The position numbers and the translations under genes are program-made. A stretch of DNA of 64,000 nucleotides. Source: Bacillota bacterium (GTDB taxonomy: Bacteria > Bacillota > Clostridia > Christensenellales > Pumilibacteraceae). The notes beneath the pieces are model-generated. The model was not told the DNA's origin, made no database searches, and saw nothing but the letters and a program-made list of their open reading frames with translations. The DNA is taken from the NCBI GenBank assembly GCA_019113265.1, contig DXHT01000001.1, positions 1,375-65,374 of the forward strand, given 5' to 3'. Positions within the stretch are counted from its first letter, which is position 1, and each line of letters begins with the position of its first letter. Of this stretch, positions 1 to 64,000 are shown in pieces.

Positions 1-4
1 GGTA

Positions 5-33
5 TTGCAAAGCGGGTGAATATATGTTATAAT
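5..33 (+). promoter_or_regulatory. putative sigma-A type promoter for the acnX-like operon
   Basis: TTGCAA (5-10), 17-nt spacer, TGtTATAAT extended -10 (25-33). A GGAGGG Shine-Dalgarno sequence follows just before the ATG at 63. Confidence 0.5.
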
Positions 34-62
34 ATGTTTGACAAACGTCAAAAGGAGGGATC

Positions 63-1352
63 ATGGAGTATAAGATGAAGCTGACCGACGAGCAGAAATC
101 AATTCTGGACGGTAGCCGCGGCGAAACGATGGCAAAAGTCATGAAGACCGTCGTGATGTTCGGCGACATATTCGGAGCGGAAAAACTCGTCCCCGTCACG
201 CACAAAGACGGACACTTGGTGACGAGTTTTGGTATTGCGCTCATGAAGCCGTTGTTTTCCACAATGGACAAGCTGATCGACGCGGGCATAACGACGCAGG
301 GCAAGTTCACGGTAGACCCGCGCCCGCTCGATTACGCTAACGTAAAGTGCAATCTTCTCGAAAAGATAGCCTTTCACATAATGTACAAAAAGCAGTCGGA
401 CTACGAGGCGCAACTCCTGAAAGTGGGTCTGCGCGACTCCGACTCTTTCACGTGCACCTGCTATCTCGACGAAGTGGGAAACATTCCGAACAAGGGTGAC
501 GTTCTGAGCTGGGCGGAGAGCAGCGCGGTGGTATACGCCAATTCGGTACTCGGCGCGAGGTGCAACCGCAACAGCGGCATGCTCGATCTTTTCGGCTCGA
601 TAGTGGGCTATGTCCCGTACTTCGGACTGGTCACGGACGAGGGCAGAAAAGCCAAATGGCGCGTCGTGGTAAAGACGACGAAAAAGCCGGAAGCGCAGGT
701 GCTCGGCAGCGCGATAGGCATGAAAGTCATGGAGGACGTGCCGTACGTCACGGGGCTGGACAAGTTCCTCGGCACCGAGCTGACGGACGACGTAAAAGCG
801 TACTTAAAGGACTTCGGCGCGGCGACGGCGAGCAACGGCGCGGTGGGACTGTACCATATAGACAAGCTCACGCCCGAGGCGGTCGAGCAGGGCGAGAGCC
901 TTATACTGCCGGACGCGCAAGAGTACGTCATAGACGACGAAGAGCTTGAACGCGTCTATAAGTCATATCCCGTCATGTGGAAAGACCCTTCCGCGAAGGC
1001 GGGGCTGTGCTTTATAGGTTGCCCTCATTTAAGTTATAAACAGTTGTGCGACTGGACGGACGCGATAGACGACGCGCTCGGCGCGGCAGGACGGAAGAAA
1101 GTCGCCGTCCGCACGATAATGACGACGAGTCCGCAGGTAAAGAAGAAGTTCGCGGAAACTGGATACTATTCGCGGCTCATGCGTGCGGGAGTAAAGCTGA
1201 CGAGCATATGTCCGCTCATGTATACCAACAACCCCATGACAAAAGGACGTGCGATAGTTACCAACAGCAACAAACTGCGCACGTATTCCGTTGCGCGGTA
1301 CTATAAGGATGCGGAAATACTCGACATTCTCGCAGGCAGGGAGGTGAAATGA
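63..1352 (+). CDS. aconitase X catalytic-domain protein (DUF521 family, AcnX large subunit)
   Basis: 429-aa ORF with the N-terminal pattern typical of DUF521 (MKLTDEQKSILDG..GE..AKVMK..V.FG..FGAEKLVPVTH). Translationally coupled (ATGA overlap) to a DUF126 swivel-domain ORF. Confidence 0.75.
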   Translation: MEYKMKLTDEQKSILDGSRGETMAKVMKTVVMFGDIFGAEKLVPVTHKDGHLVTSFGIALMKPLFSTMDKLIDAGITTQGKFTVDPRPLDYANVKCNLLEKIAFHIMYKKQSDYEAQLLKVGLRDSDSFTCTCYLDEVGNIPNKGDVLSWAESSAVVYANSVLGARCNRNSGMLDLFGSIVGYVPYFGLVTDEGRKAKWRVVVKTTKKPEAQVLGSAIGMKVMEDVPYVTGLDKFLGTELTDDVKAYLKDFGAATASNGAVGLYHIDKLTPEAVEQGESLILPDAQEYVIDDEELERVYKSYPVMWKDPSAKAGLCFIGCPHLSYKQLCDWTDAIDDALGAAGRKKVAVRTIMTTSPQVKKKFAETGYYSRLMRAGVKLTSICPLMYTNNPMTKGRAIVTNSNKLRTYSVARYYKDAEILDILAGREVK

Positions 1353-1792
1353 TGAAGGAGTTCAAAGGCAGAGTGCTTGCGGGCGGCGAGTGGAAGGGCG
1401 AAGCGGTGGTCTCGCATCAGGGCGTGAACACGCTTGCGACGTTCCAGAAGAGCGCGCTCAAAAACGCGAAACGGGTGATAGTTTCCGATCAGAACAATGC
1501 GGACATATTCGGACTCGATATAACGGGCAAGGCGCTCTGTCTGCCCATAACGATAGGTTCGACGACGGGCGGACTCGTCATACAGACGGTGTGCGCTATG
1601 AAGATAGCGCCTGCGGCGTTCCTGTTTTCCGAGCATATAGACAGTCTTGCGGCGAGCGGCATAGTGCTTGCGCGCGTGTGGGAGAACAGCGACGTCATTG
1701 CCATAGACATGCTGGGCGACGAGTTTTTGCAAACGGTAAAGACGGGGGACACCGTCACCGTAAAGGCGGACGGCACCGTCATCGTAGAGTAA
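1349..1792 (+). CDS. aconitase X swivel-domain protein (DUF126, AcnX small subunit)
   Basis: 147 aa with GKALCLP..GSTTGG....APAA pattern characteristic of DUF126. 4-nt overlap with the upstream DUF521 gene. Confidence 0.7.
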   Translation: MMKEFKGRVLAGGEWKGEAVVSHQGVNTLATFQKSALKNAKRVIVSDQNNADIFGLDITGKALCLPITIGSTTGGLVIQTVCAMKIAPAAFLFSEHIDSLAASGIVLARVWENSDVIAIDMLGDEFLQTVKTGDTVTVKADGTVIVE

Positions 1793-1915
1793 ACGACTCT
1801 ATTTTGCACGAGAGGCGGGTGCGGCTTTTCCCGAACGGATTGCCGCGCCCGTTTGTCATGCGCCTTTCAGGCTTTGCCGCATAATAAGTGCGGGCGCAAG
1901 TAAATACTAACGAAC

Positions 1916-2917
1916 GTGAGAGCCATAGTACTTGCGGGCGGTTACGGAAAGAGGATAATGCCGCTGACGCACTATAAATGCAAACCGATGCTGCCCGTCG
2001 CAAACAGACCCGCGATAGACTATACCGTGTCCAGACTGCGCGCCGCGGGCGTACGCGACATAACTTTTGCGCTCGGCTACCGCCCGCGCGACGTGGTGGA
2101 GTTTACGGAGGGATATGCGGACATACGCGCCGAATACTCGGTCGAGGACGAACCGCTCGGCACTGCGGGAGCGGTGCGGGCGGCGGCGAGAGAGCGCGAC
2201 GGAGATTTTATCGTGTGCTCGGCGGATACGCTTTCGGACTCGGATATAGGCGGTCTTATCGAGGCGCACGAGCGCGGCGGCGGGATGGTGACGATAGAAA
2301 CGACGGAGGTGAGCGATCTCGGCGCGTACGGCGAAGTGATAAGCGAGGACGGCGTGGTAAGAGCCGTGCGCGAAAAACTGCCCGAGAACGTCGGTCGGCG
2401 GGGAACGGCGAGTACGGGAACGTATATAGTAAGCGCACGCGCGCTGGCGTACGTTCCCGAAAACGTGCCATTCGACTTTGCGCGGGAGTTGTTTCCCTAT
2501 CTTCTGAGGCTGGGCAAGCGCATATGCGAACATCGCACTGCGGGGTACTGGCGGGATATGGGGAGTCTGACAGACTACTTCGCCGCCAATTACGAAATGC
2601 GGGAGGGCGCGCCCTTTCCCGCGGCAAAGCACATTTTCCGCTGCCATTCGCGCCCGAAGGGGAGCGATCTCGTCGCGGACGGAGCGATCGTGCTCGGCCT
2701 GACGCACAACTGTATAATAGGCGAGGACGCCGTTATAGAGAGCGGAGCGCGGCTTGAGTCGTGCATAGTCCTGCCGGGAGAGCGCGTTACGGGGCGCATG
2801 TGCAACTGCGTCATAGGGCGGGATTTTGCGGCGGATCCGCTTCTTGACGGCGTAAATTTGCGTAATGTGGATAATTCGTCAAATATTTTTCATCTTTTCG
2901 CGTCAATAAACTTGTAA
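1916..2917 (+). CDS. NDP-sugar pyrophosphorylase (sugar-1-phosphate nucleotidyltransferase with C-terminal hexapeptide-repeat region)
   Basis: GTG start. N-terminus is AIVLAGGYGKRIMPLT...KPMLPVANRP (G-x-G-x-R nucleotidyltransferase signature). C-terminal I/V-G-rich beta-helix-like repeats. Confidence 0.75.
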   Translation: MRAIVLAGGYGKRIMPLTHYKCKPMLPVANRPAIDYTVSRLRAAGVRDITFALGYRPRDVVEFTEGYADIRAEYSVEDEPLGTAGAVRAAARERDGDFIVCSADTLSDSDIGGLIEAHERGGGMVTIETTEVSDLGAYGEVISEDGVVRAVREKLPENVGRRGTASTGTYIVSARALAYVPENVPFDFARELFPYLLRLGKRICEHRTAGYWRDMGSLTDYFAANYEMREGAPFPAAKHIFRCHSRPKGSDLVADGAIVLGLTHNCIIGEDAVIESGARLESCIVLPGERVTGRMCNCVIGRDFAADPLLDGVNLRNVDNSSNIFHLFASINL

Positions 2918-3015
2918 TTTCAAAGGCGGTAATGTATAATATTTTCCGGAACATACGAGGCGAGGGCGTAGCCTGTCGCCTCAAACGATATTACAATTAA
3001 ATCCGGAGGATATCA

Positions 3016-4689
3016 TTGCATAGACCGAATACCGATTCGCCTGCGCTCAAGGTGATTTTTTTGGGCGGCGTCGGAGAGATCGGCAAGAATATGACCGCGC
3101 TTGAATTCGGAGGAGATATCATAGTTATCGACAGCGGATCGTGTTTTCCCAATGTCGATATGCCGGGAATAGACCTCGTTATTCCCGATACGACTTATCT
3201 TCTTGCGAACAAGGATCGTGTGCGCGGCATCGTGCTCACTCACGGGCACGAGGACCATATAGGCGCTCTCCCTTACGTTCTTAAAGACCTTAACGTGCCC
3301 GTTTACGGCACGAAAATAACCCTCGCCCTCGTGGACGCGAAACTGCGCGAACAGAAGGTGGAAAACGTCAGGCTGAACATCGTAAAGCCCGGAAGCACGG
3401 TGCAGTTCGGCTGTTTTAAGGTGGAGTTCGTAAACGTGTCGCACTCCATTGCGGGAAGCTGCGCTCTTTCGATAACGACGCCCGTCGGAACGGTATTCCA
3501 CACGGGCGATTTCAAGGTGGACTTTACGCCCATAGACGGCAACGTCATAGACCTTCAACGCATAGCCGAGATAGGCAACAGGGGCGTACTGCTCCTTCTT
3601 TGCGAAAGCACCAACATAGAGCGCAAAGGCTCGTCCATGAGCGAGGCGACGGTTGGCGCGTCGTTCGACGGCATATTCGCGGACAATCCCGAACGCCGCA
3701 TAATAATAGCGACGTTCGCGTCCAACATACACCGCTTGCAGCAGATAATAGATCTTGCGGTAAAATATAAGCGCAAAGTCGCGTTTTGCGGTCGCAGTAT
3801 GATAAACATAGCGGCAGCGGCGGCGAAAATAGGCGAACTGCGCTATTCGGACGATCTCGTCGTTGATATCGACAAAATAAAGAATATAGACGACAAAAAC
3901 CTCGTCATCATTTCGACGGGCAGTCAGGGCGAGCCCATGAGCGCGCTCACCCGCATGGCGAGCGACGAAATGAGCAAGGTGCGTCTCGGATATAACGATA
4001 CCGTGATTATTTCCGCGTCTCCCATACCGGGCAACGAGCGGATGGTTTACAACGTCATAAACAATCTTTATCGTCACGGTTGCAAGGTCATATACGAGTC
4101 CCTGGCAGAAGTGCACGTTTCGGGTCACGCCTATCAGGAAGAGCTGAAACTCATGCACGCACTGCTCAAACCTAAGTTTTTCATGCCCGTTCACGGCGAG
4201 CACCGTCATCAGAAAAAGCATGCGGAGCTTGCCATGCGCATAGGTATGCCGTCGTCCTCCATAATCGTCCCCGATATAGGCAATCAGATACTTGTGACGC
4301 GCCGCGCGATGAAAGCGGGTGACAACGTGCCTGCGGGCGCGGTGCTCGTGGACGGCCTGGGCGTGGGCGACGTGGGCAGCACCGTTCTGCGCGACAGAAA
4401 GCATCTTGCCGAAGAGGGACTGTTCGTCATCGTCATAGGCATGGACAGAGAAGAGGGCAAGATACTTAGCGTAGACGTGATAAGCCGCGGCTTTGTGTAT
4501 GCCGAAAACGCGGAAGGGCTTATGGAAGAGGCTAAAAAACTCGTTCTGCGCGTCAGCGCGAAGTCCGACCTTAAAGAGATAGAGGATCTGACGGTGTATA
4601 AGAACATGATCCGCCGTGAGATGAAGAGTTTCCTTTACAAGGAGACTCGCCGCAGTCCGATGATACTTCCGATAGTGACGGAAAGCTGA
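3016..4689 (+). CDS. rnj: ribonuclease J
   Basis: 557 aa, TTG start after GGAGGA. Metallo-beta-lactamase HGHEDHIGALPY motif, beta-CASP region, and typical RNase J N-terminus (KVIFLGGVGEIGKNM). Confidence 0.9.
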   Translation: MHRPNTDSPALKVIFLGGVGEIGKNMTALEFGGDIIVIDSGSCFPNVDMPGIDLVIPDTTYLLANKDRVRGIVLTHGHEDHIGALPYVLKDLNVPVYGTKITLALVDAKLREQKVENVRLNIVKPGSTVQFGCFKVEFVNVSHSIAGSCALSITTPVGTVFHTGDFKVDFTPIDGNVIDLQRIAEIGNRGVLLLLCESTNIERKGSSMSEATVGASFDGIFADNPERRIIIATFASNIHRLQQIIDLAVKYKRKVAFCGRSMINIAAAAAKIGELRYSDDLVVDIDKIKNIDDKNLVIISTGSQGEPMSALTRMASDEMSKVRLGYNDTVIISASPIPGNERMVYNVINNLYRHGCKVIYESLAEVHVSGHAYQEELKLMHALLKPKFFMPVHGEHRHQKKHAELAMRIGMPSSSIIVPDIGNQILVTRRAMKAGDNVPAGAVLVDGLGVGDVGSTVLRDRKHLAEEGLFVIVIGMDREEGKILSVDVISRGFVYAENAEGLMEEAKKLVLRVSAKSDLKEIEDLTVYKNMIRREMKSFLYKETRRSPMILPIVTES

Positions 4690-4696
4690 CCGACGC

Positions 4697-5344
4697 ATGA
4701 GTTATTACGAGTACGGAAAGACGGAAAGATACCTGCTCTCGCTGTTGCCGCGTTCGGTAATGCCCGAACTCGAAGACGTGCGCGAGGACGCTGATCGCCT
4801 GGGCGTGCCCGTCATAAGCGAAACGGGCGCGCAACTATTGCGCGTTGCGACCATGCTCGCCGCGCCGTCCCGTATACTCGAAATAGGCACGGGAACGGGT
4901 TACAGCGGACTGGTCATGTTGCAATCGTCCCGCGCGAAACTTTATACGATAGATTTCGATGCGGAGGCAGTGGAGAGGGCGCGCGTCAACTTCCGCGCGC
5001 ACGGTTGCGCCCGCCGCGTCGAAATTTTCGAGGGCGACGCGTCCGAGGTCATACCCATGATAGAGGGCAAGTTCGGAATGATATTCTTAGACGGCCCGAA
5101 AGGCAGGTACTACGAATTTCTGCCATACCTTATAAATCTCCTTACCCGCGGCGGAGTATTGCTTTGCGACAACGTGCTGTACTCGGGGCGCATGAGCGGG
5201 GTAAAGGACGTGCCGCCTAAAAAGCGCACGATATACGAGCGACTCGAACTGTTTATGAAAGCGGTCAATTCCGATCCGAGGCTTGTTACGTCCGTACTGC
5301 CTGTCGGTGACGGTATGAGCCTTTCGGTAAAGGTGAGCGAATGA
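4697..5344 (+). CDS. class I SAM-dependent O-methyltransferase (family 3, YrrM/TrmR-like)
   Basis: 215 aa with ILEIGTGTGYSG SAM-binding motif and DGPK...LL..GG....DN pattern. Overlaps the downstream U32 gene by 4 nt, as for yrrM-yrrN/O in Bacillus. Confidence 0.75.
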   Translation: MSYYEYGKTERYLLSLLPRSVMPELEDVREDADRLGVPVISETGAQLLRVATMLAAPSRILEIGTGTGYSGLVMLQSSRAKLYTIDFDAEAVERARVNFRAHGCARRVEIFEGDASEVIPMIEGKFGMIFLDGPKGRYYEFLPYLINLLTRGGVLLCDNVLYSGRMSGVKDVPPKKRTIYERLELFMKAVNSDPRLVTSVLPVGDGMSLSVKVSE

Positions 5345-6549
5345 AAAAACCGGAGCTTCTCGCACCCGCGGGCAATATGAATAAACTGCTGACCGCCGTC
5401 CATTTCGGAGCGGACGCGGTGTACGCCGCGGCGAGCGAGTACGGACTGCGCGCGTATGCGGGCAACTTCACGCTCGACGAGCTTAAACGCGTCGCGGATA
5501 TGCTCCATGCGCAGTCTAAGAAACTATACGTCACGGTGAACGCGTATATGAACGAGAGCGATATCGGCGGTCTGCCCGCGTTTGCCGAGCGGCTGGGCGA
5601 AACGGGCGCGGACGGCGCGCTCGTAAGCGATTCGGGAGCGTTCGCTGTACTGTCGAAATGCGCTCCGCGTCTGCCGTTGCACGTCAGTACACAGGCGAAC
5701 GTGACCAATTCCGAAGCGGCGAAAGTGTGGGCGGACATGGGCGCGAGCCGCATAGTGCTTGCGCGCGAGACGCGGCTCAGCGAGATCCCCGCGATAAAGC
5801 GGGCGGCGGGCGTGGAGATAGAGGCGTTCGTGCACGGCGCGATGTGCGTCGCGTACTCGGGACGCTGTCTGCTGTCGGCATACTTTACGGGAAGATCGGG
5901 CAATCGCGGAGCATGTACGCAGAGCTGCCGCTGGGAGTACGGGCTCGTCGAGCCGACGCGCGGCGAAACGCTGGGAATATCCGAGGACGAGCGGGGAACA
6001 TACATACTTTCGAGCAAAGACCTCTGTATGATAAAGCACCTTAAAGAGCTTGCTGACGCGGGCGTGGACTCGTTCAAGATAGAAGGGCGGATGAAGAGCG
6101 AATATTACGTCGCAGGTACGGTGAACGCGTACCGCAGGGCGATCGACGACATGATCGCGGGGCGGCCGTTCGACGAGAGACTGGAAGCGGAAACGGAAAA
6201 GATCTCTCACCGCGGCTACTCGACGGGCTTTTATTTCGGCGGAAAAGGAGAAACGGGAGAGCCTAAGCCGCAATCGGGCAGCGAGTTCATAGCCGTCTCT
6301 GCCGAGGACGGCGATGGGGAAGCGACGGTGGAGATGCGCAGCCGTTTTGCCGTGGGCGACGTGCTGGAAGTGCTTTCGCCGTACGACTCGTTCGGGCATT
6401 CGTTCACCGTGGAAAAGATAACCGATCCGGACGGTAAAAGCGTGGACGTTGCGGACAAGGTGCAGCAACTCGTGCGCATCAACTGCGACGTGCCCATACA
6501 TAAATACGATATACTGAGGAGAAACCGTAGCTTAACGGCGCGGGCATGA
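5341..6549 (+). CDS. peptidase U32 family protein (YrrO/TrhP-like)
   Basis: 402 aa. N-terminus KPELLAPAGN...L.AA...GADAVY is the canonical U32 start. Cys-rich GRCLLS/CTQSCRW segment. Confidence 0.85.
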   Translation: MKKPELLAPAGNMNKLLTAVHFGADAVYAAASEYGLRAYAGNFTLDELKRVADMLHAQSKKLYVTVNAYMNESDIGGLPAFAERLGETGADGALVSDSGAFAVLSKCAPRLPLHVSTQANVTNSEAAKVWADMGASRIVLARETRLSEIPAIKRAAGVEIEAFVHGAMCVAYSGRCLLSAYFTGRSGNRGACTQSCRWEYGLVEPTRGETLGISEDERGTYILSSKDLCMIKHLKELADAGVDSFKIEGRMKSEYYVAGTVNAYRRAIDDMIAGRPFDERLEAETEKISHRGYSTGFYFGGKGETGEPKPQSGSEFIAVSAEDGDGEATVEMRSRFAVGDVLEVLSPYDSFGHSFTVEKITDPDGKSVDVADKVQQLVRINCDVPIHKYDILRRNRSLTARA

Positions 6550-6580
6550 TGGAAAGATCTCACCAGGGAAGAAACGCGAT

Positions 6581-7591
6581 ATGTATTTTCTGTCTACATT
6601 TATCAGCATAGCGGTACTGCTCGTACTGCTCATACCGGGCTATATGCTCCGTAAGTTGAAGCTCGTCAGTAACGCGGCGGCGAAGGACCTTTCGGGACTT
6701 CTGCTGTATATAGGATTGCCCGCGCTCGTTTTCTATTGCATGATGGGCGTGGATATACGCCATGTGTCCTGGCAGGAGATTGTGCTGTGTCTGCTTATAA
6801 CGGTCATAGTTCATCTCATAGGCTACATAGCGATAAAGCTGATACTCATTCGTCGCCCCAAAAGCGGAGCGAAGTCGGCGGCGTCCTTTTCCGCGATATT
6901 CTCCAACTGCGGATTCCTCGGGATACCGCTTTCGGAAATAGCCGTCAAATACTGCGAAGTTTTCGCGGGAACGATGGACGAGTCGCTCAGCCGCATGCGT
7001 CTGTACGTCACGCTGTTCAACGTGGTGTTCAACCTGCTGAACTGGACTCTCGGCGTCGCGCTGTACGGAGCCGCGGAAAAGAAGAGCGTTATGATAAGAA
7101 AGGCGATTCTCAACCCTTGCACGCTGGCGTTCATCGTCGCGTTGCCCTTTACGCTTACGGGTCTGTCGCTGCTTCAACCGATAAACGTCGGCGGAATGGA
7201 GATAGGTCAGATCGCCGATCTTATAACATACCTCTATAACATCTGCGTGCCCGTGTCCATGTGCATACTCGGCATACGCCTTGCGGACATGAAGATAAAG
7301 CGCATGTTCGTAAGCGGGTATATGTACGCGTCTCTCGGCGTAAAAATGGTAATAGTGCCGGCGATAATATGCGTCGGATGTCTTGTGCTTCACCGCTTAT
7401 TCGGTATGAGCGGGGAACTCGCGCTCGGCATGGTCGTAATGGCGGTAACGCCTACCGCGACTACCGCGCTTGCGTTCGCGGAGCGGTTCAACGGAGATAC
7501 CGCGGTGGCGGGCGAGTGTATAATGTCGTCCACGGTAGTCGCGCTCGTTATCGTTCCCGCGTTCCTGATGCTGACCGCCAGCTTTTTGTGA
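6581..7591 (+). CDS. AEC (auxin efflux carrier) family transporter
   Basis: 336-aa polytopic membrane protein with the typical two-halves AEC layout and LPALVF N-terminal motif. Confidence 0.7.
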   Translation: MYFLSTFISIAVLLVLLIPGYMLRKLKLVSNAAAKDLSGLLLYIGLPALVFYCMMGVDIRHVSWQEIVLCLLITVIVHLIGYIAIKLILIRRPKSGAKSAASFSAIFSNCGFLGIPLSEIAVKYCEVFAGTMDESLSRMRLYVTLFNVVFNLLNWTLGVALYGAAEKKSVMIRKAILNPCTLAFIVALPFTLTGLSLLQPINVGGMEIGQIADLITYLYNICVPVSMCILGIRLADMKIKRMFVSGYMYASLGVKMVIVPAIICVGCLVLHRLFGMSGELALGMVVMAVTPTATTALAFAERFNGDTAVAGECIMSSTVVALVIVPAFLMLTASFL

Positions 7592-7648
7592 CGCCGCCAA
7601 AATCGTTTACAAACGCGGCGCAGTCTGTTATAATCGGGTAAGAACGAC

Positions 7649-8575
7649 ATGAAAGAAAACTCGGTAAAAAACTTTTTTCTGAACGTGCTTAAAGGCGCGC
7701 TTATGGGCATCGCGCTCATTATTCCCGGCTTTTCGGGGGGAACGGTAGCGGTCGTTCTCGGCATTTACTACGGGCTCGTAAGCGCGGTGTCGGGACTGTT
7801 CCGCCACTTTTCCAAGAACTTTCTGTATCTGCTCCCGTTTGCCATAGGCATGGTGCTTGCCGTCGTCGCGCTCATCGTTCCGATAAGCGCGGCGCTCGAA
7901 TATCTGCCTTTGCCGACGATATGTCTGTTTGTCGGACTGATGCTGGGCGGAGTGCCTCCCATTGCGGCGGAGGCGGGCAAGCCTAATAAGTTCGCATACG
8001 TCGCGGCTTTTATAATAGCGTGCGCCGTCGCCGTAGGGCTGTGTTTCATACCCGCGCTCGGCGATGCGGACAGGTCGGCGTCTCCCACGGCGGGAACGTA
8101 CTTTTCGCTTCTCGGCGTGGGCTTTACGGGAGCGTGCGGCTTTGTCGTTCCGGGGATATCCGGCTCCATGATACTCATGGTGCTCGGGTATTACAACTAC
8201 ATACTCGGCGCGGGCAGGGAACTGCTCTCGCTGACGAACGTCGGAACGAACATACTGATAATACTCGTGTTTGCAGTGGGAGTTATCATAGGATTTTTCG
8301 TCATATCCATGATAATGAAAGCACTGCTGACGAGGTACAAGCGCGGGACTTACTACGCGATACTCGGGTTTATCGCGGGTTCGGTGTTCACGCTGTTCTA
8401 TCAGCAGGCGGACTCGCTCATAAATCACTCGCTTAACGTTCCTCTTCAAGCGGTGCTTGCGGGGTTGCTGTTTCTTGTCGGAGCGGGCGCGTCGGGTCTG
8501 TTCTGCGTCTATGCGGAGCGCAAAAAGCGCAAAGATGAAGCGTTAAAAGAGGACGGAGGAGAAAATAAAGCGTAA
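7649..8575 (+). CDS. DUF368 family membrane protein (polyprenyl-phosphate transporter-like)
   Basis: 308 aa. Two copies of the DUF368 signature (IIPGFSGGTVAVVLGIY and VVPGISGSMILMVLGYY). Confidence 0.8.
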   Translation: MKENSVKNFFLNVLKGALMGIALIIPGFSGGTVAVVLGIYYGLVSAVSGLFRHFSKNFLYLLPFAIGMVLAVVALIVPISAALEYLPLPTICLFVGLMLGGVPPIAAEAGKPNKFAYVAAFIIACAVAVGLCFIPALGDADRSASPTAGTYFSLLGVGFTGACGFVVPGISGSMILMVLGYYNYILGAGRELLSLTNVGTNILIILVFAVGVIIGFFVISMIMKALLTRYKRGTYYAILGFIAGSVFTLFYQQADSLINHSLNVPLQAVLAGLLFLVGAGASGLFCVYAERKKRKDEALKEDGGENKA

Positions 8576-8691
8576 TGCCGCGCGAAATATGACGTTTAAT
8601 GTTGACTAACGGCGGATAAATGTGGTAAACTAATTACGCTAAACGCGCCCGTCGTCGGAGTTGCCGACAGGCGTAACAAGGTTGTAATGAT

Positions 8692-9411
8692 ATGGGTAAA
8701 CCGTTTTATTATCTCAGCAAATGTCTGTACAGTCTGGGTCGGCCGTTATATCCGACCAAGGTCATAGGCAGGGAAAATATAATAAAGAAGGGGAAGTGCA
8801 TATACGCGTGCAATCATCTTTCCGCCGTGGATATACCGCTGACTCAGGTGCATATACCCGGGTACAGAAGATACATCGGAAAGGTGGACTTTACCGAGCA
8901 TAAGCTGTCCAAGTTCCTCCTCGGAAAGTTCGGCGTTATATTCATAGACAGGGATCGCCCCGCGCTGTCTACCATGCGCGAGATATTCAAGGTGCTTGAC
9001 AACGGGCAGATCCTGATATTTCCCGAGGGTACGCGCAACAAGGGCGACGCGAACGAAATGGGCGAGCTTAAAACGGGACTCGCGCTGTTTGCGGCAAAGA
9101 GCGGCGCGCCCGTCGTTCCCGTACTGCTGTACCGTCGTCCCAAGGCTTTCCGCAAGAACTACATGTATATAGGCAAGCCGATAGACATCATAGATAAAAA
9201 GGGGCGTATGCCGAGCGCGGCGGATGCGGAAGCGATAACCGCGCGCTACGCGTACGAGTTTGCAAAATTGCGCATTCTTCTGCGCGACTATGTGGAAAAC
9301 AAAAGGTGGAAAAAGAAGAACAAACTCAAAGAGGGGGAGAAACCGCCCGCCCTTATAGCGTTCGAGGCGCAGAACGAAATGCCTGCGCTCACGGCTGCGG
9401 GAGAACAGTAA
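8692..9411 (+). CDS. plsC: 1-acyl-sn-glycerol-3-phosphate acyltransferase
   Basis: 239 aa with acyltransferase HX4D motif (NHLSAVD) and FPEGTRN motif. Confidence 0.8.
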   Translation: MGKPFYYLSKCLYSLGRPLYPTKVIGRENIIKKGKCIYACNHLSAVDIPLTQVHIPGYRRYIGKVDFTEHKLSKFLLGKFGVIFIDRDRPALSTMREIFKVLDNGQILIFPEGTRNKGDANEMGELKTGLALFAAKSGAPVVPVLLYRRPKAFRKNYMYIGKPIDIIDKKGRMPSAADAEAITARYAYEFAKLRILLRDYVENKRWKKKNKLKEGEKPPALIAFEAQNEMPALTAAGEQ

Positions 9412-9415
9412 GAAT

Positions 9416-10438
9416 ATGATGAAGATCATAGTGGACGTATTCAGCGGCGACGATCCGAAAGCTCTGATACGCGGAACGGCGGCTGCCGTCAACGTATATC
9501 CCGACGTGCATTTCATAATGCCGGGAGATCCGACCTGTCTCGAACGCGAGCTTGCGGAGTGCGATTACGACAGATCCCGTCTCGAAATTCTCCCCGCAAG
9601 CGAGATAATAGGTAACGACGAATCCCCGACTATGGCGATACGTCAGAAGCGCGATTCCTCTCTCGTGCGCGGAGCGGCACTTCTGCGCTCCGATCCCGAA
9701 GTGGGCGGAATGATAAGCGCGGGCAGTACGGGCGCGATACTGTGTTGCGGAATATTCGTCGTAGGGAGATTGCGCGGCATAGATCGTCCCGCTCTCGCTC
9801 CCGTTCTTCCGACGGTAAACGGCGGCAACGTGTGCCTTATAGACTGCGGAGCGAACGCGGACTGCCGTAGCGAATATCTCGCACAGTTCGCCCTTCTCGG
9901 GACGAGCCTCATGCGGACGCTGTGTAAGGTGGACGATCCCAGAGTCGCTCTCGTAAATGTAGGCGTAGAGGGTCATAAGGGCAATATGCTCACGTCGCAG
10001 ACGGCGGCGCTCCTCTCGGAAATGCCCGTAAATTTCGTGGGCAACATGGAAGCGCGCGACGCGCTCAGCGGCAAATACGACGTGCTCGTATGCGACGGGT
10101 TCGTGGGTAACGTCCTGCTTAAAAGCATAGAGGGAACGGCGGCGAACGTGGCGAGCGAAATGGCGGAGATACTGCGCCGCAAAATGCCGGGAGGCGCGGC
10201 GGAAGAACTGATCGCGGAAGCGGCGCACGAAGTCATGCGCAATTACGACTACAACTCATACGGCGGAGCGTACCTGCTCGGTTGCCGCAAGCCGATAGAG
10301 AAGATACACGGCGCGTCGAACGAGCGCACCATTCCGTACGCTGTGGGGCAGATGCGTTCTATGATACTCGCGGGTCTGACAGAGAGCATAGCGTCTCAGC
10401 TGGAAGAGATGTCGCGCGGGCACGGCGAGACGCGCTGA
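9416..10438 (+). CDS. plsX: phosphate acyltransferase PlsX
   Basis: 340 aa. KIIVDVFSGD start, GSTGA motif and DGFVGNVLLK motif typical of PlsX. Confidence 0.9.
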   Translation: MMKIIVDVFSGDDPKALIRGTAAAVNVYPDVHFIMPGDPTCLERELAECDYDRSRLEILPASEIIGNDESPTMAIRQKRDSSLVRGAALLRSDPEVGGMISAGSTGAILCCGIFVVGRLRGIDRPALAPVLPTVNGGNVCLIDCGANADCRSEYLAQFALLGTSLMRTLCKVDDPRVALVNVGVEGHKGNMLTSQTAALLSEMPVNFVGNMEARDALSGKYDVLVCDGFVGNVLLKSIEGTAANVASEMAEILRRKMPGGAAEELIAEAAHEVMRNYDYNSYGGAYLLGCRKPIEKIHGASNERTIPYAVGQMRSMILAGLTESIASQLEEMSRGHGETR

Positions 10439-10491
10439 TGCGGCACGCATTGTCACAAAACCGAATATAATGGTGAGTATACCCGACGATC

Positions 10492-10561
10492 GTTAGGTTA
10501 CTCACTATTTTAATTCTCGTTTAACATTTTCGGCTATACTGAAAACAGTTAGGTAACTCAC
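10492..10561. promoter_or_regulatory. two copies of a 14-nt box upstream of the MarR gene (candidate MarR operators)
   Basis: GTTAGGTTACTCAC (10492-10505) and GTTAGGTAACTCAC (10548-10561) match 13/14. The second contains the palindrome AGTTA-GG-TAACT. A TATACT -10-like hexamer (10535-10540) lies between them. Confidence 0.5.
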
Positions 10562-10568
10562 GGATTGA

Positions 10569-11018
10569 GTGCGGCGGTATACGGAAATGGATAAACAAAT
10601 TCTTTTGGAAGAGAGAAGACTGCACAATCTGATTTTCAGACGGTTGCAGCGAATGAGCGGCAGCAGGGGCGGGCGCGGTTACAGGTTGCAAGGGATGATA
10701 ATCGCGTATCTTTGCGAAAGGCCTGACGAGCGTATATGTCAGAAAGATCTCGAAGCGGAGTTTTTCGTTCGCGGGTCCACTATGGCGGAAGCGCTCAATC
10801 AGCTCGAAGCCGCGGGATACATCGAACGGCGTACGTCGGATGATGACAGGCGGCTTAAAATAGTGAGGCCGACGCTTAAAGCGACGGAGGCTTATGCGGG
10901 CATGGAAGATCATATCCGCACAATGGAAGAATCTCTTACGAGGGGAGTAGACCCGCGGGATCTTGCGGTTTACTTTGAAGTGGTGGATAAGATCTGCAAC
11001 AATTTGGAGGCTGAATAA
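10569..11018 (+). CDS. MarR family transcriptional regulator
   Basis: 149-aa ORF; the likely true start is the ATG at 10587 (MDKQIL...). Winged-helix pattern and the RRTSDDDRRLKIV wing typical of MarR. Directly coupled to the ABC exporter genes. Confidence 0.8.
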   Translation: MRRYTEMDKQILLEERRLHNLIFRRLQRMSGSRGGRGYRLQGMIIAYLCERPDERICQKDLEAEFFVRGSTMAEALNQLEAAGYIERRTSDDDRRLKIVRPTLKATEAYAGMEDHIRTMEESLTRGVDPRDLAVYFEVVDKICNNLEAE

Positions 11019-12898
11019 TGATAGGGAAACTGGCAAAGAGCGTCAGAGAATACAAATTGCCGAGCATACTTTCGGTGGTGTTCGTTGCGCTCGAAGTCGT
11101 GCTGGAAGTGTTCCTGCCGTTCATATGTTCCGACCTGCTCAACTTCATAGAGGGAGTAAACGGCGTCGGAGCGGACGGCATAGAAACGAGAGTGCATCGA
11201 TTTACGGTATTCGGAATAGACACGGGCGCGTCCGTGAGCGGCGCTCTCGATTCCGGAGCGATAGGCTATATTTTTGCGTATGCCGGTATACTTATCGTCA
11301 TGGCGGCGCTGTCGCTGACGTGCGGACTGCTGTCCGGCATGTTCTGCGCGCGTGCGAGCGCGGGTTTTGCGAAAAACCTGCGCAAGGATCTGTATTACAA
11401 GATACAGAACTTCTCCTTCGAGAACATAGACTCGTTCTCCACGTCCTCGCTCGTCACCCGTCTTACGACGGACGTCACCAACGTACAGAACGCGTACATG
11501 ATGATAATCAGGATAGCGGTGAGAAGCCCGCTCATGTTCATTGCCGCGCTCGTCATGGCATTCACGAAGAACTGGTTCCTCGCGCTTATATTCCTTGCCG
11601 CTGCGCTCGTGCTTCTCGGCGCGATGGCGCTTATTCCCAAGCGCGCTATGCCCATATTCAACCGCGTGTTCAAGAAGTACGATAAGATGAACCTGCGCAT
11701 ACAGGAAAACGTACACGCGGCGCGCGCCGTAAAGGCATTCGTGCGCGAGGATTACGAAATAAAGAAGTTCGACGATTCCGCGACGGACGTCCGCAAGGAC
11801 TTCACCAAGGCGGAGACGCTGCTCGCGCTGACCAACCCCATAGTGTACTTTATAATGTTCGTGCTCATTCTGACGACGTGTACGCTTTGCACGGTGTTCA
11901 TCGTGAACGGGCAGAACGACCCGACGTATCAGACGCTGGGCGGAAGACTCAATCTCGGCGATCTGTCCGCGCTCGTTCAGTACGCGATAATGATACTGAT
12001 GAGTATGATAATGCTCGTCATGGTGCTCGTCATGATCGTTATGGCGGCAGAGTCCGCCCGCCGTATCGTGACGGTGCTTGGGACGGAGAGTACTCTCGAA
12101 TCTCCCGAAAACGGTCTGACGGAAGTGGCGGACGGTTCGATAGAGTTCGATAACGTGGACTTCTCCTATGCGGGCGACGACGAAAAGTGCGCGCTTACGG
12201 GCGCGGACCTTAAAATAGCGTCGGGCGAAACGATAGGCGTTCTCGGCGGAACGGGTTCGGGCAAGACGACGCTCGTTCAGCTCATACCCCGTCTTTACGA
12301 CGTCACCGAAGGTTCGGTGAAAGTGGGCGGGCGCGACGTGCGCGAATACGACCTCGAATGTCTGCGTAAGAACATAGCTATGGTCTTGCAGAAAAACGTG
12401 CTGTTCTCGGGCACGATAAAGGAGAACATCCGCTGGGGCAAGCAGGACGCGACGGACGAAGAGATAGTCGCGGCGTGCAAGCTCGCGCAGGCGGACGAAT
12501 TCATTTCGCAGATGCCCGACGGATACGACACCTATATAGAGCAGGGCGGTACGAACGTTTCGGGCGGACAGCGGCAGAGACTGTGTATAGCGCGTGCGCT
12601 CATAGCCGATCCGAAGATAATAATATTCGACGACTCGACTAGCGCGGTGGACACCAAGACGGATGCGCTGATACGCAAAGCCATGGCGGAGTCGCTCCCT
12701 CACGCGACTAAGATAGTCATAGCTCAGCGCGTATCGAGCTTTGAGGACGCGGACAGAATAATAGTCATGGACGGCGGCAGGATCTCCGCGGTGGGAACGC
12801 ACGAAGAGCTTATGAAGTCGAGCGAGATATACCGCGAAGCGTACGAGATACAGACAAAGAAGTCGGACGACGGGGAGGGTGAACATGCCATCTCTTAA
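11018..12898 (+). CDS. ABC transporter permease/ATP-binding protein (exporter half-transporter)
   Basis: 626 aa. N-terminal 6-TM domain, Walker A GGTGSGKTT, signature VSGGQRQR, Walker B IIIFDD. Confidence 0.9.
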   Translation: MIGKLAKSVREYKLPSILSVVFVALEVVLEVFLPFICSDLLNFIEGVNGVGADGIETRVHRFTVFGIDTGASVSGALDSGAIGYIFAYAGILIVMAALSLTCGLLSGMFCARASAGFAKNLRKDLYYKIQNFSFENIDSFSTSSLVTRLTTDVTNVQNAYMMIIRIAVRSPLMFIAALVMAFTKNWFLALIFLAAALVLLGAMALIPKRAMPIFNRVFKKYDKMNLRIQENVHAARAVKAFVREDYEIKKFDDSATDVRKDFTKAETLLALTNPIVYFIMFVLILTTCTLCTVFIVNGQNDPTYQTLGGRLNLGDLSALVQYAIMILMSMIMLVMVLVMIVMAAESARRIVTVLGTESTLESPENGLTEVADGSIEFDNVDFSYAGDDEKCALTGADLKIASGETIGVLGGTGSGKTTLVQLIPRLYDVTEGSVKVGGRDVREYDLECLRKNIAMVLQKNVLFSGTIKENIRWGKQDATDEEIVAACKLAQADEFISQMPDGYDTYIEQGGTNVSGGQRQRLCIARALIADPKIIIFDDSTSAVDTKTDALIRKAMAESLPHATKIVIAQRVSSFEDADRIIVMDGGRISAVGTHEELMKSSEIYREAYEIQTKKSDDGEGEHAIS

Positions 12899-14906
12899 AA
12901 ACAATCAGACGGGAGTGATGCCCGAAGGTTTCGACGCGAGCGAAATAGAGGACGCGAAGACCCTCAAAAAGATGTTGCGCGAGCATAAGAAGAAGCAGCA
13001 GGCGGGTCCCCGCACAAAGGTGTTCCGCCGCATACTCGGGTACATTTTCAGATATTACAGGGCGCGTTTCATACTCGTCGTCATATCCATCATAATAGGT
13101 TCGATAGGAACGGCTATGATCCCCGTGATACTGACGCTGCTGACGAGCACCTATATCGAGCCGTCCACGCTGGGCGGCGACGGAGTTCTGCCGCTATGGA
13201 AGTTCCTCGTCATTGCCGCCGCGCTGTATATCGTCGCGGTATCGTTCTCGACGACGTATAACGTGCTCATGGCGCGGATAGGGCAGGGCGTGCTGTACCA
13301 TATAAGACGGGATATGTTCGTCAATATGCAGAAGCTTCCCATAAGCTATTTCGACAGACACCTTTCGGGCGATATAATGAGCGTATACACCAACGACGTG
13401 GACGCGTTGCGCCAATTCATAAGTCAGACGCTTCCTCAGCTGATAATAGCGGTGGTGACGCTTACCGCACTCATAATAATAATGCTTTATTACAGTCTGT
13501 GGCTGCTGCTTATAGTGCTTGCCGTCGTGGGCGTGATGATACTTGTCGTTACGAAAGTGGGAGGAGCGTCCTCGCGCTACTTCATTCTCCAACAGACCGC
13601 ACTCGGCAAAGTGGACGGATATATAGAGGAGTCCATGCACGGGCAGAAGGTCATTAAGGTGTTCTGCCACGAGGAAGAGGCGAAAAAGGAGTTCGACGAG
13701 AAGAACGACGCGCTCTGCCGCCATGCGACTTCCGCGAACACATACGCAAACGTGCTGATGCCCGTTTTGCAGAACATAGGCAACATCCTTTACGTCATAA
13801 TCGCGGTAGTCGGATCGCTCATGATAGTGCTCGGCGCGACCAACATAGGTCTTGGCTCGATAGGCACGACGGATCTCAGCAGCTATACCTACCTCATCGC
13901 CGTCGTCGTCGGATTCCTGTCCATAGCCAAATCGTTCACTCAGCAGATAGCGACCATATCCCAGCAGATAAACTTCGTCGCCATGGCAAAGGCGGGCGGT
14001 AACCGCATATTTGCGATAATGGACGAAAAGCCGGAAGAGGACAACGGTTACGTAGAACTCGTTTGGGCTAAGCGCACGGCGGACGGCGGCGTCGAACCCA
14101 GCGACACATACACCGGTCTTTGGGCTTGGAAACACCCGCATAAGGCGGAAGGCACGGTCACATACGTCGAACTCAAAGGCGACATAGAGATGCACGACGT
14201 CGACTTTGCGTACGTCCCCGGAAAGACCGTTCTTCACGACGTCACGCTATACGCCAAACCCGGTCAGAAAGTGGCGTTCGTTGGCGCGACGGGCGCGGGC
14301 AAGACGACGATAACCAACCTCATAAACAGGTTCTACGACATCGAGGACGGCAAGATCCGTTACGACGGCATAAACATTAACAAGATAAAGAAGCCCGATC
14401 TGCGCCGCTCCCTCGGAATAGTCCTTCAGGATACCAACCTGTTCACGGGAACGATAAAGGACAACATAAGATACGGTAAGCTGGACGCGACGGACGAGGA
14501 GATAGTCGCTGCGGCGAAACTCGCCAACGCGCACGACTTCATCATGCGCCTGCCCGACGGTTACGATACCGTTCTCGAATCGGACGGCGCGAACCTCTCT
14601 CAGGGTCAGCGTCAGCTCATATCCATAGCGCGTACGGCGTGCGAGAACGCACCCGTCATCATTCTCGACGAGGCGACGAGCTCCATAGACACGCGCACCG
14701 AACAGCTCGTGCAGGACGGCATGGATCAGCTGATGAACGGCAGAACGGTGTTCGTCATAGCTCACAGGCTGTCCACGGTACGCAATTCCAACGTGATAAT
14801 GGTGCTCGACCACGGCAGGATAATCGAGCGCGGCACGCACGAACAACTGCTCGAAATGAAGGGAACGTATTACAAACTGTATACGGGCGCATTCGAGCTC
14901 GAATAA
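12879..14906 (+). CDS. ABC transporter permease/ATP-binding protein (partner half-transporter)
   Basis: 675 aa. TM domain, Walker A GATGAGKTT, signature LSQGQRQL, Walker B VIILDEA. Overlaps the upstream ABC gene. Confidence 0.9.
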   Translation: MNMPSLKNNQTGVMPEGFDASEIEDAKTLKKMLREHKKKQQAGPRTKVFRRILGYIFRYYRARFILVVISIIIGSIGTAMIPVILTLLTSTYIEPSTLGGDGVLPLWKFLVIAAALYIVAVSFSTTYNVLMARIGQGVLYHIRRDMFVNMQKLPISYFDRHLSGDIMSVYTNDVDALRQFISQTLPQLIIAVVTLTALIIIMLYYSLWLLLIVLAVVGVMILVVTKVGGASSRYFILQQTALGKVDGYIEESMHGQKVIKVFCHEEEAKKEFDEKNDALCRHATSANTYANVLMPVLQNIGNILYVIIAVVGSLMIVLGATNIGLGSIGTTDLSSYTYLIAVVVGFLSIAKSFTQQIATISQQINFVAMAKAGGNRIFAIMDEKPEEDNGYVELVWAKRTADGGVEPSDTYTGLWAWKHPHKAEGTVTYVELKGDIEMHDVDFAYVPGKTVLHDVTLYAKPGQKVAFVGATGAGKTTITNLINRFYDIEDGKIRYDGININKIKKPDLRRSLGIVLQDTNLFTGTIKDNIRYGKLDATDEEIVAAAKLANAHDFIMRLPDGYDTVLESDGANLSQGQRQLISIARTACENAPVIILDEATSSIDTRTEQLVQDGMDQLMNGRTVFVIAHRLSTVRNSNVIMVLDHGRIIERGTHEQLLEMKGTYYKLYTGAFELE

Positions 14907-14921
14907 GCGGAATCGAAAAAT

Positions 14922-14964
14922 CCGCGCGTAAAAGTCACTTTTACGTGCGGAGTTTTGTTTTTTT
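14922..14964. terminator. intrinsic terminator, probably bidirectional
   Basis: Hairpin CCGCGCGTAAAAGT-CAC-TTTTACGTGCGG followed by AGTTTTGTTTTTTT. The reverse strand also has a T-run after the stem. Confidence 0.7.
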
Positions 14965-15148
14965 CGGGCGATCAAAGATCGTCCGCGTCCTGTTCGGGCT
15001 CGCCCCAGTGCGACACACCCGTATACGCCCCCGAAGGGTCGTTTTTCGAAACCTTGCGCTTTTTCTCTTTCATATTAGAAGTATGCGCGGCATAGCCGTA
15101 AGTTATGCCCGATACTAAACGCGGACGACCGCGCATAAACTCATATAT

Positions 15149-15403
15149 ATGAGTATGTTCGACGACATAAGGCGGTGCGCCGCCGCGGGAATGAGTTACG
15201 GGTACTGCGCCGTACTTTTCGGCGGAGGCGCGGCGTATATAGACGGGATAACGCGCGTTATGGAAATAGGCGGCGAAAGAGTGGTATTCGCGTCAGAAAA
15301 GCGCATAATAACTCTGAGCGGAGAAGATCTCACGGTTACTCGCTTAGGCGACGGCGATGCGATAGTGCGAGGCAAAATATACGCATTCGGGGAGGAGAAA
15401 TGA
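15149..15403 (+). CDS. yqfC: YabP/YqfC family sporulation protein
   Basis: 84 aa. YabP-like beta pattern (ITLSGEDLTVTRLGDGDAIVRGKIYAF). Position directly upstream of yqfD-phoH as in Bacillus/Clostridia. Confidence 0.7.
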   Translation: MSMFDDIRRCAAAGMSYGYCAVLFGGGAAYIDGITRVMEIGGERVVFASEKRIITLSGEDLTVTRLGDGDAIVRGKIYAFGEEK

Positions 15404-16470
15404 TAAGACTGCGTATAGGTTGCGACGCGGTAAAAGCAGTCCGCGCACTTCGGGAAGTAGAGCTCAGCGACATAAAAACGGGCGGGGAGTATACCGAAGT
15501 CGGCATAAAACGAAAAGATTTGCATAAAGCTATTGCAATTTGTGACCAAAGGTGTTATAATTACATAATTACAGACTCAGGTCATGCCCGATTGCGTCGA
15601 ACGCTTATCGTGAGACTGCCCCTTCTTATAGCGTCCGTACTTGCCGCCGCAATTCTGTTCGTCACGAACGCGTTCGTATGGCGGGTGGAGATAACGGGAG
15701 CGGACGGAGCCGCGGCGCAACTCGTTCGCGCGGTGCTCGAAAGGGAGGGCGCGCGACCGGGAGTGCTGAGATCCGCCGTAGACGAGAGGAGTGCGGAGCG
15801 CGCGCTCGTAGCACTGCGCGGAATTGCCGCCGCAAGTGTCAGGACGGAGGGAAGCGTTATCGTCGCCGAGGTCTTGCCCGCACCGTCGTACGGCGGGCTT
15901 GCCGAATATTCGGACAGGCTGCTGAGCGGGTACGACTGCGTTATAACCCGAGTCGTCGCGGACAGCGGCACGCCCGTAGTCAAAGAGGGCGACGTGGTAA
16001 AAAAAGGCGACGTTCTCGTCGAGGGCAAGCAGTACAATACGGCGGACGGCTCGGAAGCGGGTACGGTCGCCGTGAGAGGCAGGGCATACGGCATAGTGAC
16101 GTTCACGTTTTCCTCTCCCGTGACCGAAGACGGCGCGCCGCGTCGTACGGGCAGGAGCGAAACGCACACGTCCGTCGGCATATTCGGGCTTAAAGCGGGC
16201 GCATCCGAAAGCCCGTACGAATATTACGAAAGCTCAACGGAGCGCGCGCGGCTTTATCCTCTGCCCGTAGAAGTGGTGCGTACGACGTATTACGAACTTG
16301 ACAGGGCGGATTTCGGTGAAGAGGCGGAGCAGTTTGCCGCGGAAAAAGCGGACGAACTGCTACGGACGTACGGAGTGCCGTTTGAAATGCGGACGTCCGT
16401 AAAGGAGCGCGGCGGCGTCGAAGTAATGACGATGTACTTCACCGGAGAAATATGCGTGGGAGAGATATGA
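15400..16470 (+). CDS. yqfD: sporulation protein YqfD (stage IV)
   Basis: In-frame ATG at 15400 (ATGA overlap with the yqfC stop) chosen over the track start at 15175. One TM segment followed by VWRVEITGADG, typical of YqfD. Confidence 0.7.
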   Translation: MIRLRIGCDAVKAVRALREVELSDIKTGGEYTEVGIKRKDLHKAIAICDQRCYNYIITDSGHARLRRTLIVRLPLLIASVLAAAILFVTNAFVWRVEITGADGAAAQLVRAVLEREGARPGVLRSAVDERSAERALVALRGIAAASVRTEGSVIVAEVLPAPSYGGLAEYSDRLLSGYDCVITRVVADSGTPVVKEGDVVKKGDVLVEGKQYNTADGSEAGTVAVRGRAYGIVTFTFSSPVTEDGAPRRTGRSETHTSVGIFGLKAGASESPYEYYESSTERARLYPLPVEVVRTTYYELDRADFGEEAEQFAAEKADELLRTYGVPFEMRTSVKERGGVEVMTMYFTGEICVGEI

Positions 16471-17435
16471 ATCACGAAAGAGACATACGGCTTAGCGGAG
16501 AGATGTTCGCGCGTCTGTCCGGAGCGATGGACGCCAATCTTTCGCTTATGGAAAAGCGTTTCGGAGTGCGCATAACCGCGACGAGCGAGGGCGCGCGCAT
16601 AAGCGGTGCGAGCGAAGACGGCGTGGAGCGGTGTTACGAACTGCTTACCGCGCTTGCCGATCTTGCGCGGCAGGGTCAGCCCGTGGACAAAGTAACGGTG
16701 GAACGCTGTGCCGACATGGCTGAAAGCAGTGCGGACGCGGGCGAGATAGCGGAGCTGTTCAAGGAGCCCGTAGCCGTCACCGCACGCGGAAAGAGGATAT
16801 TCTGCAAGACGCTCAATCAGCGCGACTATTGCCGTGCGATAAGAAAGAACACGCTTACTTTCGGCATAGGTCCCGCGGGAACGGGAAAGACGTATCTTGC
16901 CGTTGCGCTCGCCGTATCCGCGTTCAGGCGCGGCGAGGCGGACAGGATAATACTCACGCGCCCCGCGATAGAGGCGGGCGAAAAACTCGGCTTTCTCCCC
17001 GGAGATCTGCAAATGAAAGTGGATCCCTATCTGCGCCCGTTGTACGATGCTCTCGAAGAGCTGTTCGGCGTGGAGAATTACGGGCATCTGATAGAGCGCG
17101 GGATAATAGAGATAGCTCCGCTCGCATATATGCGCGGCAGGACGCTTTCAAGGGCGTTCATAATACTCGACGAGGCGCAGAATACGACGGAAGAGCAGAT
17201 GAAGATGTTCCTCACCCGTATGGGCGAGGGGAGTAAAGTGGTGGTGACGGGCGACGTCACCCAGATAGACCTTCCGCAGGGAGGAAGAAGCGGGCTCAAA
17301 CAGGCGGCTACGCTGCTTTCGGGGATAGACGACATAGCGGTGTGTCGGTTGACGGATAAAGACGTCGTGCGGCACGCGCTCGTGCAGAAGATAATACGGG
17401 CTTACGAAAGAGGTAAGAATGAAGCAGAAGTATAA
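16452..17435 (+). CDS. phoH: PhoH family ATPase
   Basis: 327 aa. Walker A GPAGTGKTYLAVA, ILTRPAIEAGEKLGFLPGD and FIILDEAQN motifs. The start could be the ATG at 16467. Confidence 0.9.
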   Translation: MRGRDMNHERDIRLSGEMFARLSGAMDANLSLMEKRFGVRITATSEGARISGASEDGVERCYELLTALADLARQGQPVDKVTVERCADMAESSADAGEIAELFKEPVAVTARGKRIFCKTLNQRDYCRAIRKNTLTFGIGPAGTGKTYLAVALAVSAFRRGEADRIILTRPAIEAGEKLGFLPGDLQMKVDPYLRPLYDALEELFGVENYGHLIERGIIEIAPLAYMRGRTLSRAFIILDEAQNTTEEQMKMFLTRMGEGSKVVVTGDVTQIDLPQGGRSGLKQAATLLSGIDDIAVCRLTDKDVVRHALVQKIIRAYERGKNEAEV

Positions 17436-18894
17436 AACGCGCAAATACAGCGGAAAACAGCTGCTTTTCGCAGTGCTCGACACGGTGATATGCGCCGCGG
17501 TGGCGGTGTTCGCCGCGATGATAAAGTTCTATCTGACGGGCGACGCGATAGCGGTCAATTTCGCGCTATGCGTGATGTACGCGCTGCTGCTTGCGGCGGC
17601 GTTTTACGGCGGCCTGCTGATGTTCGTCATGATATCGCGGTCGTTCATCATAAAAAACAACAGGTACTACCGCGCGTTTCTGATCGCGACGACGTTCGCG
17701 TTCGTCGCGCATCTGTTCATAAGCATAGTGTCTCCGCTTCTCGTAGCTCCGGGACTGACGGCGGTCATAATAGTAAGGCTGTCGAGAAAGAAACAGGACG
17801 CGTTCGTCTTCAATCTCGTCGAAACGTGCATGACGTTCTGCGTACTCATTTACGAGTCGACTATGACGGACGGCGCGATGTATATGGCTGTCGGTAACGG
17901 CGCGGACGCCTCGCTGTACATCTGGCAACTGACTGTTATAACCGTTATAAGCGTATGCGCGGGCGCGTTCGTACCCGTTGCCATGCGTGACAAGACGGGC
18001 AGACTGCACAGCATGGTCGTCGGCTTGGAAACGACGGTGGCGGCAGTGTTGCTATACGTGCTCATGTCGCTGTCCTACTCGGACATATCGCTTGCGCTGT
18101 CCTATTCGTGGCTGGTAGCCGTTTCTGCGATATTCCCCGTGATCGTGGCGCAGTTCGCCGTACCCGTGCTCGAAAAGATCTTCGGGCTGGTGACGGACGA
18201 CAGACTGATAGAGCTGACGGACACCCGTCGTCCGCTTCTGAGGCGGCTCGCGTCCGAAGCTCCGGGAACGTATAACCACAGTCTTGCGGTGGCTAACTTT
18301 GCGGAGATGTGTGCGAACGCGATAGGCGAAGACCCGTATCTTGCGCGAGCGGCGGCGTATTATCACGACGTGGGCAAACTGTCCAACCCGTTCTATTTTG
18401 CCGAAAACCAGGCGGGGTATAACCCGCACGACGACATACTTCCCGAAGTCAGCGCGGAAATAGTGCGCAAGCATACCACTGAGGGCTACAAGCTGTGCCA
18501 TGAGTACGGCATTCCCGAAGAGGTGGCATGCGTTACGGTCCAGCACCACGGAACGCTGCCCATGGCGGTGTTTTACGAGCGCGCCAAGCGGCTGACGGAC
18601 GGCGAAGTGGACATACGCGATTACAGCTATCACGGAGTGTGTCCCACAAACAAGATCGCGGCGATAATCATGATATGCGACAGCAGCGAGGCTGCCATAC
18701 GCGCCATGGATCATCCCGACGGCGAGAGAGTGGACAGACTTCTTCGCGGCATAATAGCGGACAGGATAGCGCGCGGACAGTTCGACAACTGCTCCATATC
18801 GTTGAGGGATCTCGACCTGATAAGGCAGACGATAATAGGAGCGTACGGCGGGTTGTTCCATACCCGTATCAAATATCCCGGGGGAGAGAGATAA
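17419..18894 (+). CDS. pgpH: 7TM-HD membrane phosphohydrolase (YqfF/PgpH-like)
   Basis: 491 aa. Multi-TM N-terminal half. C-terminal HD domain (H...YHDVGK...HH). Conserved position between phoH and ybeY. Confidence 0.8.
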   Translation: MKQKYKTRKYSGKQLLFAVLDTVICAAVAVFAAMIKFYLTGDAIAVNFALCVMYALLLAAAFYGGLLMFVMISRSFIIKNNRYYRAFLIATTFAFVAHLFISIVSPLLVAPGLTAVIIVRLSRKKQDAFVFNLVETCMTFCVLIYESTMTDGAMYMAVGNGADASLYIWQLTVITVISVCAGAFVPVAMRDKTGRLHSMVVGLETTVAAVLLYVLMSLSYSDISLALSYSWLVAVSAIFPVIVAQFAVPVLEKIFGLVTDDRLIELTDTRRPLLRRLASEAPGTYNHSLAVANFAEMCANAIGEDPYLARAAAYYHDVGKLSNPFYFAENQAGYNPHDDILPEVSAEIVRKHTTEGYKLCHEYGIPEEVACVTVQHHGTLPMAVFYERAKRLTDGEVDIRDYSYHGVCPTNKIAAIIMICDSSEAAIRAMDHPDGERVDRLLRGIIADRIARGQFDNCSISLRDLDLIRQTIIGAYGGLFHTRIKYPGGER

Positions 18895-19352
18895 TGATAA
18901 AACTCATAGGCGATGCGACTGACGAAATGAGAGCGGCGGCGGACGAGGCTTTCCGCGCGCTTAATCTCGAAGGCGAGTGCGAAGTGGAGATAGAATACCT
19001 CGGCAAGGAGGATATGCGTGCTCTGAATCTGCGTACGCGCAAAGTGGACGCTCCGACGGATGTGCTCAGTTTTCCCGCGCTCGACGAAATAGGTCCGTTT
19101 ACATACGAGAACTATCCGTTTGAGTTCGACGATTACGAGGGTTGCGTGACGCTCGGCTCAATAGCCATATGCACGGAAAAAGCGGAGGAGCAGGCGAAAG
19201 AGTACGGACATTCTTTCGTACGTGAAATGACGTATCTTTTCGTTCACGGACTTCTCCACATTCTCGGTTACGATCACGAAAACGAGGACGACAAGCGCGT
19301 CATGCGCGCGGCGGAGGAAAAGATACTTTCCGCGATAGGTATAACCGAATGA
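18894..19352 (+). CDS. ybeY: rRNA maturation RNase YbeY
   Basis: ATG at 18894 (TAATG overlap with pgpH) preferred to the track start 18528. TDVLSFP and HGLLHILGYDH zinc motif. Confidence 0.9.
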   Translation: MIKLIGDATDEMRAAADEAFRALNLEGECEVEIEYLGKEDMRALNLRTRKVDAPTDVLSFPALDEIGPFTYENYPFEFDDYEGCVTLGSIAICTEKAEEQAKEYGHSFVREMTYLFVHGLLHILGYDHENEDDKRVMRAAEEKILSAIGITE

Positions 19353-20248
19353 GATCGGGATTCATTGCCATAATAGGAAAGCCGAATGCGGGTAAGAGCA
19401 GTCTTACCAACAGACTAACGGGCGAAAAAATATCCATAGTAACGCCAAAACCGCAGACCACGCGCGATGCGGTGAGGGCGATACTGACGACGAGCGAGTA
19501 TCAGATGATATTCGTGGACACCCCCGGTCTGCTCAAACCGCGCACGGAGCTTGGGAAATACATGAGCCGCGAGACGGACACGTCCTCGCGCGATGCGGAC
19601 GCACTCGTCATCGTGATAGACGGCAGCCGCCCTTTCGGCAGCCGCGATTACGAGATGATAGAGAGCAGACTGAAAAGCGCGGTTCCGGTGTACGTCGTCA
19701 TAAACAAAACGGATATAGCGGGTTACGAAAAGGTATATCCCATACTTTCCGCGCTCACTCCGCTGACGAAAGACGCGGACGGGCGGCATGCGGTAAAGGA
19801 CATAATACCCGTGTCCTGCGTAAGCGGCGACAATATAGACCTTCTGCGCGACAAGCTGGCAGGGGAGCTGAAAGACGAAGTGATGTACTACCCCGAAGGC
19901 GACGTCACGGACAAGCCCATGCGGTACGTCGTGGGCGAGATAATACGCGAAAAGGCATTATTGCTTCTGCGCGACGAAGTGCCGCACGGCGTGGGCATAA
20001 CCGTCGGCGCGTACGAGGATAAAAAGGACTCCGTATATATCGAGGCGGACGTTGTTTGCGAGCGCGAGGGGCATAAGCGCATAATAATAGGCGACGGCGG
20101 TTCTATGATAAAGCGCATAGGTCACGACGCGCGCCTCGGCATAATGGATCTGACGGGAAAGAACGTATACCTCAAACTCTTTGTGAAAGTGCGCGAGGAC
20201 TGGCGGAACAAGCGAAACTATATGCGCGACCTCGGATACGGGGACTAA
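19349..20248 (+). CDS. era: GTPase Era
   Basis: 299 aa. G1 GKPNAGKSS, G3 DTPG, G4 NKTD, C-terminal KH domain. Confidence 0.95.
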   Translation: MRSGFIAIIGKPNAGKSSLTNRLTGEKISIVTPKPQTTRDAVRAILTTSEYQMIFVDTPGLLKPRTELGKYMSRETDTSSRDADALVIVIDGSRPFGSRDYEMIESRLKSAVPVYVVINKTDIAGYEKVYPILSALTPLTKDADGRHAVKDIIPVSCVSGDNIDLLRDKLAGELKDEVMYYPEGDVTDKPMRYVVGEIIREKALLLLRDEVPHGVGITVGAYEDKKDSVYIEADVVCEREGHKRIIIGDGGSMIKRIGHDARLGIMDLTGKNVYLKLFVKVREDWRNKRNYMRDLGYGD

Positions 20249-20253
20249 ACTCT

Positions 20254-20844
20254 ATGGAAGAACATGTGACCGAAGGGATAGTCGTGGGTACGGAAGACTC
20301 GGGCGAGGCGGACAAGCTCGTCCGGTTGCTCACACCCGATCTCGGCGTTATAACCGCGCGTATGCGCGGAGTCAAGAAGGAAAAGGCAAAGCTGAAATTC
20401 GCGGCTATGCCCTTTTCGTTTTGTCAGTACGTCCTTATGCGGCGCGGTCAGTTTTACACGGTAAAGACTGCGTCCCAGGAGGAGTCGCTGTTTGCCGTAA
20501 CTTTTGCTCCCGATCGTTATATCGTGGGAACCGTAATGCTGGAAGTATCGTCCGTAATGGCGGGTAGCGACAGCGCGGAGGTGTTTATCGACCTTTTGAC
20601 GTGCCTTAAAGCGCTGATATATTCGTCCGTTTTGCCCCGCTCGATAGGACTTAATTTCGTGTACCGCGCTCTCGTTCGCGGCGGGTACGTCGCGCCTACC
20701 TCCCGTGAGGCGGATTTCAACGTGCCCGTCGAAGAGCAAAGCTCTCTTGAAGACGCGCGCGCGGGGCGGCTGCTTAAAGCATATCTGTCGCTTGCCGAAA
20801 AAAAACTCGGAGTCACTTTTCGCTCGGCGACCCTTCTTGCATGA
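20254..20844 (+). CDS. recO: DNA repair protein RecO (short form)
   Basis: 196 aa. OB-fold N-terminus (GIVVGTEDSGEADKLVRLLTPDLGVI). Conserved position after era. Confidence 0.75.
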   Translation: MEEHVTEGIVVGTEDSGEADKLVRLLTPDLGVITARMRGVKKEKAKLKFAAMPFSFCQYVLMRRGQFYTVKTASQEESLFAVTFAPDRYIVGTVMLEVSSVMAGSDSAEVFIDLLTCLKALIYSSVLPRSIGLNFVYRALVRGGYVAPTSREADFNVPVEEQSSLEDARAGRLLKAYLSLAEKKLGVTFRSATLLA

Positions 20845-21026
20845 TATGGCCAAAAAGCGCGCGAATATGACGCGATTGTGCGCGAATTTTCGTGATGACT
20901 GTGTGAAACATCAAAATATTCGGATAAATTAAGACAAAAAAGAAATAAGTGTCTTGATTTTATCGTACCGATTATGTTATACTGAATAAGTTGCAGAAGC
21001 ACTAATCTATGATAAAGGAGAAAAAC

Positions 21027-23651
21027 GTGAAAAAATTCGTTTACAGGTTTGATGAAGGTAACGGCAAGATGCGCGAACTTCTCGGCGGCAAGGGTGCAAA
21101 CCTTGCGGAAATGACCAATCTCGGTCTTCCGGTTCCTCCGGGATTTACGGTCACGACGGAAGCGTGTACGCAGTATTACGAGGACGGAAGGGACATAAAC
21201 AAGGACATCCGCAAGCAGATATTCGATGCTCTCGCCGATCTCGAAGCGAAGATGGGCAAGAAGCTGGGCGATGAAAAGGACCCCTTGCTCGTGTCCGTCC
21301 GTAGCGGATCGAGAGCGTCCATGCCGGGTATGATGGATACCATTCTCAACCTCGGACTGAACGACAAATCGGTGGAAGGGCTTGCGGCAAAAACGCATAA
21401 CCCTCGTTTCGCATACGACTCTTACCGTCGTTTCATACAGATGTTCTCGGACGTCGTCATGGAGCAGGACAAGACGGTCTACGAGCGCATACTCGACACG
21501 ATAAAGAAGGAAAAGGGCTATGCGTCCGATCCCGAACTTACGGCGGAAGATCTTAAAGAGATAGTACAGCTTTTCAAAGACAACTACCGCAAGAATCAGG
21601 GCGTGGATTTCCCTCAGGATCCGAAAGTACAGCTCATCGAGGCGGCGAAAGCGGTGTTCCGCAGCTGGGACAACCCGCGTGCGAACGTATATCGCCGCAT
21701 GAACGACATCCCTTACGATTGGGGAACGGCGGTCAACATTCAGAGCATGGTATTCGGAAACAAGGGCGAAACGTCGGGTACGGGCGTGGCGTTCACGCGT
21801 AACCCCGCGACTGGCGAAAAAGGTCTGTTCGGCGAGTACCTGATGAACGCGCAGGGCGAGGACGTCGTTGCGGGAATACGCACGCCCAAGCATATAGACG
21901 AGCTCAAAGCGCAGAATCCCAAGCTGTACGATCAGTTCGAGAAGATAACGCAGAAGCTGGAAAAGCACTACAAGGATATGCAGGACATGGAGTTTACGAT
22001 AGAAGAGGGTAAGCTCTATATGTTGCAGACGCGTAACGGCAAGCGTACCGCGCAGGCGGCTATAAAGATAGCCGTCGACATGGTGTCCGAGGGACTCATA
22101 AACGAGAAGGAAGCGGTATGCATGATCGAGCCGAAACAGCTCGACACTCTCCTTCATCCTCAGTTCGTTCCCGAGGCGATAAAGAAGGCTAAGCCCGTCA
22201 GCGCCGCGCTTCCCGCATCTCCCGGCGCCGCTTGCGGAAAGATAGCGTTTACCGCCGAAGAGGCGGTCGCACGCAAGGCCAACGGCGAGAAAGTCGTGCT
22301 CGTACGTCTTGAAACAAGCCCCGAGGACATAGAAGGCATGAACGCCTCCGAGGGCATACTGACGGCGCGCGGCGGTATGACGAGCCATGCGGCGGTCGTA
22401 GCGAGAGGAATGGGCGTATGCTGCGTTTCCGGTTGCGCGGCCCTGAAAGTGGACGAGGAAAACAAGAAGATAATGCTTGCGGGCAAGGAGTACGGAACGG
22501 ACGACTGGCTCAGCCTCGACGGCTCGACGGGTAACATATATGCGGAGAAGATACCCACTCAGCCCGCGGACGTCGGCGGCGATTTCGGAACGCTCATGAA
22601 CTGGGCGGACAAGTTCCGCGCACTGCACGTCCGCACGAATGCGGACACCCCGAGAGACGCGGCTCAGGCTGTAAAGTTCGGCGCTGAGGGTATAGGTCTT
22701 TGCCGCACCGAGCATATGTTCTTCGATCCGGAGCGCATCCCCGCGATACGCGAGATGATAGTATCCAAGACGCAGGGCGAACGCGAGCGCGCGCTTGCAA
22801 AGCTCCTGCCCATGCAGAAGGGCGACTTCAAAGCCATGTACATAGCGCTCGAAGGCCGTCCGATGACCGTGCGTTTCCTCGATCCGCCCCTTCACGAGTT
22901 CCTTCCTCACGATGATGCGGAGATAGAGGCGCTCGCGCGCGACATGGGTCTGACGTTCGACGAGCTTAAAAGCACCGTAGCCAGCCTCCACGAGGCGAAC
23001 CCCATGATGGGTCACCGCGTTTGCCGACTCACGATCACTTATCCCGAGATCGCCCGCATGCAGACGCGCGCGGTAATAGAAGCGGCACTCGAAGTGAGAG
23101 AAGAAAAGGGCTGGGACATAGTCCCCGAAATAATGGTGCCGCTCGTGGGCGACGTCAAGGAGCTCAAATACGTCAAGCGCATAATCTGCGCGACGGCGGA
23201 GGAGATAATCAAGTCCAGAGGATCGGACATGAATTACCTCGTCGGCACGATGATAGAGATACCTCGTGCGGCAGTAACTGCGGACAAGATCGCACAGGAA
23301 GCGGAGTTCTTCTCGTTCGGCACGAACGACCTGACGCAGATGACGTTCGGATTCTCCCGCGACGATGCGGGTAAGTTCCTGCCCGAGTACTACAACAAGA
23401 AGATATACGAATCCGATCCGTTCGCACGTATAGACGTGGACGGCGTGGGACAGCTCATAAAGATGGCTGCGGAAAAGGGAAAGAACACGCGCCAGAACAT
23501 CAAACTCGGCGTGTGCGGCGAACACGGCGGCGATCCGTACAGCGTGGAATTCTTCCACAAAGCGGGTCTGACATACGTCTCCTGCTCGCCCTTCCGCGTC
23601 CCCATAGCCCGCCTCGCCGCCGCCCAAGCAAACATCAGGAATCCCAGATAA
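21027..23651 (+). CDS. ppdK: pyruvate, phosphate dikinase
   Basis: GTG at 21027 lies 6 nt after AAAGGAG and is preferred to the ATG at 21009. KFVY.F.EG......LLGGKGANLAEM start, phospho-His motif GGMTSHAAVVARG, C-terminal PEP-utilising TIM domain (CGEHGGDP). Confidence 0.95.
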   Translation: MKKFVYRFDEGNGKMRELLGGKGANLAEMTNLGLPVPPGFTVTTEACTQYYEDGRDINKDIRKQIFDALADLEAKMGKKLGDEKDPLLVSVRSGSRASMPGMMDTILNLGLNDKSVEGLAAKTHNPRFAYDSYRRFIQMFSDVVMEQDKTVYERILDTIKKEKGYASDPELTAEDLKEIVQLFKDNYRKNQGVDFPQDPKVQLIEAAKAVFRSWDNPRANVYRRMNDIPYDWGTAVNIQSMVFGNKGETSGTGVAFTRNPATGEKGLFGEYLMNAQGEDVVAGIRTPKHIDELKAQNPKLYDQFEKITQKLEKHYKDMQDMEFTIEEGKLYMLQTRNGKRTAQAAIKIAVDMVSEGLINEKEAVCMIEPKQLDTLLHPQFVPEAIKKAKPVSAALPASPGAACGKIAFTAEEAVARKANGEKVVLVRLETSPEDIEGMNASEGILTARGGMTSHAAVVARGMGVCCVSGCAALKVDEENKKIMLAGKEYGTDDWLSLDGSTGNIYAEKIPTQPADVGGDFGTLMNWADKFRALHVRTNADTPRDAAQAVKFGAEGIGLCRTEHMFFDPERIPAIREMIVSKTQGERERALAKLLPMQKGDFKAMYIALEGRPMTVRFLDPPLHEFLPHDDAEIEALARDMGLTFDELKSTVASLHEANPMMGHRVCRLTITYPEIARMQTRAVIEAALEVREEKGWDIVPEIMVPLVGDVKELKYVKRIICATAEEIIKSRGSDMNYLVGTMIEIPRAAVTADKIAQEAEFFSFGTNDLTQMTFGFSRDDAGKFLPEYYNKKIYESDPFARIDVDGVGQLIKMAAEKGKNTRQNIKLGVCGEHGGDPYSVEFFHKAGLTYVSCSPFRVPIARLAAAQANIRNPR

Positions 23652-23691
23652 ACCTGTTCGGCGCGTGGTGTAACGTATAACAGACAAATTT

Positions 23692-23724
23692 GCCCCTTAT
23701 CCGGATACATGGATAAGGGGCTTT
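23692..23724 (+). terminator. probable intrinsic terminator after ppdK
   Basis: 11-bp stem GCCCCTTATCC/GGATAAGGGGC with an 8-nt loop, then a short TTT run. Confidence 0.5.
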
Positions 23725-23877
23725 GCGTTGTGCGGGTGTTGCCGCAAGTGCAATCGGCGCTCGTGCGATAGTCTGTAATGAATGTCGCGTTTTTGTCATG
23801 CGGCGAAATGATATTGACAAATCGCGCAAAATATGTTAGCATAAGATGCGATGTGACGGAAGTGCAGGGGGAAGATC

Positions 23878-24594
23878 GTGATCTTCAAAATAGCGATAGT
23901 GGACGACGACGGCGCGGACGCCGCCAAACTTGCGAGCCTGACGGAAAAGTATTTTGCGGGGTCGCCCGATCAGTGTGAAATAAGGATATTTTCAGGCGCG
24001 GTGACGTTCTGCGAGAACTTCCGCGCGGATTTTGACGTTATATTTTTCGATATAAGCATGCCCGATATGAGCGGTATGGACGCCGCTCGTTTTATACGCG
24101 AGAGGGACAAGCGCGTCGTTATAGTATTCGTAACGAATATGGTGCAGTGCGCGATAGAGGGATACACGGTGCAGGCGTTCGACTTTATAGTCAAGCCCAT
24201 AAACGAGGGCAGTTTCGATATCAAGTTCGATCGCATACTCGGCATGGTGCGCAAAGTCACGGACGACGGAATGGTGACGCTTAACACCACGGATGGCATG
24301 AAGCGCATAGCCGTGCGCGATATAAAGTATATAGAGGTGCGCAATCATCATCTGACGTATCACACGGCGGACGGGGAATTTCTCGTGCGCGGAACTATAA
24401 GCGCGGCGGAACGCGAACTCGAAGCGTATCATTTCGGCAGGTGCAACAGCTGTTATCTCGTCAACATGAAGCATATTTCGGACTTCGGCGGCGACTGGGT
24501 GACCGTGGGCGGCGACAAGCTGAAAGTATCGCAGACCAAAAAGCAATCGTTTCTCGGCGCGCTCGCAAAGTATTTCGGAGGCGGCGCATGTTAG
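23878..24594 (+). CDS. LytR/AlgR (LytTR) family response regulator
   Basis: 238 aa, GTG start after AGGGGGA. Receiver domain (IVDDD ... DISMPDMSG) plus C-terminal LytTR DNA-binding domain (IKYIEV.NH....HT). Confidence 0.85.
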   Translation: MIFKIAIVDDDGADAAKLASLTEKYFAGSPDQCEIRIFSGAVTFCENFRADFDVIFFDISMPDMSGMDAARFIRERDKRVVIVFVTNMVQCAIEGYTVQAFDFIVKPINEGSFDIKFDRILGMVRKVTDDGMVTLNTTDGMKRIAVRDIKYIEVRNHHLTYHTADGEFLVRGTISAAERELEAYHFGRCNSCYLVNMKHISDFGGDWVTVGGDKLKVSQTKKQSFLGALAKYFGGGAC

Positions 24595-25925
24595 AAACAT
24601 CCGTTTCGCTCGTGCTGATGATAGCCGAGCTCATGGCCGCAGAGTGTATATTCGCATTGCGGCTGAAACGAAAAAGCCTGTTCTTTCTGCGGCTCATCGG
24701 GGCATTCGTCGTTATTCTCGAAGCCGTATTTTTCATGGTACTCATCTTTTACCGCTCGACGGATATTCTCTTTTCATACGGCGGAGCGAGCGAATGGAAA
24801 GAATCGCTGTTCAAGTTCTTTTTATATGTGACCGCATTCGTGATGACGATACTCGGCATGAAATTCTGTTACGACGACTCCGTGTGGGTAATAATGTTCT
24901 ACTGTTCGGGCGCATACGCGACTCAGCATCTCGCAAAAAACGTCGCGTCGCTCATCTCCTTTTTTACCGTCGGAGAGGACGGCTGGGCGTATTGGCTGAT
25001 AGAAGCGGCAATGTGCGCGGCGGCGTGCGCTCTCGCATACTTTTTATTCATACGCGGCAGAGCGCTCCCCGATAACGGGCGTAGCGTGCGGCGCAAGGTC
25101 ATTCTCTCGTTTGTCGTGATATTCGTGTGCGTGGGACTTTCTCGAATAACCGTGGATAACGCGACGCGCGGCGTGATATCGTTCATTGCGGAAACGATAT
25201 ATTCCGTAGTCTGCTGCGCTCTCGTTCTCGTAGTGCTTTCGGACATAAACAAAATGGACAGGATGTCCGACGATCTGACCGCCACGCGGGAGATTCTGGA
25301 CCGTGAGAGAGAGCAGTATATGCTTTCCAAGGAAAAGACGGAACTTATCAACATGAAGTACCACGACTTGAAGCACATGCTGGGCAAACTGCGCGAAGGC
25401 TGGTCGGACGAACAGCTCTTGAAGATAGAGGACGCCCTCATGGTATACGGCGCGTCCGTGCGCACCGGCAACGACGTTCTGGACGTGATACTGACGGACA
25501 AGAGCCTTCTCTGCGAAAAGAACAGCATTTCGCTGACATGCTCATGCAACGGAGAAACGCTCGCGTTCATGGACGAGTGCGATCTGTATTCGCTTTTCGG
25601 AAACGCGCTGTCAAACGCCATAGAGAGCGCGGAAAAGGTGGAGGACAAGTCACGCCGAAGCATTGTGGTGGACGTGCGCAGCGTTGGCGGGATAATAAGC
25701 ATACACATAGAAAATTACTATGCCGAACAGCCCGTTATCGTGGACGGACTGCCCGTGACGGATAAGAGCGGTCCGACGCACGGTTACGGAATGAAGAGCA
25801 TGGAATACATCACGCGGCAGTACGGCGGGCATATGACCGTTACGGCGAGCGGCGGCAGGTTCTGTCTGGATATCATATTTCCGCCGTCGGCAGGCAGGCG
25901 AAGGAAAGACGGCGGTAAGGCGTAA
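24588..25925 (+). CDS. AgrC-like GHKL sensor histidine kinase
   Basis: ATG at 24588 (ATGTTAG overlap with the regulator) preferred to the track start 24441. About six TM segments, H-box YHDLKHML, C-terminal GHKL ATPase (GYGMKSM). Confidence 0.75.
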   Translation: MLETSVSLVLMIAELMAAECIFALRLKRKSLFFLRLIGAFVVILEAVFFMVLIFYRSTDILFSYGGASEWKESLFKFFLYVTAFVMTILGMKFCYDDSVWVIMFYCSGAYATQHLAKNVASLISFFTVGEDGWAYWLIEAAMCAAACALAYFLFIRGRALPDNGRSVRRKVILSFVVIFVCVGLSRITVDNATRGVISFIAETIYSVVCCALVLVVLSDINKMDRMSDDLTATREILDREREQYMLSKEKTELINMKYHDLKHMLGKLREGWSDEQLLKIEDALMVYGASVRTGNDVLDVILTDKSLLCEKNSISLTCSCNGETLAFMDECDLYSLFGNALSNAIESAEKVEDKSRRSIVVDVRSVGGIISIHIENYYAEQPVIVDGLPVTDKSGPTHGYGMKSMEYITRQYGGHMTVTASGGRFCLDIIFPPSAGRRRKDGGKA

Positions 25926-25940
25926 CGACAAGCGGCATGA

Positions 25941-25969
25941 ACGGAAACACGCGTGTTTCCGTTTTTTTA
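25941..25969 (+). terminator. intrinsic terminator after the kinase gene
   Basis: ACGGAAACA-CGCG-TGTTTCCGT stem-loop followed by TTTTTT. Confidence 0.8.
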
Positions 25970-26341
25970 TATCAAGCCGCAGTCTATCGCCGTCTTTGCG
26001 CCACCTGTTACTTTTTTCGCTAAATGCACATTTTTATGTATTTCTCCTCGCCGCGCATGGCTTAACGCTATTGCATGATCTTTTGCCGTGCTTATCTTGT
26101 TTTCGTCTGCGTTTTTACCGTCGTCGCATAGCCTTTTTGAATGAAATCGCCTTCGCGCGGCGTGCGCAATAGACGTAATTCGGGCTTTTCCAGCTGCGGC
26201 GCGCATGAGTTGCGTCATTTAATCCGTGAGTTGCGCCAAACCCGTTGAACAGATGTAAAATACGTGTTATCGTATATGCGGGTTTACGCTGCGGGCGAAT
26301 ACGCGGCGTTTGCCCGCAAAAAATACTCATGGAGGAAATGA

Positions 26342-26827
26342 ATGGAACTTATCAAAAGATTTGTTTCAAACGCGGGCGTAGGGTTCTGGCTGTCGCTGGG
26401 GGCGTCGGTGCTGTCGCTTATCACTGGCATAGTATACGCCGCGGCATACAACGGGTCCAACTACATGAGCTGGGCGGCTTTTGCCATGTTCGTGCTGGCG
26501 TTCGTCGCGTTTGTGGCTCTCTCGCTTTTCGGCGTGACATACCGTTTCGCGCCTGCCGTGGGAGGAGTGCTTGACCTTATTGCGATGTGCCTGTACATAG
26601 GCGCGGTGTATATGTATCTGTCCGAAGTTTTTTACGGCGGCATAACCGCGGCGGCAATGGCGGAGCTTGATCCGGCATTCGTATTTTGTCTTGTAGCGTC
26701 CGTCGTGTGCATAGGTCTGTTCATAGCGGGCATATTCGTGCGCCAGCGTAAGCGCGTCAAAGCCGATATGAACGGCGGAGAGACGGCGGCAGACGGCCGT
26801 TCGGTAAGCGGGGAGGGAACGAAATGA
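26342..26827 (+). CDS. hypothetical 4-TM membrane protein, translationally coupled to the giant GH3 gene
   Basis: 161 aa with four hydrophobic segments. GGAGGAAATGA precedes the ATG. ATGA overlap with the next gene. No recognisable family. Confidence 0.5.
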   Translation: MELIKRFVSNAGVGFWLSLGASVLSLITGIVYAAAYNGSNYMSWAAFAMFVLAFVAFVALSLFGVTYRFAPAVGGVLDLIAMCLYIGAVYMYLSEVFYGGITAAAMAELDPAFVFCLVASVVCIGLFIAGIFVRQRKRVKADMNGGETAADGRSVSGEGTK

Positions 26828-29800
26828 AAAAGGCATATTTCGCACTTATCTGTAAAATACTCGTCATTGTTTTCGCGCTTTCGACTGCACTTATTTTTAC
26901 GGCAAGCGGCATAATGCTGGAAAACGCATCCGCAGTCAGCGGCTTTTTCAACGCGCAGACGCAGATCGTATACGAAGAGGACGACGGGGAGGAGCGAGAC
27001 AGCATCTATTACAAGACGCAGTTCAACTCCGTTGCGGAAGTCATAGCGAACGGAGAAGAGCTTTGCGAAGAAGTGGTCGCCGAGGGCGCGGTGCTGCTCA
27101 AAAACGACAATAACGCATTGCCGCTCAATAAGGGCGGTAAGGTGACCCTTTACGGCGCGGGTTCGACGAACATAGTCATAGGCGGCGGCGGATCGAGCGT
27201 CACGGGGGCAAGCAGCGTAAATCTTAAAGACGCGCTCGAAGACTCTTCGGTAGGACTTGACGTCAACGACGATATGTACAACTGGTACTCGTCGCACACC
27301 GAATACGGCAGAAAGACGGGTACGGGAATAGGCGCGCGCAGTACGATAGGAGAAGCGCCGTGGAGCGTGCTTCCCGGCGCAAAGACGGCGGAAGCGGACG
27401 CGGCTATATTCGTCGTGACGAGAACGGGATCGGAAGATGCGGACGCGTACCTCAATTCGGGCGATAACAGCGATATGACCAACGGCAACTATCTCGCTCT
27501 TTCGCCCGCCGAGCGCGACGTTCTGACTAACTTAAAAGCGCTCAAAGGCACGGCGTTCAACAAGATAATAATGATATTGAACACCACCAATCAGGTGGAA
27601 TTGAACTTTGCCGACAGTGAGGAACTGGGCATAGATTCCATTCTTTGGTGCGGCTCTCTCGGTTCGACGGGAACGCGCGCGGTAGGCGACATACTCGTCG
27701 GCAACGTCAATCCGTCGGGCAGACTGTCGGACACGTTCTGGGCAAATCACCGTTATAATCCCGTCAATGCCAATTTCGGCGACTATACGTTCGGCGGCAC
27801 CATGGCGGACGGCGGCGATCCGGAGAATTTAGCGATATACGATTACGGCACGACTTATCGCGTCGGTTACGTCGTATATCAGGAGGGCATATACGTCGGT
27901 TACCGCTATACCGAAACGCGTTACGAGGACTATGTGACCGGCAGCGGCAACGCGGGCGACTACGACTATTCGGAAGTCGTGGCATATCCGTTCGGATACG
28001 GAATGTCATATACCACGTTCGGATACTCTTCGCCGACGTTCTCGTATGACGCGGAAACGGACGTCTACACCGTAAGCGTGACCGTCACCAACACGGGCAA
28101 CACCGCGGGCAAGGAGACGGTGCAGGTATACGCGCAGAAGCCGTATACCGATTACGACATGACGCACGGCGTGGAAAAAGCGGCAGTCGAGCTTGTCGGT
28201 TTTGCAAAGACGGGTATGCTCGAAGGCGGCGTGAATGCGAGCGAAACCGTATCGATAGAAGTTCCCGGCGAGTATCTCGCGGCGTACGACTCTAACGGCA
28301 AGGGAACATATATCGCGGAAGAGGGCGATCACTATCTTACGATAGCGCGCGACGCTCACGACGCGGCAAACAACATACTCGCCGCCAAGGGTTACACTCC
28401 CGAAAACACGGCGGGAAGAATGGACACAGCGGGCGACGCGTCGCTTGCGTACGAAATAACGCTCGGCGACGGCAGTGCCGGATTCGATTTCGATTCGGAC
28501 GGAGTGGACGCTGAAAAGTATTCCGTCGCGGATACGGGCGCGGAGATCGTCAACCGCTTCGATTACGCCGATATTAACAGATACGAAAACAGGGGCGACA
28601 ATTCCGTAACGTACGTTTCGAGAAAGGATTGGAACGGTACGGTAAAGTTCGGCATAGGCGATAGCAATACCGTGCTCGACAATCATGTCAAGCTAATTCT
28701 GAATGCCGCGCTCGAAAGCGACCTCAGAGAGGAAAAATTCCAAAAAGCTCCCGAAGACGATATAGCTTATCCGACGTACGGATCGACTAAGACGGCGTAT
28801 ACGCTTATGGATCTTCGCGCGTGGGGCGACGGCGACGACGATCCGACCAACGACGAGCCGATACCGTACGACGATTCTATGTGGGACGACCTGCTCGATC
28901 AGCTGACGTGGGAAGATACCGTTAAATTCCTCTCGTGCGGCGAGCGCATGACGAGCGCGATAGACACGATAGCCAAGCCGCAGACGATAGATCATAACGG
29001 CGCGGTGGGCGTAAACCAGAGATTCAATAATAACGAAAAAGTAAATCGCGGTTTTGCCGTCACGAAAAACGATCCTGACAAGAACGAATATCCTTCGGCA
29101 TATCCTTGCAACGGTATAGCCGCCGCCACTTTCAACGTCGAACTTATGACGAAGTACGGCGAAGCGTGGGGAGAAGACGCGCTTTGGGCGGGCTATGCGG
29201 GACTGTACGGACCGGGACTGAACATGCACCGTTCGCCTTACGGCGGCAGGAACTTCGAGTATTTCAGCGAAGATTCCGTGCTTGCGGGCAAGATGTGCTC
29301 CGCTCTTTCCGAGGCGATAGAGGCAAAGGGCATATACGTCTACCTCAAGCACCCGCTCCTCAACGACCAGGAAGAGGGCAGACGTACCATTTCGACGTGG
29401 GCGAACGAACAGACGATACGCGAGATATACGCCCGCCCGTTCGAGATATGCATAGAAGAGGGCGGTACAAGCAATATAATGACGGGACTCAATAAAATAG
29501 GTCCTACAAACAATATATTCACCGGCTTTGTGGATGATCTGTTCCGCGGAGAGTTCGGCATGGAAGGCTTTGCCGTTACCGACTATATGCACAACGCGCA
29601 GAGCCAGGTCATGCCCGTGGCGCACCTTTACGGCGTGGATATTCCCGACAGAGATTACAGCACCATGGGCGCATACGTCGGATACGAAACGGGTCACGGC
29701 GCACTCGCATGGGCAATGCGCGAAAGCGTGCATCACGTTTTGTACACCGTCGTCCACAGCGCGGCTATGAACGGTATGACGGCGAATACCCGCATAATTA

Positions 29801-32800
29801 CGATAAAGCCCGATTGGCAGTACATTCTCAATATGTTCACATGGCTGTCGGTAACGCTGCTCATAGCGAGCGTCCTGCTCCTTGCTACGTGCTATGCCTT
29901 CCCGTGGGTAACGGATAAGGTAAAGGCATTGCTTTCCCGCAGTAAAGCGAACGGAGCGGGAAACGATAACGGCGGCACGGGCGGCGGAACGAATGCGCCA
30001 AACGGTAGCGCGCCCGATTCGGGCGCGGGCGGATCGGGCAGTGTGGCGGACACGGGCGCAAACGTCGGCGCAGACAGCGCCGTTAAAGCGAAAAGCGCGC
30101 CCAAGCAGTCAGGCTCCGTCAGCGCAGAAGCGTACATGTCGCGCAAGGATCCGTTTTACGTATGGATAATCCGCGCGGTGATAGTCGCCGCACTCATAGT
30201 CGCGGTCATAGTGCAGTCTGTGCTGCTTACCGACGGAGTGCGCGAAAACCGCAGGCTCATTCAGGAGCTTACCGGTTACAACGCGGGCAGAGTATACGAG
30301 CAGAACGGCGGCGAGGGAGTCAAGAGCAACGTGTTCGAGGCGGAAGCTCTCGCGTTCAGCGGCAGCGTTTACGACGGTGAAACGGATACGGGTCACGCGT
30401 GCGCGCCCATTGCTCTCACCGTGTCTGGCAAATACAGTGGCGGGGTAGCCGTGGGCGGACTTGCCGTTCCCGAAGGCGCGGAAAAGAACACGCTTACCCT
30501 TAAAGTCGTTTCGGATAAAAAGGTGAGAATAACGATGTCCGTGCGCGTCGTTACGGCGACTGCCGAAACTCCGTTTGCGGAAGGCTACACGGTCAGCGCG
30601 AACGGTAAGACGCCGCGTAACATGGCTGACGCCGTGGTAGGAGCGCGCTCGGCTGTGGGTGAATTAGCCGACGTCGGACTCGTGATAGATCTTGAAGCCG
30701 GTGAAAATACGGTGGTGTTCACCGCGGAAAGCAACGCGTTTGCGATAGACCGCGTGGATATGCAGACCTCCGCCGCTCTGACGGAGTTCGCGCCGCAGTC
30801 GTGGGATATGTCGGGATTTGCCGTAACGCAGGCTCCGACGGATGACGCGGGCGGCGTAATAAGCGTGGCGGACGATCACGCTACTGCGTCCTACGACATA
30901 CCTTCCGTATTCGCGGGAGTCGCGAGCGGAGTGTACGGCACCGTGACGGACGGGGATAAGATATCCGTGCGCCTCGGTTCGACTTCCGTCGAAGTGAACA
31001 GCAGATCGGCAGAGCCGCATACGCTCACTCTCGATACCGATAATGTGACGTTTGCGGACGGATCCAAGACGAAAGAGCTTGCTATTTTCTCCAAAATGCC
31101 CGAAGTGGTGGCGAATCTTCCCGAAGGTAGCGAACTTATCGGCTGGTACGACGCCTCCGACTGGACAAAGGTATACGGCATGACGGATTTCGTTATGTTC
31201 GACTATGCGGTGACTCTCGTTCCCGTAATAGAGGACGGCAATTACGCCGTGGAAGTTTCCGACGATCCTCAGCAGGTATGCCTCAATCCCGCGAAAAAGG
31301 ACGGCATCACTCCCATACGAACGGATCTCGGCGAGGGATTCGATATGCTCAATCTGCGCGACGGTATGACGACGGAGGCAATGCCCGGCAACGGCGCGGG
31401 TACGGCGGGAACGGTGTATAACTATAACGGATCCATAGGTCAGGGTTGGTCGTTCCTCACCATGAACGCCTGCGACTACACGGAAAACGGCACGAAGTCC
31501 CTGATATACGTATATGAAAACAAGGGCGATACTACGGTATCGTTCGACGTATGGCAGACGGGTTCAAGTTCCGCTCCGAAAGCCGAGGGCAATCCGCATA
31601 TGAGCGTGACGCTTGCTCCGGGCGAATGGACGAGATTCGTGATGTCGTTTATTTTCAACAATAATAATCTGCTCACTTATCACGAGTTTACCGCGCCCAC
31701 GTCCGACCTCAGGCTCGCATGCGCGCAGTACATCGTTAAAGGTGAATACGTTCTCCGTCCGAGCGAATCATCCGTGCTCAGTTCCGTGGAATACTCCGGA
31801 TCGTACAAATCGGCATACTATGCGGGTGAAAGTTTCGACGCGACGGGGCTTACTTTAACGGCTAAATTCACGGACGGCACGGATCTCGTTCTCAGCGAAG
31901 GAGAGTTCGACATATCTCCCGAAACGATATCCGACGGTCAGGAATATGTGACGGTGTCGTATACGCACGGCAATGTGACCCGCTCCGTAAACGTTCCCGT
32001 AAGAGTGGTGGAGAAGGACAGCAGCTATAACGTAACGATAACGGGCGGCGCGTCCTTTACCGACGGAATGACTGAAACCATCGTTACGGCAGGCGACGCT
32101 TTGCCCGAAGTGGTTCTTACGGGCGAGAACGCCGAAACGGGGAAACGCCTTGTCGGTTGGGTAGTGAATAACGGCGGCGAATATTCGTTCGCTAAGGCCG
32201 ATGAATTCGTTATGCCTCAGGCGGACGTTGAGATCACGCCATACGTTACTCTCGGCTGGGAATACGGCAAAGAGTACGGCGGCGGCGTGCTCGATCTTTC
32301 GGAGGACAAAATCATCGTTGCGCCGGGCGATCAGAACTTCAATCAGAGCTTTGTTTCAAATATTACCGTCGATTCCGCGTCGATAAGCGGCAGATACGTC
32401 ATTAACGGCGATAAGGTGGGAACGGAGTATTCGTTCACCGGACAGACGGGAGAATATTTCAGACTCGTAAGAGCGTGCACCGTCAGACCGGACACCATGC
32501 GTACGATATCCTACCGCATCAGAAATAACGGCGAAGAGGCGGTGTCGTTCACGGCACATCAGGTCAACTCGGGAGTGAATACGGACGGCGCGCCGTCAAG
32601 CGGCAGCATAACGCTTCAGCCGAACGAGGAAACGACGTTCGACCTGTCGTTTGCCTACAACAACGAAAACGTGATGCTGCTCATAACGCTTGACGCAGAC
32701 GCAAACGACGCGACCTTGTGGATGAGCGCGGAGATCTCCGATCCGCAGTACGTGAATACGGCGACGATAACGGGCGGGGCGCAGTTTGCGGACGGCACGA

Positions 32801-33468
32801 CGAGCAAGATTGTTGCGACTGGCGAAAAACTCCCCGAAGTGATCCTTACGGGCGACAATGCGGCTGAGGGCAAGAGGCTTACGGGCTGGATCGCCGAATA
32901 CGACGGAAAGAAGGTATTCGCCGACGCAGACTTCACCATGCCGGACAGCGACGTAACGCTTACGCCATACGTCACCCTCGGCTGGGAATACGGCAAAGAA
33001 TACGGCGGCGGCGTGCTCGACCTTTCCGAAGACAGGACGGTAACCGAAGGCACTCAGTTGTTCGCGCAGAGCTTTATTTCAAATATTACCGTCGATTCCG
33101 CGTCGATAAGCGGCAGATATATTCTTAACGGAGATAAAGTGGGAACGGAGTATTCGTTCACCGGTCAGGCAAACGAGTATTTCAGACTTGTACGCGCCTG
33201 CGTGGTGAATCCTTCCAACGAACGCACGATAACCTACACTATTAAAAACACGGGAAATACGGCGGTTTCGTTCATAGCGCACCAGGTCAATTCGGGCGCA
33301 GATACAAGCTCCGCGCCCGCAAGCGGCGTTATAACTCTTGACCCGAACGATGAAGAGACGTTCAGCTTGACGTTCAAGTATTCCAATCAGAACGTGATGT
33401 TGCTTATAACTCTTCAACAGGCGGCGACCAACGCCAGAATATGGGTGAGCGCGGAGATCTCCGACTGA
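26824..33468 (+). CDS. giant membrane-threaded glycoside hydrolase family 3 protein with C-terminal Flg_new-like / Ig-like / CBM-like modules
   Basis: 2214 aa. Signal-anchor, then GH3 C-domain motifs (GDILVGNVNPSGRLSDTF, PFGYGMSYTTF), an Fn3-like module, then the GH3 catalytic domain (GLNMHRSPYGGRNFEYFSED, nucleophile context GFAVTDY). Two internal TM segments at 29815-29910 and 30154-30228 flank a Gly/Ser/Ala-rich loop. About 1080 aa of beta-rich repeats follow. Confidence 0.85.
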   Translation: MKKAYFALICKILVIVFALSTALIFTASGIMLENASAVSGFFNAQTQIVYEEDDGEERDSIYYKTQFNSVAEVIANGEELCEEVVAEGAVLLKNDNNALPLNKGGKVTLYGAGSTNIVIGGGGSSVTGASSVNLKDALEDSSVGLDVNDDMYNWYSSHTEYGRKTGTGIGARSTIGEAPWSVLPGAKTAEADAAIFVVTRTGSEDADAYLNSGDNSDMTNGNYLALSPAERDVLTNLKALKGTAFNKIIMILNTTNQVELNFADSEELGIDSILWCGSLGSTGTRAVGDILVGNVNPSGRLSDTFWANHRYNPVNANFGDYTFGGTMADGGDPENLAIYDYGTTYRVGYVVYQEGIYVGYRYTETRYEDYVTGSGNAGDYDYSEVVAYPFGYGMSYTTFGYSSPTFSYDAETDVYTVSVTVTNTGNTAGKETVQVYAQKPYTDYDMTHGVEKAAVELVGFAKTGMLEGGVNASETVSIEVPGEYLAAYDSNGKGTYIAEEGDHYLTIARDAHDAANNILAAKGYTPENTAGRMDTAGDASLAYEITLGDGSAGFDFDSDGVDAEKYSVADTGAEIVNRFDYADINRYENRGDNSVTYVSRKDWNGTVKFGIGDSNTVLDNHVKLILNAALESDLREEKFQKAPEDDIAYPTYGSTKTAYTLMDLRAWGDGDDDPTNDEPIPYDDSMWDDLLDQLTWEDTVKFLSCGERMTSAIDTIAKPQTIDHNGAVGVNQRFNNNEKVNRGFAVTKNDPDKNEYPSAYPCNGIAAATFNVELMTKYGEAWGEDALWAGYAGLYGPGLNMHRSPYGGRNFEYFSEDSVLAGKMCSALSEAIEAKGIYVYLKHPLLNDQEEGRRTISTWANEQTIREIYARPFEICIEEGGTSNIMTGLNKIGPTNNIFTGFVDDLFRGEFGMEGFAVTDYMHNAQSQVMPVAHLYGVDIPDRDYSTMGAYVGYETGHGALAWAMRESVHHVLYTVVHSAAMNGMTANTRIITIKPDWQYILNMFTWLSVTLLIASVLLLATCYAFPWVTDKVKALLSRSKANGAGNDNGGTGGGTNAPNGSAPDSGAGGSGSVADTGANVGADSAVKAKSAPKQSGSVSAEAYMSRKDPFYVWIIRAVIVAALIVAVIVQSVLLTDGVRENRRLIQELTGYNAGRVYEQNGGEGVKSNVFEAEALAFSGSVYDGETDTGHACAPIALTVSGKYSGGVAVGGLAVPEGAEKNTLTLKVVSDKKVRITMSVRVVTATAETPFAEGYTVSANGKTPRNMADAVVGARSAVGELADVGLVIDLEAGENTVVFTAESNAFAIDRVDMQTSAALTEFAPQSWDMSGFAVTQAPTDDAGGVISVADDHATASYDIPSVFAGVASGVYGTVTDGDKISVRLGSTSVEVNSRSAEPHTLTLDTDNVTFADGSKTKELAIFSKMPEVVANLPEGSELIGWYDASDWTKVYGMTDFVMFDYAVTLVPVIEDGNYAVEVSDDPQQVCLNPAKKDGITPIRTDLGEGFDMLNLRDGMTTEAMPGNGAGTAGTVYNYNGSIGQGWSFLTMNACDYTENGTKSLIYVYENKGDTTVSFDVWQTGSSSAPKAEGNPHMSVTLAPGEWTRFVMSFIFNNNNLLTYHEFTAPTSDLRLACAQYIVKGEYVLRPSESSVLSSVEYSGSYKSAYYAGESFDATGLTLTAKFTDGTDLVLSEGEFDISPETISDGQEYVTVSYTHGNVTRSVNVPVRVVEKDSSYNVTITGGASFTDGMTETIVTAGDALPEVVLTGENAETGKRLVGWVVNNGGEYSFAKADEFVMPQADVEITPYVTLGWEYGKEYGGGVLDLSEDKIIVAPGDQNFNQSFVSNITVDSASISGRYVINGDKVGTEYSFTGQTGEYFRLVRACTVRPDTMRTISYRIRNNGEEAVSFTAHQVNSGVNTDGAPSSGSITLQPNEETTFDLSFAYNNENVMLLITLDADANDATLWMSAEISDPQYVNTATITGGAQFADGTTSKIVATGEKLPEVILTGDNAAEGKRLTGWIAEYDGKKVFADADFTMPDSDVTLTPYVTLGWEYGKEYGGGVLDLSEDRTVTEGTQLFAQSFISNITVDSASISGRYILNGDKVGTEYSFTGQANEYFRLVRACVVNPSNERTITYTIKNTGNTAVSFIAHQVNSGADTSSAPASGVITLDPNDEETFSLTFKYSNQNVMLLITLQQAATNARIWVSAEISD
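32026..32748 (+). repeat. tandem coding repeat unit 1 (241 aa) within the GH3 gene
   Basis: Unit starts YNVTITGGASFTDG and ends LWMSAEISDPQ. It is collinear with unit 2 and shares long near-identical nucleotide runs (e.g. TTTCAAATATTACCGTCGATTCCGCGTCGATAAGCGGCAGATA). Confidence 0.9.
32749..33465 (+). repeat. tandem coding repeat unit 2 (239 aa) within the GH3 gene
   Basis: Unit starts YVNTATITGGAQFADG and ends IWVSAEISD. Same module order as unit 1. Confidence 0.9.
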
Positions 33469-33559
33469 CGCTCCTCGGCGCCCCGCTTAAAAGTCGGCGG
33501 GCAGGATAAGAAGATATACGGCGAAAGTCGGTATCGAACAATATATCCCATCACATCGT

Positions 33560-33599
33560 CCGTGCGGAAAGGAAACACCTTTCCGCACGGATATTTTTA
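33560..33599 (+). terminator. intrinsic terminator after the GH3 gene
   Basis: 13-bp stem CCGTGCGGAAAGG/CCTTTCCGCACGG, 5-nt loop, then ATATTTTTA. Confidence 0.7.
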
Positions 33600-33751
33600 T
33601 ATGCGGGCGCGAACGGAGAAAAACCTCGCTTAAAAAGGTATAAAAAGACTGAACGTTCGCTTAAATTAAGTTGACAAAATCCGCTTGCTTTGTTATTATA
33701 TATAGAACAAAAATTGTATGGCGGCGCATATACCGTCCGCTGCGAGAGGAA

Positions 33752-34744
33752 ATGGATTACAGGAAGCTCACCTACGAGATAGAGGATAAATATCTTTCTC
33801 CGTATGCGCAGAAGTCGGCGCAGACGAAAGGCAGGAAACGCCCGATAACGCCCTGTAATATCCGCACGGACTTTCAGCGCGACCGCGACCGTATAATTCA
33901 CTCCAAAGCGTTCAGACGCTTAAAACACAAGACTCAGGTATTTCTCGCTCCCGAGGGCGATCACTATCGCACGCGACTGACGCACACTCTCGAAGTGAGT
34001 CAGATAGCGCGCACGATAGCCCGCGCTCTGCGCATGAACGAGGATCTTACCGAGGCGATAGGTCTGGGGCACGATTTGGGTCACACGCCTTTCGGGCACG
34101 CGGGCGAGCGGGCACTCAGCGCGAGAATGAAGGACTTCGGCGGGTTCAGGCACGAGGCGCAGTCCGTGCGCGTTGCGGAAGTGCTGGAAAACATGAACCT
34201 CACCGAAGAGGTGCTGAACGGTATAGGCAATCACAGCCGACGCGGCGATCCCTCCACGATAGAGGGCAAGATCGTGCGGCTCAGCGATCAGATAGCATAC
34301 CTCAATCACGACGTGGACGACGCGATCCGCGCGGGCGTACTCGGTGCGCGCGATCTTCCCGCATCCGTGCTCGAAGTATTCGGGGATACGCACGGCAAGC
34401 GAATAGACGCCATGATCTCGGATATAATCGTTAGCAGCTACGGCAAGCCGACGGTCTCACCGAGCGAGCGCGCAATAGCCGTGACGGAAGAATTCCGCGA
34501 TTTCATGTTCGAGCGCGTATACTTCTCTCCCGTGGCAAAGGCGGAAGAGGGGAAAGTGGACAACGTGGTGCTGTTCGTGTTCGACCACTTTCTTAGAAAC
34601 AGGGACGAGATCCCCGAATACATAAGGGAAGCGTCCGATCTGCCCGAACGTCAGGTGTGCGACTACATATCGACGATGACGGACAACTATCTCGTCCGCA
34701 CTTTTGAACGGATATATGTGCCCAAGGGCTGGGCGATAGTATAG
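33752..34744 (+). CDS. dgt: dGTP triphosphohydrolase-like HD-domain protein
   Basis: ATG at 33752 after GAGAGGA preferred to the track start 33671, which overlaps a TTGACA/TATTAT promoter. FQRDRDRIIHS, RTRLTHTLEV and GHDLGHTPFGHAGE motifs. Confidence 0.85.
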   Translation: MDYRKLTYEIEDKYLSPYAQKSAQTKGRKRPITPCNIRTDFQRDRDRIIHSKAFRRLKHKTQVFLAPEGDHYRTRLTHTLEVSQIARTIARALRMNEDLTEAIGLGHDLGHTPFGHAGERALSARMKDFGGFRHEAQSVRVAEVLENMNLTEEVLNGIGNHSRRGDPSTIEGKIVRLSDQIAYLNHDVDDAIRAGVLGARDLPASVLEVFGDTHGKRIDAMISDIIVSSYGKPTVSPSERAIAVTEEFRDFMFERVYFSPVAKAEEGKVDNVVLFVFDHFLRNRDEIPEYIREASDLPERQVCDYISTMTDNYLVRTFERIYVPKGWAIV

Positions 34745-34752
34745 GGGATCGA

Positions 34753-36501
34753 ATGGAATTCAGTGAATTTTGCAGTCGGTTGCTCGAACGCACCGATATA
34801 GTAAAACTCATATCGCGGTATGTGACGCTTAAACGGGCAGGCAGCAGCTACAAGGCGTGCTGTCCGTTTCATAATGAGCGTACGCCGTCTTTCAGCGTCG
34901 ATCCGAATAAACAGCTATATCACTGTTTCGGTTGCGGCAAGGGCGGCAACGCCATAACCTTCGTGCGCGACATAGAGAATATAGACACGATAGACGCCAT
35001 TAAAATGCTTGCGGACGAGGCGCATATGGAGCTGCCTCAGTTCGAGCGTAGCGGAAAGCGCGGGATAGACAAGGAAAAGCGGCTTCGTCTTTACGCTCTC
35101 ATGCGCGACGCGGCAAGGCATTACAACGCCAACCTCTCGTCGCCGAGGGCGCAGGCAGCGCGCGACTATATACAGATGCGGAAGCTCCCGCCCAACATAG
35201 TGACGCGTTTCGGTCTCGGGTATTCGATAGACTTTACCGAGATAATAACCCACCTTAAAGGCAAGGGATACACCGAAGCGGAGATGAAAGAGGCGGGGCT
35301 TATAGATCGGACGGCGGACAAGTGGTACGACGTATTCCACGGCAGACTTATATTCCCGATAATAAGCAATACGGGCGAAGTAGTCGCGTTCGGGGGCAGA
35401 GCTCTCAGAAAGGACGTTCCCGCAAAGTACCGCAACTCCACGCAGACGGAGATATTCGACAAGAGCCGCACGGTATACGCACTCAACCTGCTCAAAAAGA
35501 AGCGCAGGACGGGACCTCTGCCGTACGTGATAATGTGCGAGGGATATATGGACGTCATCGCACTGCACAAAGCGGGGTTCGACACCGCCGTGGCGAGCAT
35601 GGGAACGTCGCTGACTTATCAGCAGGCAAAACAGCTCAAAAACTACTCGGATAAGGTGATCATAAGCTACGATGGCGACACGGCGGGGCAGAAAGCGACA
35701 ATGCGCGGTCTGGAAATATTGCGCGAAAACGGGCTTACCGTCAAAGTCGCGCGTATGCCCGACGGCAAAGACCCCGACGAGATAATAAACGAGCGCGGTG
35801 CGGACGCATACCGCAAGCTGCTCGAAGAGGCGTTGCCGCTGACGGCGTATAAGCTGGAAATGCTAAAAAAACAGTACGACCTGACCGACCGCGACGACAA
35901 GACGAAATATGCCGCGGAGGCGGTAAAATGCATACGCCGCCTGGAAAACCCCGTCGAGAAAGAGGAGTACCTTCAAACCGTATCCGAGGAAACGGGATAC
36001 GACATGAAAGTACTGCGCGCACAGGCCAAGGTGACGACGGGCGAAGAGGAGGGCGCGGAGCAGGAAGCGAAGCCGCCCGAGCCGCCGCCCGCGCGCGACA
36101 AGAGCGAAACGTATCTTCTTGCGGCGTACGTCGCGGGAAAACCGTACGTCGACCCGCGCGATCTTGTGGAGCTGTTCCCGGACGGGTTCGAGCGCAACCT
36201 CATAGACTCCGTGACGGACAGCCGTATGCACGGCATGAAAGACACGGCGGCTATGCTGTACACCGATCTGCCCGAGGGCGTGCATAGACTGCTACCCGAA
36301 ATAATAGAGTTCGATCTTTCGGGCACGGACGACGAAAAGATATATCGATCGTGCGTGCGTAAGCTGAAAATAAAACGGCTTGAAAAAAAGTGCGTGGAGC
36401 TTGCGGCGGCGTACGACGAAACCAAAGACGTAAAGTACCTTGAACAGACGAAAGATTGCAGGGACGCGATCAAACGTCTGAGAGAGAACGGAGGAATATA
36501 A
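34753..36501 (+). CDS. dnaG: DNA primase
   Basis: 582 aa. Zinc-ribbon CPFHNERTPSFSV......YHCFGCG, TOPRIM (EGYMDV..L...G), C-terminal helicase-interaction region. Confidence 0.95.
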   Translation: MEFSEFCSRLLERTDIVKLISRYVTLKRAGSSYKACCPFHNERTPSFSVDPNKQLYHCFGCGKGGNAITFVRDIENIDTIDAIKMLADEAHMELPQFERSGKRGIDKEKRLRLYALMRDAARHYNANLSSPRAQAARDYIQMRKLPPNIVTRFGLGYSIDFTEIITHLKGKGYTEAEMKEAGLIDRTADKWYDVFHGRLIFPIISNTGEVVAFGGRALRKDVPAKYRNSTQTEIFDKSRTVYALNLLKKKRRTGPLPYVIMCEGYMDVIALHKAGFDTAVASMGTSLTYQQAKQLKNYSDKVIISYDGDTAGQKATMRGLEILRENGLTVKVARMPDGKDPDEIINERGADAYRKLLEEALPLTAYKLEMLKKQYDLTDRDDKTKYAAEAVKCIRRLENPVEKEEYLQTVSEETGYDMKVLRAQAKVTTGEEEGAEQEAKPPEPPPARDKSETYLLAAYVAGKPYVDPRDLVELFPDGFERNLIDSVTDSRMHGMKDTAAMLYTDLPEGVHRLLPEIIEFDLSGTDDEKIYRSCVRKLKIKRLEKKCVELAAAYDETKDVKYLEQTKDCRDAIKRLRENGGI

Positions 36502-37635
36502 ATGAACGAAAACGAAACGACGGCAAAGAGCGAAGAGCAGGCACAGCAGCCTGCGGAGCGCAAGCCGCTCAGTGAAAAGATCCGCAAGGAAGTCAACAGG
36601 CTGATAGCAGTCGGTAAGCACCGCGGCAGCGTGACTTACGACGAAGTGGGCGAAAAGATCGCAATAGGCTGCGACGCGACGGTAAGCGAGATCGAAGAAG
36701 TTCTCCGTATACTCGAAGAGAACAATATCGAGGTAAAGGACACCAAGATAGACATCGTCAAGGACGATTCTCTGGACAAGCTGATAAGCGACGCGTCCAT
36801 TTCGTCCGACGACCCGGTTAAAGTGTATCTTAAAGACATAGGCAAGGTGCCCCTTCTTACGGGCAACGAGGAAGTGGAGCTTGCTCAGAAGATGGCGGAG
36901 GGCGACGAAGCCGCCAAGGCGCGCCTTTCAGAGGCTAACCTGCGACTCGTCGTGTCCATAGCGAAGCGCTATGTAGGGCGCGGCATGCTCTTTCTCGACC
37001 TCATTCAGGAGGGCAACCTCGGTCTGATGAAGGCAGTCGAGAAGTTCGACTACACCAAGGGCTTCCGTTTCTCGACGTATGCGACGTGGTGGATACGCCA
37101 GGCGATCACCCGTGCGATAGCCGATCAGGCGCGCACCATCCGTATCCCCGTGCATATGGTGGAAACGATAAACAAGCTCACGCGCACGACGCGCCTGCTC
37201 GTTCAGGCTCTCAACCGCGATCCCACTCCCGCCGAGATAGGCAAGGAAATGGGCATAAGCGAAGACAAGGTGCGCGAGATACAGAAGATCGCGCAGGATC
37301 CCGTATCCCTCGATACGCCCATAGGCGAGGAAGAGGACAGCCACCTCGGCGACTTCCTCGAAGACACGCACGCATCCAGCCCTCAGGATCAGGCGACTAC
37401 TACCATGCTCAAAGAGGAGCTTATGAGCGTTCTCGAAACGCTCACCCCGCGCGAGCAGGCGGTCATCAGACTGCGTTACGGCATAGACGGATCGCACCCC
37501 CGTACTCTCGAAGAGGTAGGCAAGCGGTTCGGCGTCACGCGTGAAAGAATAAGACAGATAGAGGCAAAGGCACTGCGCAAACTGCGCAACCCCGCGCGAA
37601 GCAAACGCCTTAAAAGCTATTATTCCGAATCTTGA
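36502..37635 (+). CDS. rpoD: RNA polymerase primary sigma factor
   Basis: 377 aa. Region 2 ([14 protein letters not shown]), region 3 and region 4 ([20 protein letters not shown]). Directly follows dnaG. Confidence 0.95.
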
Positions 37636-38243
37636 GAGGGGATGAGATAATAGCCGCCGCAGGCAGTGCGGAATTGCTTGCGGAAGTGGGCTGCGACCAC
37701 GCGAAACTCACCGAACTCGCGCTGATGCGCGGCGTGTGCAAGCGCGCCGTGGTGTCGGACATAAGCGCGGTGTGCCTTAAAAAGGCGGAGCGCACACTTG
37801 CGAGGTTCGGCGATAAGGTTACATACGTCGTTGCGGACGGAGTGCCGAAAGAAGCGGAGAGCGCGGACTGTATTCTGATCTGCGGCATGGGCGGGCACCT
37901 TGTGCGTGACATACTGCGTCGTTACGACGGCGACGCGAGGCTCGTGCTTTCTCCGCAGAGCCACGCGGAGCTTGTCAGGGCGGAGATAGCGGAGAGCGGA
38001 CGGCGCATAACCGTGGATCGTTGCATAAGGTCCGCAGGCAAGTATTACGACATAATAGTCTCTGAGCGCGGACACATGGACGCGCCCGACGAAATGCAGG
38101 CGGAGTTCGGCATGTTCTGGAAAGAGCCGACGGACGCGCTTATAGAAAAGCTGGAAAGGATGCGTGATAATCTCATGCAGGGCGGGGAGCGCACGAAAGC
38201 GCGCGCCGATCGCATCGGGGAGGTGCTGAAATGGCGGAAATAA
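37632..38243 (+). CDS. trmK: tRNA (adenine(22)-N1)-methyltransferase TrmK-like
   Basis: 203 aa, TTG start overlapping the rpoD stop (start uncertain). [11 protein letters not shown] and ICGMGG motifs as in YqfN/TrmK. Conserved position after sigA and before nif3. Confidence 0.7.
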
Positions 38244-39037
38244 AACGATTGCTTTCTCTTATGCGCGACCTTGCTCCCGAAAGCGAAACGGAGCCGGGAT
38301 TCGACGACAGCGTGGGACTGCTCGTAGGCAGTGAAAGCGGAAAGACGCGCGGCGCGCTCCTCTGTCTGGACTGCACGGAGAGCGTGGTGCGCGAAGCCGC
38401 CGACAAGGGCTACTCTCTCGTCATATCCCATCACCCCGCGATATTCCGCGGCATTTCGCGCGTTACGGACGACACCCCGACGGGCAGAATGATACTTGCG
38501 GCTGCGCGCGCGGGCATAAGCGTGTACAGCGCGCACACCAATCTCGATTTTTGCGAAGGCGGCATAAACGACTATGCGGCGGAGCTGCTCGGACTTTCGG
38601 ACGTGCGCCCCATCTATGCGGAAGAGGGCGTACGCGTGGGAAGAATGGGCGAGATAACGCCCGTAAGCGCGCGCACGCTTGCGAAAAAGTGCGCGAAAAT
38701 ATTCGGAGATGAGCGCGCGGCAGTCGCGGGAGACGAATATAAACAGGTAAAGACCGTTGCCATAGTATGCGGAGGCGGAGGAAGCATAGATCTTCTTGAA
38801 CTTGCCGCAAACAAGGGCGCGGATTGTTACATAACGGGCGACGTGCCTCATCACGTCGCGCTGTACGCTCGGGAGTGCGGCACGCCCATAGTGGTGCTCA
38901 GTCACTACCGAGCGGAAAGAATATATATGAAACGGCTCGGCGAGTTGCTCTCCGAACGCGCGGCGCGCGAGCGCATGGACGCGGCGATCGAAGTGAGCGA
39001 AACGGAGTGCGATCCCGTCCGTACGGAGGAATTATGA
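38231..39037 (+). CDS. Nif3-like dinuclear metal-centre protein (YqfO family)
   Basis: 268 aa. LVISHHPAIFRG and SAHTNLD motifs. Confidence 0.85.
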   Translation: MAEIKRLLSLMRDLAPESETEPGFDDSVGLLVGSESGKTRGALLCLDCTESVVREAADKGYSLVISHHPAIFRGISRVTDDTPTGRMILAAARAGISVYSAHTNLDFCEGGINDYAAELLGLSDVRPIYAEEGVRVGRMGEITPVSARTLAKKCAKIFGDERAAVAGDEYKQVKTVAIVCGGGGSIDLLELAANKGADCYITGDVPHHVALYARECGTPIVVLSHYRAERIYMKRLGELLSERAARERMDAAIEVSETECDPVRTEEL

Positions 39038-39747
39038 AAGATCTCGGCAAAATATTGGAGTATCAGGAAAACGACATCGAGTTCAGAAAGATCGATGCGG
39101 AGTTCAACAAAAATCCCGACAAGAAAAAGCTGGATTCCGCAAAGAGGGATTTCGACGGCGTTCAGCGCGAGTTTTCCGCAAGCGTGACGGAAGCGGAGCG
39201 GCTGGGTAAGGAGATCGAACAGGCGTACGCCGAGTCAAAAGCGGCGGCAGCGAGGATAGACGAGCTCGAAAAGGCGTTTATGGCGGCGGAAACGGACGAG
39301 GCGAAAGCCGCGCTCCTTCCCGCCATGGAAACGGAGAAATCTAGGCTGGACAGTTGTCGCAACAAAGTGGTCAACAACATAGACCGCATAAAGAAGCTGC
39401 TCGTATCCTGCTCGCAGAAACAGCACGAAAAGAAGAAGATAAAGGAAACTTACGACAACATAAAGGCAACGCTTCAAAAGCAGCTCGAAACGATACAGCC
39501 TCGGCGCGAAGCTCTCAAAAAGCGCATGGGCGAACTGCGCGAAGAGGTGGATCCCGAGCTTATGGAGGTATACGCCAGAGCGAAAAAGGACGGTATGGCT
39601 CCTCCCGTGTTCGTCGCTGCGATAAGAAACGGAGACGAGTGGTCGTGCATATGCGGAATGCGCCTTTCTCCGGGTAGCGTGAGCAAACTCAAAAACGACG
39701 GCATATACAGGTGTGACACTTGTCGCCGCATTCTGTATATAAAATAA
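39034..39747 (+). CDS. coiled-coil protein with C-terminal C4 zinc ribbon (COG1579-like, Nif3-associated)
   Basis: ATG at 39034 (ATGA overlap) preferred to the track start 38824. Long heptad-rich region. C-terminal C.CG...........C..CRRILY zinc ribbon. Confidence 0.7.
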   Translation: MKDLGKILEYQENDIEFRKIDAEFNKNPDKKKLDSAKRDFDGVQREFSASVTEAERLGKEIEQAYAESKAAAARIDELEKAFMAAETDEAKAALLPAMETEKSRLDSCRNKVVNNIDRIKKLLVSCSQKQHEKKKIKETYDNIKATLQKQLETIQPRREALKKRMGELREEVDPELMEVYARAKKDGMAPPVFVAAIRNGDEWSCICGMRLSPGSVSKLKNDGIYRCDTCRRILYIK

Positions 39748-39760
39748 TAAGGGGGCTAAG

Positions 39761-40633
39761 ATGGTAAGGAAGGGAGTTATTCTTTGCGGAGGACAGGGAA
39801 CGCGGTTTTTGCCCGCGACGAAAGCCCTGCCCAAAGAGATGTTGCCGGTCGTGGATACGCCCGTGCTGCAATACATAGTGGACGAGATGATAGACAGCGG
39901 AGTGACGGATATATGTATCGTCATTTCGCCCGGAAAGGAGGAGATAGTGCGCTATTTCTCTCCCAAGGGCAAGCTGGAAAAGACATTACATAAAAAGGGC
40001 GACGAACGCGGACTTGCCGCGTTAAGACGCATAAACCGCGGCGCGAGATTTATTTTTGCCGTGCAGAAGACGCCGCGCGGCATGGCGGACGCGCTCCTTA
40101 AAGCGCGCGAGTTCGTGGGCGGCGATCCGTTCGTACTCTCGACGGGAGACGATCTCGTCCGCGCGGACAGACCCGTTTCCGCTCAGCTCATTTCCGCATT
40201 CGACAAGGGGTGCGACGCCGTGATAGGCGGTCAGATGGTAAGTGCGGACAAAATACACCTTTACGGCAGTGCGAAACTGGGTGGCAATCTTTTCGGAGAC
40301 CCGCGCGCCTACGCCTGCGAGGGTATTGTGGAAAAGCCCAAGACCCCCGAGGAAGCGCCCAGCCTGTTTGCCGCGCTGGGAAGATACGTGCTCACTCCTC
40401 GGATCTTCGAGAAAATATCCAAAATAACGCCGGACAAAAAGGGCGAGTTGCAGGTGACGGACGCGCTCAAACTGCTGTGCGCCGACGGCAACGTGTGTGC
40501 GTATGACTTTGAGGGCTATCGGTACGACATGGGCAGTAAGGCGGGCGCGGTGCAGGCGACTATAAGCTACGCTTTGCGTCACCCCGAAACGAGCGAAGAA
40601 ACGGCGGCATTCATACGCTCCTTGAAGTTATGA
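39761..40633 (+). CDS. galU: UTP--glucose-1-phosphate uridylyltransferase
   Basis: 290 aa. GGQGTRFLPATKALPKEMLPVVD signature. Confidence 0.9.
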   Translation: MVRKGVILCGGQGTRFLPATKALPKEMLPVVDTPVLQYIVDEMIDSGVTDICIVISPGKEEIVRYFSPKGKLEKTLHKKGDERGLAALRRINRGARFIFAVQKTPRGMADALLKAREFVGGDPFVLSTGDDLVRADRPVSAQLISAFDKGCDAVIGGQMVSADKIHLYGSAKLGGNLFGDPRAYACEGIVEKPKTPEEAPSLFAALGRYVLTPRIFEKISKITPDKKGELQVTDALKLLCADGNVCAYDFEGYRYDMGSKAGAVQATISYALRHPETSEETAAFIRSLKL

Positions 40634-41301
40634 TGCTTAACGCGTTTACTACCGACGGCGGTATACTCGCGCGATCGGGCGCGAAAGACTGCGACGAGAT
40701 ATTCTATGCGGGCGAGGGGCGTTTGGCAGACCCCAAAGTGACGCATTTCGTGCGGGCGGGCGGCGAAAGACGTCCGTCCGACGGCTGTTATCTGCCCTCG
40801 CTTTCCGACGGCGACGCCGTGGACGACGCGATCGACGCCTATTCTTGCGGCAGACCGCTCATTCTGACCGCCTGCGCGACGCTTGAAGAGGTGGGGACTT
40901 TCGATAAGAAGTACGGAATGACACCGATAGGCTATGCCCATAGCTGCGGGCTTCTCGGAAAAGGCTCGTTCGTTGCGGGTTGCGTGTATCTGGATAAGGA
41001 CGACATAGACCTTATCGTCTCTTCGGGAGCGCGCGTCATTCTCACTCCGTCGGACAGCTTGTGGCACGGTTGCGGCATTCCTCCTCTGCGCATGATGCGC
41101 ACGCTCGGCGCGGCAGTATCTCTCGGGACGGGTAGCGGCACGTTCAACGCGAATGCCGATCTCGTGTTCGAACAGCGGCTCATATGCCTTGCGGCAAGCG
41201 GTATCCTGTGCACTCCCGATCCCGTGCCGAAGGATTTTGCGGACTCAATGCTTCGCTCGGACGGAGTTTTACTTTCCGCAAAAGCTCACCGCGACGAATA
41301 A
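40630..41301 (+). CDS. degenerate amidohydrolase-like protein (C-terminal-half homologue, metal ligands apparently substituted)
   Basis: 223 aa, ATGA overlap with galU. Collinear with the C-terminal half of MtaD/chlorohydrolase-type amidohydrolases (..GMTPIGYAHSCGLLG......GCVYLDKDDIDLI..SGARVILTPSDS....G..P......LG..VSLGTGSG). The usual His/Asp positions read G, T and G. Confidence 0.45.
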   Translation: MMLNAFTTDGGILARSGAKDCDEIFYAGEGRLADPKVTHFVRAGGERRPSDGCYLPSLSDGDAVDDAIDAYSCGRPLILTACATLEEVGTFDKKYGMTPIGYAHSCGLLGKGSFVAGCVYLDKDDIDLIVSSGARVILTPSDSLWHGCGIPPLRMMRTLGAAVSLGTGSGTFNANADLVFEQRLICLAASGILCTPDPVPKDFADSMLRSDGVLLSAKAHRDE

Positions 41302-41327
41302 AAACGAATATGTGTGACAAAAACCGG

Positions 41328-41354
41328 ACGCGCCTTTAAGAGGCGCGTTTTTTC
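41328..41354 (+). terminator. intrinsic terminator
   Basis: ACGCGCCT-TTAAG-AGGCGCGT followed by TTTTTT. Confidence 0.75.
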
Positions 41355-41417
41355 ATGCTGAAACGAATTTAAGGAAATAATGCAATGCGAAGCGGCGTTA
41401 TAGAGTAAAATTTGCAA

Positions 41418-41449
41418 TTGACATGTGGGGGGGGGGGTAATGTTATAAT
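41418..41449 (+). promoter_or_regulatory. consensus-like promoter whose spacer contains a G11 homopolymer
   Basis: TTGACA (41418-41423), 20-nt spacer containing 11 consecutive G (41427-41437), TGtTATAAT extended -10 (41441-41449). Confidence 0.55.
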
Positions 41450-41478
41450 TATGTCAACGATGGGGCTGAATAATATCC

Positions 41479-41937
41479 GTGAAATATGATGATGTTTTTA
41501 TAGTCACATATCCGGCGAAAGGGCAGTTCCTTTCGTCGTTTTTTCATGACGAAAGAGAAAGTTCAATGTTATCTCCGTCGAATAGGCCGAGCGGCGGTAT
41601 GAACCTCTCCTACGGCTTGCTTGCGGGCACCGATCTTCCCGACGGATCCACAAGCGAAGTGGAAAGAAACTGGACGCCGGACAGCGGACGCGGCTACTAT
41701 GCTCAGGCGGCACGTCAGGCGGCAATGCGCATAATGTACGTCGTAGCCAACAGCAATGCCATGAACTTTATCGGTGAGGATACGCGCATAGTATCGTACG
41801 ATCCCGAGTGGTTCGCGGTGCGCGACGCTCTCGTGACTGCGGCAGTCGTGCTCTTCGTCATCAGCGTGGCGGCGGTAGTCGCAACGTCCGTATGGAACGA
41901 GATATGCGATCGTCGCGGTAAACGCAAGGGCGAATAA
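41479..41937 (+). pseudogene. C-terminal remnant of a membrane-anchored GH3 glycosidase paralogue
   Basis: 152-aa GTG-initiated ORF with no clear SD. Residues GTDLPDG...AARQAAMRIMYVVANSNAMNFIGEDTRIVSYDPEW plus a TM segment align by eye with GVDIPDR...AMRESVHHVLYTVVHSAAMNGMTANTRIITIKPDW plus the TM of the 2214-aa GH3 (26824-33468). The catalytic domains are absent. Confidence 0.55.
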
Positions 41938-41960
41938 TCGTGGGCGTTAGTAAATAAGAT

Positions 41961-42008
41961 AAGCACCGCAATGCGGCAGATTGCCGCATTGCGGTGCTTT
42001 ACGTTTTG
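41961..42008 (+). terminator. intrinsic terminator
   Basis: 18-bp perfect stem AAGCACCGCAATGCGGCA/TGCCGCATTGCGGTGCTT, followed by TACGTTTTG. Confidence 0.75.
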
Positions 42009-42110
42009 CGAGCTTAAAGGCAGACGAGCGGGCAGAATTTGCGGCATACGCATGCCAAGAAAATTGTTAGGTATGGCGGCGAAAATTTTACTTAAACCGC
42101 GTCAATACGT

Positions 42111-42139
42111 TTGACAATCGCGCGCAAATGTAGTATTAT
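42111..42139 (+). promoter_or_regulatory. promoter of the tRNA-Leu gene
   Basis: TTGACA (42111-42116), 17-nt spacer, TATTAT (42134-42139), about 28 nt before the tRNA 5' end. Confidence 0.65.
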
Positions 42140-42167
42140 AACAAAGCTGTTAGCGAAAGCGGCACAA

Positions 42168-42250
42168 GCGGTTGTGGCGGAATTGGCAGACGCGCAAGAC
42201 TAAGGATCTTGTGGGCGACCGTGCAGGTTCAACTCCTGTCAACCGCACCA
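42168..42250 (+). tRNA. tRNA-Leu, encoded CCA, anticodon read by hand as AAG
   Basis: 83 nt. Acceptor GCGGTTG/CAACCGC. Leu-type D arm GGCGGAATTGGCAGACGCGC. Anticodon stem CAAGA/TCTTG with loop CTAAGGA. 11-nt variable region. T arm GCAGG-TTCAACT-CCTGT. 3' ACCA. Confidence 0.9.
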
Positions 42251-42252
42251 TG

Positions 42253-42285
42253 AAAAACGGAGCACAGACAAGTGCTCCGTTTTTC
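42253..42285. terminator. intrinsic (bidirectional-type) terminator directly after the tRNA
   Basis: AAAAACGGAGCAC-AGACAA-GTGCTCCGTTTTT, with an A-tract and a T-tract flanking a GC-rich stem. An identical copy lies at 46508-46540. Confidence 0.8.
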
Positions 42286-42304
42286 GCGGTTGACAGGAGT
42301 TGAA
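42286..42304. repeat. inverted 19-nt copy of the tRNA-Leu T-loop/3'-acceptor segment
   Basis: GCGGTTGACAGGAGTTGAA is the exact reverse complement of 42228-42246. The same 19-mer recurs at 46541-46559. Confidence 0.9.
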
Positions 42305-42408
42305 GCTTAAGAAGGCGCGAGGGAACAGAAAACACACTGTGTTTTCCCCGAGCGGGCAAGCAATCTGCGATTGCGCAGCCGACGGATTTTCCGTTAGGGA
42401 AAATCCGT

Positions 42409-42426
42409 CTCCTGTCAACCGCACCA
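42409..42426 (+). repeat. direct 18-nt duplicate of the tRNA-Leu 3' end (att-like remnant)
   Basis: CTCCTGTCAACCGCACCA equals 42233-42250. It ends exactly where the AT-rich DNA begins. Confidence 0.9.
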
Positions 42427-42429
42427 CGA

Positions 42430-42445
42430 ATAACGTAAGTTGAAC
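42430..42445. repeat. left subterminal inverted repeat of the insertion
   Basis: ATAACGTAAGTTGAAC, 3 nt inside the left boundary. Exact reverse complement at 46477-46492 and a direct copy at 46458-46472. Confidence 0.85.
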
Positions 42446-42454
42446 TGATAAGGT

Positions 42455-43027
42455 TTGATTTGCGTTATTTTTTTTTTTTTTACTTTTACCTATGATAGTA
42501 AGTTGCACACGGAAGAATCATTTCGTAAATGCCTGAAGAAAACACTTTCCAATTTCTGCTCCCGAAAGGGCTGGAAATATATCGGCGTTTGGGAACGTTC
42601 GCCCGCAAAAGAAAGACTGCATTTTCATAGTTTGCTTTATATTCCCGACGGCACGATGCTGGAGTTTATGTTTGAGGACAATACATATAGTTTCACTGAG
42701 CACAAAAGGCAAATAACGCTTCAGAATATGTACTTCAAGGAAAGGTTTGGAAGAAAAGACTTCGAGGCGATAGAAGATCAGACAGGACTTCATAAAGCAA
42801 TGCATTACATAATGAAGTATATTGAAAAGTCCGGAGAGAGAATTGTCTACTCCAAAGGACTTCCGCAATTCATCATTTCGGACATTATGGACGACGACGT
42901 TATCTGTCCCATCGGCATGGAAGATCAGAAGCTTCTTCTCTTTGACGACTTTTTGTGTTGGGACGAAGGCTGTTTGATAGGTCCGGTATCGCCCGAAGTG
43001 ATAAGACAACTGCGCACCGTAAACTAA
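42455..43027 (+). CDS. HUH-superfamily rolling-circle Rep-like protein (two-tyrosine type); start uncertain, possibly decayed
   Basis: 190 aa. Motif 1 FTFTY (aa 9-13), motif 2 LHFHSLLY (HUH, aa 55-62), motif 3 YIMKYIEK (Y-x-x-K-Y-x-x-K, aa 118-125). TTG start without a usable SD. A T14 tract encodes FFFF at codons 6-9. Confidence 0.6.
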   Translation: MICVIFFFFTFTYDSKLHTEESFRKCLKKTLSNFCSRKGWKYIGVWERSPAKERLHFHSLLYIPDGTMLEFMFEDNTYSFTEHKRQITLQNMYFKERFGRKDFEAIEDQTGLHKAMHYIMKYIEKSGERIVYSKGLPQFIISDIMDDDVICPIGMEDQKLLLFDDFLCWDEGCLIGPVSPEVIRQLRTVN

Positions 43028-43059
43028 AAAGCTTACGGATAAACGCAAACTATAAATAA

Positions 43060-43240
43060 AACACGGCACAGGCGGTTAAAGGCGAAAATCGGCAAGCGGT
43101 TTAGCGGCGATTTCGACTTCCGTCGCGCGTTTTTATTTGGTTTATTTTTTCGGGTTTTAGTTGTGGGGCGTGTGCTTGCCTCGGCGGAGCGTAGCGGCGC
43201 CGACTTGTATAAGTCAAGCACCCGCCACAGTGCCATTTTT
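43060..43240. other. GC-rich dyad-symmetric non-coding block inside the AT-rich element (candidate replication origin or structured RNA)
   Basis: Imperfect 12-bp stem GGCGTGTGCTTG/CAAGCACCCGCC (43167-43178 / 43215-43226) encloses TCGGCG...CGCCGA and the segment GACTTGTATAAGTC. A T-rich tract lies at 43130-43150. GGCACAGGCGG (43065-43075) can pair with CCGCCACAGTGCC (43222-43234). Confidence 0.35.
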
Positions 43241-43342
43241 CTAAAATTGATTTGTTATATAATGAGTTGTGGCAAATTGATTTATTACAATTTTACTTGA
43301 TTTAGAGCGAGATAAACTTTGCTATAAATTAAATCGCATTAT

Positions 43343-43370
43343 TGCTTTCCGCACCCGATAATGCTATAAT
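43343..43370 (+). promoter_or_regulatory. promoter of the large orphan gene
   Basis: TTGCTT (43343-43348), 16-nt spacer, TGcTATAAT extended -10 (43362-43370). Confidence 0.6.
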
Positions 43371-43395
43371 ATAGGTGCAAAGGGGTAATTTTACA

Positions 43396-46300
43396 ATGGA
43401 CAAATTAAATGCGTTAGTTATTCAAAAAGATATTAAGAATTATATTAAACAATTACAAAAAAAGGAATTGTATTTTTTTGGTGTGCCCGAAGAATTAAGG
43501 TTAAATTCTTCGATAGTTGCGATTGAAAGAGAATTGGGTATACGAAAAACTATTAAAAAGGGGTTCAACATCATAAATAATACTTTTTTTGTTGAAGAAA
43601 TAGTATTGCATAAAGAATGGAACGATGAAATTGTAGAAAAAACAATAACCACGCTTTTTTCTTGTTTTGAAACTTATTTTGAATTTTTACAAGGCGATAT
43701 TTATGAGAATGCTTGCTACTATAAATACAATTTTACACAAGAAGAAATAGATAAATATTCTATTGATATTTTAAAAATCAATTTTAGAAGCTTTATTCAA
43801 TATGATATTGATAATTTTACATTAGCATTTTCAGAAAACGAAATTTTACAATATAATGAAGCGGAAAAACGTAAAATTAATTTAAAAAAATGGTTAGTAA
43901 AGTTTAATAATTGCCAAACTTATGAAGAGTTTAAGCAAGTATATTCAAATTTAAAAAAATCAGCTTTTTCAAATAATTTAAATTTCTTTTTATTCAATTT
44001 CATTTACGGAAACAACGAAAACGTATTTAATATAATTACACAATTTTTAAACGATAACAATATATTTAATTTTGAAAAAGTTTTATGCTTAAAATTTAAT
44101 TCATACGAAGTTTTAAACGCATATGATAACAGTAAATTTTATTCATCTGCTACCGCTAAAAAATGGAAAGACAGATTAAAATTTTTTATTGAAAAACTGG
44201 AAAATAAAGAAATAGCATTTACTACTATTATATATTTTGATAAAGACTTGCATTTTTTCGTATGTCGTGAAATTGGTAAGCCTAAAAATTATCAAAGCAT
44301 TAATGGCTATATTCCTACTTTGGTAGACGCTCATAGGTATTTTGAAACGTTTGACGAATTAGCTAAATTTTTAGATTATGACTTATCAAATTGTGATTTA
44401 TCGCAAGCGATTTTACCTGATTTAGAATTATCAAAATATAAGATTAATGAACAAACGAAATTGCCGATAAATTTTGAGAAAAATTTTACATACAATGTAA
44501 CCAAAATATTTGATAGGTTTAAAAATCATTTTTTAGTTAAACAAATTTGGTTGAATGAATTTGGAAAAATAATCAAAGAATATAATCATACGTTTAATTA
44601 TTTTTGTGATTACGTCCATTTTCTAAAAAATGATTTGTCTGATGCCGATTTATTGTTCTGCGACGGCTTATCTAATGTAATTGATTTTAGTGATTTAAAT
44701 TTAACTAATGCAAAATTAAAAAGTAACATTCTCGATAAACTTGGTGTTAGATATGAACTAATAAGCAATACAGTTGAAAGTTTTGGTCAAACAAAGGCTA
44801 ATGAATTAGAAACAGTAAATGCTTTGATTGCAGAAAGAGAACAGTTAAGTTTTGAAGAAACTCTCAAATGTCAAAAAATTTATTATATTACAGATTTACA
44901 TTTATTACACAGATTGCACAATGCAAATTGCAAAAGCTATTATGATAAATTTTATGTGTTTCAAAAAATAATAGATAGTCTTTTAAACTCTGTTCACAGC
45001 TGGGAAAAGAACATAATTCTTATAGGCGGTGATACCTCTTCTGATTTTGCTTTTTTTGAATTGTTTGTTAAACAATTAAGGACTTCTATTGATGAAAGAA
45101 AATTAGATGTGCAAGTTATTTTTACTCTTGGGAACCACGAATTATGGGATTTTGTCGGAGATAAATTTAATGAATTTGGTGGCTCTAATTTTGATAATAC
45201 CAAAAGAATAACATTTGATGAAATTGTGGATAAATACAGAAAAGTTATTACCGAAAATAAAATGTATTTGCTACAAAATAATCTTATATTTAAATATGAT
45301 TGGAATAGTATTGAAGAGATTAGTGCGGAAGAGATTAAAAATTTATCACAAACGCAACTTTTAAATCGTCTTAAAAAAGCAAGGCTGATTTTATTTGGCG
45401 GATTAGGATTTGCTGGTTGTAATAATGAATTTAATGCAAATCAGTTAATTTATAGGCTTGCAATAAATAGGCAACAAGAAATTGAAGAAAGCAAGAAGTT
45501 TGAAGAACTATATGAAAAAATTTGTGCAGACTTATCTGATAAGCGAGTAATTATATTTACACATATGCCACAAAAAGATTGGTGTTCAAGCAACATGCAA
45601 GTTAAAGGTTTTATTTACGTTAATGGGCATACTCACCGAAATTACTTTTATGATGATGGCGATTACAGATTATATTCTGATAATCAAGTGGGGTATTATC
45701 AAGAAAGGTGTAAATTAAAATACTTTTATTTAGAAGATGATTACGATTTGTTTGCAACCTATGAAAATGGAATTTATGAAATATCAAGAGAAGATTATGT
45801 TGATTTTTATATCGGTAAAAACATAAATATGGACTTTTTTAGAGATTTTGATAAACTCTATATGTTAAAAAAGAATAGATACTATTTGTTTATTTTGCAA
45901 AGCGCAAACGGTAATTTGAATATTCTAAATGGTGGTGCAATAAAGCGGTTAGCAAATAATACAGTACATTACTATTATGAGAATATGGATAGAGTTATTT
46001 CTTATATTAAAACGCCATTAGATAATTTCAGCGATTATCAAAAACAAATTTCTGACGAAATCAAAGCTATCGGGGGTAGCGGTAATATTCACGGCGCGAT
46101 TATTGATATTGATTTTTTTAATCATATTTATGTGAACCCGATTGATTTGAGTGTAACCGCATATTGGGCAAGTGATATTGTAAATAAAATCATATTTGAA
46201 GATACTCCAACGCTTTTAAAATGTAATTGTCCGCAATTATACGCAAATTATTTAAAGCAAATTGAAAGCAAATCAAAAACAGCTCTTGTTTTAAATAAAT

Positions 46301-46446
46301 CTTCGATAGTTAGACCGCCACAATTTTATTTAGATACCGATATATATGGGGCTTCAAGAGAAATTAAGAAAATGCAAAAGTTAAGCTCAAATATTTTAAG
46401 TTTATGGGTTGAGCCTGAAAATAAAAAAATTGAGCAATGGCAATAA
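43396..46446 (+). CDS. orphan ~1016-aa protein: N-terminal unknown region with pentapeptide-like repeats, central calcineurin-type metallophosphoesterase domain, C-terminal unknown region
   Basis: ATG at 43396, 10 nt after AAGGGG, preferred to the GTG at 43375. All five phosphoesterase motifs are present in order: ITDLH, IGGDTSSD, LGNHELW, IFTHMP, NGHTHRN. There are three copies of an F..F.EF/YV.FL..DLS.ADL-type module. Confidence 0.8.
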   Translation: MDKLNALVIQKDIKNYIKQLQKKELYFFGVPEELRLNSSIVAIERELGIRKTIKKGFNIINNTFFVEEIVLHKEWNDEIVEKTITTLFSCFETYFEFLQGDIYENACYYKYNFTQEEIDKYSIDILKINFRSFIQYDIDNFTLAFSENEILQYNEAEKRKINLKKWLVKFNNCQTYEEFKQVYSNLKKSAFSNNLNFFLFNFIYGNNENVFNIITQFLNDNNIFNFEKVLCLKFNSYEVLNAYDNSKFYSSATAKKWKDRLKFFIEKLENKEIAFTTIIYFDKDLHFFVCREIGKPKNYQSINGYIPTLVDAHRYFETFDELAKFLDYDLSNCDLSQAILPDLELSKYKINEQTKLPINFEKNFTYNVTKIFDRFKNHFLVKQIWLNEFGKIIKEYNHTFNYFCDYVHFLKNDLSDADLLFCDGLSNVIDFSDLNLTNAKLKSNILDKLGVRYELISNTVESFGQTKANELETVNALIAEREQLSFEETLKCQKIYYITDLHLLHRLHNANCKSYYDKFYVFQKIIDSLLNSVHSWEKNIILIGGDTSSDFAFFELFVKQLRTSIDERKLDVQVIFTLGNHELWDFVGDKFNEFGGSNFDNTKRITFDEIVDKYRKVITENKMYLLQNNLIFKYDWNSIEEISAEEIKNLSQTQLLNRLKKARLILFGGLGFAGCNNEFNANQLIYRLAINRQQEIEESKKFEELYEKICADLSDKRVIIFTHMPQKDWCSSNMQVKGFIYVNGHTHRNYFYDDGDYRLYSDNQVGYYQERCKLKYFYLEDDYDLFATYENGIYEISREDYVDFYIGKNINMDFFRDFDKLYMLKKNRYYLFILQSANGNLNILNGGAIKRLANNTVHYYYENMDRVISYIKTPLDNFSDYQKQISDEIKAIGGSGNIHGAIIDIDFFNHIYVNPIDLSVTAYWASDIVNKIIFEDTPTLLKCNCPQLYANYLKQIESKSKTALVLNKSSIVRPPQFYLDTDIYGASREIKKMQKLSSNILSLWVEPENKKIEQWQ

Positions 46447-46457
46447 TGAATAAAAAA

Positions 46458-46492
46458 ATAACGTAAGTTGAATTTGGTTCAACTTACGTTAT
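46458..46492. repeat. perfect 15-bp-stem palindrome at the right end of the insertion
   Basis: ATAACGTAAGTTGAA-TTTGG-TTCAACTTACGTTAT. It is preceded by an A-run, so on the minus strand it reads as a hairpin plus T7 (terminator-like). It is followed by the 10-nt palindrome TGGTGCACCA. Confidence 0.85.
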
Positions 46493-46499
46493 GGGTGGT

Positions 46500-46575
46500 G
46501 CACCATGAAAAACGGAGCACAGACAAGTGCTCCGTTTTTCGCGGTTGACAGGAGTTGAAGCTTAAGAAGGCGCGA
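46500..46575. repeat. right copy of the 76-nt perfect direct repeat
   Basis: Identical to 42245-42320. It is followed by a longer variant of the GAAAACA...TGTTTTC hairpin, the conserved 35-nt block (46616-46650) and a third, diverged hairpin. Confidence 0.95.
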
Positions 46576-46806
46576 AGCGTTAAGAAAACAGGACTGAATG
46601 TCCTGTTTTCAGCGTAGCGGGCAAGCAATCTGCGATTGCGCAGCCGACGGGGTTTCCGAAGAAAAACCCTTTTTCTGTCGGATAAAATGAAATCAAAAGC
46701 ATAAAGACCGCCGGAATTTGACCATCCAAACATGCGTTGCGAGGGTCATTTCCATATTCCGCAAATTTCAGGTATAAAATGCCGATGAGAGTCAAAAATA
46801 CCGCAT

Positions 46807-48309
46807 ATGGACTCCATTTCTATCTGGCAGAGTACGGACGACGGCGTACGCAGCTACCCGCGTCTGACGGAAAATATAAGCGCGAACGCGCTTGTCGTTG
46901 GCGGCGGGATAGCGGGTTATCTCACCGCATATCGCCTTGCGGAAGCGGGGCGGAAAGTCGTGCTCATAGAGGGCTATCGGCTGTTTTCGGGCACGACGGG
47001 GCATACGACGGCTAAAATAACATATCATCAGGGCAGCGTATATCCCAAGCTCGTCAAGAGTTACGGCGTATCCGTCGCAAAGCGGTATTATGAGGCGCAG
47101 GTGAGCGGCATGCGTGATATTCTCGCCCTTACGCAGGAACATTCGATAGACTGCGACTGGCGGGTCATGAACGGATACATCTATTCGTCGGACGGCGGCG
47201 AGGAGACCAAGCGCATTTATTGCGCCATGTCCGAGGCGGGGATAAAGACGGAGCTCGAACATTCGTCCACGCCTGCGGGCGATTTTCTCACCGTGCGCGC
47301 GGAAAATCAATATGCATTTCATCCGCTTAAATTTTTGCGAGCTCTTCCCGTGCATTTCGATATTTACGAAAACACGCGCGCTATAAAGTTCGACGTAAAG
47401 AAAAAGACGGTATACACCGAAGAGGGAAGCGTACACGCCGATCTTATCGTGATCGCTACGCGCTATCCGACGATAGACGAATACGGCTCGTATTTCATGC
47501 GACTTCGCCCGTCCATGTCGTATACCGTGGCCGTAAGCGGAGCGGCATGCGGTGCGACGTATCTTGACGCGCGCGAGGAAGGGCTGTCCGTAAGGCCTTA
47601 CGACGGCGGCGTCACCGTGGGCGGCTATGACCGCAGAACGGGTACGGGCGACATGCATGCTTTTCTCGGACTGCGCGCCGTGGCCGCGCGAATGTTCGGA
47701 GACAAGGTGGTCGTGGCGGAATGGGCGGCTCAGGACTGTATGACTTTCGACGGAGTGCCGTACGTCGGGTGCTATTCTCCCGAACTGCGCGATATATACG
47801 TCATAACGGGGTTCAACAAGTGGGGAATGGCAAACTCCGCAACTGCGGCGCGGCTGATAGCCGATCTCGCGGACGGAAGGGAGAACCCGTTCGAGGAGCT
47901 GTACTCTCCCACACGCAGGCGCAAGGGCACGGCGGGCGGATTTATCCGTAATGCCGTTCGTAGCGTGGCATACCTCATAACGGGAAATCTGCACTATCCG
48001 CTGTCAACGTCCCGATCGATCGCCCCCGGAGAGGGCAAAGTAGTGCGACTTCACGGCAAAAAACGCGCGGTGTATAAAGAACCGGGCGGGAGGCTTTACG
48101 CGACGGAAGCGATGTGCCCGCACCTCCATGCGGAAGTAAAGTGGAATTCCGAAACGCAGACGTGGGACTGCCCGTGCCACGGCTCACGATTCGATAAGTT
48201 CGGTAACGTGATATCTGCTCCCGCACATTGTAACCTGCGCTCGCACACACGTCTTGCGGAAGAATCGGCAAGTAAAAAGAAAGAAAAGGCAAAGAGTAAA
48301 ACGGAATAA
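46807..48309 (+). CDS. FAD-dependent oxidoreductase with C-terminal Rieske [2Fe-2S] domain
   Basis: 500 aa. Dinucleotide-binding VVGGGIAGY..A..L. C-terminal CPHLH...CPCHGSRF Rieske motif. Confidence 0.85.
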   Translation: MDSISIWQSTDDGVRSYPRLTENISANALVVGGGIAGYLTAYRLAEAGRKVVLIEGYRLFSGTTGHTTAKITYHQGSVYPKLVKSYGVSVAKRYYEAQVSGMRDILALTQEHSIDCDWRVMNGYIYSSDGGEETKRIYCAMSEAGIKTELEHSSTPAGDFLTVRAENQYAFHPLKFLRALPVHFDIYENTRAIKFDVKKKTVYTEEGSVHADLIVIATRYPTIDEYGSYFMRLRPSMSYTVAVSGAACGATYLDAREEGLSVRPYDGGVTVGGYDRRTGTGDMHAFLGLRAVAARMFGDKVVVAEWAAQDCMTFDGVPYVGCYSPELRDIYVITGFNKWGMANSATAARLIADLADGRENPFEELYSPTRRRKGTAGGFIRNAVRSVAYLITGNLHYPLSTSRSIAPGEGKVVRLHGKKRAVYKEPGGRLYATEAMCPHLHAEVKWNSETQTWDCPCHGSRFDKFGNVISAPAHCNLRSHTRLAEESASKKKEKAKSKTE

Positions 48310-48310
48310 C

Positions 48311-48343
48311 AAAGACGGCGCATAAAGCCGTCTTTTTATTTTT
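48311..48343 (+). terminator. intrinsic terminator
   Basis: AAAGACGGC-GCATAAA-GCCGTCTTT followed by TTATTTTT. Confidence 0.8.
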
Positions 48344-48645
48344 CCGCATTTTTTTAACGTCCGTCCGCATGGCGGTTTTCAATGCCGTGTCGGCGTACGT
48401 ACCGCCGCCGTACGTATTTATATAACTATGGATTTTACGTGTCCGCACCGCGCATACCGCCCGCACCGCGCCCTTCACCACGTGCATTGCGCGTCTGCTC
48501 CGTGCGTCTCATTCCGCAAGACAGCATCGCGCACTTTTGTTTTTCGCGGCGTTTTTTTTATTGCGACGAATGCGATTTTTTACGAAAATAAGCATATAAC
48601 GGCTGAAAACGCTTGACAAAATCCGCCGATAGTATTATACCGTGC

Positions 48646-50034
48646 ATGGGGAATCGGGAGGCAGTTTTGGTAAAAGATCTCTCCGTGGGAAATCCGTTTA
48701 AAGTGCTCTGGCTGTACTCGCTGCCGCTCATAGGCAGCGTGGTGTTTCAGCAGATGTACAACATGGCGGACACGATCATTGCGGGCAAGGCGATAGACGA
48801 TTACGCTCTCGCCGCGGTGGGAGCGTCGTATCCCGTGACCATGATTTTCATGGCGGTCGCGCTCGGCTGCAACCTCGGTTGCTCGGTCATAGTGTCCCGC
48901 TTTTTCGGGCAGAAGCACTTTGCCGAGGTTCGGGAGAGCGTTTCGACCATACTCATATCCGTAGCCGTTCTCGGCGTGGTTATGACGGGTGTGGGCATAG
49001 GTATAGGCAGTCCGATAATGCGGCTGCTCCAAACGCCCGAAAGCATTTTCGGAGACGCTCTCGCATACCTTTATATCTATATCGGCGGCTTCATATTCGT
49101 GCTGATATATAACGTCGGAACGGGAATTTACACGGCGCTCGGCGACTCGATGACGCCTTTCCTTTTCCTCGTAGCGTCCAGCCTGGGCAATATAGGACTG
49201 GACCTTTTGTTCGTGCTTGCTTTCCGCATGGGCGTTGCGGGTCTTGCCTGGGCGACGTTCATATGTCAGGGTATAGCGGCGGTGCTGTGCGTGATCGCGC
49301 TCCTTCTGCGCCTGCGCAAACTGGGCGGCGATCGTAAGCCCCGACTGTTCTCGCGGCAACTGCTTGCGAGAATGTGCATAGTGGCGATACCGAGCATATT
49401 ACAGCAGAGTTTCATATCCATAGGCAATCTGTTCATACAGGCGCTCGTAAACGGGCACGGCGAACTCGTGCTTGCGGGATATACCGCGGCGATAAAGCTG
49501 AATACGTTCCTCCTTACGACTCTGACGACGGTGACGGGCGCGCTTTCCTCATACACGGCTCAGAATATAGGCGCGGGAAAGAGTGAAAGGGTCGCCAAAG
49601 GTCTTGCGGCGTGCTGTTCGATAACGGGCATACTTCTGGTGCCGTTCATGGTGTTCTATCTGGCATTCCCGCAGACCGCGCTGTTGCTGTTCACGCAGGA
49701 CGTTTCGGGCGAAGCTATGGCAACGGGCGTTCAGTTCCTGCACATGGTGGTGCCGTTTTACGCGGTAGTGGCGATAAAGCTTCTCTGCGACTCCGTCATG
49801 CGCGGATCCGAACGCATGATACCGTTCATGATAACGACGTTCTCCGACCTCGTCATACGCGTTGCGCTTTGCTTTATATTCGACCCGGGCATGGGCATGG
49901 GACCCATGGGACTGTGGCTGTCTTGGCCGATAGGCTGGTCCGCGGGCGCGGCGCTGTCCGTAGTACTCTGTCTGTTCGTGGGTAAGAACAGGCTTATAGG
50001 GCTGGCAGGGCGAAAGCGCAAGACCATTTCTTAG
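48646..50034 (+). CDS. MATE family efflux transporter
   Basis: 12-TM protein with the N-terminal MATE pattern (PLIGSVVFQQMYNMADTIIAGK). The track start 48613 is a TTGACA hexamer. Realistic starts are the ATG at 48646 or the TTG at 48667 (5 nt after GGGAGG). Confidence 0.85.
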   Translation: MGNREAVLVKDLSVGNPFKVLWLYSLPLIGSVVFQQMYNMADTIIAGKAIDDYALAAVGASYPVTMIFMAVALGCNLGCSVIVSRFFGQKHFAEVRESVSTILISVAVLGVVMTGVGIGIGSPIMRLLQTPESIFGDALAYLYIYIGGFIFVLIYNVGTGIYTALGDSMTPFLFLVASSLGNIGLDLLFVLAFRMGVAGLAWATFICQGIAAVLCVIALLLRLRKLGGDRKPRLFSRQLLARMCIVAIPSILQQSFISIGNLFIQALVNGHGELVLAGYTAAIKLNTFLLTTLTTVTGALSSYTAQNIGAGKSERVAKGLAACCSITGILLVPFMVFYLAFPQTALLLFTQDVSGEAMATGVQFLHMVVPFYAVVAIKLLCDSVMRGSERMIPFMITTFSDLVIRVALCFIFDPGMGMGPMGLWLSWPIGWSAGAALSVVLCLFVGKNRLIGLAGRKRKTIS

Positions 50035-50094
50035 TAGCTTGGCTTTACTCTCGGCGGGCGGTGCATAAAGCCGCAAAAAGGGATAAAACTACCT

Positions 50095-50583
50095 TTGATG
50101 AAGCATTACGACTATATGTGCGTGAGAGCGGAAAACAGCAGGGAATGCAAGGGCAGGTATTGTAAATTCGGCTGGCGGTACGTCCCCGACGAGAGCGAGC
50201 GCGGCGGCAGGTTATCCTTTCGCAGAGCGGCTCCCGCATTGCGCGTCGATGAGCTGGATGCATTACAGCGCAGGTGTGACGCAAAGGCGGAAGAAATAGA
50301 CGAACTGCGCGGGCATTGCCGCGTGATCGGAGGTATTATGTCTGTCATGGTAGCCGCGGCAGGCTATTTTGTCATGTGCGCGGGGCTGGAAATGCTGGGC
50401 GGCAGCGCACCCGGCGGCGGGGCTGTGTGCATAGCGGGAGCACTGGCGGCGGCTGCGGCGTTTTTAGCCGGAAAAGGCGCGGAGGCGATCGCGCTTCGCG
50501 CGTCGCGCGGGCGCAGGATGCTGCTTTCGGCGCAGCTTAGCGCGCTACTCGCCGAAACGGAGAAAATTGGCAACGCCTCTTAA
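50095..50583 (+). CDS. hypothetical protein with C-terminal hydrophobic segments
   Basis: 162-aa ORF with codon usage like its neighbours. No recognisable motif. Confidence 0.4.
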   Translation: MMKHYDYMCVRAENSRECKGRYCKFGWRYVPDESERGGRLSFRRAAPALRVDELDALQRRCDAKAEEIDELRGHCRVIGGIMSVMVAAAGYFVMCAGLEMLGGSAPGGGAVCIAGALAAAAAFLAGKGAEAIALRASRGRRMLLSAQLSALLAETEKIGNAS

Positions 50584-51277
50584 ATTTTACGGACGGCTCT
50601 CTCCATACGAACGGGCGAAACTGACGTCCGTTTTTTCCATGCTGTTCAACCTGACGACGGGCGCGTTCGGAGTGGCGATAGGACTGCTCACGTCGGCTAC
50701 CGCCATACTCGTAAGCGGCTTGCATTCGTTGCTTCTCGGCTCGGTAAAACGTGTGTACTTCCGAGGGATGCCCGCGTCGCACGGGGATGAGAGCAGAGAA
50801 AGCGCGTATTATTTTGCAATGGGCGTACTGCTTGCGGCGTCATCCGCATTTTACACGATATATATGCTACGAGGGACCGCCAACGAGCGCGAACTCAGGT
50901 TCGGCGCGGGCGCGGCGATAGCCGTGTGTGTGATTGCGGCGGCGGAACTGATAGTGAACGTGCGCGGGCTTGTTACGGCGAGAAGAAACGGCGACTTGCT
51001 TCTCGAAGGACTGCGGCTCGCCGATCTTTCGGCGGCGTTTGTCGCCGTTGCCGCCGCGGCGAACGCGATAACATCGGTGCTCGGCGTGCGCGACATAGGA
51101 TACGTCATTTACGGCGGACGTTTCGGCGCGATAATGGGCGCGGCGGGTATACTTACGGGCGCGGCAATGAGCATAAAGGGCGCGCTTTTAATGCGTAAGT
51201 TTTCGCGGCGGGAGCGTATCAGGATAATAGAGCGTACGCGCGCGTCGAATATGCCCGACCCGCCCGCAAACCCTTGA
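50567..51277 (+). CDS. hypothetical polytopic membrane protein
   Basis: 236 aa with about six hydrophobic segments. Overlaps the previous ORF by 17 nt. No recognisable family. Confidence 0.45.
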   Translation: MATPLKFYGRLSPYERAKLTSVFSMLFNLTTGAFGVAIGLLTSATAILVSGLHSLLLGSVKRVYFRGMPASHGDESRESAYYFAMGVLLAASSAFYTIYMLRGTANERELRFGAGAAIAVCVIAAAELIVNVRGLVTARRNGDLLLEGLRLADLSAAFVAVAAAANAITSVLGVRDIGYVIYGGRFGAIMGAAGILTGAAMSIKGALLMRKFSRRERIRIIERTRASNMPDPPANP

Positions 51278-51302
51278 CTTTTTGCCTGTCCGTTTGTATA
51301 AT
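51274..51302 (+). promoter_or_regulatory. promoter of the aminotransferase-tyrS operon
   Basis: TTGACT (51274-51279), 17-nt spacer, TATAAT (51297-51302). Only about 33 nt of leader precede the ATG. Confidence 0.6.
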
Positions 51303-51335
51303 TGTTAATAGTGACACAAAGGTAATGTATACGAA

Positions 51336-52526
51336 ATGGATTTTGTATTTTCTGACAGAATGAAGAATATGAACGGCACCGCCACCCGCGAGATATTCAA
51401 ATTGCTCGGCAATCCCGAAATAATCAGTTTTGCCGGCGGCAATCCCGCGATAGAGTGTCTGCCTACCGAACGCGTCAAAGAGATAACGGGGGATATATGC
51501 GCATCTCCCGATTTTGCGCGCGTCCTTCAATACGGACTCACCGCAGGTTTCCCCGAACTGCGCGAACTGCTTTGCAAGTACGTTGAAACCGCGGGCATAT
51601 ACGGCGCGAAAGTGGAAAACGTGCTGGTAATAAGCGGCGGTCAGCAGGGTATCGATCTTGCGCTCAAAGCGTTCATCAACCCCGGCGACGTCATACTCGT
51701 CGAAGACCCGACTTATCTTGCGTTCCTCCAACTCGCCAACTCTTACGAGGGCGTGTGCAAGGGCGTTAAGGCAAACGACGACGGGCTCGATCTCGAAGAC
51801 CTTGAAGAAAAGATAAAGAAGTATTCGCCCAAAATGCTTTATTGCGTTCCGACGTTCTCCAACCCGACGGGAAAGACGTATTCGGACGCGAACAGGCGGG
51901 CGATAGCCGAAATGACGGCAAAGTACGGCGTCATGGTGATAGAGGACGATCCGTACAGCAAACTGCGTTTCAAGGGCGAATACGTTCCGTCCATGAAGAG
52001 CTACGACAAGGCGGGAAACGTCATATTCATATCCTCTTTCTCCAAGATAATTTCGCCCGGTAACAGAACGGGCGTGGCTGTGGCGGATCCCGCGGTCATA
52101 CGTAAAATGGAGATAGGCAAGCAGGGAACGGATCTTCATACGCCCAATCTTTCGCAGATGATAACGTACGAATATCTGCGCCGCGGGTATCTTAAACCCG
52201 ATCTCGAAAAAGCGGTGGAGATATACGGCAGGAAAAAGGGTGCGATGAGCGCCGCGATAAACAAGTACATGCCCGAAGAATTCATTTGCACGGACCCCGA
52301 CGGCGGACTGTTTATCTGGGGAAAACTGCCCGAGCGCATAGACACGGTAAAACTTCTCCCCGAAGCGATAGCACGCAAAGTGGCGTACATACAGGGTAGC
52401 GTGTTCTTTGCGGACGGCAGCGGCACGAATTACATACGCCTCAACTACTCGTATGCGGATATAGCCCGCATAGAAGAGGGCATAGCCCGACTCGCCGAGC
52501 TGTTCAAGGAAAAGCTCGCAAAGTAA
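51336..52526 (+). CDS. PLP-dependent aminotransferase (class I/II, 2-aminoadipate/aromatic type)
   Basis: 396 aa. ISFAGGNP N-terminal motif and SFSKIISPGNR PLP-lysine motif. Confidence 0.85.
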   Translation: MDFVFSDRMKNMNGTATREIFKLLGNPEIISFAGGNPAIECLPTERVKEITGDICASPDFARVLQYGLTAGFPELRELLCKYVETAGIYGAKVENVLVISGGQQGIDLALKAFINPGDVILVEDPTYLAFLQLANSYEGVCKGVKANDDGLDLEDLEEKIKKYSPKMLYCVPTFSNPTGKTYSDANRRAIAEMTAKYGVMVIEDDPYSKLRFKGEYVPSMKSYDKAGNVIFISSFSKIISPGNRTGVAVADPAVIRKMEIGKQGTDLHTPNLSQMITYEYLRRGYLKPDLEKAVEIYGRKKGAMSAAINKYMPEEFICTDPDGGLFIWGKLPERIDTVKLLPEAIARKVAYIQGSVFFADGSGTNYIRLNYSYADIARIEEGIARLAELFKEKLAK

Positions 52527-52537
52527 AGGGGGGAAGC

Positions 52538-53749
52538 ATGACTAACGCACTCGATATACTCAGACAGAGGGGATACGTCGGACAGACGGTATACGAAGAG
52601 GATCTTTACAAACTGCTCGGCAGCGAGAGCATACCGTTTTACGTCGGATTCGATCCGACGGCGGACAGCCTGCACATAGGGCATTACATACCCATAATGG
52701 CAATGGCGCATATGCAGAGATGCGGTCACAAGCCCATAGTGCTCGTAGGCGGCGGCACGGGAATGATAGGCGACCCGTCCGGCAGAAGCGACCTGCGCAC
52801 CATGCTCACCAGAGAGCAGGTAGAGCATAACGTCGCTTGCATAAAGAAGCAGATGGAGCGCTTTCTCTCCTTTGAGGGTGAGAACGCGGCTGTGATAGTG
52901 AACAACGCCGATTGGCTGCTCAATCTCAACTATGTGGACTTTTTGCGCGACGTGGGCGTCTACTTCTCCGTAAACAAGATGCTCACCGCCGAGTGTTTCA
53001 AAATACGTTACGAAAAGGGACTTACGTTCCTCGAATTCAACTATATGCTCATGCAGGCGTATGACTTTCTCATGCTTTACGAAAAGTTCGGCTGTCTGCT
53101 TGAAATGGGCGGTAACGACCAGTGGAGCAACATTCTCGCGGGCGCGGATCTTATCCGCCGCAAAAAGCATAAGGACGCATTCGCCATAACCTGCCCGCTG
53201 CTCCTCAACTCCGAGGGCAAGAAGATGGGCAAGACGGCGAAGGGCGCGCTTTGGCTCAGCGCGGAGCGCACCACGCCTTACGAGTTCTATCAGTACTTCC
53301 GCAACGTCGAAGACGTCAAGACGGAGGAGTGCCTGCGTCTTCTGACGTTCGTTCCGCTCGACGAGATAAAGGAGCTTACGGCGCATAACGACGAGCGCAT
53401 GAACATTGCCAAAGAGCGTCTTGCGTATGAGGTTACCAAGCTCGTTCACGGCGAAGAGGCCGCGGACAAGGCGCGCTCACAGGCGCGCGCGGCGTTCGGC
53501 GGCAATGCCGAGGACATGCCCACCGTCACGATCAAGGCGGCGGACGCGCCGACGGTAGCGGACGCACTCGTGCTTACCGGTGCGTGCAAGTCCAAGAGCG
53601 AGGCGCGCAGGCTGGTAGAGGGCGGCGGCGTTAAGATAGACGAATCCAAGGTAACGGACGCGACGGACGCGCTTTCGGCTTATGCCGCAGACGGCTCGTT
53701 CGTGCTGCACAAGGGCAAGAAGTTCCATGTGCGCGTAGTGCTCGGATGA
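52538..53749 (+). CDS. tyrS: tyrosine--tRNA ligase
   Basis: 403 aa. HIGH motif (LHIGHY), KMSKS variant (KKMGKT), C-terminal S4-like domain. Confidence 0.95.
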   Translation: MTNALDILRQRGYVGQTVYEEDLYKLLGSESIPFYVGFDPTADSLHIGHYIPIMAMAHMQRCGHKPIVLVGGGTGMIGDPSGRSDLRTMLTREQVEHNVACIKKQMERFLSFEGENAAVIVNNADWLLNLNYVDFLRDVGVYFSVNKMLTAECFKIRYEKGLTFLEFNYMLMQAYDFLMLYEKFGCLLEMGGNDQWSNILAGADLIRRKKHKDAFAITCPLLLNSEGKKMGKTAKGALWLSAERTTPYEFYQYFRNVEDVKTEECLRLLTFVPLDEIKELTAHNDERMNIAKERLAYEVTKLVHGEEAADKARSQARAAFGGNAEDMPTVTIKAADAPTVADALVLTGACKSKSEARRLVEGGGVKIDESKVTDATDALSAYAADGSFVLHKGKKFHVRVVLG

Positions 53750-54378
53750 CGGAAAGTTACGTCACTCTCTCCGACGCATTTGCGGAGATCGTGATATTGC
53801 GCTCCCGCTTTCTCGCGTACGTGTTCCACTGCGAGAGCGAAGAGGAGTGTGCCGTAAAGCTGGCGGAGCTGAGAAAGCGGCATTACGACGCGACTCACGT
53901 GTGCTATGCCTACTGTGCGGACGTCGATGGGCGTACGATACGCTTTTCGGATGACGGCGAGCCTTCGTCCACGGCGGGCGCGCCCATACTGTCCGTGATA
54001 AACAAGGGCGGTTACAGGCAGGTGCTCATAGCCGTGGTGCGGTATTTCGGCGGCACCAAGCTGGGCGCGGGCGGACTTGTCCGCGCATACACGGACGCGG
54101 CGACGGCGGCTGTCGGAGCGGCAAGGCGCGACGATATGCGGCTTTGCTCGGTATGGGCGGCGCAGACGGACTACAACACGTTTGCGCGCATAAGCGCGGC
54201 GATACCGCGAATGGGCGGCGCGACGACGCACGTAGAGTACGGGGAAGGGGTATCTTTCGAAGTAATTTTTCCCGTCGGGGAGGACAGGGAGCAGTCCCTC
54301 CGCGATCTGACGGGCGGAAAAATCGAATTTATCAAAAGAGGCGACAGATATGAAATTTATCAAACGCGAACAGCTTAA
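53746..54378 (+). CDS. YigZ / IMPACT family protein
   Basis: 210 aa. UPF0029 signature VVRYFGGTKLGAGGLVRAY. Confidence 0.8.
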   Translation: MTESYVTLSDAFAEIVILRSRFLAYVFHCESEEECAVKLAELRKRHYDATHVCYAYCADVDGRTIRFSDDGEPSSTAGAPILSVINKGGYRQVLIAVVRYFGGTKLGAGGLVRAYTDAATAAVGAARRDDMRLCSVWAAQTDYNTFARISAAIPRMGGATTHVEYGEGVSFEVIFPVGEDREQSLRDLTGGKIEFIKRGDRYEIYQTRTA

Positions 54379-55405
54379 AGAAAAGCCTTCCGATCTTCAA
54401 TTCGGAAAGCACTTCACCGACTACATGTTCATGATGAAATATCATGACGGCGGTTGGGATTACGACAATGCGTGCATAAAGCCTTACGAACCGTTCGTGC
54501 TCGACCCGTCCACCTCCGTGTTCCACTACGGACAGGCGGTATTCGAGGGGCTTAAAGCCTATAAGAACGATAAGGGCGAAGTGCGTCTGTTCCGTCCCAT
54601 GGAGAACATGAAGCGCATGAACGATTCGTGCTGGCGGCTTTGCATACCTCAGTTCGACGAGAAGTTCGTACACGACGCGATAGCGGAGCTCGTAAAGACG
54701 GAAAAGGACTGGATCCCCACCGCGCCGGGAACGTCGCTTTACATCCGCCCGTTCGTTATAGCGACGGACGAAACGCTGGGCGTGCACTCGTCCAAGAACT
54801 ACATCATGGCGGTGATACTCTCTCCCGTCGGCGCATACTACGCGCACGGATTCGATCCCGTACGTCTTTACGTCGAGGAGAACTACAAGCGCGCATGCAA
54901 GGGCGGCACGGGTAATCACAAGGTAGCGGGCAACTATGCCGCATCCATACTCGCCGCAGACGAGGCGGAGAAAAAGGGCTACGATCAGACGCTGTGGCTG
55001 GACGCCGCCGAAAACAAATACATGGAAGAAGTAGGTTCGATGAACATATTCTTCGTCATAAACGGCAAGGTGGTAACGCCCAAGCTCGGAGGCTCGATAC
55101 TCCCGGGCATCACGAGGAGAAGCACGATAGAGCTGCTCAAAGCGCGCGGTTACGACGTGGAAGAGCGTCTCGTATCCGTCAAGGAAGTCGTGGACGCGGC
55201 AAAGGACGGCACTCTCGACGAGATATTCGGTACGGGAACGGCGGCAGTTGTTTCGCCCGTTGGCGAGTTCGGCTTCGAGGGCAAGGACTATAAAGTAGGC
55301 GACGGCAAGCTCGGCAAAGTGACCAAATACGTTTACGACGAGCTTACGGGCATTCAGACGGGCGTCAAGCCGGACGAGTTCGGCTGGGTAGAGCGCGTGA
55401 TCTGA
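54350..55405 (+). CDS. ilvE: branched-chain amino acid aminotransferase
   Basis: 351 aa. Class IV aminotransferase pattern (FHYGQAVFEGLKAY, SLYIRPF, GTGNHKVAGNY, ILPGITR). Confidence 0.9.
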   Translation: MKFIKREQLKEKPSDLQFGKHFTDYMFMMKYHDGGWDYDNACIKPYEPFVLDPSTSVFHYGQAVFEGLKAYKNDKGEVRLFRPMENMKRMNDSCWRLCIPQFDEKFVHDAIAELVKTEKDWIPTAPGTSLYIRPFVIATDETLGVHSSKNYIMAVILSPVGAYYAHGFDPVRLYVEENYKRACKGGTGNHKVAGNYAASILAADEAEKKGYDQTLWLDAAENKYMEEVGSMNIFFVINGKVVTPKLGGSILPGITRRSTIELLKARGYDVEERLVSVKEVVDAAKDGTLDEIFGTGTAAVVSPVGEFGFEGKDYKVGDGKLGKVTKYVYDELTGIQTGVKPDEFGWVERVI

Positions 55406-55444
55406 TCGTCCCGCCGTTAAGATAAAAACAACGCGAGGAACATA

Positions 55445-56728
55445 ATGAGAAAAGATACAGAATGCGTGCGCGCGGGCTACACTCCCGGAAACGGCGAGCC
55501 GCGCCAGCTCCCCATAATACAGTCGACCACATTCCGCTATACTACGAGCGAGGAGATGGGCGCGCTGTTCGATCTTGAAAAGTCGGGATATTTCTATACC
55601 CGTTTGCAGAATCCCACCAACGACAACGTCGCGGCGCGCATAACCGCGCTCGAAGGCGGAGTGGCGGGTATGCTCACCAGCTCCGGGCAGGCGGCAAACT
55701 TCTTTGCCGTGTTCAATATCTGCGAGGCGGGCGACCACTTTGTCGCGTCGTCCACGATATACGGCGGAACGTTCAATCTGTTCGGCGTGACGATGAAAAA
55801 AATGGGCATAGATTGCACATTCGTCGATCAGGACGCGAGCGAGGAGGAGATCTCTGCCGCATTCCGTCCCAATACCAAGTGCATGTTCGGCGAGACCGTG
55901 TCCAATCCGGGCGTCAAGGTGCTCGATATAGAGAAATTCGCCCGCATAGCACACGCTCACGGCGTACCGCTCATCGTTGACAATACGTTCCCGACGCCCG
56001 TCGGTTGCCGTCCCATAGAGTGGGGCGCGGATATAGTGACGCACTCTACCACCAAATACATGGACGGTCACGGCGTCGCCGTCGGCGGAGCGATAGTGGA
56101 CAGCGGCAACTTCGATTTCGCCGCATACGGCGATAAGTATCCCGGACTGAACACCCCCGACGAATCCTATCACGGTATCGTGTATACACAGAAGTTCGGC
56201 AAGGGCGCATATATAACCAAGGCCACGGCACAGCTCATGCGTGACCTCGGCTCCATACAGTCGCCTCAGAATGCGTTCTACCTCGGGCTCGGGCTCGAAT
56301 CTCTTCACCTGCGCATGCCGCGCTACTGCGCTAATGCTCTTGCGGTAGCCGAGTATCTCGAAAAGTGCCCCTCCGTCGAGTGGGTGGCGTACCCGGGACT
56401 CAAAAGTGACAAGTACTACGAACTCGCTCGGAAGTATTGCCCGAAAGGCGCTTGCGGCGTACTCTGCTTCGGACTCAAAGGCGGACGGAGCGCGGCGGAA
56501 AAATTTATGGACAGCCTTAAACTCATACGCATATATACGCACGTCGCGGATTCGCAGTCCTGCATGCTTCATCCCGCGAGCCACACTCACCGCCAGCTGA
56601 CGGACGAACAACTGCGCGCGGCGGGAATCGATCCGTCGCTGATACGCTTCTCCGTCGGTATAGAGGACGTAAGCGACATTCTCGACGACGTAAAGCAGGC
56701 GCTTGTCGCCGCAGGGCTCAAAGCCTGA
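55445..56728 (+). CDS. O-acetylhomoserine (thiol)-lyase / sulfhydrylase family PLP enzyme
   Basis: 427 aa. Cys/Met-metabolism PLP family with the STTKYMDGHG lysine motif. Confidence 0.9.
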   Translation: MRKDTECVRAGYTPGNGEPRQLPIIQSTTFRYTTSEEMGALFDLEKSGYFYTRLQNPTNDNVAARITALEGGVAGMLTSSGQAANFFAVFNICEAGDHFVASSTIYGGTFNLFGVTMKKMGIDCTFVDQDASEEEISAAFRPNTKCMFGETVSNPGVKVLDIEKFARIAHAHGVPLIVDNTFPTPVGCRPIEWGADIVTHSTTKYMDGHGVAVGGAIVDSGNFDFAAYGDKYPGLNTPDESYHGIVYTQKFGKGAYITKATAQLMRDLGSIQSPQNAFYLGLGLESLHLRMPRYCANALAVAEYLEKCPSVEWVAYPGLKSDKYYELARKYCPKGACGVLCFGLKGGRSAAEKFMDSLKLIRIYTHVADSQSCMLHPASHTHRQLTDEQLRAAGIDPSLIRFSVGIEDVSDILDDVKQALVAAGLKA

Positions 56729-56765
56729 AAAATTTAACGGTTTCGCGCCCGACGCGGCGCGTCAG

Positions 56766-56795
56766 AACCCCTCTTGCTTGTCAAGAGGGGTTTTC
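56766..56795 (+). terminator. intrinsic terminator
   Basis: AACCCCTCTTG-CTTGT-CAAGAGGGGTT then TTCG. Confidence 0.7.
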
Positions 56796-56939
56796 GTCCA
56801 TGCCGCGCTTTACGCTGCTTGTAAAAACGCAGGCGTGGCTTGCCGAAACAGGGCATAACGCCGAAAATCGCCCAAAAGGCTTGCCGCAAACAGCGAACGG
56901 CAATGTTTTAACACGGGCGGTTCGGCAAAAACCGCTCCG

Positions 56940-57203
56940 TCAGGATGCGAGCAGCTTATAAAGCGTTCCCACGATGTCGGCGGGCGCGAACGGCAGCACG
57001 GCTTTAAGCCCGAGCGCGGCGCGCTTGCCGCGGCTCTGTCCGCGATTTTTGAGCAGTCCGAGCAGATTGCCCGCCTCGGGAGGGAGCGCCCCCGCGAGTA
57101 TATCCTCGGGTTTTCCACCGGACGCGAGCGCGCTGAGTAGCTGCGTCTTGTCCTTTAAGTCCGTTTTGCCGAGCAAAAGCGGCAATATTGCGTTTATATC
57201 CAT
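56940..57203 (-). CDS. small hypothetical protein (87 aa)
   Basis: Internal ATG at 57203 (minus strand) is preceded by AAGGAGG at good spacing. The longer track ORF (to 57512) lacks this support. No family recognised. Confidence 0.5.
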   Translation of the reverse strand: MDINAILPLLLGKTDLKDKTQLLSALASGGKPEDILAGALPPEAGNLLGLLKNRGQSRGKRAALGLKAVLPFAPADIVGTLYKLLAS

Positions 57204-57248
57204 AGCGTTGCCTCCTTGACGTAACACTAATTTATATGACGGCATACA

Positions 57249-57509
57249 ATGGAATGTATGCGTAAACGACTTAAAAATTACACTGCCCAAGAGGCGGGCG
57301 AGAAGCGCGCCGAGGAGCTGATGGAAAAGTACGGTAGCATGAGCGAGGACGCGCTTTACTCCAAACTCATGCAGGAAGTCGCTTCGGCAAAGTCCAACGG
57401 GACGTTTTCCGCTACTCGTCTTGCCGCGGACATAGATCGTATGCGCCCGTATCTGACGCACGAGCAGGTGGAAAAGCTCAATCATCTGCTTCGCATCATA
57501 GGCAGCTGA
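57249..57509 (+). CDS. small hypothetical protein (86 aa) immediately upstream of the S8 peptidase
   Basis: ORF ends 3 nt before the peptidase start. Weak SD. Helical, charged sequence. Confidence 0.35.
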   Translation: MECMRKRLKNYTAQEAGEKRAEELMEKYGSMSEDALYSKLMQEVASAKSNGTFSATRLAADIDRMRPYLTHEQVEKLNHLLRIIGS

Positions 57510-57512
57510 CAT

Positions 57513-58559
57513 ATGGACAGCTACATAGTCGCGTTGGGCGACATGAGTGCGGGAGTTCGTGCGCTTGCCGGAAGGCTGCGACTCACGTATATATTTCCGT
57601 TTGTCTCGCGGGCGGTGTTCGAGGGCGACGCGTCCGAGCTGGGCGGGTACGCCGCGTCCGCAGTCCGTGTGACCAAAGTATCGGCGGTCTTAGACAGGGC
57701 GCGAGGCGCGGTGCGCTGTCCCGATCGCCCCATAGAGCCGTACGCGGGCGCGGGAGTGACGGTCGCCGTCATAGATACGGGCATAGAACCGCATATAGAC
57801 TTTTTAGTGCCTAACAGGCTGAAAGCGTTCGCGGACGTTATCGGCGGCAAGGAGCAGCCTTACGACGACAACGGGCACGGTACGGCGGTCGCGGGCGCAC
57901 TTGCGGGCAACGGCTTACTTTCGGGCGGGAAGTACTGCGGCATAGCGTCGGGTGCGGATATAGTCGCCGTAAAGGCGCTTAGCCGCGACGGAGAGGGAAG
58001 TACCGCGGACATATTGCAGGCAATGCAATGGGTGTGGGACAATGCCGCAAGGCTCAAAATAAAAGTGGTCTGTATGTCGTTCGGCGCGCCGCCCAAAAAG
58101 CGCGGCGATCCTCTTGCCGCAGGTGTGCGCGCCCTTCACTCGATAGGTCTCACCGTCGTCGTCAGCGCGGGCAACGGAGGTCCGGGGTCGGGGACGATAA
58201 TGTCACCGGGAATAAGTCCGTACGCCATCACCGTAGGCGGCGCGGATACGAACGGCGACGCGCCTTCCGTTTCGGAATTTTCGTCCAGAGGGCCCTGTAA
58301 CGGGCTTGCAAAGCCCGATTTGCTTGCCCCTGCGGAAGATATCGTCTGCGCATACAAGCGCTCCTACGCGGCGTTTACGGGCACATCCATAGCCGCTCCC
58401 ATAGTGGCGGGAGCGTGCGCGCGCCTTATTTCCGATCACCCGACTTTTACTCCCGACAGGGTAAAGGAAGAGCTGAAAAAGCACGCCGCGCATATGCCGG
58501 GGAGCATAGACAATGTAGGTTCGGGACTGCTCGGCATAGTCCCGCCCGAGTCGCCGTAA
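57513..58559 (+). CDS. S8 (subtilisin-like) serine peptidase without obvious signal peptide
   Basis: 348 aa. Catalytic triad contexts VAVIDTG (Asp), DNGHGTAVAG (His), GTSIAAPIVAG (Ser). Confidence 0.85.
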   Translation: MDSYIVALGDMSAGVRALAGRLRLTYIFPFVSRAVFEGDASELGGYAASAVRVTKVSAVLDRARGAVRCPDRPIEPYAGAGVTVAVIDTGIEPHIDFLVPNRLKAFADVIGGKEQPYDDNGHGTAVAGALAGNGLLSGGKYCGIASGADIVAVKALSRDGEGSTADILQAMQWVWDNAARLKIKVVCMSFGAPPKKRGDPLAAGVRALHSIGLTVVVSAGNGGPGSGTIMSPGISPYAITVGGADTNGDAPSVSEFSSRGPCNGLAKPDLLAPAEDIVCAYKRSYAAFTGTSIAAPIVAGACARLISDHPTFTPDRVKEELKKHAAHMPGSIDNVGSGLLGIVPPESP

Positions 58560-58683
58560 GACAAGACCTCGCGTCAAACGTGTCGGGCTTAAAGCTGTTT
58601 TGCGTTATGCCATGGCCGCGTACGGTGTTATGCGATGACCCGCGCATCAGCGGTGCGCGGGTCATCCGTATGTCCTTAGGCGA

Positions 58684-59805
58684 TCATCTCGCTATTTCGG
58701 ACACCGCCTGCAAGAAGAAGTTTATCTCGTCGGCGGTGTTTTCTATTCCGACTGCGGCGCGCACCATGCCGTCTTTAAGCGTGCCGTAGTGCTTGTGTGC
58801 GAGGGGAGCGCAGTGCAGACCCGTGCGCACGCAGATGTCGTATTCGTCGGCGAGGATGTTTCCCGCTTCCGCGCTCGTCATTCCGCGCACGGTAAACGCT
58901 ATTATCGGTCCGCCGTATTCCTTGCGCGTATAAAGCCGAACGCCGCTTATCTTGGATAGTTCGCCCATAGTGTAATAGAACAGACCGTTGAGACGCTTGC
59001 GGTTTTCTTCGCCGTTCTCTGCGGTATACTTCAATGCGGCGTTCAGTCCCGCGATGGCGGGGGTAGGGAGCGTACCGCTTTCGAGAGCTTCGGGCGGTTC
59101 GGTGGGTTGCGGTTTCGCGCTTTCGGTACCCGTACCGCCGTACCTGAACGGTCTGACCGTCGCTTTTCTTATGAGGAGCATGCCGACGCCCTGCGGAGCG
59201 TGCAGACCTTTGTGCGGCGCGACGGCAAGAAGGTTTATCTTGTCGCGCTCCATATTGACGCTCGTGTATACTATGCTCTGCGCGCCGTCCACGAGAAACA
59301 GAAGTCCGTATTTTTCCGCGAGGTACCCTATATCCGCGATCGGTTGCGGCGCTCCCGTGACGTTGCTTATGTGGTTGACTATTATCATATAGGTGTTCGG
59401 ACGCAACGCGGAAGCTATCTGCTCTGCGGAAACGAAACCGCCGACAAGTGGAGAGAGCGCGGTATAGTCCGCTATGCCGAGTTCTTTCAGCCGCATAAGC
59501 GGCCTTAAAACGCTGTTGTGTTCGAGCACGGTAGTGACGATATGTCCGCCTTTTTTCGCCGTGCCGAATATGGCGGTATTGAGAGCGTCCGTGCAGTTAA
59601 GCGTAAACACTACTTTGTCAGGCGTAGTACCGAACATTCTGGCGGCTGATTCGCGCGTATCCTCTATCATCATGCCCGCTTTGACCGCGAGTGAGTGCGA
59701 CGACCTGCCAGGGTTCGCGGAAAGGTATTTCAGCGCCGTGCCGACGGCGTTTATTACGGACGTAGGTTTGAAATAGGTTGTAGCGGCATTGTCGAGATAA
59801 ATCAT
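58684..59805 (-). CDS. class V aminotransferase-fold PLP enzyme (cysteine desulfurase family)
   Basis: 373 aa. MIYLDNAATT start and the SxHK-like region (APHKGLHAPQG), typical of NifS/CsdA-like enzymes. Confidence 0.85.
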   Translation of the reverse strand: MIYLDNAATTYFKPTSVINAVGTALKYLSANPGRSSHSLAVKAGMMIEDTRESAARMFGTTPDKVVFTLNCTDALNTAIFGTAKKGGHIVTTVLEHNSVLRPLMRLKELGIADYTALSPLVGGFVSAEQIASALRPNTYMIIVNHISNVTGAPQPIADIGYLAEKYGLLFLVDGAQSIVYTSVNMERDKINLLAVAPHKGLHAPQGVGMLLIRKATVRPFRYGGTGTESAKPQPTEPPEALESGTLPTPAIAGLNAALKYTAENGEENRKRLNGLFYYTMGELSKISGVRLYTRKEYGGPIIAFTVRGMTSAEAGNILADEYDICVRTGLHCAPLAHKHYGTLKDGMVRAAVGIENTADEINFFLQAVSEIAR

Positions 59806-59898
59806 TTACCATCCTCCGCGCGGCTTGCATATAATGTAACAGCCGCCGTTTAAGTCTATGAACGGCGAACGCCAAAGAGAACACCCAGCGGAGGGGAT

Positions 59899-60141
59899 AT
59901 GGAAATACTTCTGATATTCGGCGCCCGTTCGCAGGCGCTGCGTTGTGCCAATATGCTGCGTGCGTCCGCATACCGCGCGGCGATAGTATCCGCGCCCGCT
60001 TTCGCGTCGGGAGGCAGTTGCAGCCTTGCCGTATCGACGGACGGCGCGGGTTATTCTTTTTTTCGGCAGTCTGCGGGAGCGTATTCGTCGCTTAAAGGCG
60101 CGTATATGCAGAGCGGGGGAAAGTATACCCGAATATTTTGA
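59899..60141 (+). CDS. DUF3343-like small protein (putative S/Se carrier-like)
   Basis: 80 aa after GGAGGGG. Pattern ILLIF.....A.....L.......IV.AP......SCSLAV resembles DUF3343. Divergent from the desulfurase-like gene. Confidence 0.5.
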   Translation: MEILLIFGARSQALRCANMLRASAYRAAIVSAPAFASGGSCSLAVSTDGAGYSFFRQSAGAYSSLKGAYMQSGGKYTRIF

Positions 60142-60206
60142 ATACGCTTTACAAAGTGCGCGCGCATGTGGTATAATTTACGAACGAAAGACAAGGCGGT
60201 GAAGGT

Positions 60207-60836
60207 ATGTGCGAACGCGCCGACAATATCATGAAATTGCTCGAAGAGGCGCACCCCGACGCGCATTGCGAACTGAATTACGGTTCGGATTTTCAGCTGC
60301 TCGTCGCGGTCATACTGTCCGCTCAGTGCACGGATAAGCGTGTGAATCTCGTTACGGCGGAACTGTTCATGCATTACCGCGAGCCCGTCGATTTTGCGAC
60401 CGTGCCGCAGGAAAAGCTTGAAGAACTGATCAGACCGTGCGGTTTTTTCCGCTCCAAGGCGCGTAGCATAATATCCTCGGGAGCGGACATTATAGAGCGA
60501 TTCGGCGGGAAAGTACCGCGCACCATGGAAGAGTTGCTTTCTCTGCGCGGAGTGGGGAGAAAGACGGCTAACGTCATGCTCGGAGTCGCTTTCGGCGAAT
60601 CCGCGATAGCCGTGGACACGCACGTGTTTCGCCTTGCCCACAGACTGGGACTTTCGGACAAGCCGACGCCCGAGGGCGTGGAAAAGGATCTTGTCGGCGA
60701 GATAAGCGAGGAAATGCGGGCAAAAGCACACCATTTGCTTATTTTTCACGGGAGGTATGTCTGTCATAGCAGGAACCCCGAGTGCGATAAGTGCAACGTG
60801 ACGGAATATTGTAACTACATAAGGGAGAAGGGATAA
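60207..60836 (+). CDS. nth: endonuclease III
   Basis: 209 aa. HhH-GPD motif (LRGVGRKTANVML, catalytic-Asp context AVDTHV). C-terminal C-x6-C-x2-C-x5-C iron-sulfur cluster loop. Confidence 0.9.
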   Translation: MCERADNIMKLLEEAHPDAHCELNYGSDFQLLVAVILSAQCTDKRVNLVTAELFMHYREPVDFATVPQEKLEELIRPCGFFRSKARSIISSGADIIERFGGKVPRTMEELLSLRGVGRKTANVMLGVAFGESAIAVDTHVFRLAHRLGLSDKPTPEGVEKDLVGEISEEMRAKAHHLLIFHGRYVCHSRNPECDKCNVTEYCNYIREKG

Positions 60837-62095
60837 TGTTTGCAGATACAGCTAAGATATATATAAAGGCGGGCAACGGCGGGAACGGCTGTACGTCGTT
60901 TTACACTGAAAAATACGTCAACAACGGCGGGCCGGACGGCGGCAACGGCGGCGAGGGCGGTAAAATAGCTTTTCGCGCAGTGTCCAACAAAAATACGCTT
61001 GCGGACTTCAAGTTCGCGCGGCACTTTCGCGCGGAAAACGGCGAGAACGGAAAGTCGCGTTACAGCGCGGGCAAAAAGGGCAAGGATCTTATAATAGACG
61101 TACCCGTCGGTACCGTGGTAAAGGACGCCGAAACGGGCGGCATAATAGCGGATATGTTCTCGGAGGGCGAAGTGATATACGTAGCCGAGGGCGGCAGAGG
61201 CGGCAAGGGAAACGCGTTTTTCCGTAACTCGCGTCGTCAGGCTCCGCACTTTTCGCAGGCGGGAGAGCAGACGCAGGAACACACCGTTCTTCTCGAACTC
61301 AAAACGATAGCGGACGTCGGACTGATAGGTTATCCCAATGTCGGAAAGTCCACCATACTTTCGGTGATATCCTCAGCGCGTCCGAAAATAGCCAACTATC
61401 ATTTCACGACGCTTTCGCCCAACCTCGGCACGGTGAGCGTATACGACGAGATGTTTTCGGTTGCGGACATTCCCGGGCTTATTGACGGCGCGGCGGAAGG
61501 CGCGGGGCTCGGTCATGACTTTTTGCGGCATATAGAGCGCACACGTCTGCTCGTGCACGTCATTGACGGTAGCGGCAGCGAGGGCAGAGATCCCGTGGAA
61601 GACTACAAAGCGATATGCCGCGAGCTTGCCGATTACAGCGAGTCGCTTGCCGAAAAGCCGCAGATAGTGGTCATAAACAAAGCGGATATGATGACGGATT
61701 TTTCCGTTTGCGATAAAATAGAGGAGCTTTCGGGCAGTAAACCTCTACTTCTCAGCGCGGTAGTACACAGCGGCGTTGATGAGCTTATAAAGAGGATGTA
61801 TAACGAGCTTAAACAATTGCCTCCGCCCAAGCCTCTCGAATACGAGCCATTCGTATACGAGAAGCCCGACAAGACGAGTTTCGACGTCGTAAAGACGGGC
61901 GACGGGGAGTTCGAGGTATTCGGCGGGCTTATAGACGAACTGAGCCGCGGCGTGGTGCTGGACAGTTACGACAGCATGCAGTACTTCCAGCGTCAGTTGC
62001 GCGAGCGCGGCATAGACAAAGCGCTTAAAAAAGCGGGCGTAAAGACGGGGGACACCGTCAGAATGCTCGATGTGGAGTTTGAATACGTTGAGTGA
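60836..62095 (+). CDS. obg: GTPase Obg
   Basis: 419 aa. Glycine-rich Obg fold (GNGGNG, GGPDGGNGGEGG), G domain (GYPNVGKST, DIPG, NKAD), C-terminal OCT domain. Confidence 0.95.
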   Translation: MFADTAKIYIKAGNGGNGCTSFYTEKYVNNGGPDGGNGGEGGKIAFRAVSNKNTLADFKFARHFRAENGENGKSRYSAGKKGKDLIIDVPVGTVVKDAETGGIIADMFSEGEVIYVAEGGRGGKGNAFFRNSRRQAPHFSQAGEQTQEHTVLLELKTIADVGLIGYPNVGKSTILSVISSARPKIANYHFTTLSPNLGTVSVYDEMFSVADIPGLIDGAAEGAGLGHDFLRHIERTRLLVHVIDGSGSEGRDPVEDYKAICRELADYSESLAEKPQIVVINKADMMTDFSVCDKIEELSGSKPLLLSAVVHSGVDELIKRMYNELKQLPPPKPLEYEPFVYEKPDKTSFDVVKTGDGEFEVFGGLIDELSRGVVLDSYDSMQYFQRQLRERGIDKALKKAGVKTGDTVRMLDVEFEYVE

Positions 62096-63218
62096 CGATA
62101 TAGTTATCTACGGCGGGACTTTCGACCCGCCCACAAAGGCGCACGCCATGCTGCTGCGCGGTCTTGCGGAGCGATTCAAGGGAGTGTACGTCGTACCTTG
62201 CAAGATCTCTCCGTTCAAGACGGAGGCGGGCGCGTCCGCAGCCGACAGGTTGCAAATGTTGCGTTATATAACGGAGGGCATGGCGGGCGTACATATAGAC
62301 ACGTTCGAGCTTGACCGCGAAGGGCGCGACTATACCTATATAACCTTACAGCACTTTTCAGAGGAGTTCCCGGGCAAGAAACTCTACCTTTGCATGGGGA
62401 GCGAAATGCTCATAGAGCTGGAAAGGTGGAAGCGCACCGATCTCATGGCGAAGGCGGCGACGCTGTACATTGTACCCCGTCCGCACTTTCCCATAACCGA
62501 AGAGCTGCTCGGTAAAGCGTCGTCTCTCGGCTTTTCGTATAAAGTCGCGGACTTTGACGGAGAGGAAGGCTCGTCGTCCGAGGTGCGCATATCCGTAGCC
62601 ATGGGGCGGCCCGAAATGTTCCTTACCGAAAAGGTAGCCGATTATGTGGAGAAACGCGGGCTTTACAGGGAATACTGCTATGTGCGCGATCTTTATAAGC
62701 GTTTCGGCATGAAGCAGTCGCGCATAGATCACTCTTTTTCCACGGCTTTATGCGGAGTGGCGCTGGCTAAGCGCGTATGCGTCGATCCGCACCGCGCGGC
62801 TACCGCACTGCTTTTGCACGACATAGGAAAGTACGTTACAAAAGAGGATGCGGAAAAGATGGGCGTTCGCTTTGACGGCAGGATAGACGGTATGCCCCTT
62901 CCGATAAGGCACGCGGAGATAGGCGCGGAGATAATGCGACAGCTTCTGGGGATAAAGGACGAAGAGGTGATAGAGGCGGTAAGGTGGCACACGACGGGCA
63001 AGCCGAACATGACGCCCATGGAAAAAGTGGTGTACCTTGCGGACTATATAGAACCCTTGCGCGATTTTCCCGGAGTGGACAAGCTCAGAAAGGCGACCGA
63101 AAAGAGCATAGACGAAGGACTGCTTGCGGCTCTCGAAAACTCCGTAAAGCACGTCGGAAAGGACGAGCTTTACCCTGCGACGCTTCAAGCATACGAGTAC
63201 TATAAGGAGAAGAAATGA
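62070..63218 (+). CDS. nadD: fused nicotinate-nucleotide adenylyltransferase (NadD-like) / YqeK-type HD hydrolase
   Basis: 382 aa in one frame. N-terminal GGTFDPPTKAH and GSSSEVR nucleotidyltransferase motifs. C-terminal H...LLHDIGK...H...YLAD HD domain. The start is uncertain because of a 26-nt overlap with obg. Confidence 0.8.
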   Translation: MWSLNTLSDDIVIYGGTFDPPTKAHAMLLRGLAERFKGVYVVPCKISPFKTEAGASAADRLQMLRYITEGMAGVHIDTFELDREGRDYTYITLQHFSEEFPGKKLYLCMGSEMLIELERWKRTDLMAKAATLYIVPRPHFPITEELLGKASSLGFSYKVADFDGEEGSSSEVRISVAMGRPEMFLTEKVADYVEKRGLYREYCYVRDLYKRFGMKQSRIDHSFSTALCGVALAKRVCVDPHRAATALLLHDIGKYVTKEDAEKMGVRFDGRIDGMPLPIRHAEIGAEIMRQLLGIKDEEVIEAVRWHTTGKPNMTPMEKVVYLADYIEPLRDFPGVDKLRKATEKSIDEGLLAALENSVKHVGKDELYPATLQAYEYYKEKK

Positions 63219-63589
63219 AAACGATGAATAAGGAGCAGGCTCACGAGCTTGCGTATAAAATAGCGGAGATACTCGACTCGAAAAAGGGCATGGACATAGT
63301 GATAATAGACATATCCGCCAAGTCCGTGCTTGCCGATTACTTCGTCATAGCGAGCGGTCGATCTACTACGGCGGTAAAGTCCCTCTGCGACAACGTGGAG
63401 GAGAAGCTGTCCGAAGAGGGCATAGAACCTGCGCGCCGCGACGGAATGAACGAGAGCAAATGGATAGTCATGGACTACGGAAGTGTCATACTCCATGTGT
63501 TCCACGCGGAAACGCGCGAATACTATCGTCTCGAACGTCTTTGGGCGGACGAAGCTAACTGCGAATATTACGGTGAAGGAGGAAAATAA
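63215..63589 (+). CDS. rsfS: ribosome silencing factor RsfS
   Basis: 124 aa. DYFVIASG.S....K......E and WIVMDYG.VILHVF motifs. Confidence 0.9.
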   Translation: MKTMNKEQAHELAYKIAEILDSKKGMDIVIIDISAKSVLADYFVIASGRSTTAVKSLCDNVEEKLSEEGIEPARRDGMNESKWIVMDYGSVILHVFHAETREYYRLERLWADEANCEYYGEGGK

Positions 63590-64000
63590 TGGGCTGGGAA
63601 GTAGAATTTCTGCACGCTCTGCAAACGACGCGTAACGGCTTCACGGACACCATCTGGAAAGGGGTGACCATGCTCGGCGAGGAGATATTCGTGATCGCCG
63701 TGATAATGTTCGTGTATTGGTGCATCGATAAGCGAAAGGGCTTTAAGATGATGAACGTGTACTTTGTCAGCGCGGCGATAGTCGCGGGGGTAAAGGCGCT
63801 TGTCGGGCGAGTCCGTCCGTTCAATCACGCTCCCGACAAAGTGGTGTCCGTGGGCGAAGAGAGCACCGATTACTGTTTTCCGAGCGGGCACACGAACAGT
63901 GCTACGACGCTTGTTTCGCTCGTCGTGCGCGAGTTCCCCAAGGCGAGAAAGGTGACATTGCCCGTCGGGATAGTGGTAGTACTTCTCGTCATGTTTTCGC
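63589..64000 (+). CDS. PAP2 family phosphatase, 5' part (runs off the window)
   Basis: Not in the ORF track because no stop is reached. ATG at 63589 overlaps the rsfS stop (TAATG). Open to 64000. KALVGRVRP and FPSGHTN acid-phosphatase motifs. Confidence 0.7.
   Translation, partial: MGWEVEFLHALQTTRNGFTDTIWKGVTMLGEEIFVIAVIMFVYWCIDKRKGFKMMNVYFVSAAIVAGVKALVGRVRPFNHAPDKVVSVGEESTDYCFPSGHTNSATTLVSLVVREFPKARKVTLPVGIVVVLLVMFS

Follow-up and report, generated by a model that had tools for sequence, protein, structure and literature searches.

tRNA-Leu locus and genes of the inserted unit

The window (the whole 64-kb stretch of DNA analysed) contains an intact tRNA-Leu(aag) gene, in the trailer of which lies a 4.08-kb segment (about 42423-46499). 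This segment forms a ~4.1-kb unit consisting of a relic Rep gene and one large cargo gene. The features of the locus, with their coordinates in the window, are the following:

42111-42139, + strand: tRNA-Leu promoter, TTGACA-17-TATTAT, 11/12 matches, the top promoter-like site of the region
42168-42250, + strand: tRNA-Leu(aag) gene, intact (ARAGORN; Rfam, 54.9 bits), 3' end ...CTCCTGTCAACC-GC-ACCA
42245-42320, + strand: 76-nt repeat copy A, comprising the last 6 nt of the tRNA, a terminator hairpin, and a 22-nt inverted copy of the tRNA 3' end (42286-42307)
42251-42408, + strand: trailer copy A, with the terminator hairpin, the inverted tRNA-3' motif, and three more hairpins, orthologous to the single trailer of L008
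42409-42426, + strand: pseudo-attachment site 't', an 18-nt copy of the tRNA 3' end (CTCCTGTCAACC-GC-ACCA), left junction of the unit
42427-42481, + strand: left arm, CGA-ATAACGTAAGTTGAAC...TTTGATTTGCGTTAT-T14, a terminator-like hairpin facing inward, inverted repeat with the right arm
42482-43027, + strand: HUH rolling-circle Rep gene, 5'-truncated (mechanical ORF 42455-43027; PF23343 at 5e-11)
43088-43395, + strand: cargo upstream region, with an extended -10 promoter (TGCTATAAT, about 43363-43371) and a ribosome-binding site AAAGGGG, both read from sequence
43396-46446, + strand: cargo gene, 1016-aa protein with a central metallophosphoesterase domain (aa ~501-755; PF00149 at 6e-9)
46447-46499, - strand: right arm, ACCA-CCC-ATAACGTAAGTTGAA-CCAAA-TTCAACTTACGTTAT-T7 on this strand, a terminator facing inward
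46496-46505, no strand: right junction, 10-nt palindrome TGGT-GC-ACCA, the putative crossover point
46500-46575, + strand: 76-nt repeat copy B, identical to copy A
46506-46675, + strand: trailer copy B, hairpin architecture as in copy A, second and fourth hairpins diverged

The tRNA-Leu(aag) gene is 100% identical to those of L008 and L009, and its promoter is conserved in both. An insert-free locus, which the preliminary description had proposed to look for, was found in the three closest species (L008, L009, and L010), where tRNA-Leu(aag) directly adjoins the orthologous DAO-Rieske gene. The reported G+C contrast was reproduced exactly (16/60 at 43441-43500 versus 34/60 at 46861-46920), as was the difference in isoleucine codons, with ATT at 63% in the large ORF and ATA at 69% in host genes. 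The insert has two compositional parts, with G+C contents of 42.5% at 42427-43250 and 26.5% at 43251-46446 (host, 55%). The earlier reading of a foreign AT-rich insertion in the tRNA-Leu trailer is supported.

The Rep protein of the unit retains motif I (TFTY), the HUH motif (HFH), and YIMKY, and lacks ~135 N-terminal residues compared with its relatives of 329-332 aa, the intact ones of which are replication or relaxase-type genes. There is no ATG start, and the TTG start has poor ribosome-binding-site spacing. Three synonymous and five nonsynonymous differences separate the window copy from that of L003, with substitutions at family-conserved residues; the divergence of Rep is four times as fast as that of the cargo gene, and in the nearest sister lineage Rep is interrupted by an in-frame stop or a frameshift. 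The HUH Rep of the unit is probably decaying. The cargo protein belongs to a family of 97 members, and its AlphaFold2 model (mean pLDDT 85) gave weak fold matches to CD73, Mre11, and WipA/B. No match was found in PADLOC, NCBIfam, or PDB sequences; only the central domain has an assignment, the N- and C-terminal domains being uncharacterised. The cargo gene has a pN/pS of about 0.35 and is apparently expressed, and its relatives occur in defence-island-like neighbourhoods.

Boundaries of the unit and the trailer duplication

Near-identical parts of the unit, whose presence elsewhere had been suggested as a check, were found in two other contexts. L003/L004 are 99.1% identical to window positions 42421-45159, with unrelated DNA upstream and without trailer copy A, while L001/L002 are 98.6% identical to 43088-46501, with different DNA on both sides. 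From these copies, the unit ends were placed at 42421-42427 and 46495-46501. Since the independent copies lose homology at 42421 and 46501, the left unit end is the 18-nt tRNA-like site, located ~100 nt inside from 76-mer copy A.

The insert is bounded by inverted terminal arms of ~25 nt or more with 92% complementarity, which were absent from the preliminary description. Both arms were scored as inward-facing terminators by a terminator scan (42428-42470 on the + strand and 46492-46458 on the - strand), so that whichever end adjoins the tRNA would terminate its transcription. The T-run of the left arm is T14 in the window versus T10 in L003. The left junction reads tRNA-like B arm-GC-ACCA-arm, and the right one reads arm-TGGT-GC-ACCA-trailer, starting exactly at the first base after the CCA of the tRNA. 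Only GCACCA is common to both, and the direct repeat actually flanking the unit is 6 nt. The palindrome TGGT-GC-ACCA also makes up the L003/L004 junction, which has the same form on the other end of the unit and continues into an L009-type tRNA-Leu trailer, starting with the base that follows CCA. In L001/L002, the arm abuts the 3' end of a tRNA-Leu(cag). Both window junctions were reproduced in L005, a 73-kb MEGAHIT k141 contig spanning the entire structure with 1 mismatch in 17.5 kb, and in two second-sample scaffolds, L006 and L088.

The 76-nt direct repeat is perfect (42245-42320 and 46500-46575), as previously described, but homology does not stop there: the flanks are homologous over ~170 nt. 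Past the 76 nt, a hairpin with compensatory changes is followed by 43 nt at 95% identity and then by a second diverged hairpin. The 76-mer occurs only twice in the 64-kb window (0 copies expected by chance). From the comparison of the flanks, it is the best-preserved part of a ~170-nt tRNA trailer duplication, with the unit between the two tandem copies, and does not appear to be a recombination core or a crossover scar. The view of the repeat pair as the scar of a crossover between a circle and the tRNA was not upheld, given the unit boundaries at 42421 and 46501, the junctions sharing GCACCA only, and an insert-free trailer duplication at tRNA-Leu in L009 (122-nt repeat). Trailer duplications or tRNA-3' scars without the unit occur in L009 and L016. 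The 18-nt duplicate of the tRNA-Leu 3' end (42409-42426, equal to 42233-42250) was correctly noted before; this site and the entire trailer architecture are already present in L008, which holds the diverged counterpart CTCCCGTCAACAGCAC at that place and matches trailer copy A at 80% identity (BLAST; L008 7366-7691, reversed). Trailer copy B ends without a recognisable 18-nt site. Identity between the two trailer copies is perfect over 76-88 nt, after which they diverge strongly, a pattern that no history considered explains cleanly.

Proposed attachment sites and recombinase, and alternative explanations

The segment is best explained, with a probability of roughly 0.6, as a decayed, non-autonomous integrative (mobilizable) element of CIME-like type, which has kept its attachment sites, lost its integrase, and would use a helper recombinase in trans. 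The unit sits at a pre-existing 18-nt imitation of the tRNA-Leu(aag) 3' end in the trailer. In the circular form, the arms would meet as a pseudo-palindromic attachment site (...CGTTATGGG-TGGT-GC-ACCA-CGAATAACG...); the reconstructed circle junction gave a long hairpin fold (z = -7.7), and its half-sites match at 20/23 positions. The central GC of the circle would recombine with the GC within the end of tRNA-Leu (...CAACC-GC-ACCA), resulting in insertion of the unit. As the dinucleotide GC is self-complementary, the unit could insert in either orientation. This one crossover rule, at the GC of GCACCA, reproduces every junction seen, in both orientations, which would fit a large serine recombinase whose central dinucleotide is palindromic. 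The attP of serine integrases is a pseudo-palindrome with ~25-bp half-sites, its orientation is set by the central dinucleotide alone, and a palindromic dinucleotide is expected to abolish orientation control (PMC3783163).

As stated in the preliminary description, no recombinase is encoded within or beside the insertion; tblastn probes and Pfam analysis of the integrase-sized ORFs tested revealed none elsewhere in the 64-kb window. The lack of an integrase in cis supports the need for a trans-acting recombinase, one of the options proposed earlier. The enzyme supplied in trans would most likely be the large serine recombinase of a co-resident element, and a tyrosine integrase is possible. In L021, an island with a 530-aa large serine recombinase is located at this very position of tRNA-Leu(cag), and L014 has an 83% homologue. 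The core of the island reads GGT-GC-ACCA, and the ATAACGTAAGTTGAAC hairpin recurs at its far junction. The Rep family of the unit co-occurs with large serine recombinases in L091, L140, and L148, and in L091 a tyrosine integrase also lies next to Rep. Counting against the CIME-like reading, no recombinase is tied to the unit, and the attP arms of the L021 island differ from those of the unit outside the 9-nt core. Neither a circular form nor, within the same species, an unoccupied site was observed.

The model of the preliminary description, in which a circle already bearing a trailer copy (copy A) together with the 18-nt site and the 4.08-kb unit entered the chromosome by recombination, either at the true tRNA end or inside the 76 nt common to both, is considered doubtful. 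Whether homologous (Campbell-type) or site-specific for a composite 'accreted' element, with the trailer duplicated on both sides, one crossover would leave the order tRNA-76-mer-...-unit-76-mer-..., and the right junction indeed starts at the first base after the CCA of the tRNA. The hairpins differ between the trailer copies as if they came from different genomes, although a donor near enough to share 76 perfect bases would be expected to resemble the locus more closely in the neighbouring hairpins. CIME-IME and CIME-ICE composites are known to excise and move together (PMC5704250), but in L003/L004 the unit exists alone, without trailer copy A and with its boundary at 42421. Moreover, copy A and the 18-nt site are colinear with the single trailer of L008, including the trailer end that copy B lacks, and unit-free relatives also show trailer duplications.

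It is quite unlikely that the short HUH Rep is still active, nicking and joining at GCACCA in the arm hairpin and integrating into tRNA-Leu 3' ends without an integrase. Its three HUH motifs and whole catalytic domain are intact, and short forms starting at motif I occur in many lineages, but the clustering of such forms is partly due to ascertainment. The strong arm hairpin with the core at its tip resembles rolling-circle origins, and two different Reps of the family are found linked to the cargo module (window and L001); however, elements with full-length Rep (L092-L105) are not at tRNA genes, and relatives carry dedicated recombinases. The N-terminal loss, the missing ATG, the substitutions at conserved residues, the fourfold faster divergence, and the stop or frameshift in the sister lineage make the unit's own HUH protein, once suggested as an integration agent, an unlikely one; the T14/T10 difference also shifts the upstream frame. 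Still less probable is a MITE-like terminal-inverted-repeat transposon with cargo, mobilized by a DDE transposase whose gene lies elsewhere. The ~25-nt inverted arms (92% complementarity) and the absence of an enzyme in cis agree with it, but the window, L003, and L001 junctions show no consistent target-site duplication, every insertion is at one specific sequence (tRNA-Leu GCACCA), and reciprocal exchange at a shared core, as opposed to cut-and-paste, accounts for the junctions. An assembly artefact, with a circular or foreign contig threaded in via a shared k-mer, is hardly credible. The repeat length is suggestive (76 = k-1 for k = 77), and several assemblies break at module boundaries (L006 and L088 at about 43207-43261; L007; L089), but the L005 contig and the second-sample scaffolds reproduce the structure, and homology continues past 76 nt in diverged form.

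Comparison with known integrating elements

CIMEs, element accretion at the 3' ends of tRNA genes, and IME relaxases of Rep-like type have been documented (PMC5704250, PMC5357655), and the unit would be a tidy example within an established class of integrating elements rather than a new type of system. Like CIMEs and decayed Firmicute IMEs (Guedon et al. 2017, PMC5704250; Coluzzi et al. 2017, PMC5357655), it lies at the 3' side of tRNA-Leu in a tandem or relic-rich trailer, lacks an integrase, retains both attachment sites, needs a helper in trans, and combines a rolling-circle Rep-type gene (a putative relaxase in IMEs) with a cargo gene. Streptococcal tRNA-Leu IMEs have tyrosine integrases and directional sites, whereas the unit has a palindromic core, symmetric arms, and both orientations. 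No transfer function, such as an oriT or a coupling protein, was recognisable in the unit.

As in large serine recombinase systems (phiC31, Bxb1, A118, and TnpX/TndX), the reconstructed attP is pseudo-palindromic with ~25-bp half-sites, and the att sites share little beyond GCACCA, fitting a 2-bp crossover; L021 and L014 have a serine-recombinase island at this tRNA-Leu position. The unit differs in that neither it nor the window encodes a serine recombinase, the crossover position being deduced from sequence. Natural serine-integrase sites normally have a non-palindromic central dinucleotide, whereas that of the unit is palindromic. The tRNA 3' end is also an unusual target for serine-recombinase IMEs, which usually disrupt genes (PMC5704250).

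With IS91/ISCR, IS200/IS605, and Helitrons, the unit shares an HUH-motif protein, end hairpins, and the lack of a classical integrase. However, its truncated Rep belongs to PF23343 (phage/plasmid replication initiators) and not to a transposase family, its ends are inverted repeats, which those elements lack, and its insertion resembles reciprocal exchange at a shared core. The location at a tRNA gene, the foreign base composition, the single-gene defence-like cargo, and the 18-nt copy of the tRNA 3' end resemble tRNA-linked genomic or defence islands with tyrosine integrases, but the unit has no integrase, its flanking direct repeat is only 6 nt, and the 18-nt copy, present in L008, predates the insertion. 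Part of the apparent use of either orientation may stem from inversion of the interior between the inverted arms. The terminal hairpin, rather than being a designed arm, may be a tRNA-Leu terminator captured from a former host.

Boundaries of the insertion at tRNA-Leu

The tRNA-Leu(aag) gene is the sole tRNA gene of the window (Rfam, 54.9 bits), and the Rfam search found no RNA family other than tRNA. The elements of the locus are listed below.

Features of the tRNA-Leu locus
42168-42250, + strand: tRNA-Leu(aag)
42245-42320: 76-nt direct repeat, first copy
42251-42408: trailer copy A
42409-42426: 18-nt copy of the tRNA-Leu 3' end
42427-42481: left inverted arm of the unit
42455-43027: small ORF, truncated Rep
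43396-46446: large ORF, 1016-aa cargo protein
46447-46499: right inverted arm of the unit
46500-46575: 76-nt direct repeat, second copy
46506-46675: trailer copy B

The preliminary description had reported a perfect 76-nt direct repeat, an 18-nt duplicate of the tRNA end, and a break in base and codon composition, all of which were reproduced. The 76-mer has just two copies across the window (0 expected by chance), the 18-nt site equals the final 18 nt of tRNA-Leu, and the quoted G+C counts were exact on recount. Ile is encoded by ATT at 63% in the large ORF versus ATA at 69% in host genes, and the G+C content of the insert is two-part, with 42.5% in the small ORF and 26.5% in the large ORF, compared with 55% in the host. 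The ATA preference of the host is itself an unusual bias at this G+C content (e.g., genes 26824-33468, 34753-37635, and 46807-50034); the first of these is a 2214-aa ORF on the + strand. Under Campbell-type insertion through the 76-mer, the model of this description, the element boundaries would fall at the long direct repeats; the left end of the shared unit maps to 42421, 100 nt past the end of the first 76-mer copy. Two independent sets of copies define the ends: loci L003/L004 match window 42421-45159 with 99.1% identity and have unrelated upstream DNA, and loci L001/L002 match 43088-46501 with 98.6% identity and are linked to another Rep, which is longer and encoded on the opposite strand. 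These boundaries indicate a mobile unit of ~42423-46499, with its left end at the 18-nt site. The same truncated unit occurs in a second host context (L003/L004) with 99% identity. The cargo module (43088-46501) is paired with two unrelated Rep modules, those of the window and of L001. Two scaffolds of sample ERZ28615049 break at 43207-43261, overlapping by 55 nt, which suggests that variants with only the cargo module in common coexist in this sample.

Both junctions were recovered in a 73-kb MEGAHIT k141 contig of the same strain (L005) and in scaffolds of a second sample (L006 and L088), which excludes a k-mer assembly artefact. The unit ends in inverted arms, left GCACCACGAATAACGTAAGTTGAAC and right GTTCAACTTACGTTATGGGTGGTGC (25 nt), which had not been reported in the preliminary description; both were scored by a terminator scan as intrinsic terminators directed into the insert. 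At the right junction, TGGTGCACCA (46496-46505) forms a palindrome of 10 nt, and testing for attachment sites revealed GCACCA at both junctions and symmetric arms. A viral-contig scan with the terminal 15-mer gave 22 chance matches, none of them in the GCACCA context. The origin of the terminal hairpin as a native Christensenellaceae tRNA-Leu(cag) terminator was unsupported, the trailers being wholly different among loci L011-L017 and L021; its capture from one former host is possible. In agreement with the earlier claim, a recombinase gene was found neither in the insert (Pfam) nor in the rest of the 64 kb, searched with tblastn probes from related loci and by Pfam on ten integrase-sized ORFs, all of which were housekeeping genes. 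The same searches found neither a tyrosine integrase beside the tRNA-proximal end nor a Resolvase, Recombinase, and Zn_ribbon_recom protein in cis, in the unit or the window.

In the three closest species of the genome collection (L008, L009, and L010; flanking-gene amino acid identities of 85%, 71%, and 68%, respectively), tRNA-Leu(aag) is immediately adjacent to the orthologous DAO-Rieske gene, and the 4-kb insert is missing. The tRNA gene is 100% identical in L008 and L009, where the contig holds it completely. An empty site of the same species was not found by exact look-ups of host flanking proteins, whose matches all came from the same strain (L005-L007, L088, L089, and L106); one protein had no record. 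In L008, L009, and L010, tRNA-Leu is oriented away from the DAO-Rieske gene; relative to all three, the tRNA-Leu cassette of the window (promoter, tRNA, and trailer) is inverted with respect to the flanking genes (window ~42040-46790 compared with L008 7176-7834, L009 9300-10000, and L010 1-230). The breakpoints fall at ~41999-42058 and ~46676-46790, and a short inverted repeat, AATTTGCGG, lies nearby at ~42038, with its complement at ~46766.

Trailer copies, attachment site, and candidate helper recombinase

Homology between the two flanks extends over ~170 nt, comprising 76 perfect nucleotides, a hairpin with compensatory changes, 43 nt at 95% identity, and a second, diverged hairpin, and stops at a TC(C/T)TGTC microhomology, at which point the 18-nt tRNA-like site starts. 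The single trailer of L008 has a matching architecture (a terminator, an inverted 22-nt tRNA-3' motif, three hairpins, and a diverged 18-nt tRNA-like site), so these motifs are older than the insertion, which makes the 18-nt site a pseudo-attachment site. Of the two trailer copies, copy A is the one colinear with the L008 trailer through its end. In window 42225-42307, the terminator is directly followed by 22 nt that repeat the tRNA 3' end in inverted orientation (also at 46541-46562), and a diverged form of this motif is kept in L008 (~7480-7565). Pairing among the tRNA 3' half, the terminator, and the motif can give a single hairpin of ~36 bp that has a 5-nt bulge. Head-to-head recombination at the tRNA end may have left the motif as a relic, or it may be a structure for processing or regulation. 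A 122-nt tandem duplication in the tRNA-Leu trailer (96% identity) was observed in L009 (9440-9726), and a 23-nt tRNA-3' copy, left as a scar 198 nt downstream, in locus L016 (11810-12030), both without this unit or any large insert. tRNA-Leu is a recombination hotspot in these genomes.

In the simplest reading, two tandem trailer copies were already in place and the unit entered between them, at the 18-nt site. Before insertion, the copies would have made an 88-nt perfect repeat; the two-trailer empty site is predicted as CTCCTGTCAACCGCACCATGAAAAACGG preceded by trailer copy A. Alternatively, trailer copy A and the unit may have moved as a composite that entered at the true tRNA end, which is near the original model. 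This history, which we regard as unlikely, predicts a circle with trailer copy A in which ...GGGTGGTGCACCATGAAAAACGG runs into GGGAACAGAAAACACAC, compared with CGTTATGGGTGGTGCACCACGAATAACG as the predicted circle junction of the unit alone. Over 76-88 nt the trailer copies match perfectly, and beyond that they are strongly diverged, a pattern poorly explained by either history; gene conversion behind it is possible.

If the unit were circularised, its arms (motif GCACCA-N3-5-AACGTAAGTTGAA) would meet as ...CGTTATGGG-TGGT-GC-ACCA-CGAATAACG... The reconstructed junction is a pseudo-palindrome with half-sites ACCACCCATAACGTAAGTTGAAC and ACCACGAATAACGTAAGTTGAAC around GC, matching at 20/23 positions, and its DNA fold has z = -7.7 against shuffles. 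Exchange at the central GC with the tRNA-Leu end (...CAACC-GC-ACCA-trailer) would yield every observed junction. In the window, the left arm is attached to the tRNA-like arm, and the right junction reads right arm-TGGT-GC-ACCA-trailer. L003/L004 show the opposite orientation, with left arm-TGGT-GC-ACCA followed by an L009-type tRNA-Leu trailer from base 1 after CCA, and in L001/L002 the 3' end of tRNA-Leu(cag) is attached to the right arm. All junctions are compatible with exchange at GC and both orientations are present, the shared GCACCA leaving the exact cut unplaced. The attP of serine integrases is a pseudo-palindrome with half-sites of ~25 bp, and their sites synapse in either alignment, orientation being set by the central dinucleotide alone (PMC3783163). 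Since GC is palindromic, both orientations would be allowed.

The enzyme moving the unit would most likely be a large serine recombinase supplied in trans. A candidate helper occurs in a Christensenellaceae MAG (L021), where the gene for a 530-aa Resolvase/Recombinase/Zn-ribbon protein immediately adjoins tRNA-Leu(cag); the 5.8-kb island there ends in ...GTAAGTCGGT-GC-ACCA-ACC-ATAACGTAAGTTGAAC..., with the same core and hairpin as the arms of the unit. Locus L014 holds an 83% homologue in the same position. At these loci (L021 14750-20690; L014 3633-5261), the large serine recombinase island, with a MerR-type regulator and an ABC transporter, adjoins the DAO gene region at tRNA-Leu(cag), and the recombinase ORF runs into the tRNA gene. 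Reviews give tRNA 3' ends as targets of tyrosine integrases, so serine recombinases seem uncommon there.

The Rep gene and the affinities of the unit

The small ORF encodes an HUH rolling-circle Rep of a large family (Pfam PF23343; 1925 matches). Full-length members have 329-332 residues; the window copy begins at motif I, without ~135 N-terminal residues and with no ATG start, and the T-run of the terminator occupies the expected position of the N-terminus. The run differs in length between the window (T14) and L003 (T10), so that the upstream frame is shifted. The two genes differ at 8/546 nt. Five of these changes are nonsynonymous, among them a P-to-L substitution in the conserved GTMPG and an S-to-P substitution in EKSGE. 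In the closest sister lineage (78% identity), the gene is interrupted by an in-frame stop or a frameshift. Judged from sequence, the window Rep is probably a relic.

Intact Rep relatives sit in elements with serine or tyrosine recombinases, PcfJ/K, ArdA, and toxin-antitoxin genes. In loci L091, L140, and L148, the family occurs alongside large serine recombinases, and L091 also has a tyrosine integrase. tRNA targeting as a property of the Rep family was ruled out, as no tRNA lies near the full-length Rep elements of other lineages (L092-L105); specificity for tRNA is therefore set by the recombination module rather than by Rep. The compact Rep element of L092 showed no convincing repeats at its boundaries. 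Alignment against viral contigs gave two Rep loci only, and the plasmid and phage collections contained no Rep relative and just a weak partial match to the cargo protein, so nothing favours a free replicon. Many independent short Reps start at or just before motif I (TFTY), namely P0086, P0029, P0089, P0114, L140 (~7092), L148 (~3547), and the window copy (42482). A single breakpoint shared by all of them, such as a nick site inside rep, was rejected: homology to full-length genes ends within ~30 nt upstream of the start, with scattered breakpoints and clustering that is partly ascertainment. The position of these starts could still reflect a hotspot of recombination or nicking within rep. 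Locus L103 has a partial tRNA-like 3' end (...GGGATTCGAATTCCTTAAGGTGCACCA; ~5730-5766) ~3.7 kb downstream of a full-length Rep. This end, which again contains GGTGCACCA, may represent the distal attachment site of the Rep element there.

The best fit for the unit is a decayed integrative mobilizable element (IME), similar to a CIME. CIMEs keep attL/attR, lose integration genes, and undergo accretion at tRNA 3' ends; the relaxases of many IMEs are relatives of rolling-circle Reps (PMC5704250, PMC5357655). The unit is likewise bounded by att sites and has lost its own integration gene, the truncated PF23343 Rep being a trace of replication or mobilization. Unlike the described tRNA-Leu IMEs with tyrosine integrases, it has a likely serine-recombinase use, a symmetric site with a palindromic core, and terminators at both ends. 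The pseudo-palindromic attP fits integration by a large serine recombinase, whose gene is absent from the unit but present in L021, L014, L091, L140, and L148. With regard to a tyrosine-integrase tRNA island, the window has no tyrosine integrase gene. An 18-nt copy of the tRNA 3' end is present, a diverged version of it is already found in the insert-free L008, and the unit's own ends repeat 6 nt only. An HUH transposon was rejected because the Rep is 5'-truncated and of the wrong family (only PF23343 was found) and the ends are 25-nt inverted arms, whereas IS91, IS200/IS605, and Helitron elements lack terminal inverted repeats.

A further explanation, which we consider quite improbable, is that the unit is not debris but a working minimal 'integration cassette', with the cargo gene between inward terminators that jointly form a symmetric attachment site. 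Any large serine recombinase specific for tRNA-Leu could then insert it in either orientation, leaving the tRNA undisturbed; in a more radical version, the short HUH Rep itself could join at GCACCA. If true, single defence-type genes would be carried among gut Clostridia by such a cassette, mobilised in trans. More generally, the decayed-IME reading would mean that a single foreign gene, possibly for defence, can keep moving among gut Clostridia though its carrier lost every mobility gene, the sole requirement being a symmetric attachment site with a match to a tRNA gene end. With its palindromic GC core, the unit would represent a natural example of orientation-free site-specific insertion, which to our knowledge has so far been known mainly from engineered serine-integrase sites. 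For annotation, the longest direct repeat flanking an island may differ from its attachment site.

The cargo gene

The large ORF is preceded by an extended -10 promoter and a good ribosome-binding site, both read from the sequence. Between copies, 11/3051 nt differ, and pN/pS is ~0.35 from these few differences. A central metallophosphoesterase domain was found by Pfam, with D500, H502, N580, and H745 as putative metal-site residues, and the AlphaFold model was confident (pLDDT 85). PADLOC, NCBIfam, PHROGs, and a PDB sequence search gave nothing past a generic phosphoesterase (Metallophos), with no match to a described defence protein family in PADLOC or NCBIfam, and Foldseek against PDB gave weak matches to metallophosphoesterase cores only. 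A 982-aa ORF of L148, considered as a candidate homologue, is not one. Genes for TIR-PP2C, CapR-like, PIN, and methyltransferase proteins neighbour the homologues, in one case downstream of tRNA-Arg; these defence-like neighbourhoods suggest a defence role for the cargo protein. The family has 97 members, no relative with a solved structure, and defence-island contexts, and would be a sensible choice for functional work. The homologue at tRNA-Arg(acg) (L115 5638-13801, also L116; 58% identity) is flanked by a DUF4379/CapR/NUMOD protein and a TIR_2+PP2C protein, and its island has a typical defence-island look.

Follow-up and report, generated by a model that had tools for sequence, protein, structure and literature searches.

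What is the function of the long phosphoesterase gene that makes up ∼75% of an AT-rich island beside a tRNA-Leu gene in the 64-kb stretch of DNA analysed here (the window)? The GC content of the island is 25–30%, compared to ∼55% for the genome. The initial annotation, which correctly placed the gene at three quarters of the insertion, had read it as an orphan and as the sole cargo of a small element, encoding either an anti-phage or anti-plasmid effector or a degrader of immune signalling nucleotides. We find that the gene belongs to a family of ∼1000-residue phosphoesterases exchanged among gut Firmicutes on mobile elements; because the family is mobile and often lies beside anti-phage systems, the gene is a reasonable candidate for a defence gene.

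The open reading frame on the forward strand covers positions 43375–46446 when called mechanically from a GTG at 43375; in all homologues and in other assemblies the start is the ATG at 43396. The gene thus runs from 43396 to 46446 and encodes 1016 amino acids plus a stop, as had been claimed. It is preceded on the same strand by an extended −10 promoter element, TGCTATAAT (43362–43370), which agrees with the proposal that the gene has its own promoter, and by a ribosome-binding site, AAAGGGG (43379–43385), ahead of the ATG, both found by direct reading of the sequence; a consensus scan of the upstream region gave no match to a −35 element. A perfect 15-bp hairpin (46458–46492) follows the gene, and its equivalent in related contexts is a terminator common to a convergent tRNA gene. 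For the region upstream of the gene, the predicted folding is no more stable than that of shuffled sequence (z −1.3), with an unremarkable leader structure, so that the insulation by hairpins that had been proposed for both sides is limited to the 3′ side.

The island is flanked by a tRNA-Leu(AAG) gene (42168–42250, forward strand; ARAGORN, 54.9 bits with the Rfam tRNA model) and lies between two direct copies of the 3′ end of this tRNA plus its downstream region (42245–42393 and 46500–46658). The initial 76 nt of these copies are 100% identical and the next 43 nt are 95% identical, with 88% identity overall across 159 nt. At the left end of the island (42409–42445, forward strand), an extra tRNA-Leu 3′-end fragment, CTCCTGTCAACCGCACCA, precedes one half of the terminator hairpin, and a 25-nt inverted repeat connects this end (42421–42445) with the right end (46477–46501). 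The right boundary (46493–46501, reverse strand) reads as an inverted tRNA 3′-end remnant, GGGTGGTGC; the equivalent spot in three related loci (L001, L127 and L133) runs on into tRNA-Leu(CAG) or tRNA-Thr. The island also contains the remnant of a HUH rolling-circle Rep gene (42455–43027, forward strand; PF23343, Pfam E = 5e-11), which is truncated at its 5′ end and has neither an ATG nor a ribosome-binding site. This remnant aligns with residues 113–294 of an intact 294-aa Rep, is 55% identical to the Rep of L001 and retains the FTFTYD, HFH and YxxKY motifs. No homologue of a serine or tyrosine recombinase was found within the window, and an Rfam scan of the island returned the tRNA and no other RNA element. 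A pattern scan of metagenomes for the empty site gave 0 matches, and every contig recovered with the two flanking genes either contains the island or is broken at the tRNA.

The gene is indeed carried on mobile DNA. A cassette composed of ∼300 nt of upstream sequence, the gene and the hairpin (43088–46501, forward strand) is present at 98.6% identity in at least five other genomic contexts (blastn against L001, L002, L126, L127, L130 and L133), riding either on elements with a serine recombinase and Rep or on a tyrosine-integrase island. Intact relatives of the window element are larger and encode a 501-aa serine recombinase. What the window contains is thus the decayed remainder of a larger serine-recombinase/Rep element of this type rather than a small single-cargo element; the gene is the sole cargo in this decayed copy only, and even here it is accompanied by the truncated Rep.

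The 98.6%-identical cassettes directly adjoin known defence systems: CBASS (cyclase, 3e-59; NucC, 1e-74), IetA/IetS, AbiLi/AbiLii (3e-78 and 2e-22) and an Old/AriA-like (Old/PARIS-like) ATPase. This context on integrative elements lends real support to the suggestion of a defence role. The survey of homologue neighbourhoods that the initial annotation had recommended extended the list to TIR (TIR-PP2C), MADS, type I restriction-modification, JetD and PDC candidates near more distant homologues, and in one sub-clade a capH-like XRE regulator lies directly upstream; the survey did not, however, yield a clean background for enrichment. Approximately 7% of neighbours match defence models, and genes 5–10 kb away scored similarly; these genes are still inside the same islands and are thus an unclean control, so that the enrichment is semi-quantitative. 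Many homologues are found in ordinary settings, for instance between a LytTR regulator and its kinase, or beside a beta-lactamase or an HxlR gene. No neighbour is conserved across the 77 loci compared, and a candidate SbcC/Rad50 partner (SMC_N) occurs among 2 of 122 immediate neighbours, with none in the window island. Rep was considered as a regular partner and rejected: it goes with the closest clade only, being present in 0 of 80 genome loci (serine recombinases are present in 9 of the 80) and in none of the viral contigs.

The gene is not an orphan, because its family is large. Collinear homologues form at least 1,384 protein clusters (at 50% identity) in at least 267 species, and the identical protein has already been deposited under the name ‘metallophosphoesterase’. 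The distribution is patchy, with 267 of 185,579 species represented. The GC content of the gene is ∼30% regardless of that of the host, and is more than 5 points below that of its flanks in 46 of 63 loci. Frameshifted and deleted copies exist; these traits and the lack of a conserved neighbour speak for horizontal transfer. In several species the gene is a fixed part of the chromosome.

The catalytic part of the protein is a calcineurin-like metallophosphoesterase domain at residues ∼491–780 (44866–45735, forward strand), defined by Pfam, invariant columns and Foldseek. The Pfam Metallophos model (PF00149) matches residues 494–748 with 37 bits (cut-off 21.5; E = 6e-9) and also matches 34 of 38 homologues. 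All five phosphoesterase motifs that had been read in canonical order are invariant among these 38 proteins, at identities down to 44%: D500/H502, G545-D546, G579-N580-H581-E582, T722-H723 and G744-H745-x-H747. Judged from these residues, the enzyme is probably catalytically intact. The GNHE version of motif III is also found in nucleotidases.

Searches of NCBIfam, PADLOC, PHROGs and PDB sequences returned the generic phosphoesterase domain and no other family, and the system models of PADLOC-DB v2.0.0 gave 0 families at E ≤1. A Foldseek search of the full-length AlphaFold model against the PDB gave weak phosphoesterase-fold matches only, the best being the 5′-nucleotidase CD73 (E = 0.03), together with Thermotoga maritima Mre11 (4nzv_B; probability 0.98, E = 0.046, rmsd 5.9 Å). 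Profile searches against the PDB gave no significant match (Mre11, E = 0.58). Mre11/SbcD and 5′-nucleotidase are the nearest solved folds and sequences, with the likeness to Mre11 below significance, and no Mre11 capping domain was detected in the protein. The cyclic-nucleotide phosphodiesterase Rv0805 is among the weak Foldseek matches only (E = 1.1–2.0), and similarity specific to CpdA/Rv0805 beyond the shared motifs is absent, with no match among PDB sequences. Foldseek against the viral library BFVD returned generic phosphoesterases of giant viruses and phages. Pfam gave no match to a PUA domain, and a single match to HAD (E = 0.049) fell below the cut-off.

The N-terminal region is built around a genuine internal repeat. 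The three copies of an F..F.EF..FL..DLS.ADL module that had been noted are homologous to each other in pairwise hhalign comparisons (E = 3e-6, 7e-8 and 8e-9), and in the AlphaFold model every copy consists of three strands, a helix and then a short stretch of turns. Module 1 (residues 41–112; 43516–43731, forward strand) is followed by GDIYENACYY, module 2 (residues 269–345; 44200–44430, forward strand) ends in the pentapeptide-like turns DLSNCDLS, and module 3 (residues 346–450; 44431–44745, forward strand) is followed by about seven pentapeptide-like units (DLSDA DLLFC DGLSN and so on); modules 1 and 2 are acidic. The modules do resemble pentapeptide-repeat caps, as the initial annotation had put it, but we rejected membership in the pentapeptide-repeat family PF00805. 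The profile scores 12–14 bits (12.2–14.1) against a cut-off of 20.2 and reaches E ≤0.05 in 4 of 38 family members, the runs are short (∼5–8 units), and there is no pentapeptide-repeat structure among the Foldseek matches of the full-length model. A profile of the N-terminal region searched against 5.8 billion proteins found fragments of the same family only and no alternative architecture.

The C-terminal domain (CTD; residues 781–1016, 45736–46443, forward strand) is the most conserved region of the protein, with a mean pairwise identity of 60.5%, compared to 55% for the phosphoesterase domain and 44% for the N-terminus, and carries the invariant motif GGxGxIHGxIxDID..NHIYxNP. The claim that the terminal regions match nothing described holds for Pfam, NCBIfam, PADLOC and PDB sequences as well as for folds in Foldseek; the CTD modelled alone (pLDDT 87) has no fold match in the PDB (best E = 1.6). 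The phosphoesterase domain and the CTD form the conserved core of the protein, and this core is also found behind a different N-terminus, made of DUF4116 repeats (in 190-kb contigs). A profile search with the CTD returned fragments for the most part. The CTD also occurs fused to a PD-(D/E)xK nuclease, in a protein encoded on Limosilactobacillus reuteri plasmid pLr03 (WP_302500205.1, 569 aa). The CTD of this protein is 27% identical to ours (E = 3e-24) and keeps HGxIxDxD..NHxYxNP; the protein matches PDC-S61 (E = 9e-82), a family whose own role in defence is no more than a candidate one, and on L. reuteri plasmids its gene lies next to that of a DNA methyltransferase. Thus, the CTD partners interchangeably with two domains that cleave phosphodiester bonds. 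One further fusion, of PLDc_2 to the CTD (P0344), came from the profile search and was set aside as an apparent truncation or chimera. The protein contains no basic domain and the pI of the CTD is ∼6.6, so charge gives no support to DNA binding.

The gene rides at the edge of integrative elements with a large serine recombinase and HUH Rep, on the side of the tRNA and attachment site. We consider that its protein acts on its own as an effector in conflicts with phages or competing mobile DNA, with a probability of about 0.5. The architecture, the intact motif set, the mobility and the proximity to defence systems are observed; we infer the substrate, regulation and defence phenotype as follows. 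The core of phosphoesterase and CTD would be the business end, hydrolysing phosphodiester bonds, somewhat more probably in nucleic acid than in free nucleotides, and the more variable N-terminal repeats may keep the enzyme inactive or detect the invader. The position of the cargo next to defence genes amounts to guilt by association.

Defence might instead operate by other chemistry, with infection aborted because the enzyme breaks down or exhausts the free nucleotides of the cell (dNTP/dNDP, NAD-derived or cyclic), a reading that we hold to be possible, if unlikely. The match to CD73, the GNHE form of motif III and the absence of basic domains are all consistent with it. There are also precedents: the Calcineurin-CE effector of the PUA-Cal-HAD defence system hydrolyses dADP (bioRxiv 10.64898/2026.01.15.699771), and surveys from the Aravind laboratory predict that calcineurin-type effectors in conflict systems are nucleotide phosphodiesterases (PMC7159879). 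However, the protein lacks a PUA sensor and a HAD partner, no neighbour is conserved across loci, and the other partner of the CTD, a PD-(D/E)xK nuclease, points to nucleic acid.

The gene might instead serve the mobile element itself, in DNA processing (for transfer, replication or integration), in addiction or exclusion, or as a homing-like nuclease that spreads its own cassette near tRNA genes. In favour of this, the cassette always sits at the element edge and abuts the 3′ end of a tRNA (Thr, Leu-CAG or Leu-AAG), 9 of the 33 tRNAs near family members are tRNA-Leu, and several species contain lone-gene islands that have no integrase and are bounded by direct repeats of 26–188 nt. Moreover, some relatives have DUF4379 zinc ribbons, which elsewhere accompany DNA-binding modules of homing endonucleases. 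We nevertheless regard this explanation as doubtful: most members are unlinked to Rep or to serine recombinases, intact elements have recombinases able to explain the tRNA targeting, the boundaries formed by direct repeats are not uniform (one, in L033, intrudes on the end of the ORF), and the protein is far bigger than known homing nucleases.

A role in counter-defence, in which the enzyme breaks down the nucleotides of immune signalling (cyclic oligonucleotides or gcADPR) and so allows the element to establish in new hosts, is distinctly unlikely; the initial annotation had proposed it as an alternative. The phosphoesterase fold does include cyclic-nucleotide phosphodiesterases, with Rv0805 as a weak structural match, and the gene is carried on mobile DNA and adjoins a CBASS operon in one context. 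Enzymes of this kind are known from phages, but the family is essentially absent from them: a search of 50,697 phage genomes gave 0 matches, and one of 2.9 million viral contigs gave 9. In addition, the protein is very large and has sensor-like repeats, the gene is fixed in the chromosome of several species, and CBASS on the same island suits co-defence better. More improbable still is a self-propagating nuclease, in which the phosphoesterase and CTD would cut at or near tRNA 3′ ends, notably those of tRNA-Leu, and the gene would be copied into the break; this would account for a lone AT-rich gene beside tRNAs in many species, with direct repeats of host sequence and no recombinase. We give very little credence to an ordinary accessory or housekeeping phosphatase without a role in genetic conflict, for although the database name is simply ‘metallophosphoesterase’ and several neighbourhoods are metabolic, the gene occurs in scattered taxa, with a GC content unlike that of its hosts and without conserved synteny, often decays and resides on mobile elements.

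If the preferred reading of the protein as a defence effector is true, the family would represent a widespread, uncatalogued form of single-gene immunity in Clostridia and Erysipelotrichia of the human and animal gut, and a calcineurin-type effector with two modules of unknown fold would join the known toolkit. The CTD, paired with a phosphoesterase in one protein and with a PD-(D/E)xK nuclease in another, is a concrete new domain to characterise, and the serine-recombinase/Rep elements on which the gene adjoins CBASS, Iet and AbiL look like a useful hunting ground for further defence cargo in gut Firmicutes. If the reading is false, the family is still among the larger unannotated families of multidomain enzymes on Firmicute mobile DNA.

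The vehicle of the gene resembles two types familiar from the Guedon/Payot literature on Firmicutes: integrative mobilizable elements (IMEs) and the decayed elements derived from them that lack a recombinase (CIMEs). Like IMEs, intact relatives have a large serine recombinase and a rolling-circle Rep, lie at tRNA 3′ ends and carry cargo at the edge; like CIMEs, the window copy has flanking repeats and no recombinase. It differs from both in that the ends of the island are inverted copies of the tRNA end and terminator, with ∼150 nt of downstream sequence duplicated, a layout not derivable from a simple attL/attR scheme.

The protein itself shares features with four known types. With Mre11/SbcD it has in common the dimetal phosphoesterase core and its five motifs, and among solved structures and PDB sequences the nearest neighbour is the Mre11 of T. 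maritima, but this similarity is below significance, there is no Rad50/SbcC partner gene, and the protein adds an N-terminal repeat region of 490 residues and a CTD of 236 residues without a known fold. With PF00805 proteins (DNA mimics of the MfpA/Qnr type) it shares short A(D/N)LXX-like runs after each module, as well as acidity in modules 1 and 2, although the runs span ∼5–8 units and stay below the Pfam threshold. The PDC-S61-type protein of L. reuteri has the same CTD, but occurs in a plasmid setting that resembles restriction-modification, has PD-(D/E)xK in place of the metallophosphoesterase and lacks the N-terminal repeats. Finally, the protein and PUA-Cal-HAD both present a calcineurin-type phosphoesterase effector that is mobile, linked to defence and coupled to a separate sensing module; here, however, there is no PUA domain, no HAD partner and no detectable specific relationship to that system in sequence or fold, and the effector is joined in a single polypeptide to unrelated N- and C-terminal domains.

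The metallophosphoesterase gene is not the orphan that the initial annotation described, as it belongs to a large homologous family. At least 266 collinear proteins of ~1000 aa, with identities from 99% to 43%, came up in a word-indexed search; exhaustive HMMER analysis of 1.84 billion cluster representatives yielded 1,384 clusters at E ≤ 1e-3 (759 at E ≤ 1e-30), and 267 of the 185,579 species covered by a pattern scan, each represented by a single genome, have a confirmed relative. The hosts are Lachnospiraceae, Oscillospiraceae, Christensenellales, Clostridium, Erysipelotrichaceae and other Bacilli, and the exact window protein has its own database record, HIW03133.1, ‘metallophosphoesterase [Firmicutes bacterium]’. 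Some copies carry frameshifts or deletions: those in loci L015 and L043 are frameshifted, and a remnant made up of the N-terminal 482 aa and a 187-aa fragment, adjoining tRNA-Ser (L122:6001-7955), is fixed in a single species, where at least 24 contigs carry it.

The mechanical ORF call spans 43375-46446 on the forward strand; the ATG at 43396, which gives 1016 aa, is the start in every homologue and in the gene calls of other assemblies. An extended -10 element, TGCTATAAT (43362-43370), and a ribosome-binding site, AAAGGGG (43379-43385), can be read directly from the sequence 5′ of this ATG, bearing out the promoter that had been proposed. Of the hairpins claimed for both sides of the gene, the 3′ hairpin is present (a perfect 15 bp, 46458-46492), but folding of the 5′ leader is not above that of shuffled sequence (z -1.3).

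Pfam recognizes a single domain, Metallophos (37 bits versus a cut-off of 21.5), and NCBIfam, PADLOC, PHROGs and PDB sequence searches yielded nothing past generic phosphoesterase matches. The five phosphoesterase motifs noted initially are indeed all present, and are invariant across a 38-member alignment (D500/H502; G545-D546; GNHE, 579-582; H723; GHxH, 744-747). The AlphaFold model built from this alignment is confident (pLDDT 84, pTM 0.73). Its whole-model Foldseek matches in the PDB are weak and confined to the phosphoesterase fold, including T. maritima Mre11 (probability 0.98, E 0.046), CD73 (E 0.03), Rv0805 and WipA/WipB, and comparison with viral structures returned generic phosphoesterases only. 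The threefold N-terminal motif is a genuine repeat, with modules at residues 40-112, 265-345 and 358-432 (mutual hhalign E 3e-6, 7e-8 and 8e-9), each made up of three strands plus a helix, after which come pentapeptide-like turns. However, its likeness to pentapeptide repeats is less secure: the runs are short (~5-8 units), the Pfam Pentapeptide model scores 12-14 bits, below its cut-off of 20.2, and only 4 of the 38 members match it at E ≤ 0.05. The C-terminal domain (CTD, residues 781-1016) is the most conserved part of the protein (mean pairwise identity 60.5%; the catalytic domain averages 55% and the N-terminus 44%) and has an invariant His/Asp-rich motif, GGxGxIHGxIxDID..NHIYxNP. Modeled separately (pLDDT 87), it has no PDB neighbor by Foldseek (best E 1.6), and the terminal regions remain as unrecognizable as the initial annotation found them.

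The CTD occurs in two further architectures. A 569-aa hypothetical protein of Limosilactobacillus reuteri plasmids (WP_302500205.1 on pLr03; L094:1870-3579) has a CTD (27% identity, E 3e-24) behind 254 N-terminal residues that match PDC-S61, a PADLOC candidate defense family (E 9e-82), and a PD-(D/E)xK model; its gene lies divergent to those of a DNA methyltransferase and an HTH protein. This methyltransferase has 260 aa, and its match to type III Mod models is confined to their first ~250 positions. The second architecture, a relative of ~1100 aa on 190-kb IMG/VR contigs, consists of DUF4116 repeats, the phosphoesterase domain and the CTD, and adjoins a YhcG PDDEXK gene. A profile search with the N-terminus found no alternative architecture. 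Because the CTD recurs in this way, we infer that the phosphoesterase and CTD form the constant unit, around which the N-terminal repeats are exchangeable, and that the CTD is also able to pair with a classical nuclease. These domain swaps are the main reason that we favor nucleic acid as the probable substrate.

The gene lies in an island of 25-30% GC (~42.4-46.5 kb) in a window of ~55% GC, beside tRNA-Leu(AAG) (42168-42250). This tRNA gene is preceded by a perfect 18-nt inverted repeat, terminator-like, and then by a promoter close to consensus (TTGACA, 17 nt, TATTAT; 41961-41999 and 42111-42139). Its last 6 nt and ~150 nt downstream occur in two copies that bracket the island (42245-42393 and 46500-46658). 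The island ends are inverted copies of a tRNA 3′ end and terminator hairpin (42409-42445 and 46457-46505; complementary at 92% over 25 nt, with ACC flanking each). Joined, the ends would form a long palindrome centered on TGGTGCACCA. The inverted ends and the duplication do not fit a simple attL/attR integration scheme. The island also contains an ORF for an HUH replication protein (Rep, PF23343; 42455-43027), which is 5′-truncated, since its alignment with an intact Rep of 294 aa covers only residues 113-294 (55% identity). No recombinase homologue is found anywhere in the 64-kb window. Two other samples carry the same remnant in the same position; a metagenome pattern scan and flanking-gene look-ups did not recover an empty tRNA-Leu site.

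Several other metagenomic contexts contain a cassette that shares 98.6% identity with the block 43088-46501. In loci L126-L132, the cassette follows a 501-aa large serine recombinase, the intact 294-aa PF23343 Rep and a 45-aa ORF (e.g. L126:3337-10066); the insertion point of these elements is the very 3′ terminus of a tRNA-Thr or tRNA-Leu gene, and they are stacked tandemly with a second element that has its own serine recombinase. The cassette ends 49 nt short of convergent tRNA-Thr genes in L127-L129, and at tRNA-Leu(CAG) in L001 and L002. The second element, which follows the cassette, carries an Old/AriA-like ATPase in L126 and L132, and CBASS (cyclase 3e-59, NucC 1e-74) with IetA/IetS in L130 and L131; in L133, the cassette has a tyrosine integrase upstream and AbiLi/AbiLii (3e-78, 2e-22) directly downstream. 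A full-length Rep relative (46% identity) occurs, without annotation, on a 57-kb fecal phage contig (MT835493.1, L112:4962-6026) that is itself unannotated, and none among 72,556 plasmids. Because the window Rep is truncated, the recombinase is absent and near-identical cassettes sit in larger elements, the island is a decayed fragment of a larger integrative element, with the phosphoesterase gene as its tRNA-proximal cargo, and not a small element with a sole cargo.

Across the family, the gene has ~30% GC irrespective of host GC, and is >5 GC points below its flanks in 46 of 63 loci. No neighbor is conserved among 77 loci, the largest cluster being TnpV (10/77). Large serine recombinases and Mob relaxases recur, as do XRE-type HTH regulators (capH-like and directly upstream in one sub-clade) and defense genes (TIR-PP2C, mad2/3/8, type I R-M, JetD, HEC-05 and PDC candidates). 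Other copies are lone insertions amid ordinary genes, several bounded by direct repeats of 26-188 nt, one of which, in L033, contains a complete duplicated tRNA-Leu. This duplication of tRNA-Leu(CAA) and its promoter region (L033:8986-9173 and 12960-13147; 188 nt, 98%) brackets a degraded XRE gene and the homologue, within whose last codons the right copy begins. tRNA-Leu genes, with six anticodons, account for 9 of 33 tRNAs within 10 kb of family members (80 genome loci, L011-L090), against the ~10% expected from typical tRNA gene sets. In L012, the homologue lies between two unusual proteins: an 837-aa TIR and PP2C phosphatase fusion (13237-15747, reverse strand), and a 637-aa protein (7722-9632, reverse strand) that combines five treble-clef zinc fingers of the DUF4379 type with NUMOD1 and I-HmuI-like DNA-binding modules but lacks a recognizable nuclease domain. 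In an uncultured Clostridium, a 2369-aa ORF (L048:2750-9859) is directly upstream of another homologue.

We consider the protein a putative single-protein conflict effector, at a probability of about one half, a better fit than any rival. This reading is favored by the intact catalytic site, the constant effector core with exchangeable repeat regions, a base composition foreign to the hosts, along with the patchy distribution and the frequent decay, the position at the edge of integrative elements, and the near-identical copies immediately adjoining four bona fide defense systems. The effector would probably act as a nuclease, since its nearest neighbors are Mre11-like and its CTD is common to a PD-(D/E)xK nuclease. 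Nucleotide depletion by the phosphoesterase is a less favored chemistry, although Calcineurin-CE effectors in conflict systems provide a precedent (bioRxiv 10.64898/2026.01.15.699771; PMC7159879). A selfish-element role, or a homing-like gene, is possible and has less support than a conflict effector. Counter-defense, including the degradation of immune nucleotides suggested initially, is unlikely, given that none of 50,697 phage genomes contains a family member; no full-length member was found in 72,556 plasmids either, and 2.9 million viral contigs gave only 9 family matches.

With its Metallophos score and invariant motifs, the protein is assigned by sequence to the calcineurin-like phosphoesterase superfamily. 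It is not demonstrably an Mre11/SbcD protein, a PUA-Cal-HAD module, a class III phosphodiesterase, a pentapeptide-repeat protein or any PADLOC v2 system, as it departs from each in at least one defining feature. Phosphoesterase effectors and single-protein sensor-effector systems are already known kinds; what is new is the architecture of this protein, together with its two regions without a known fold.
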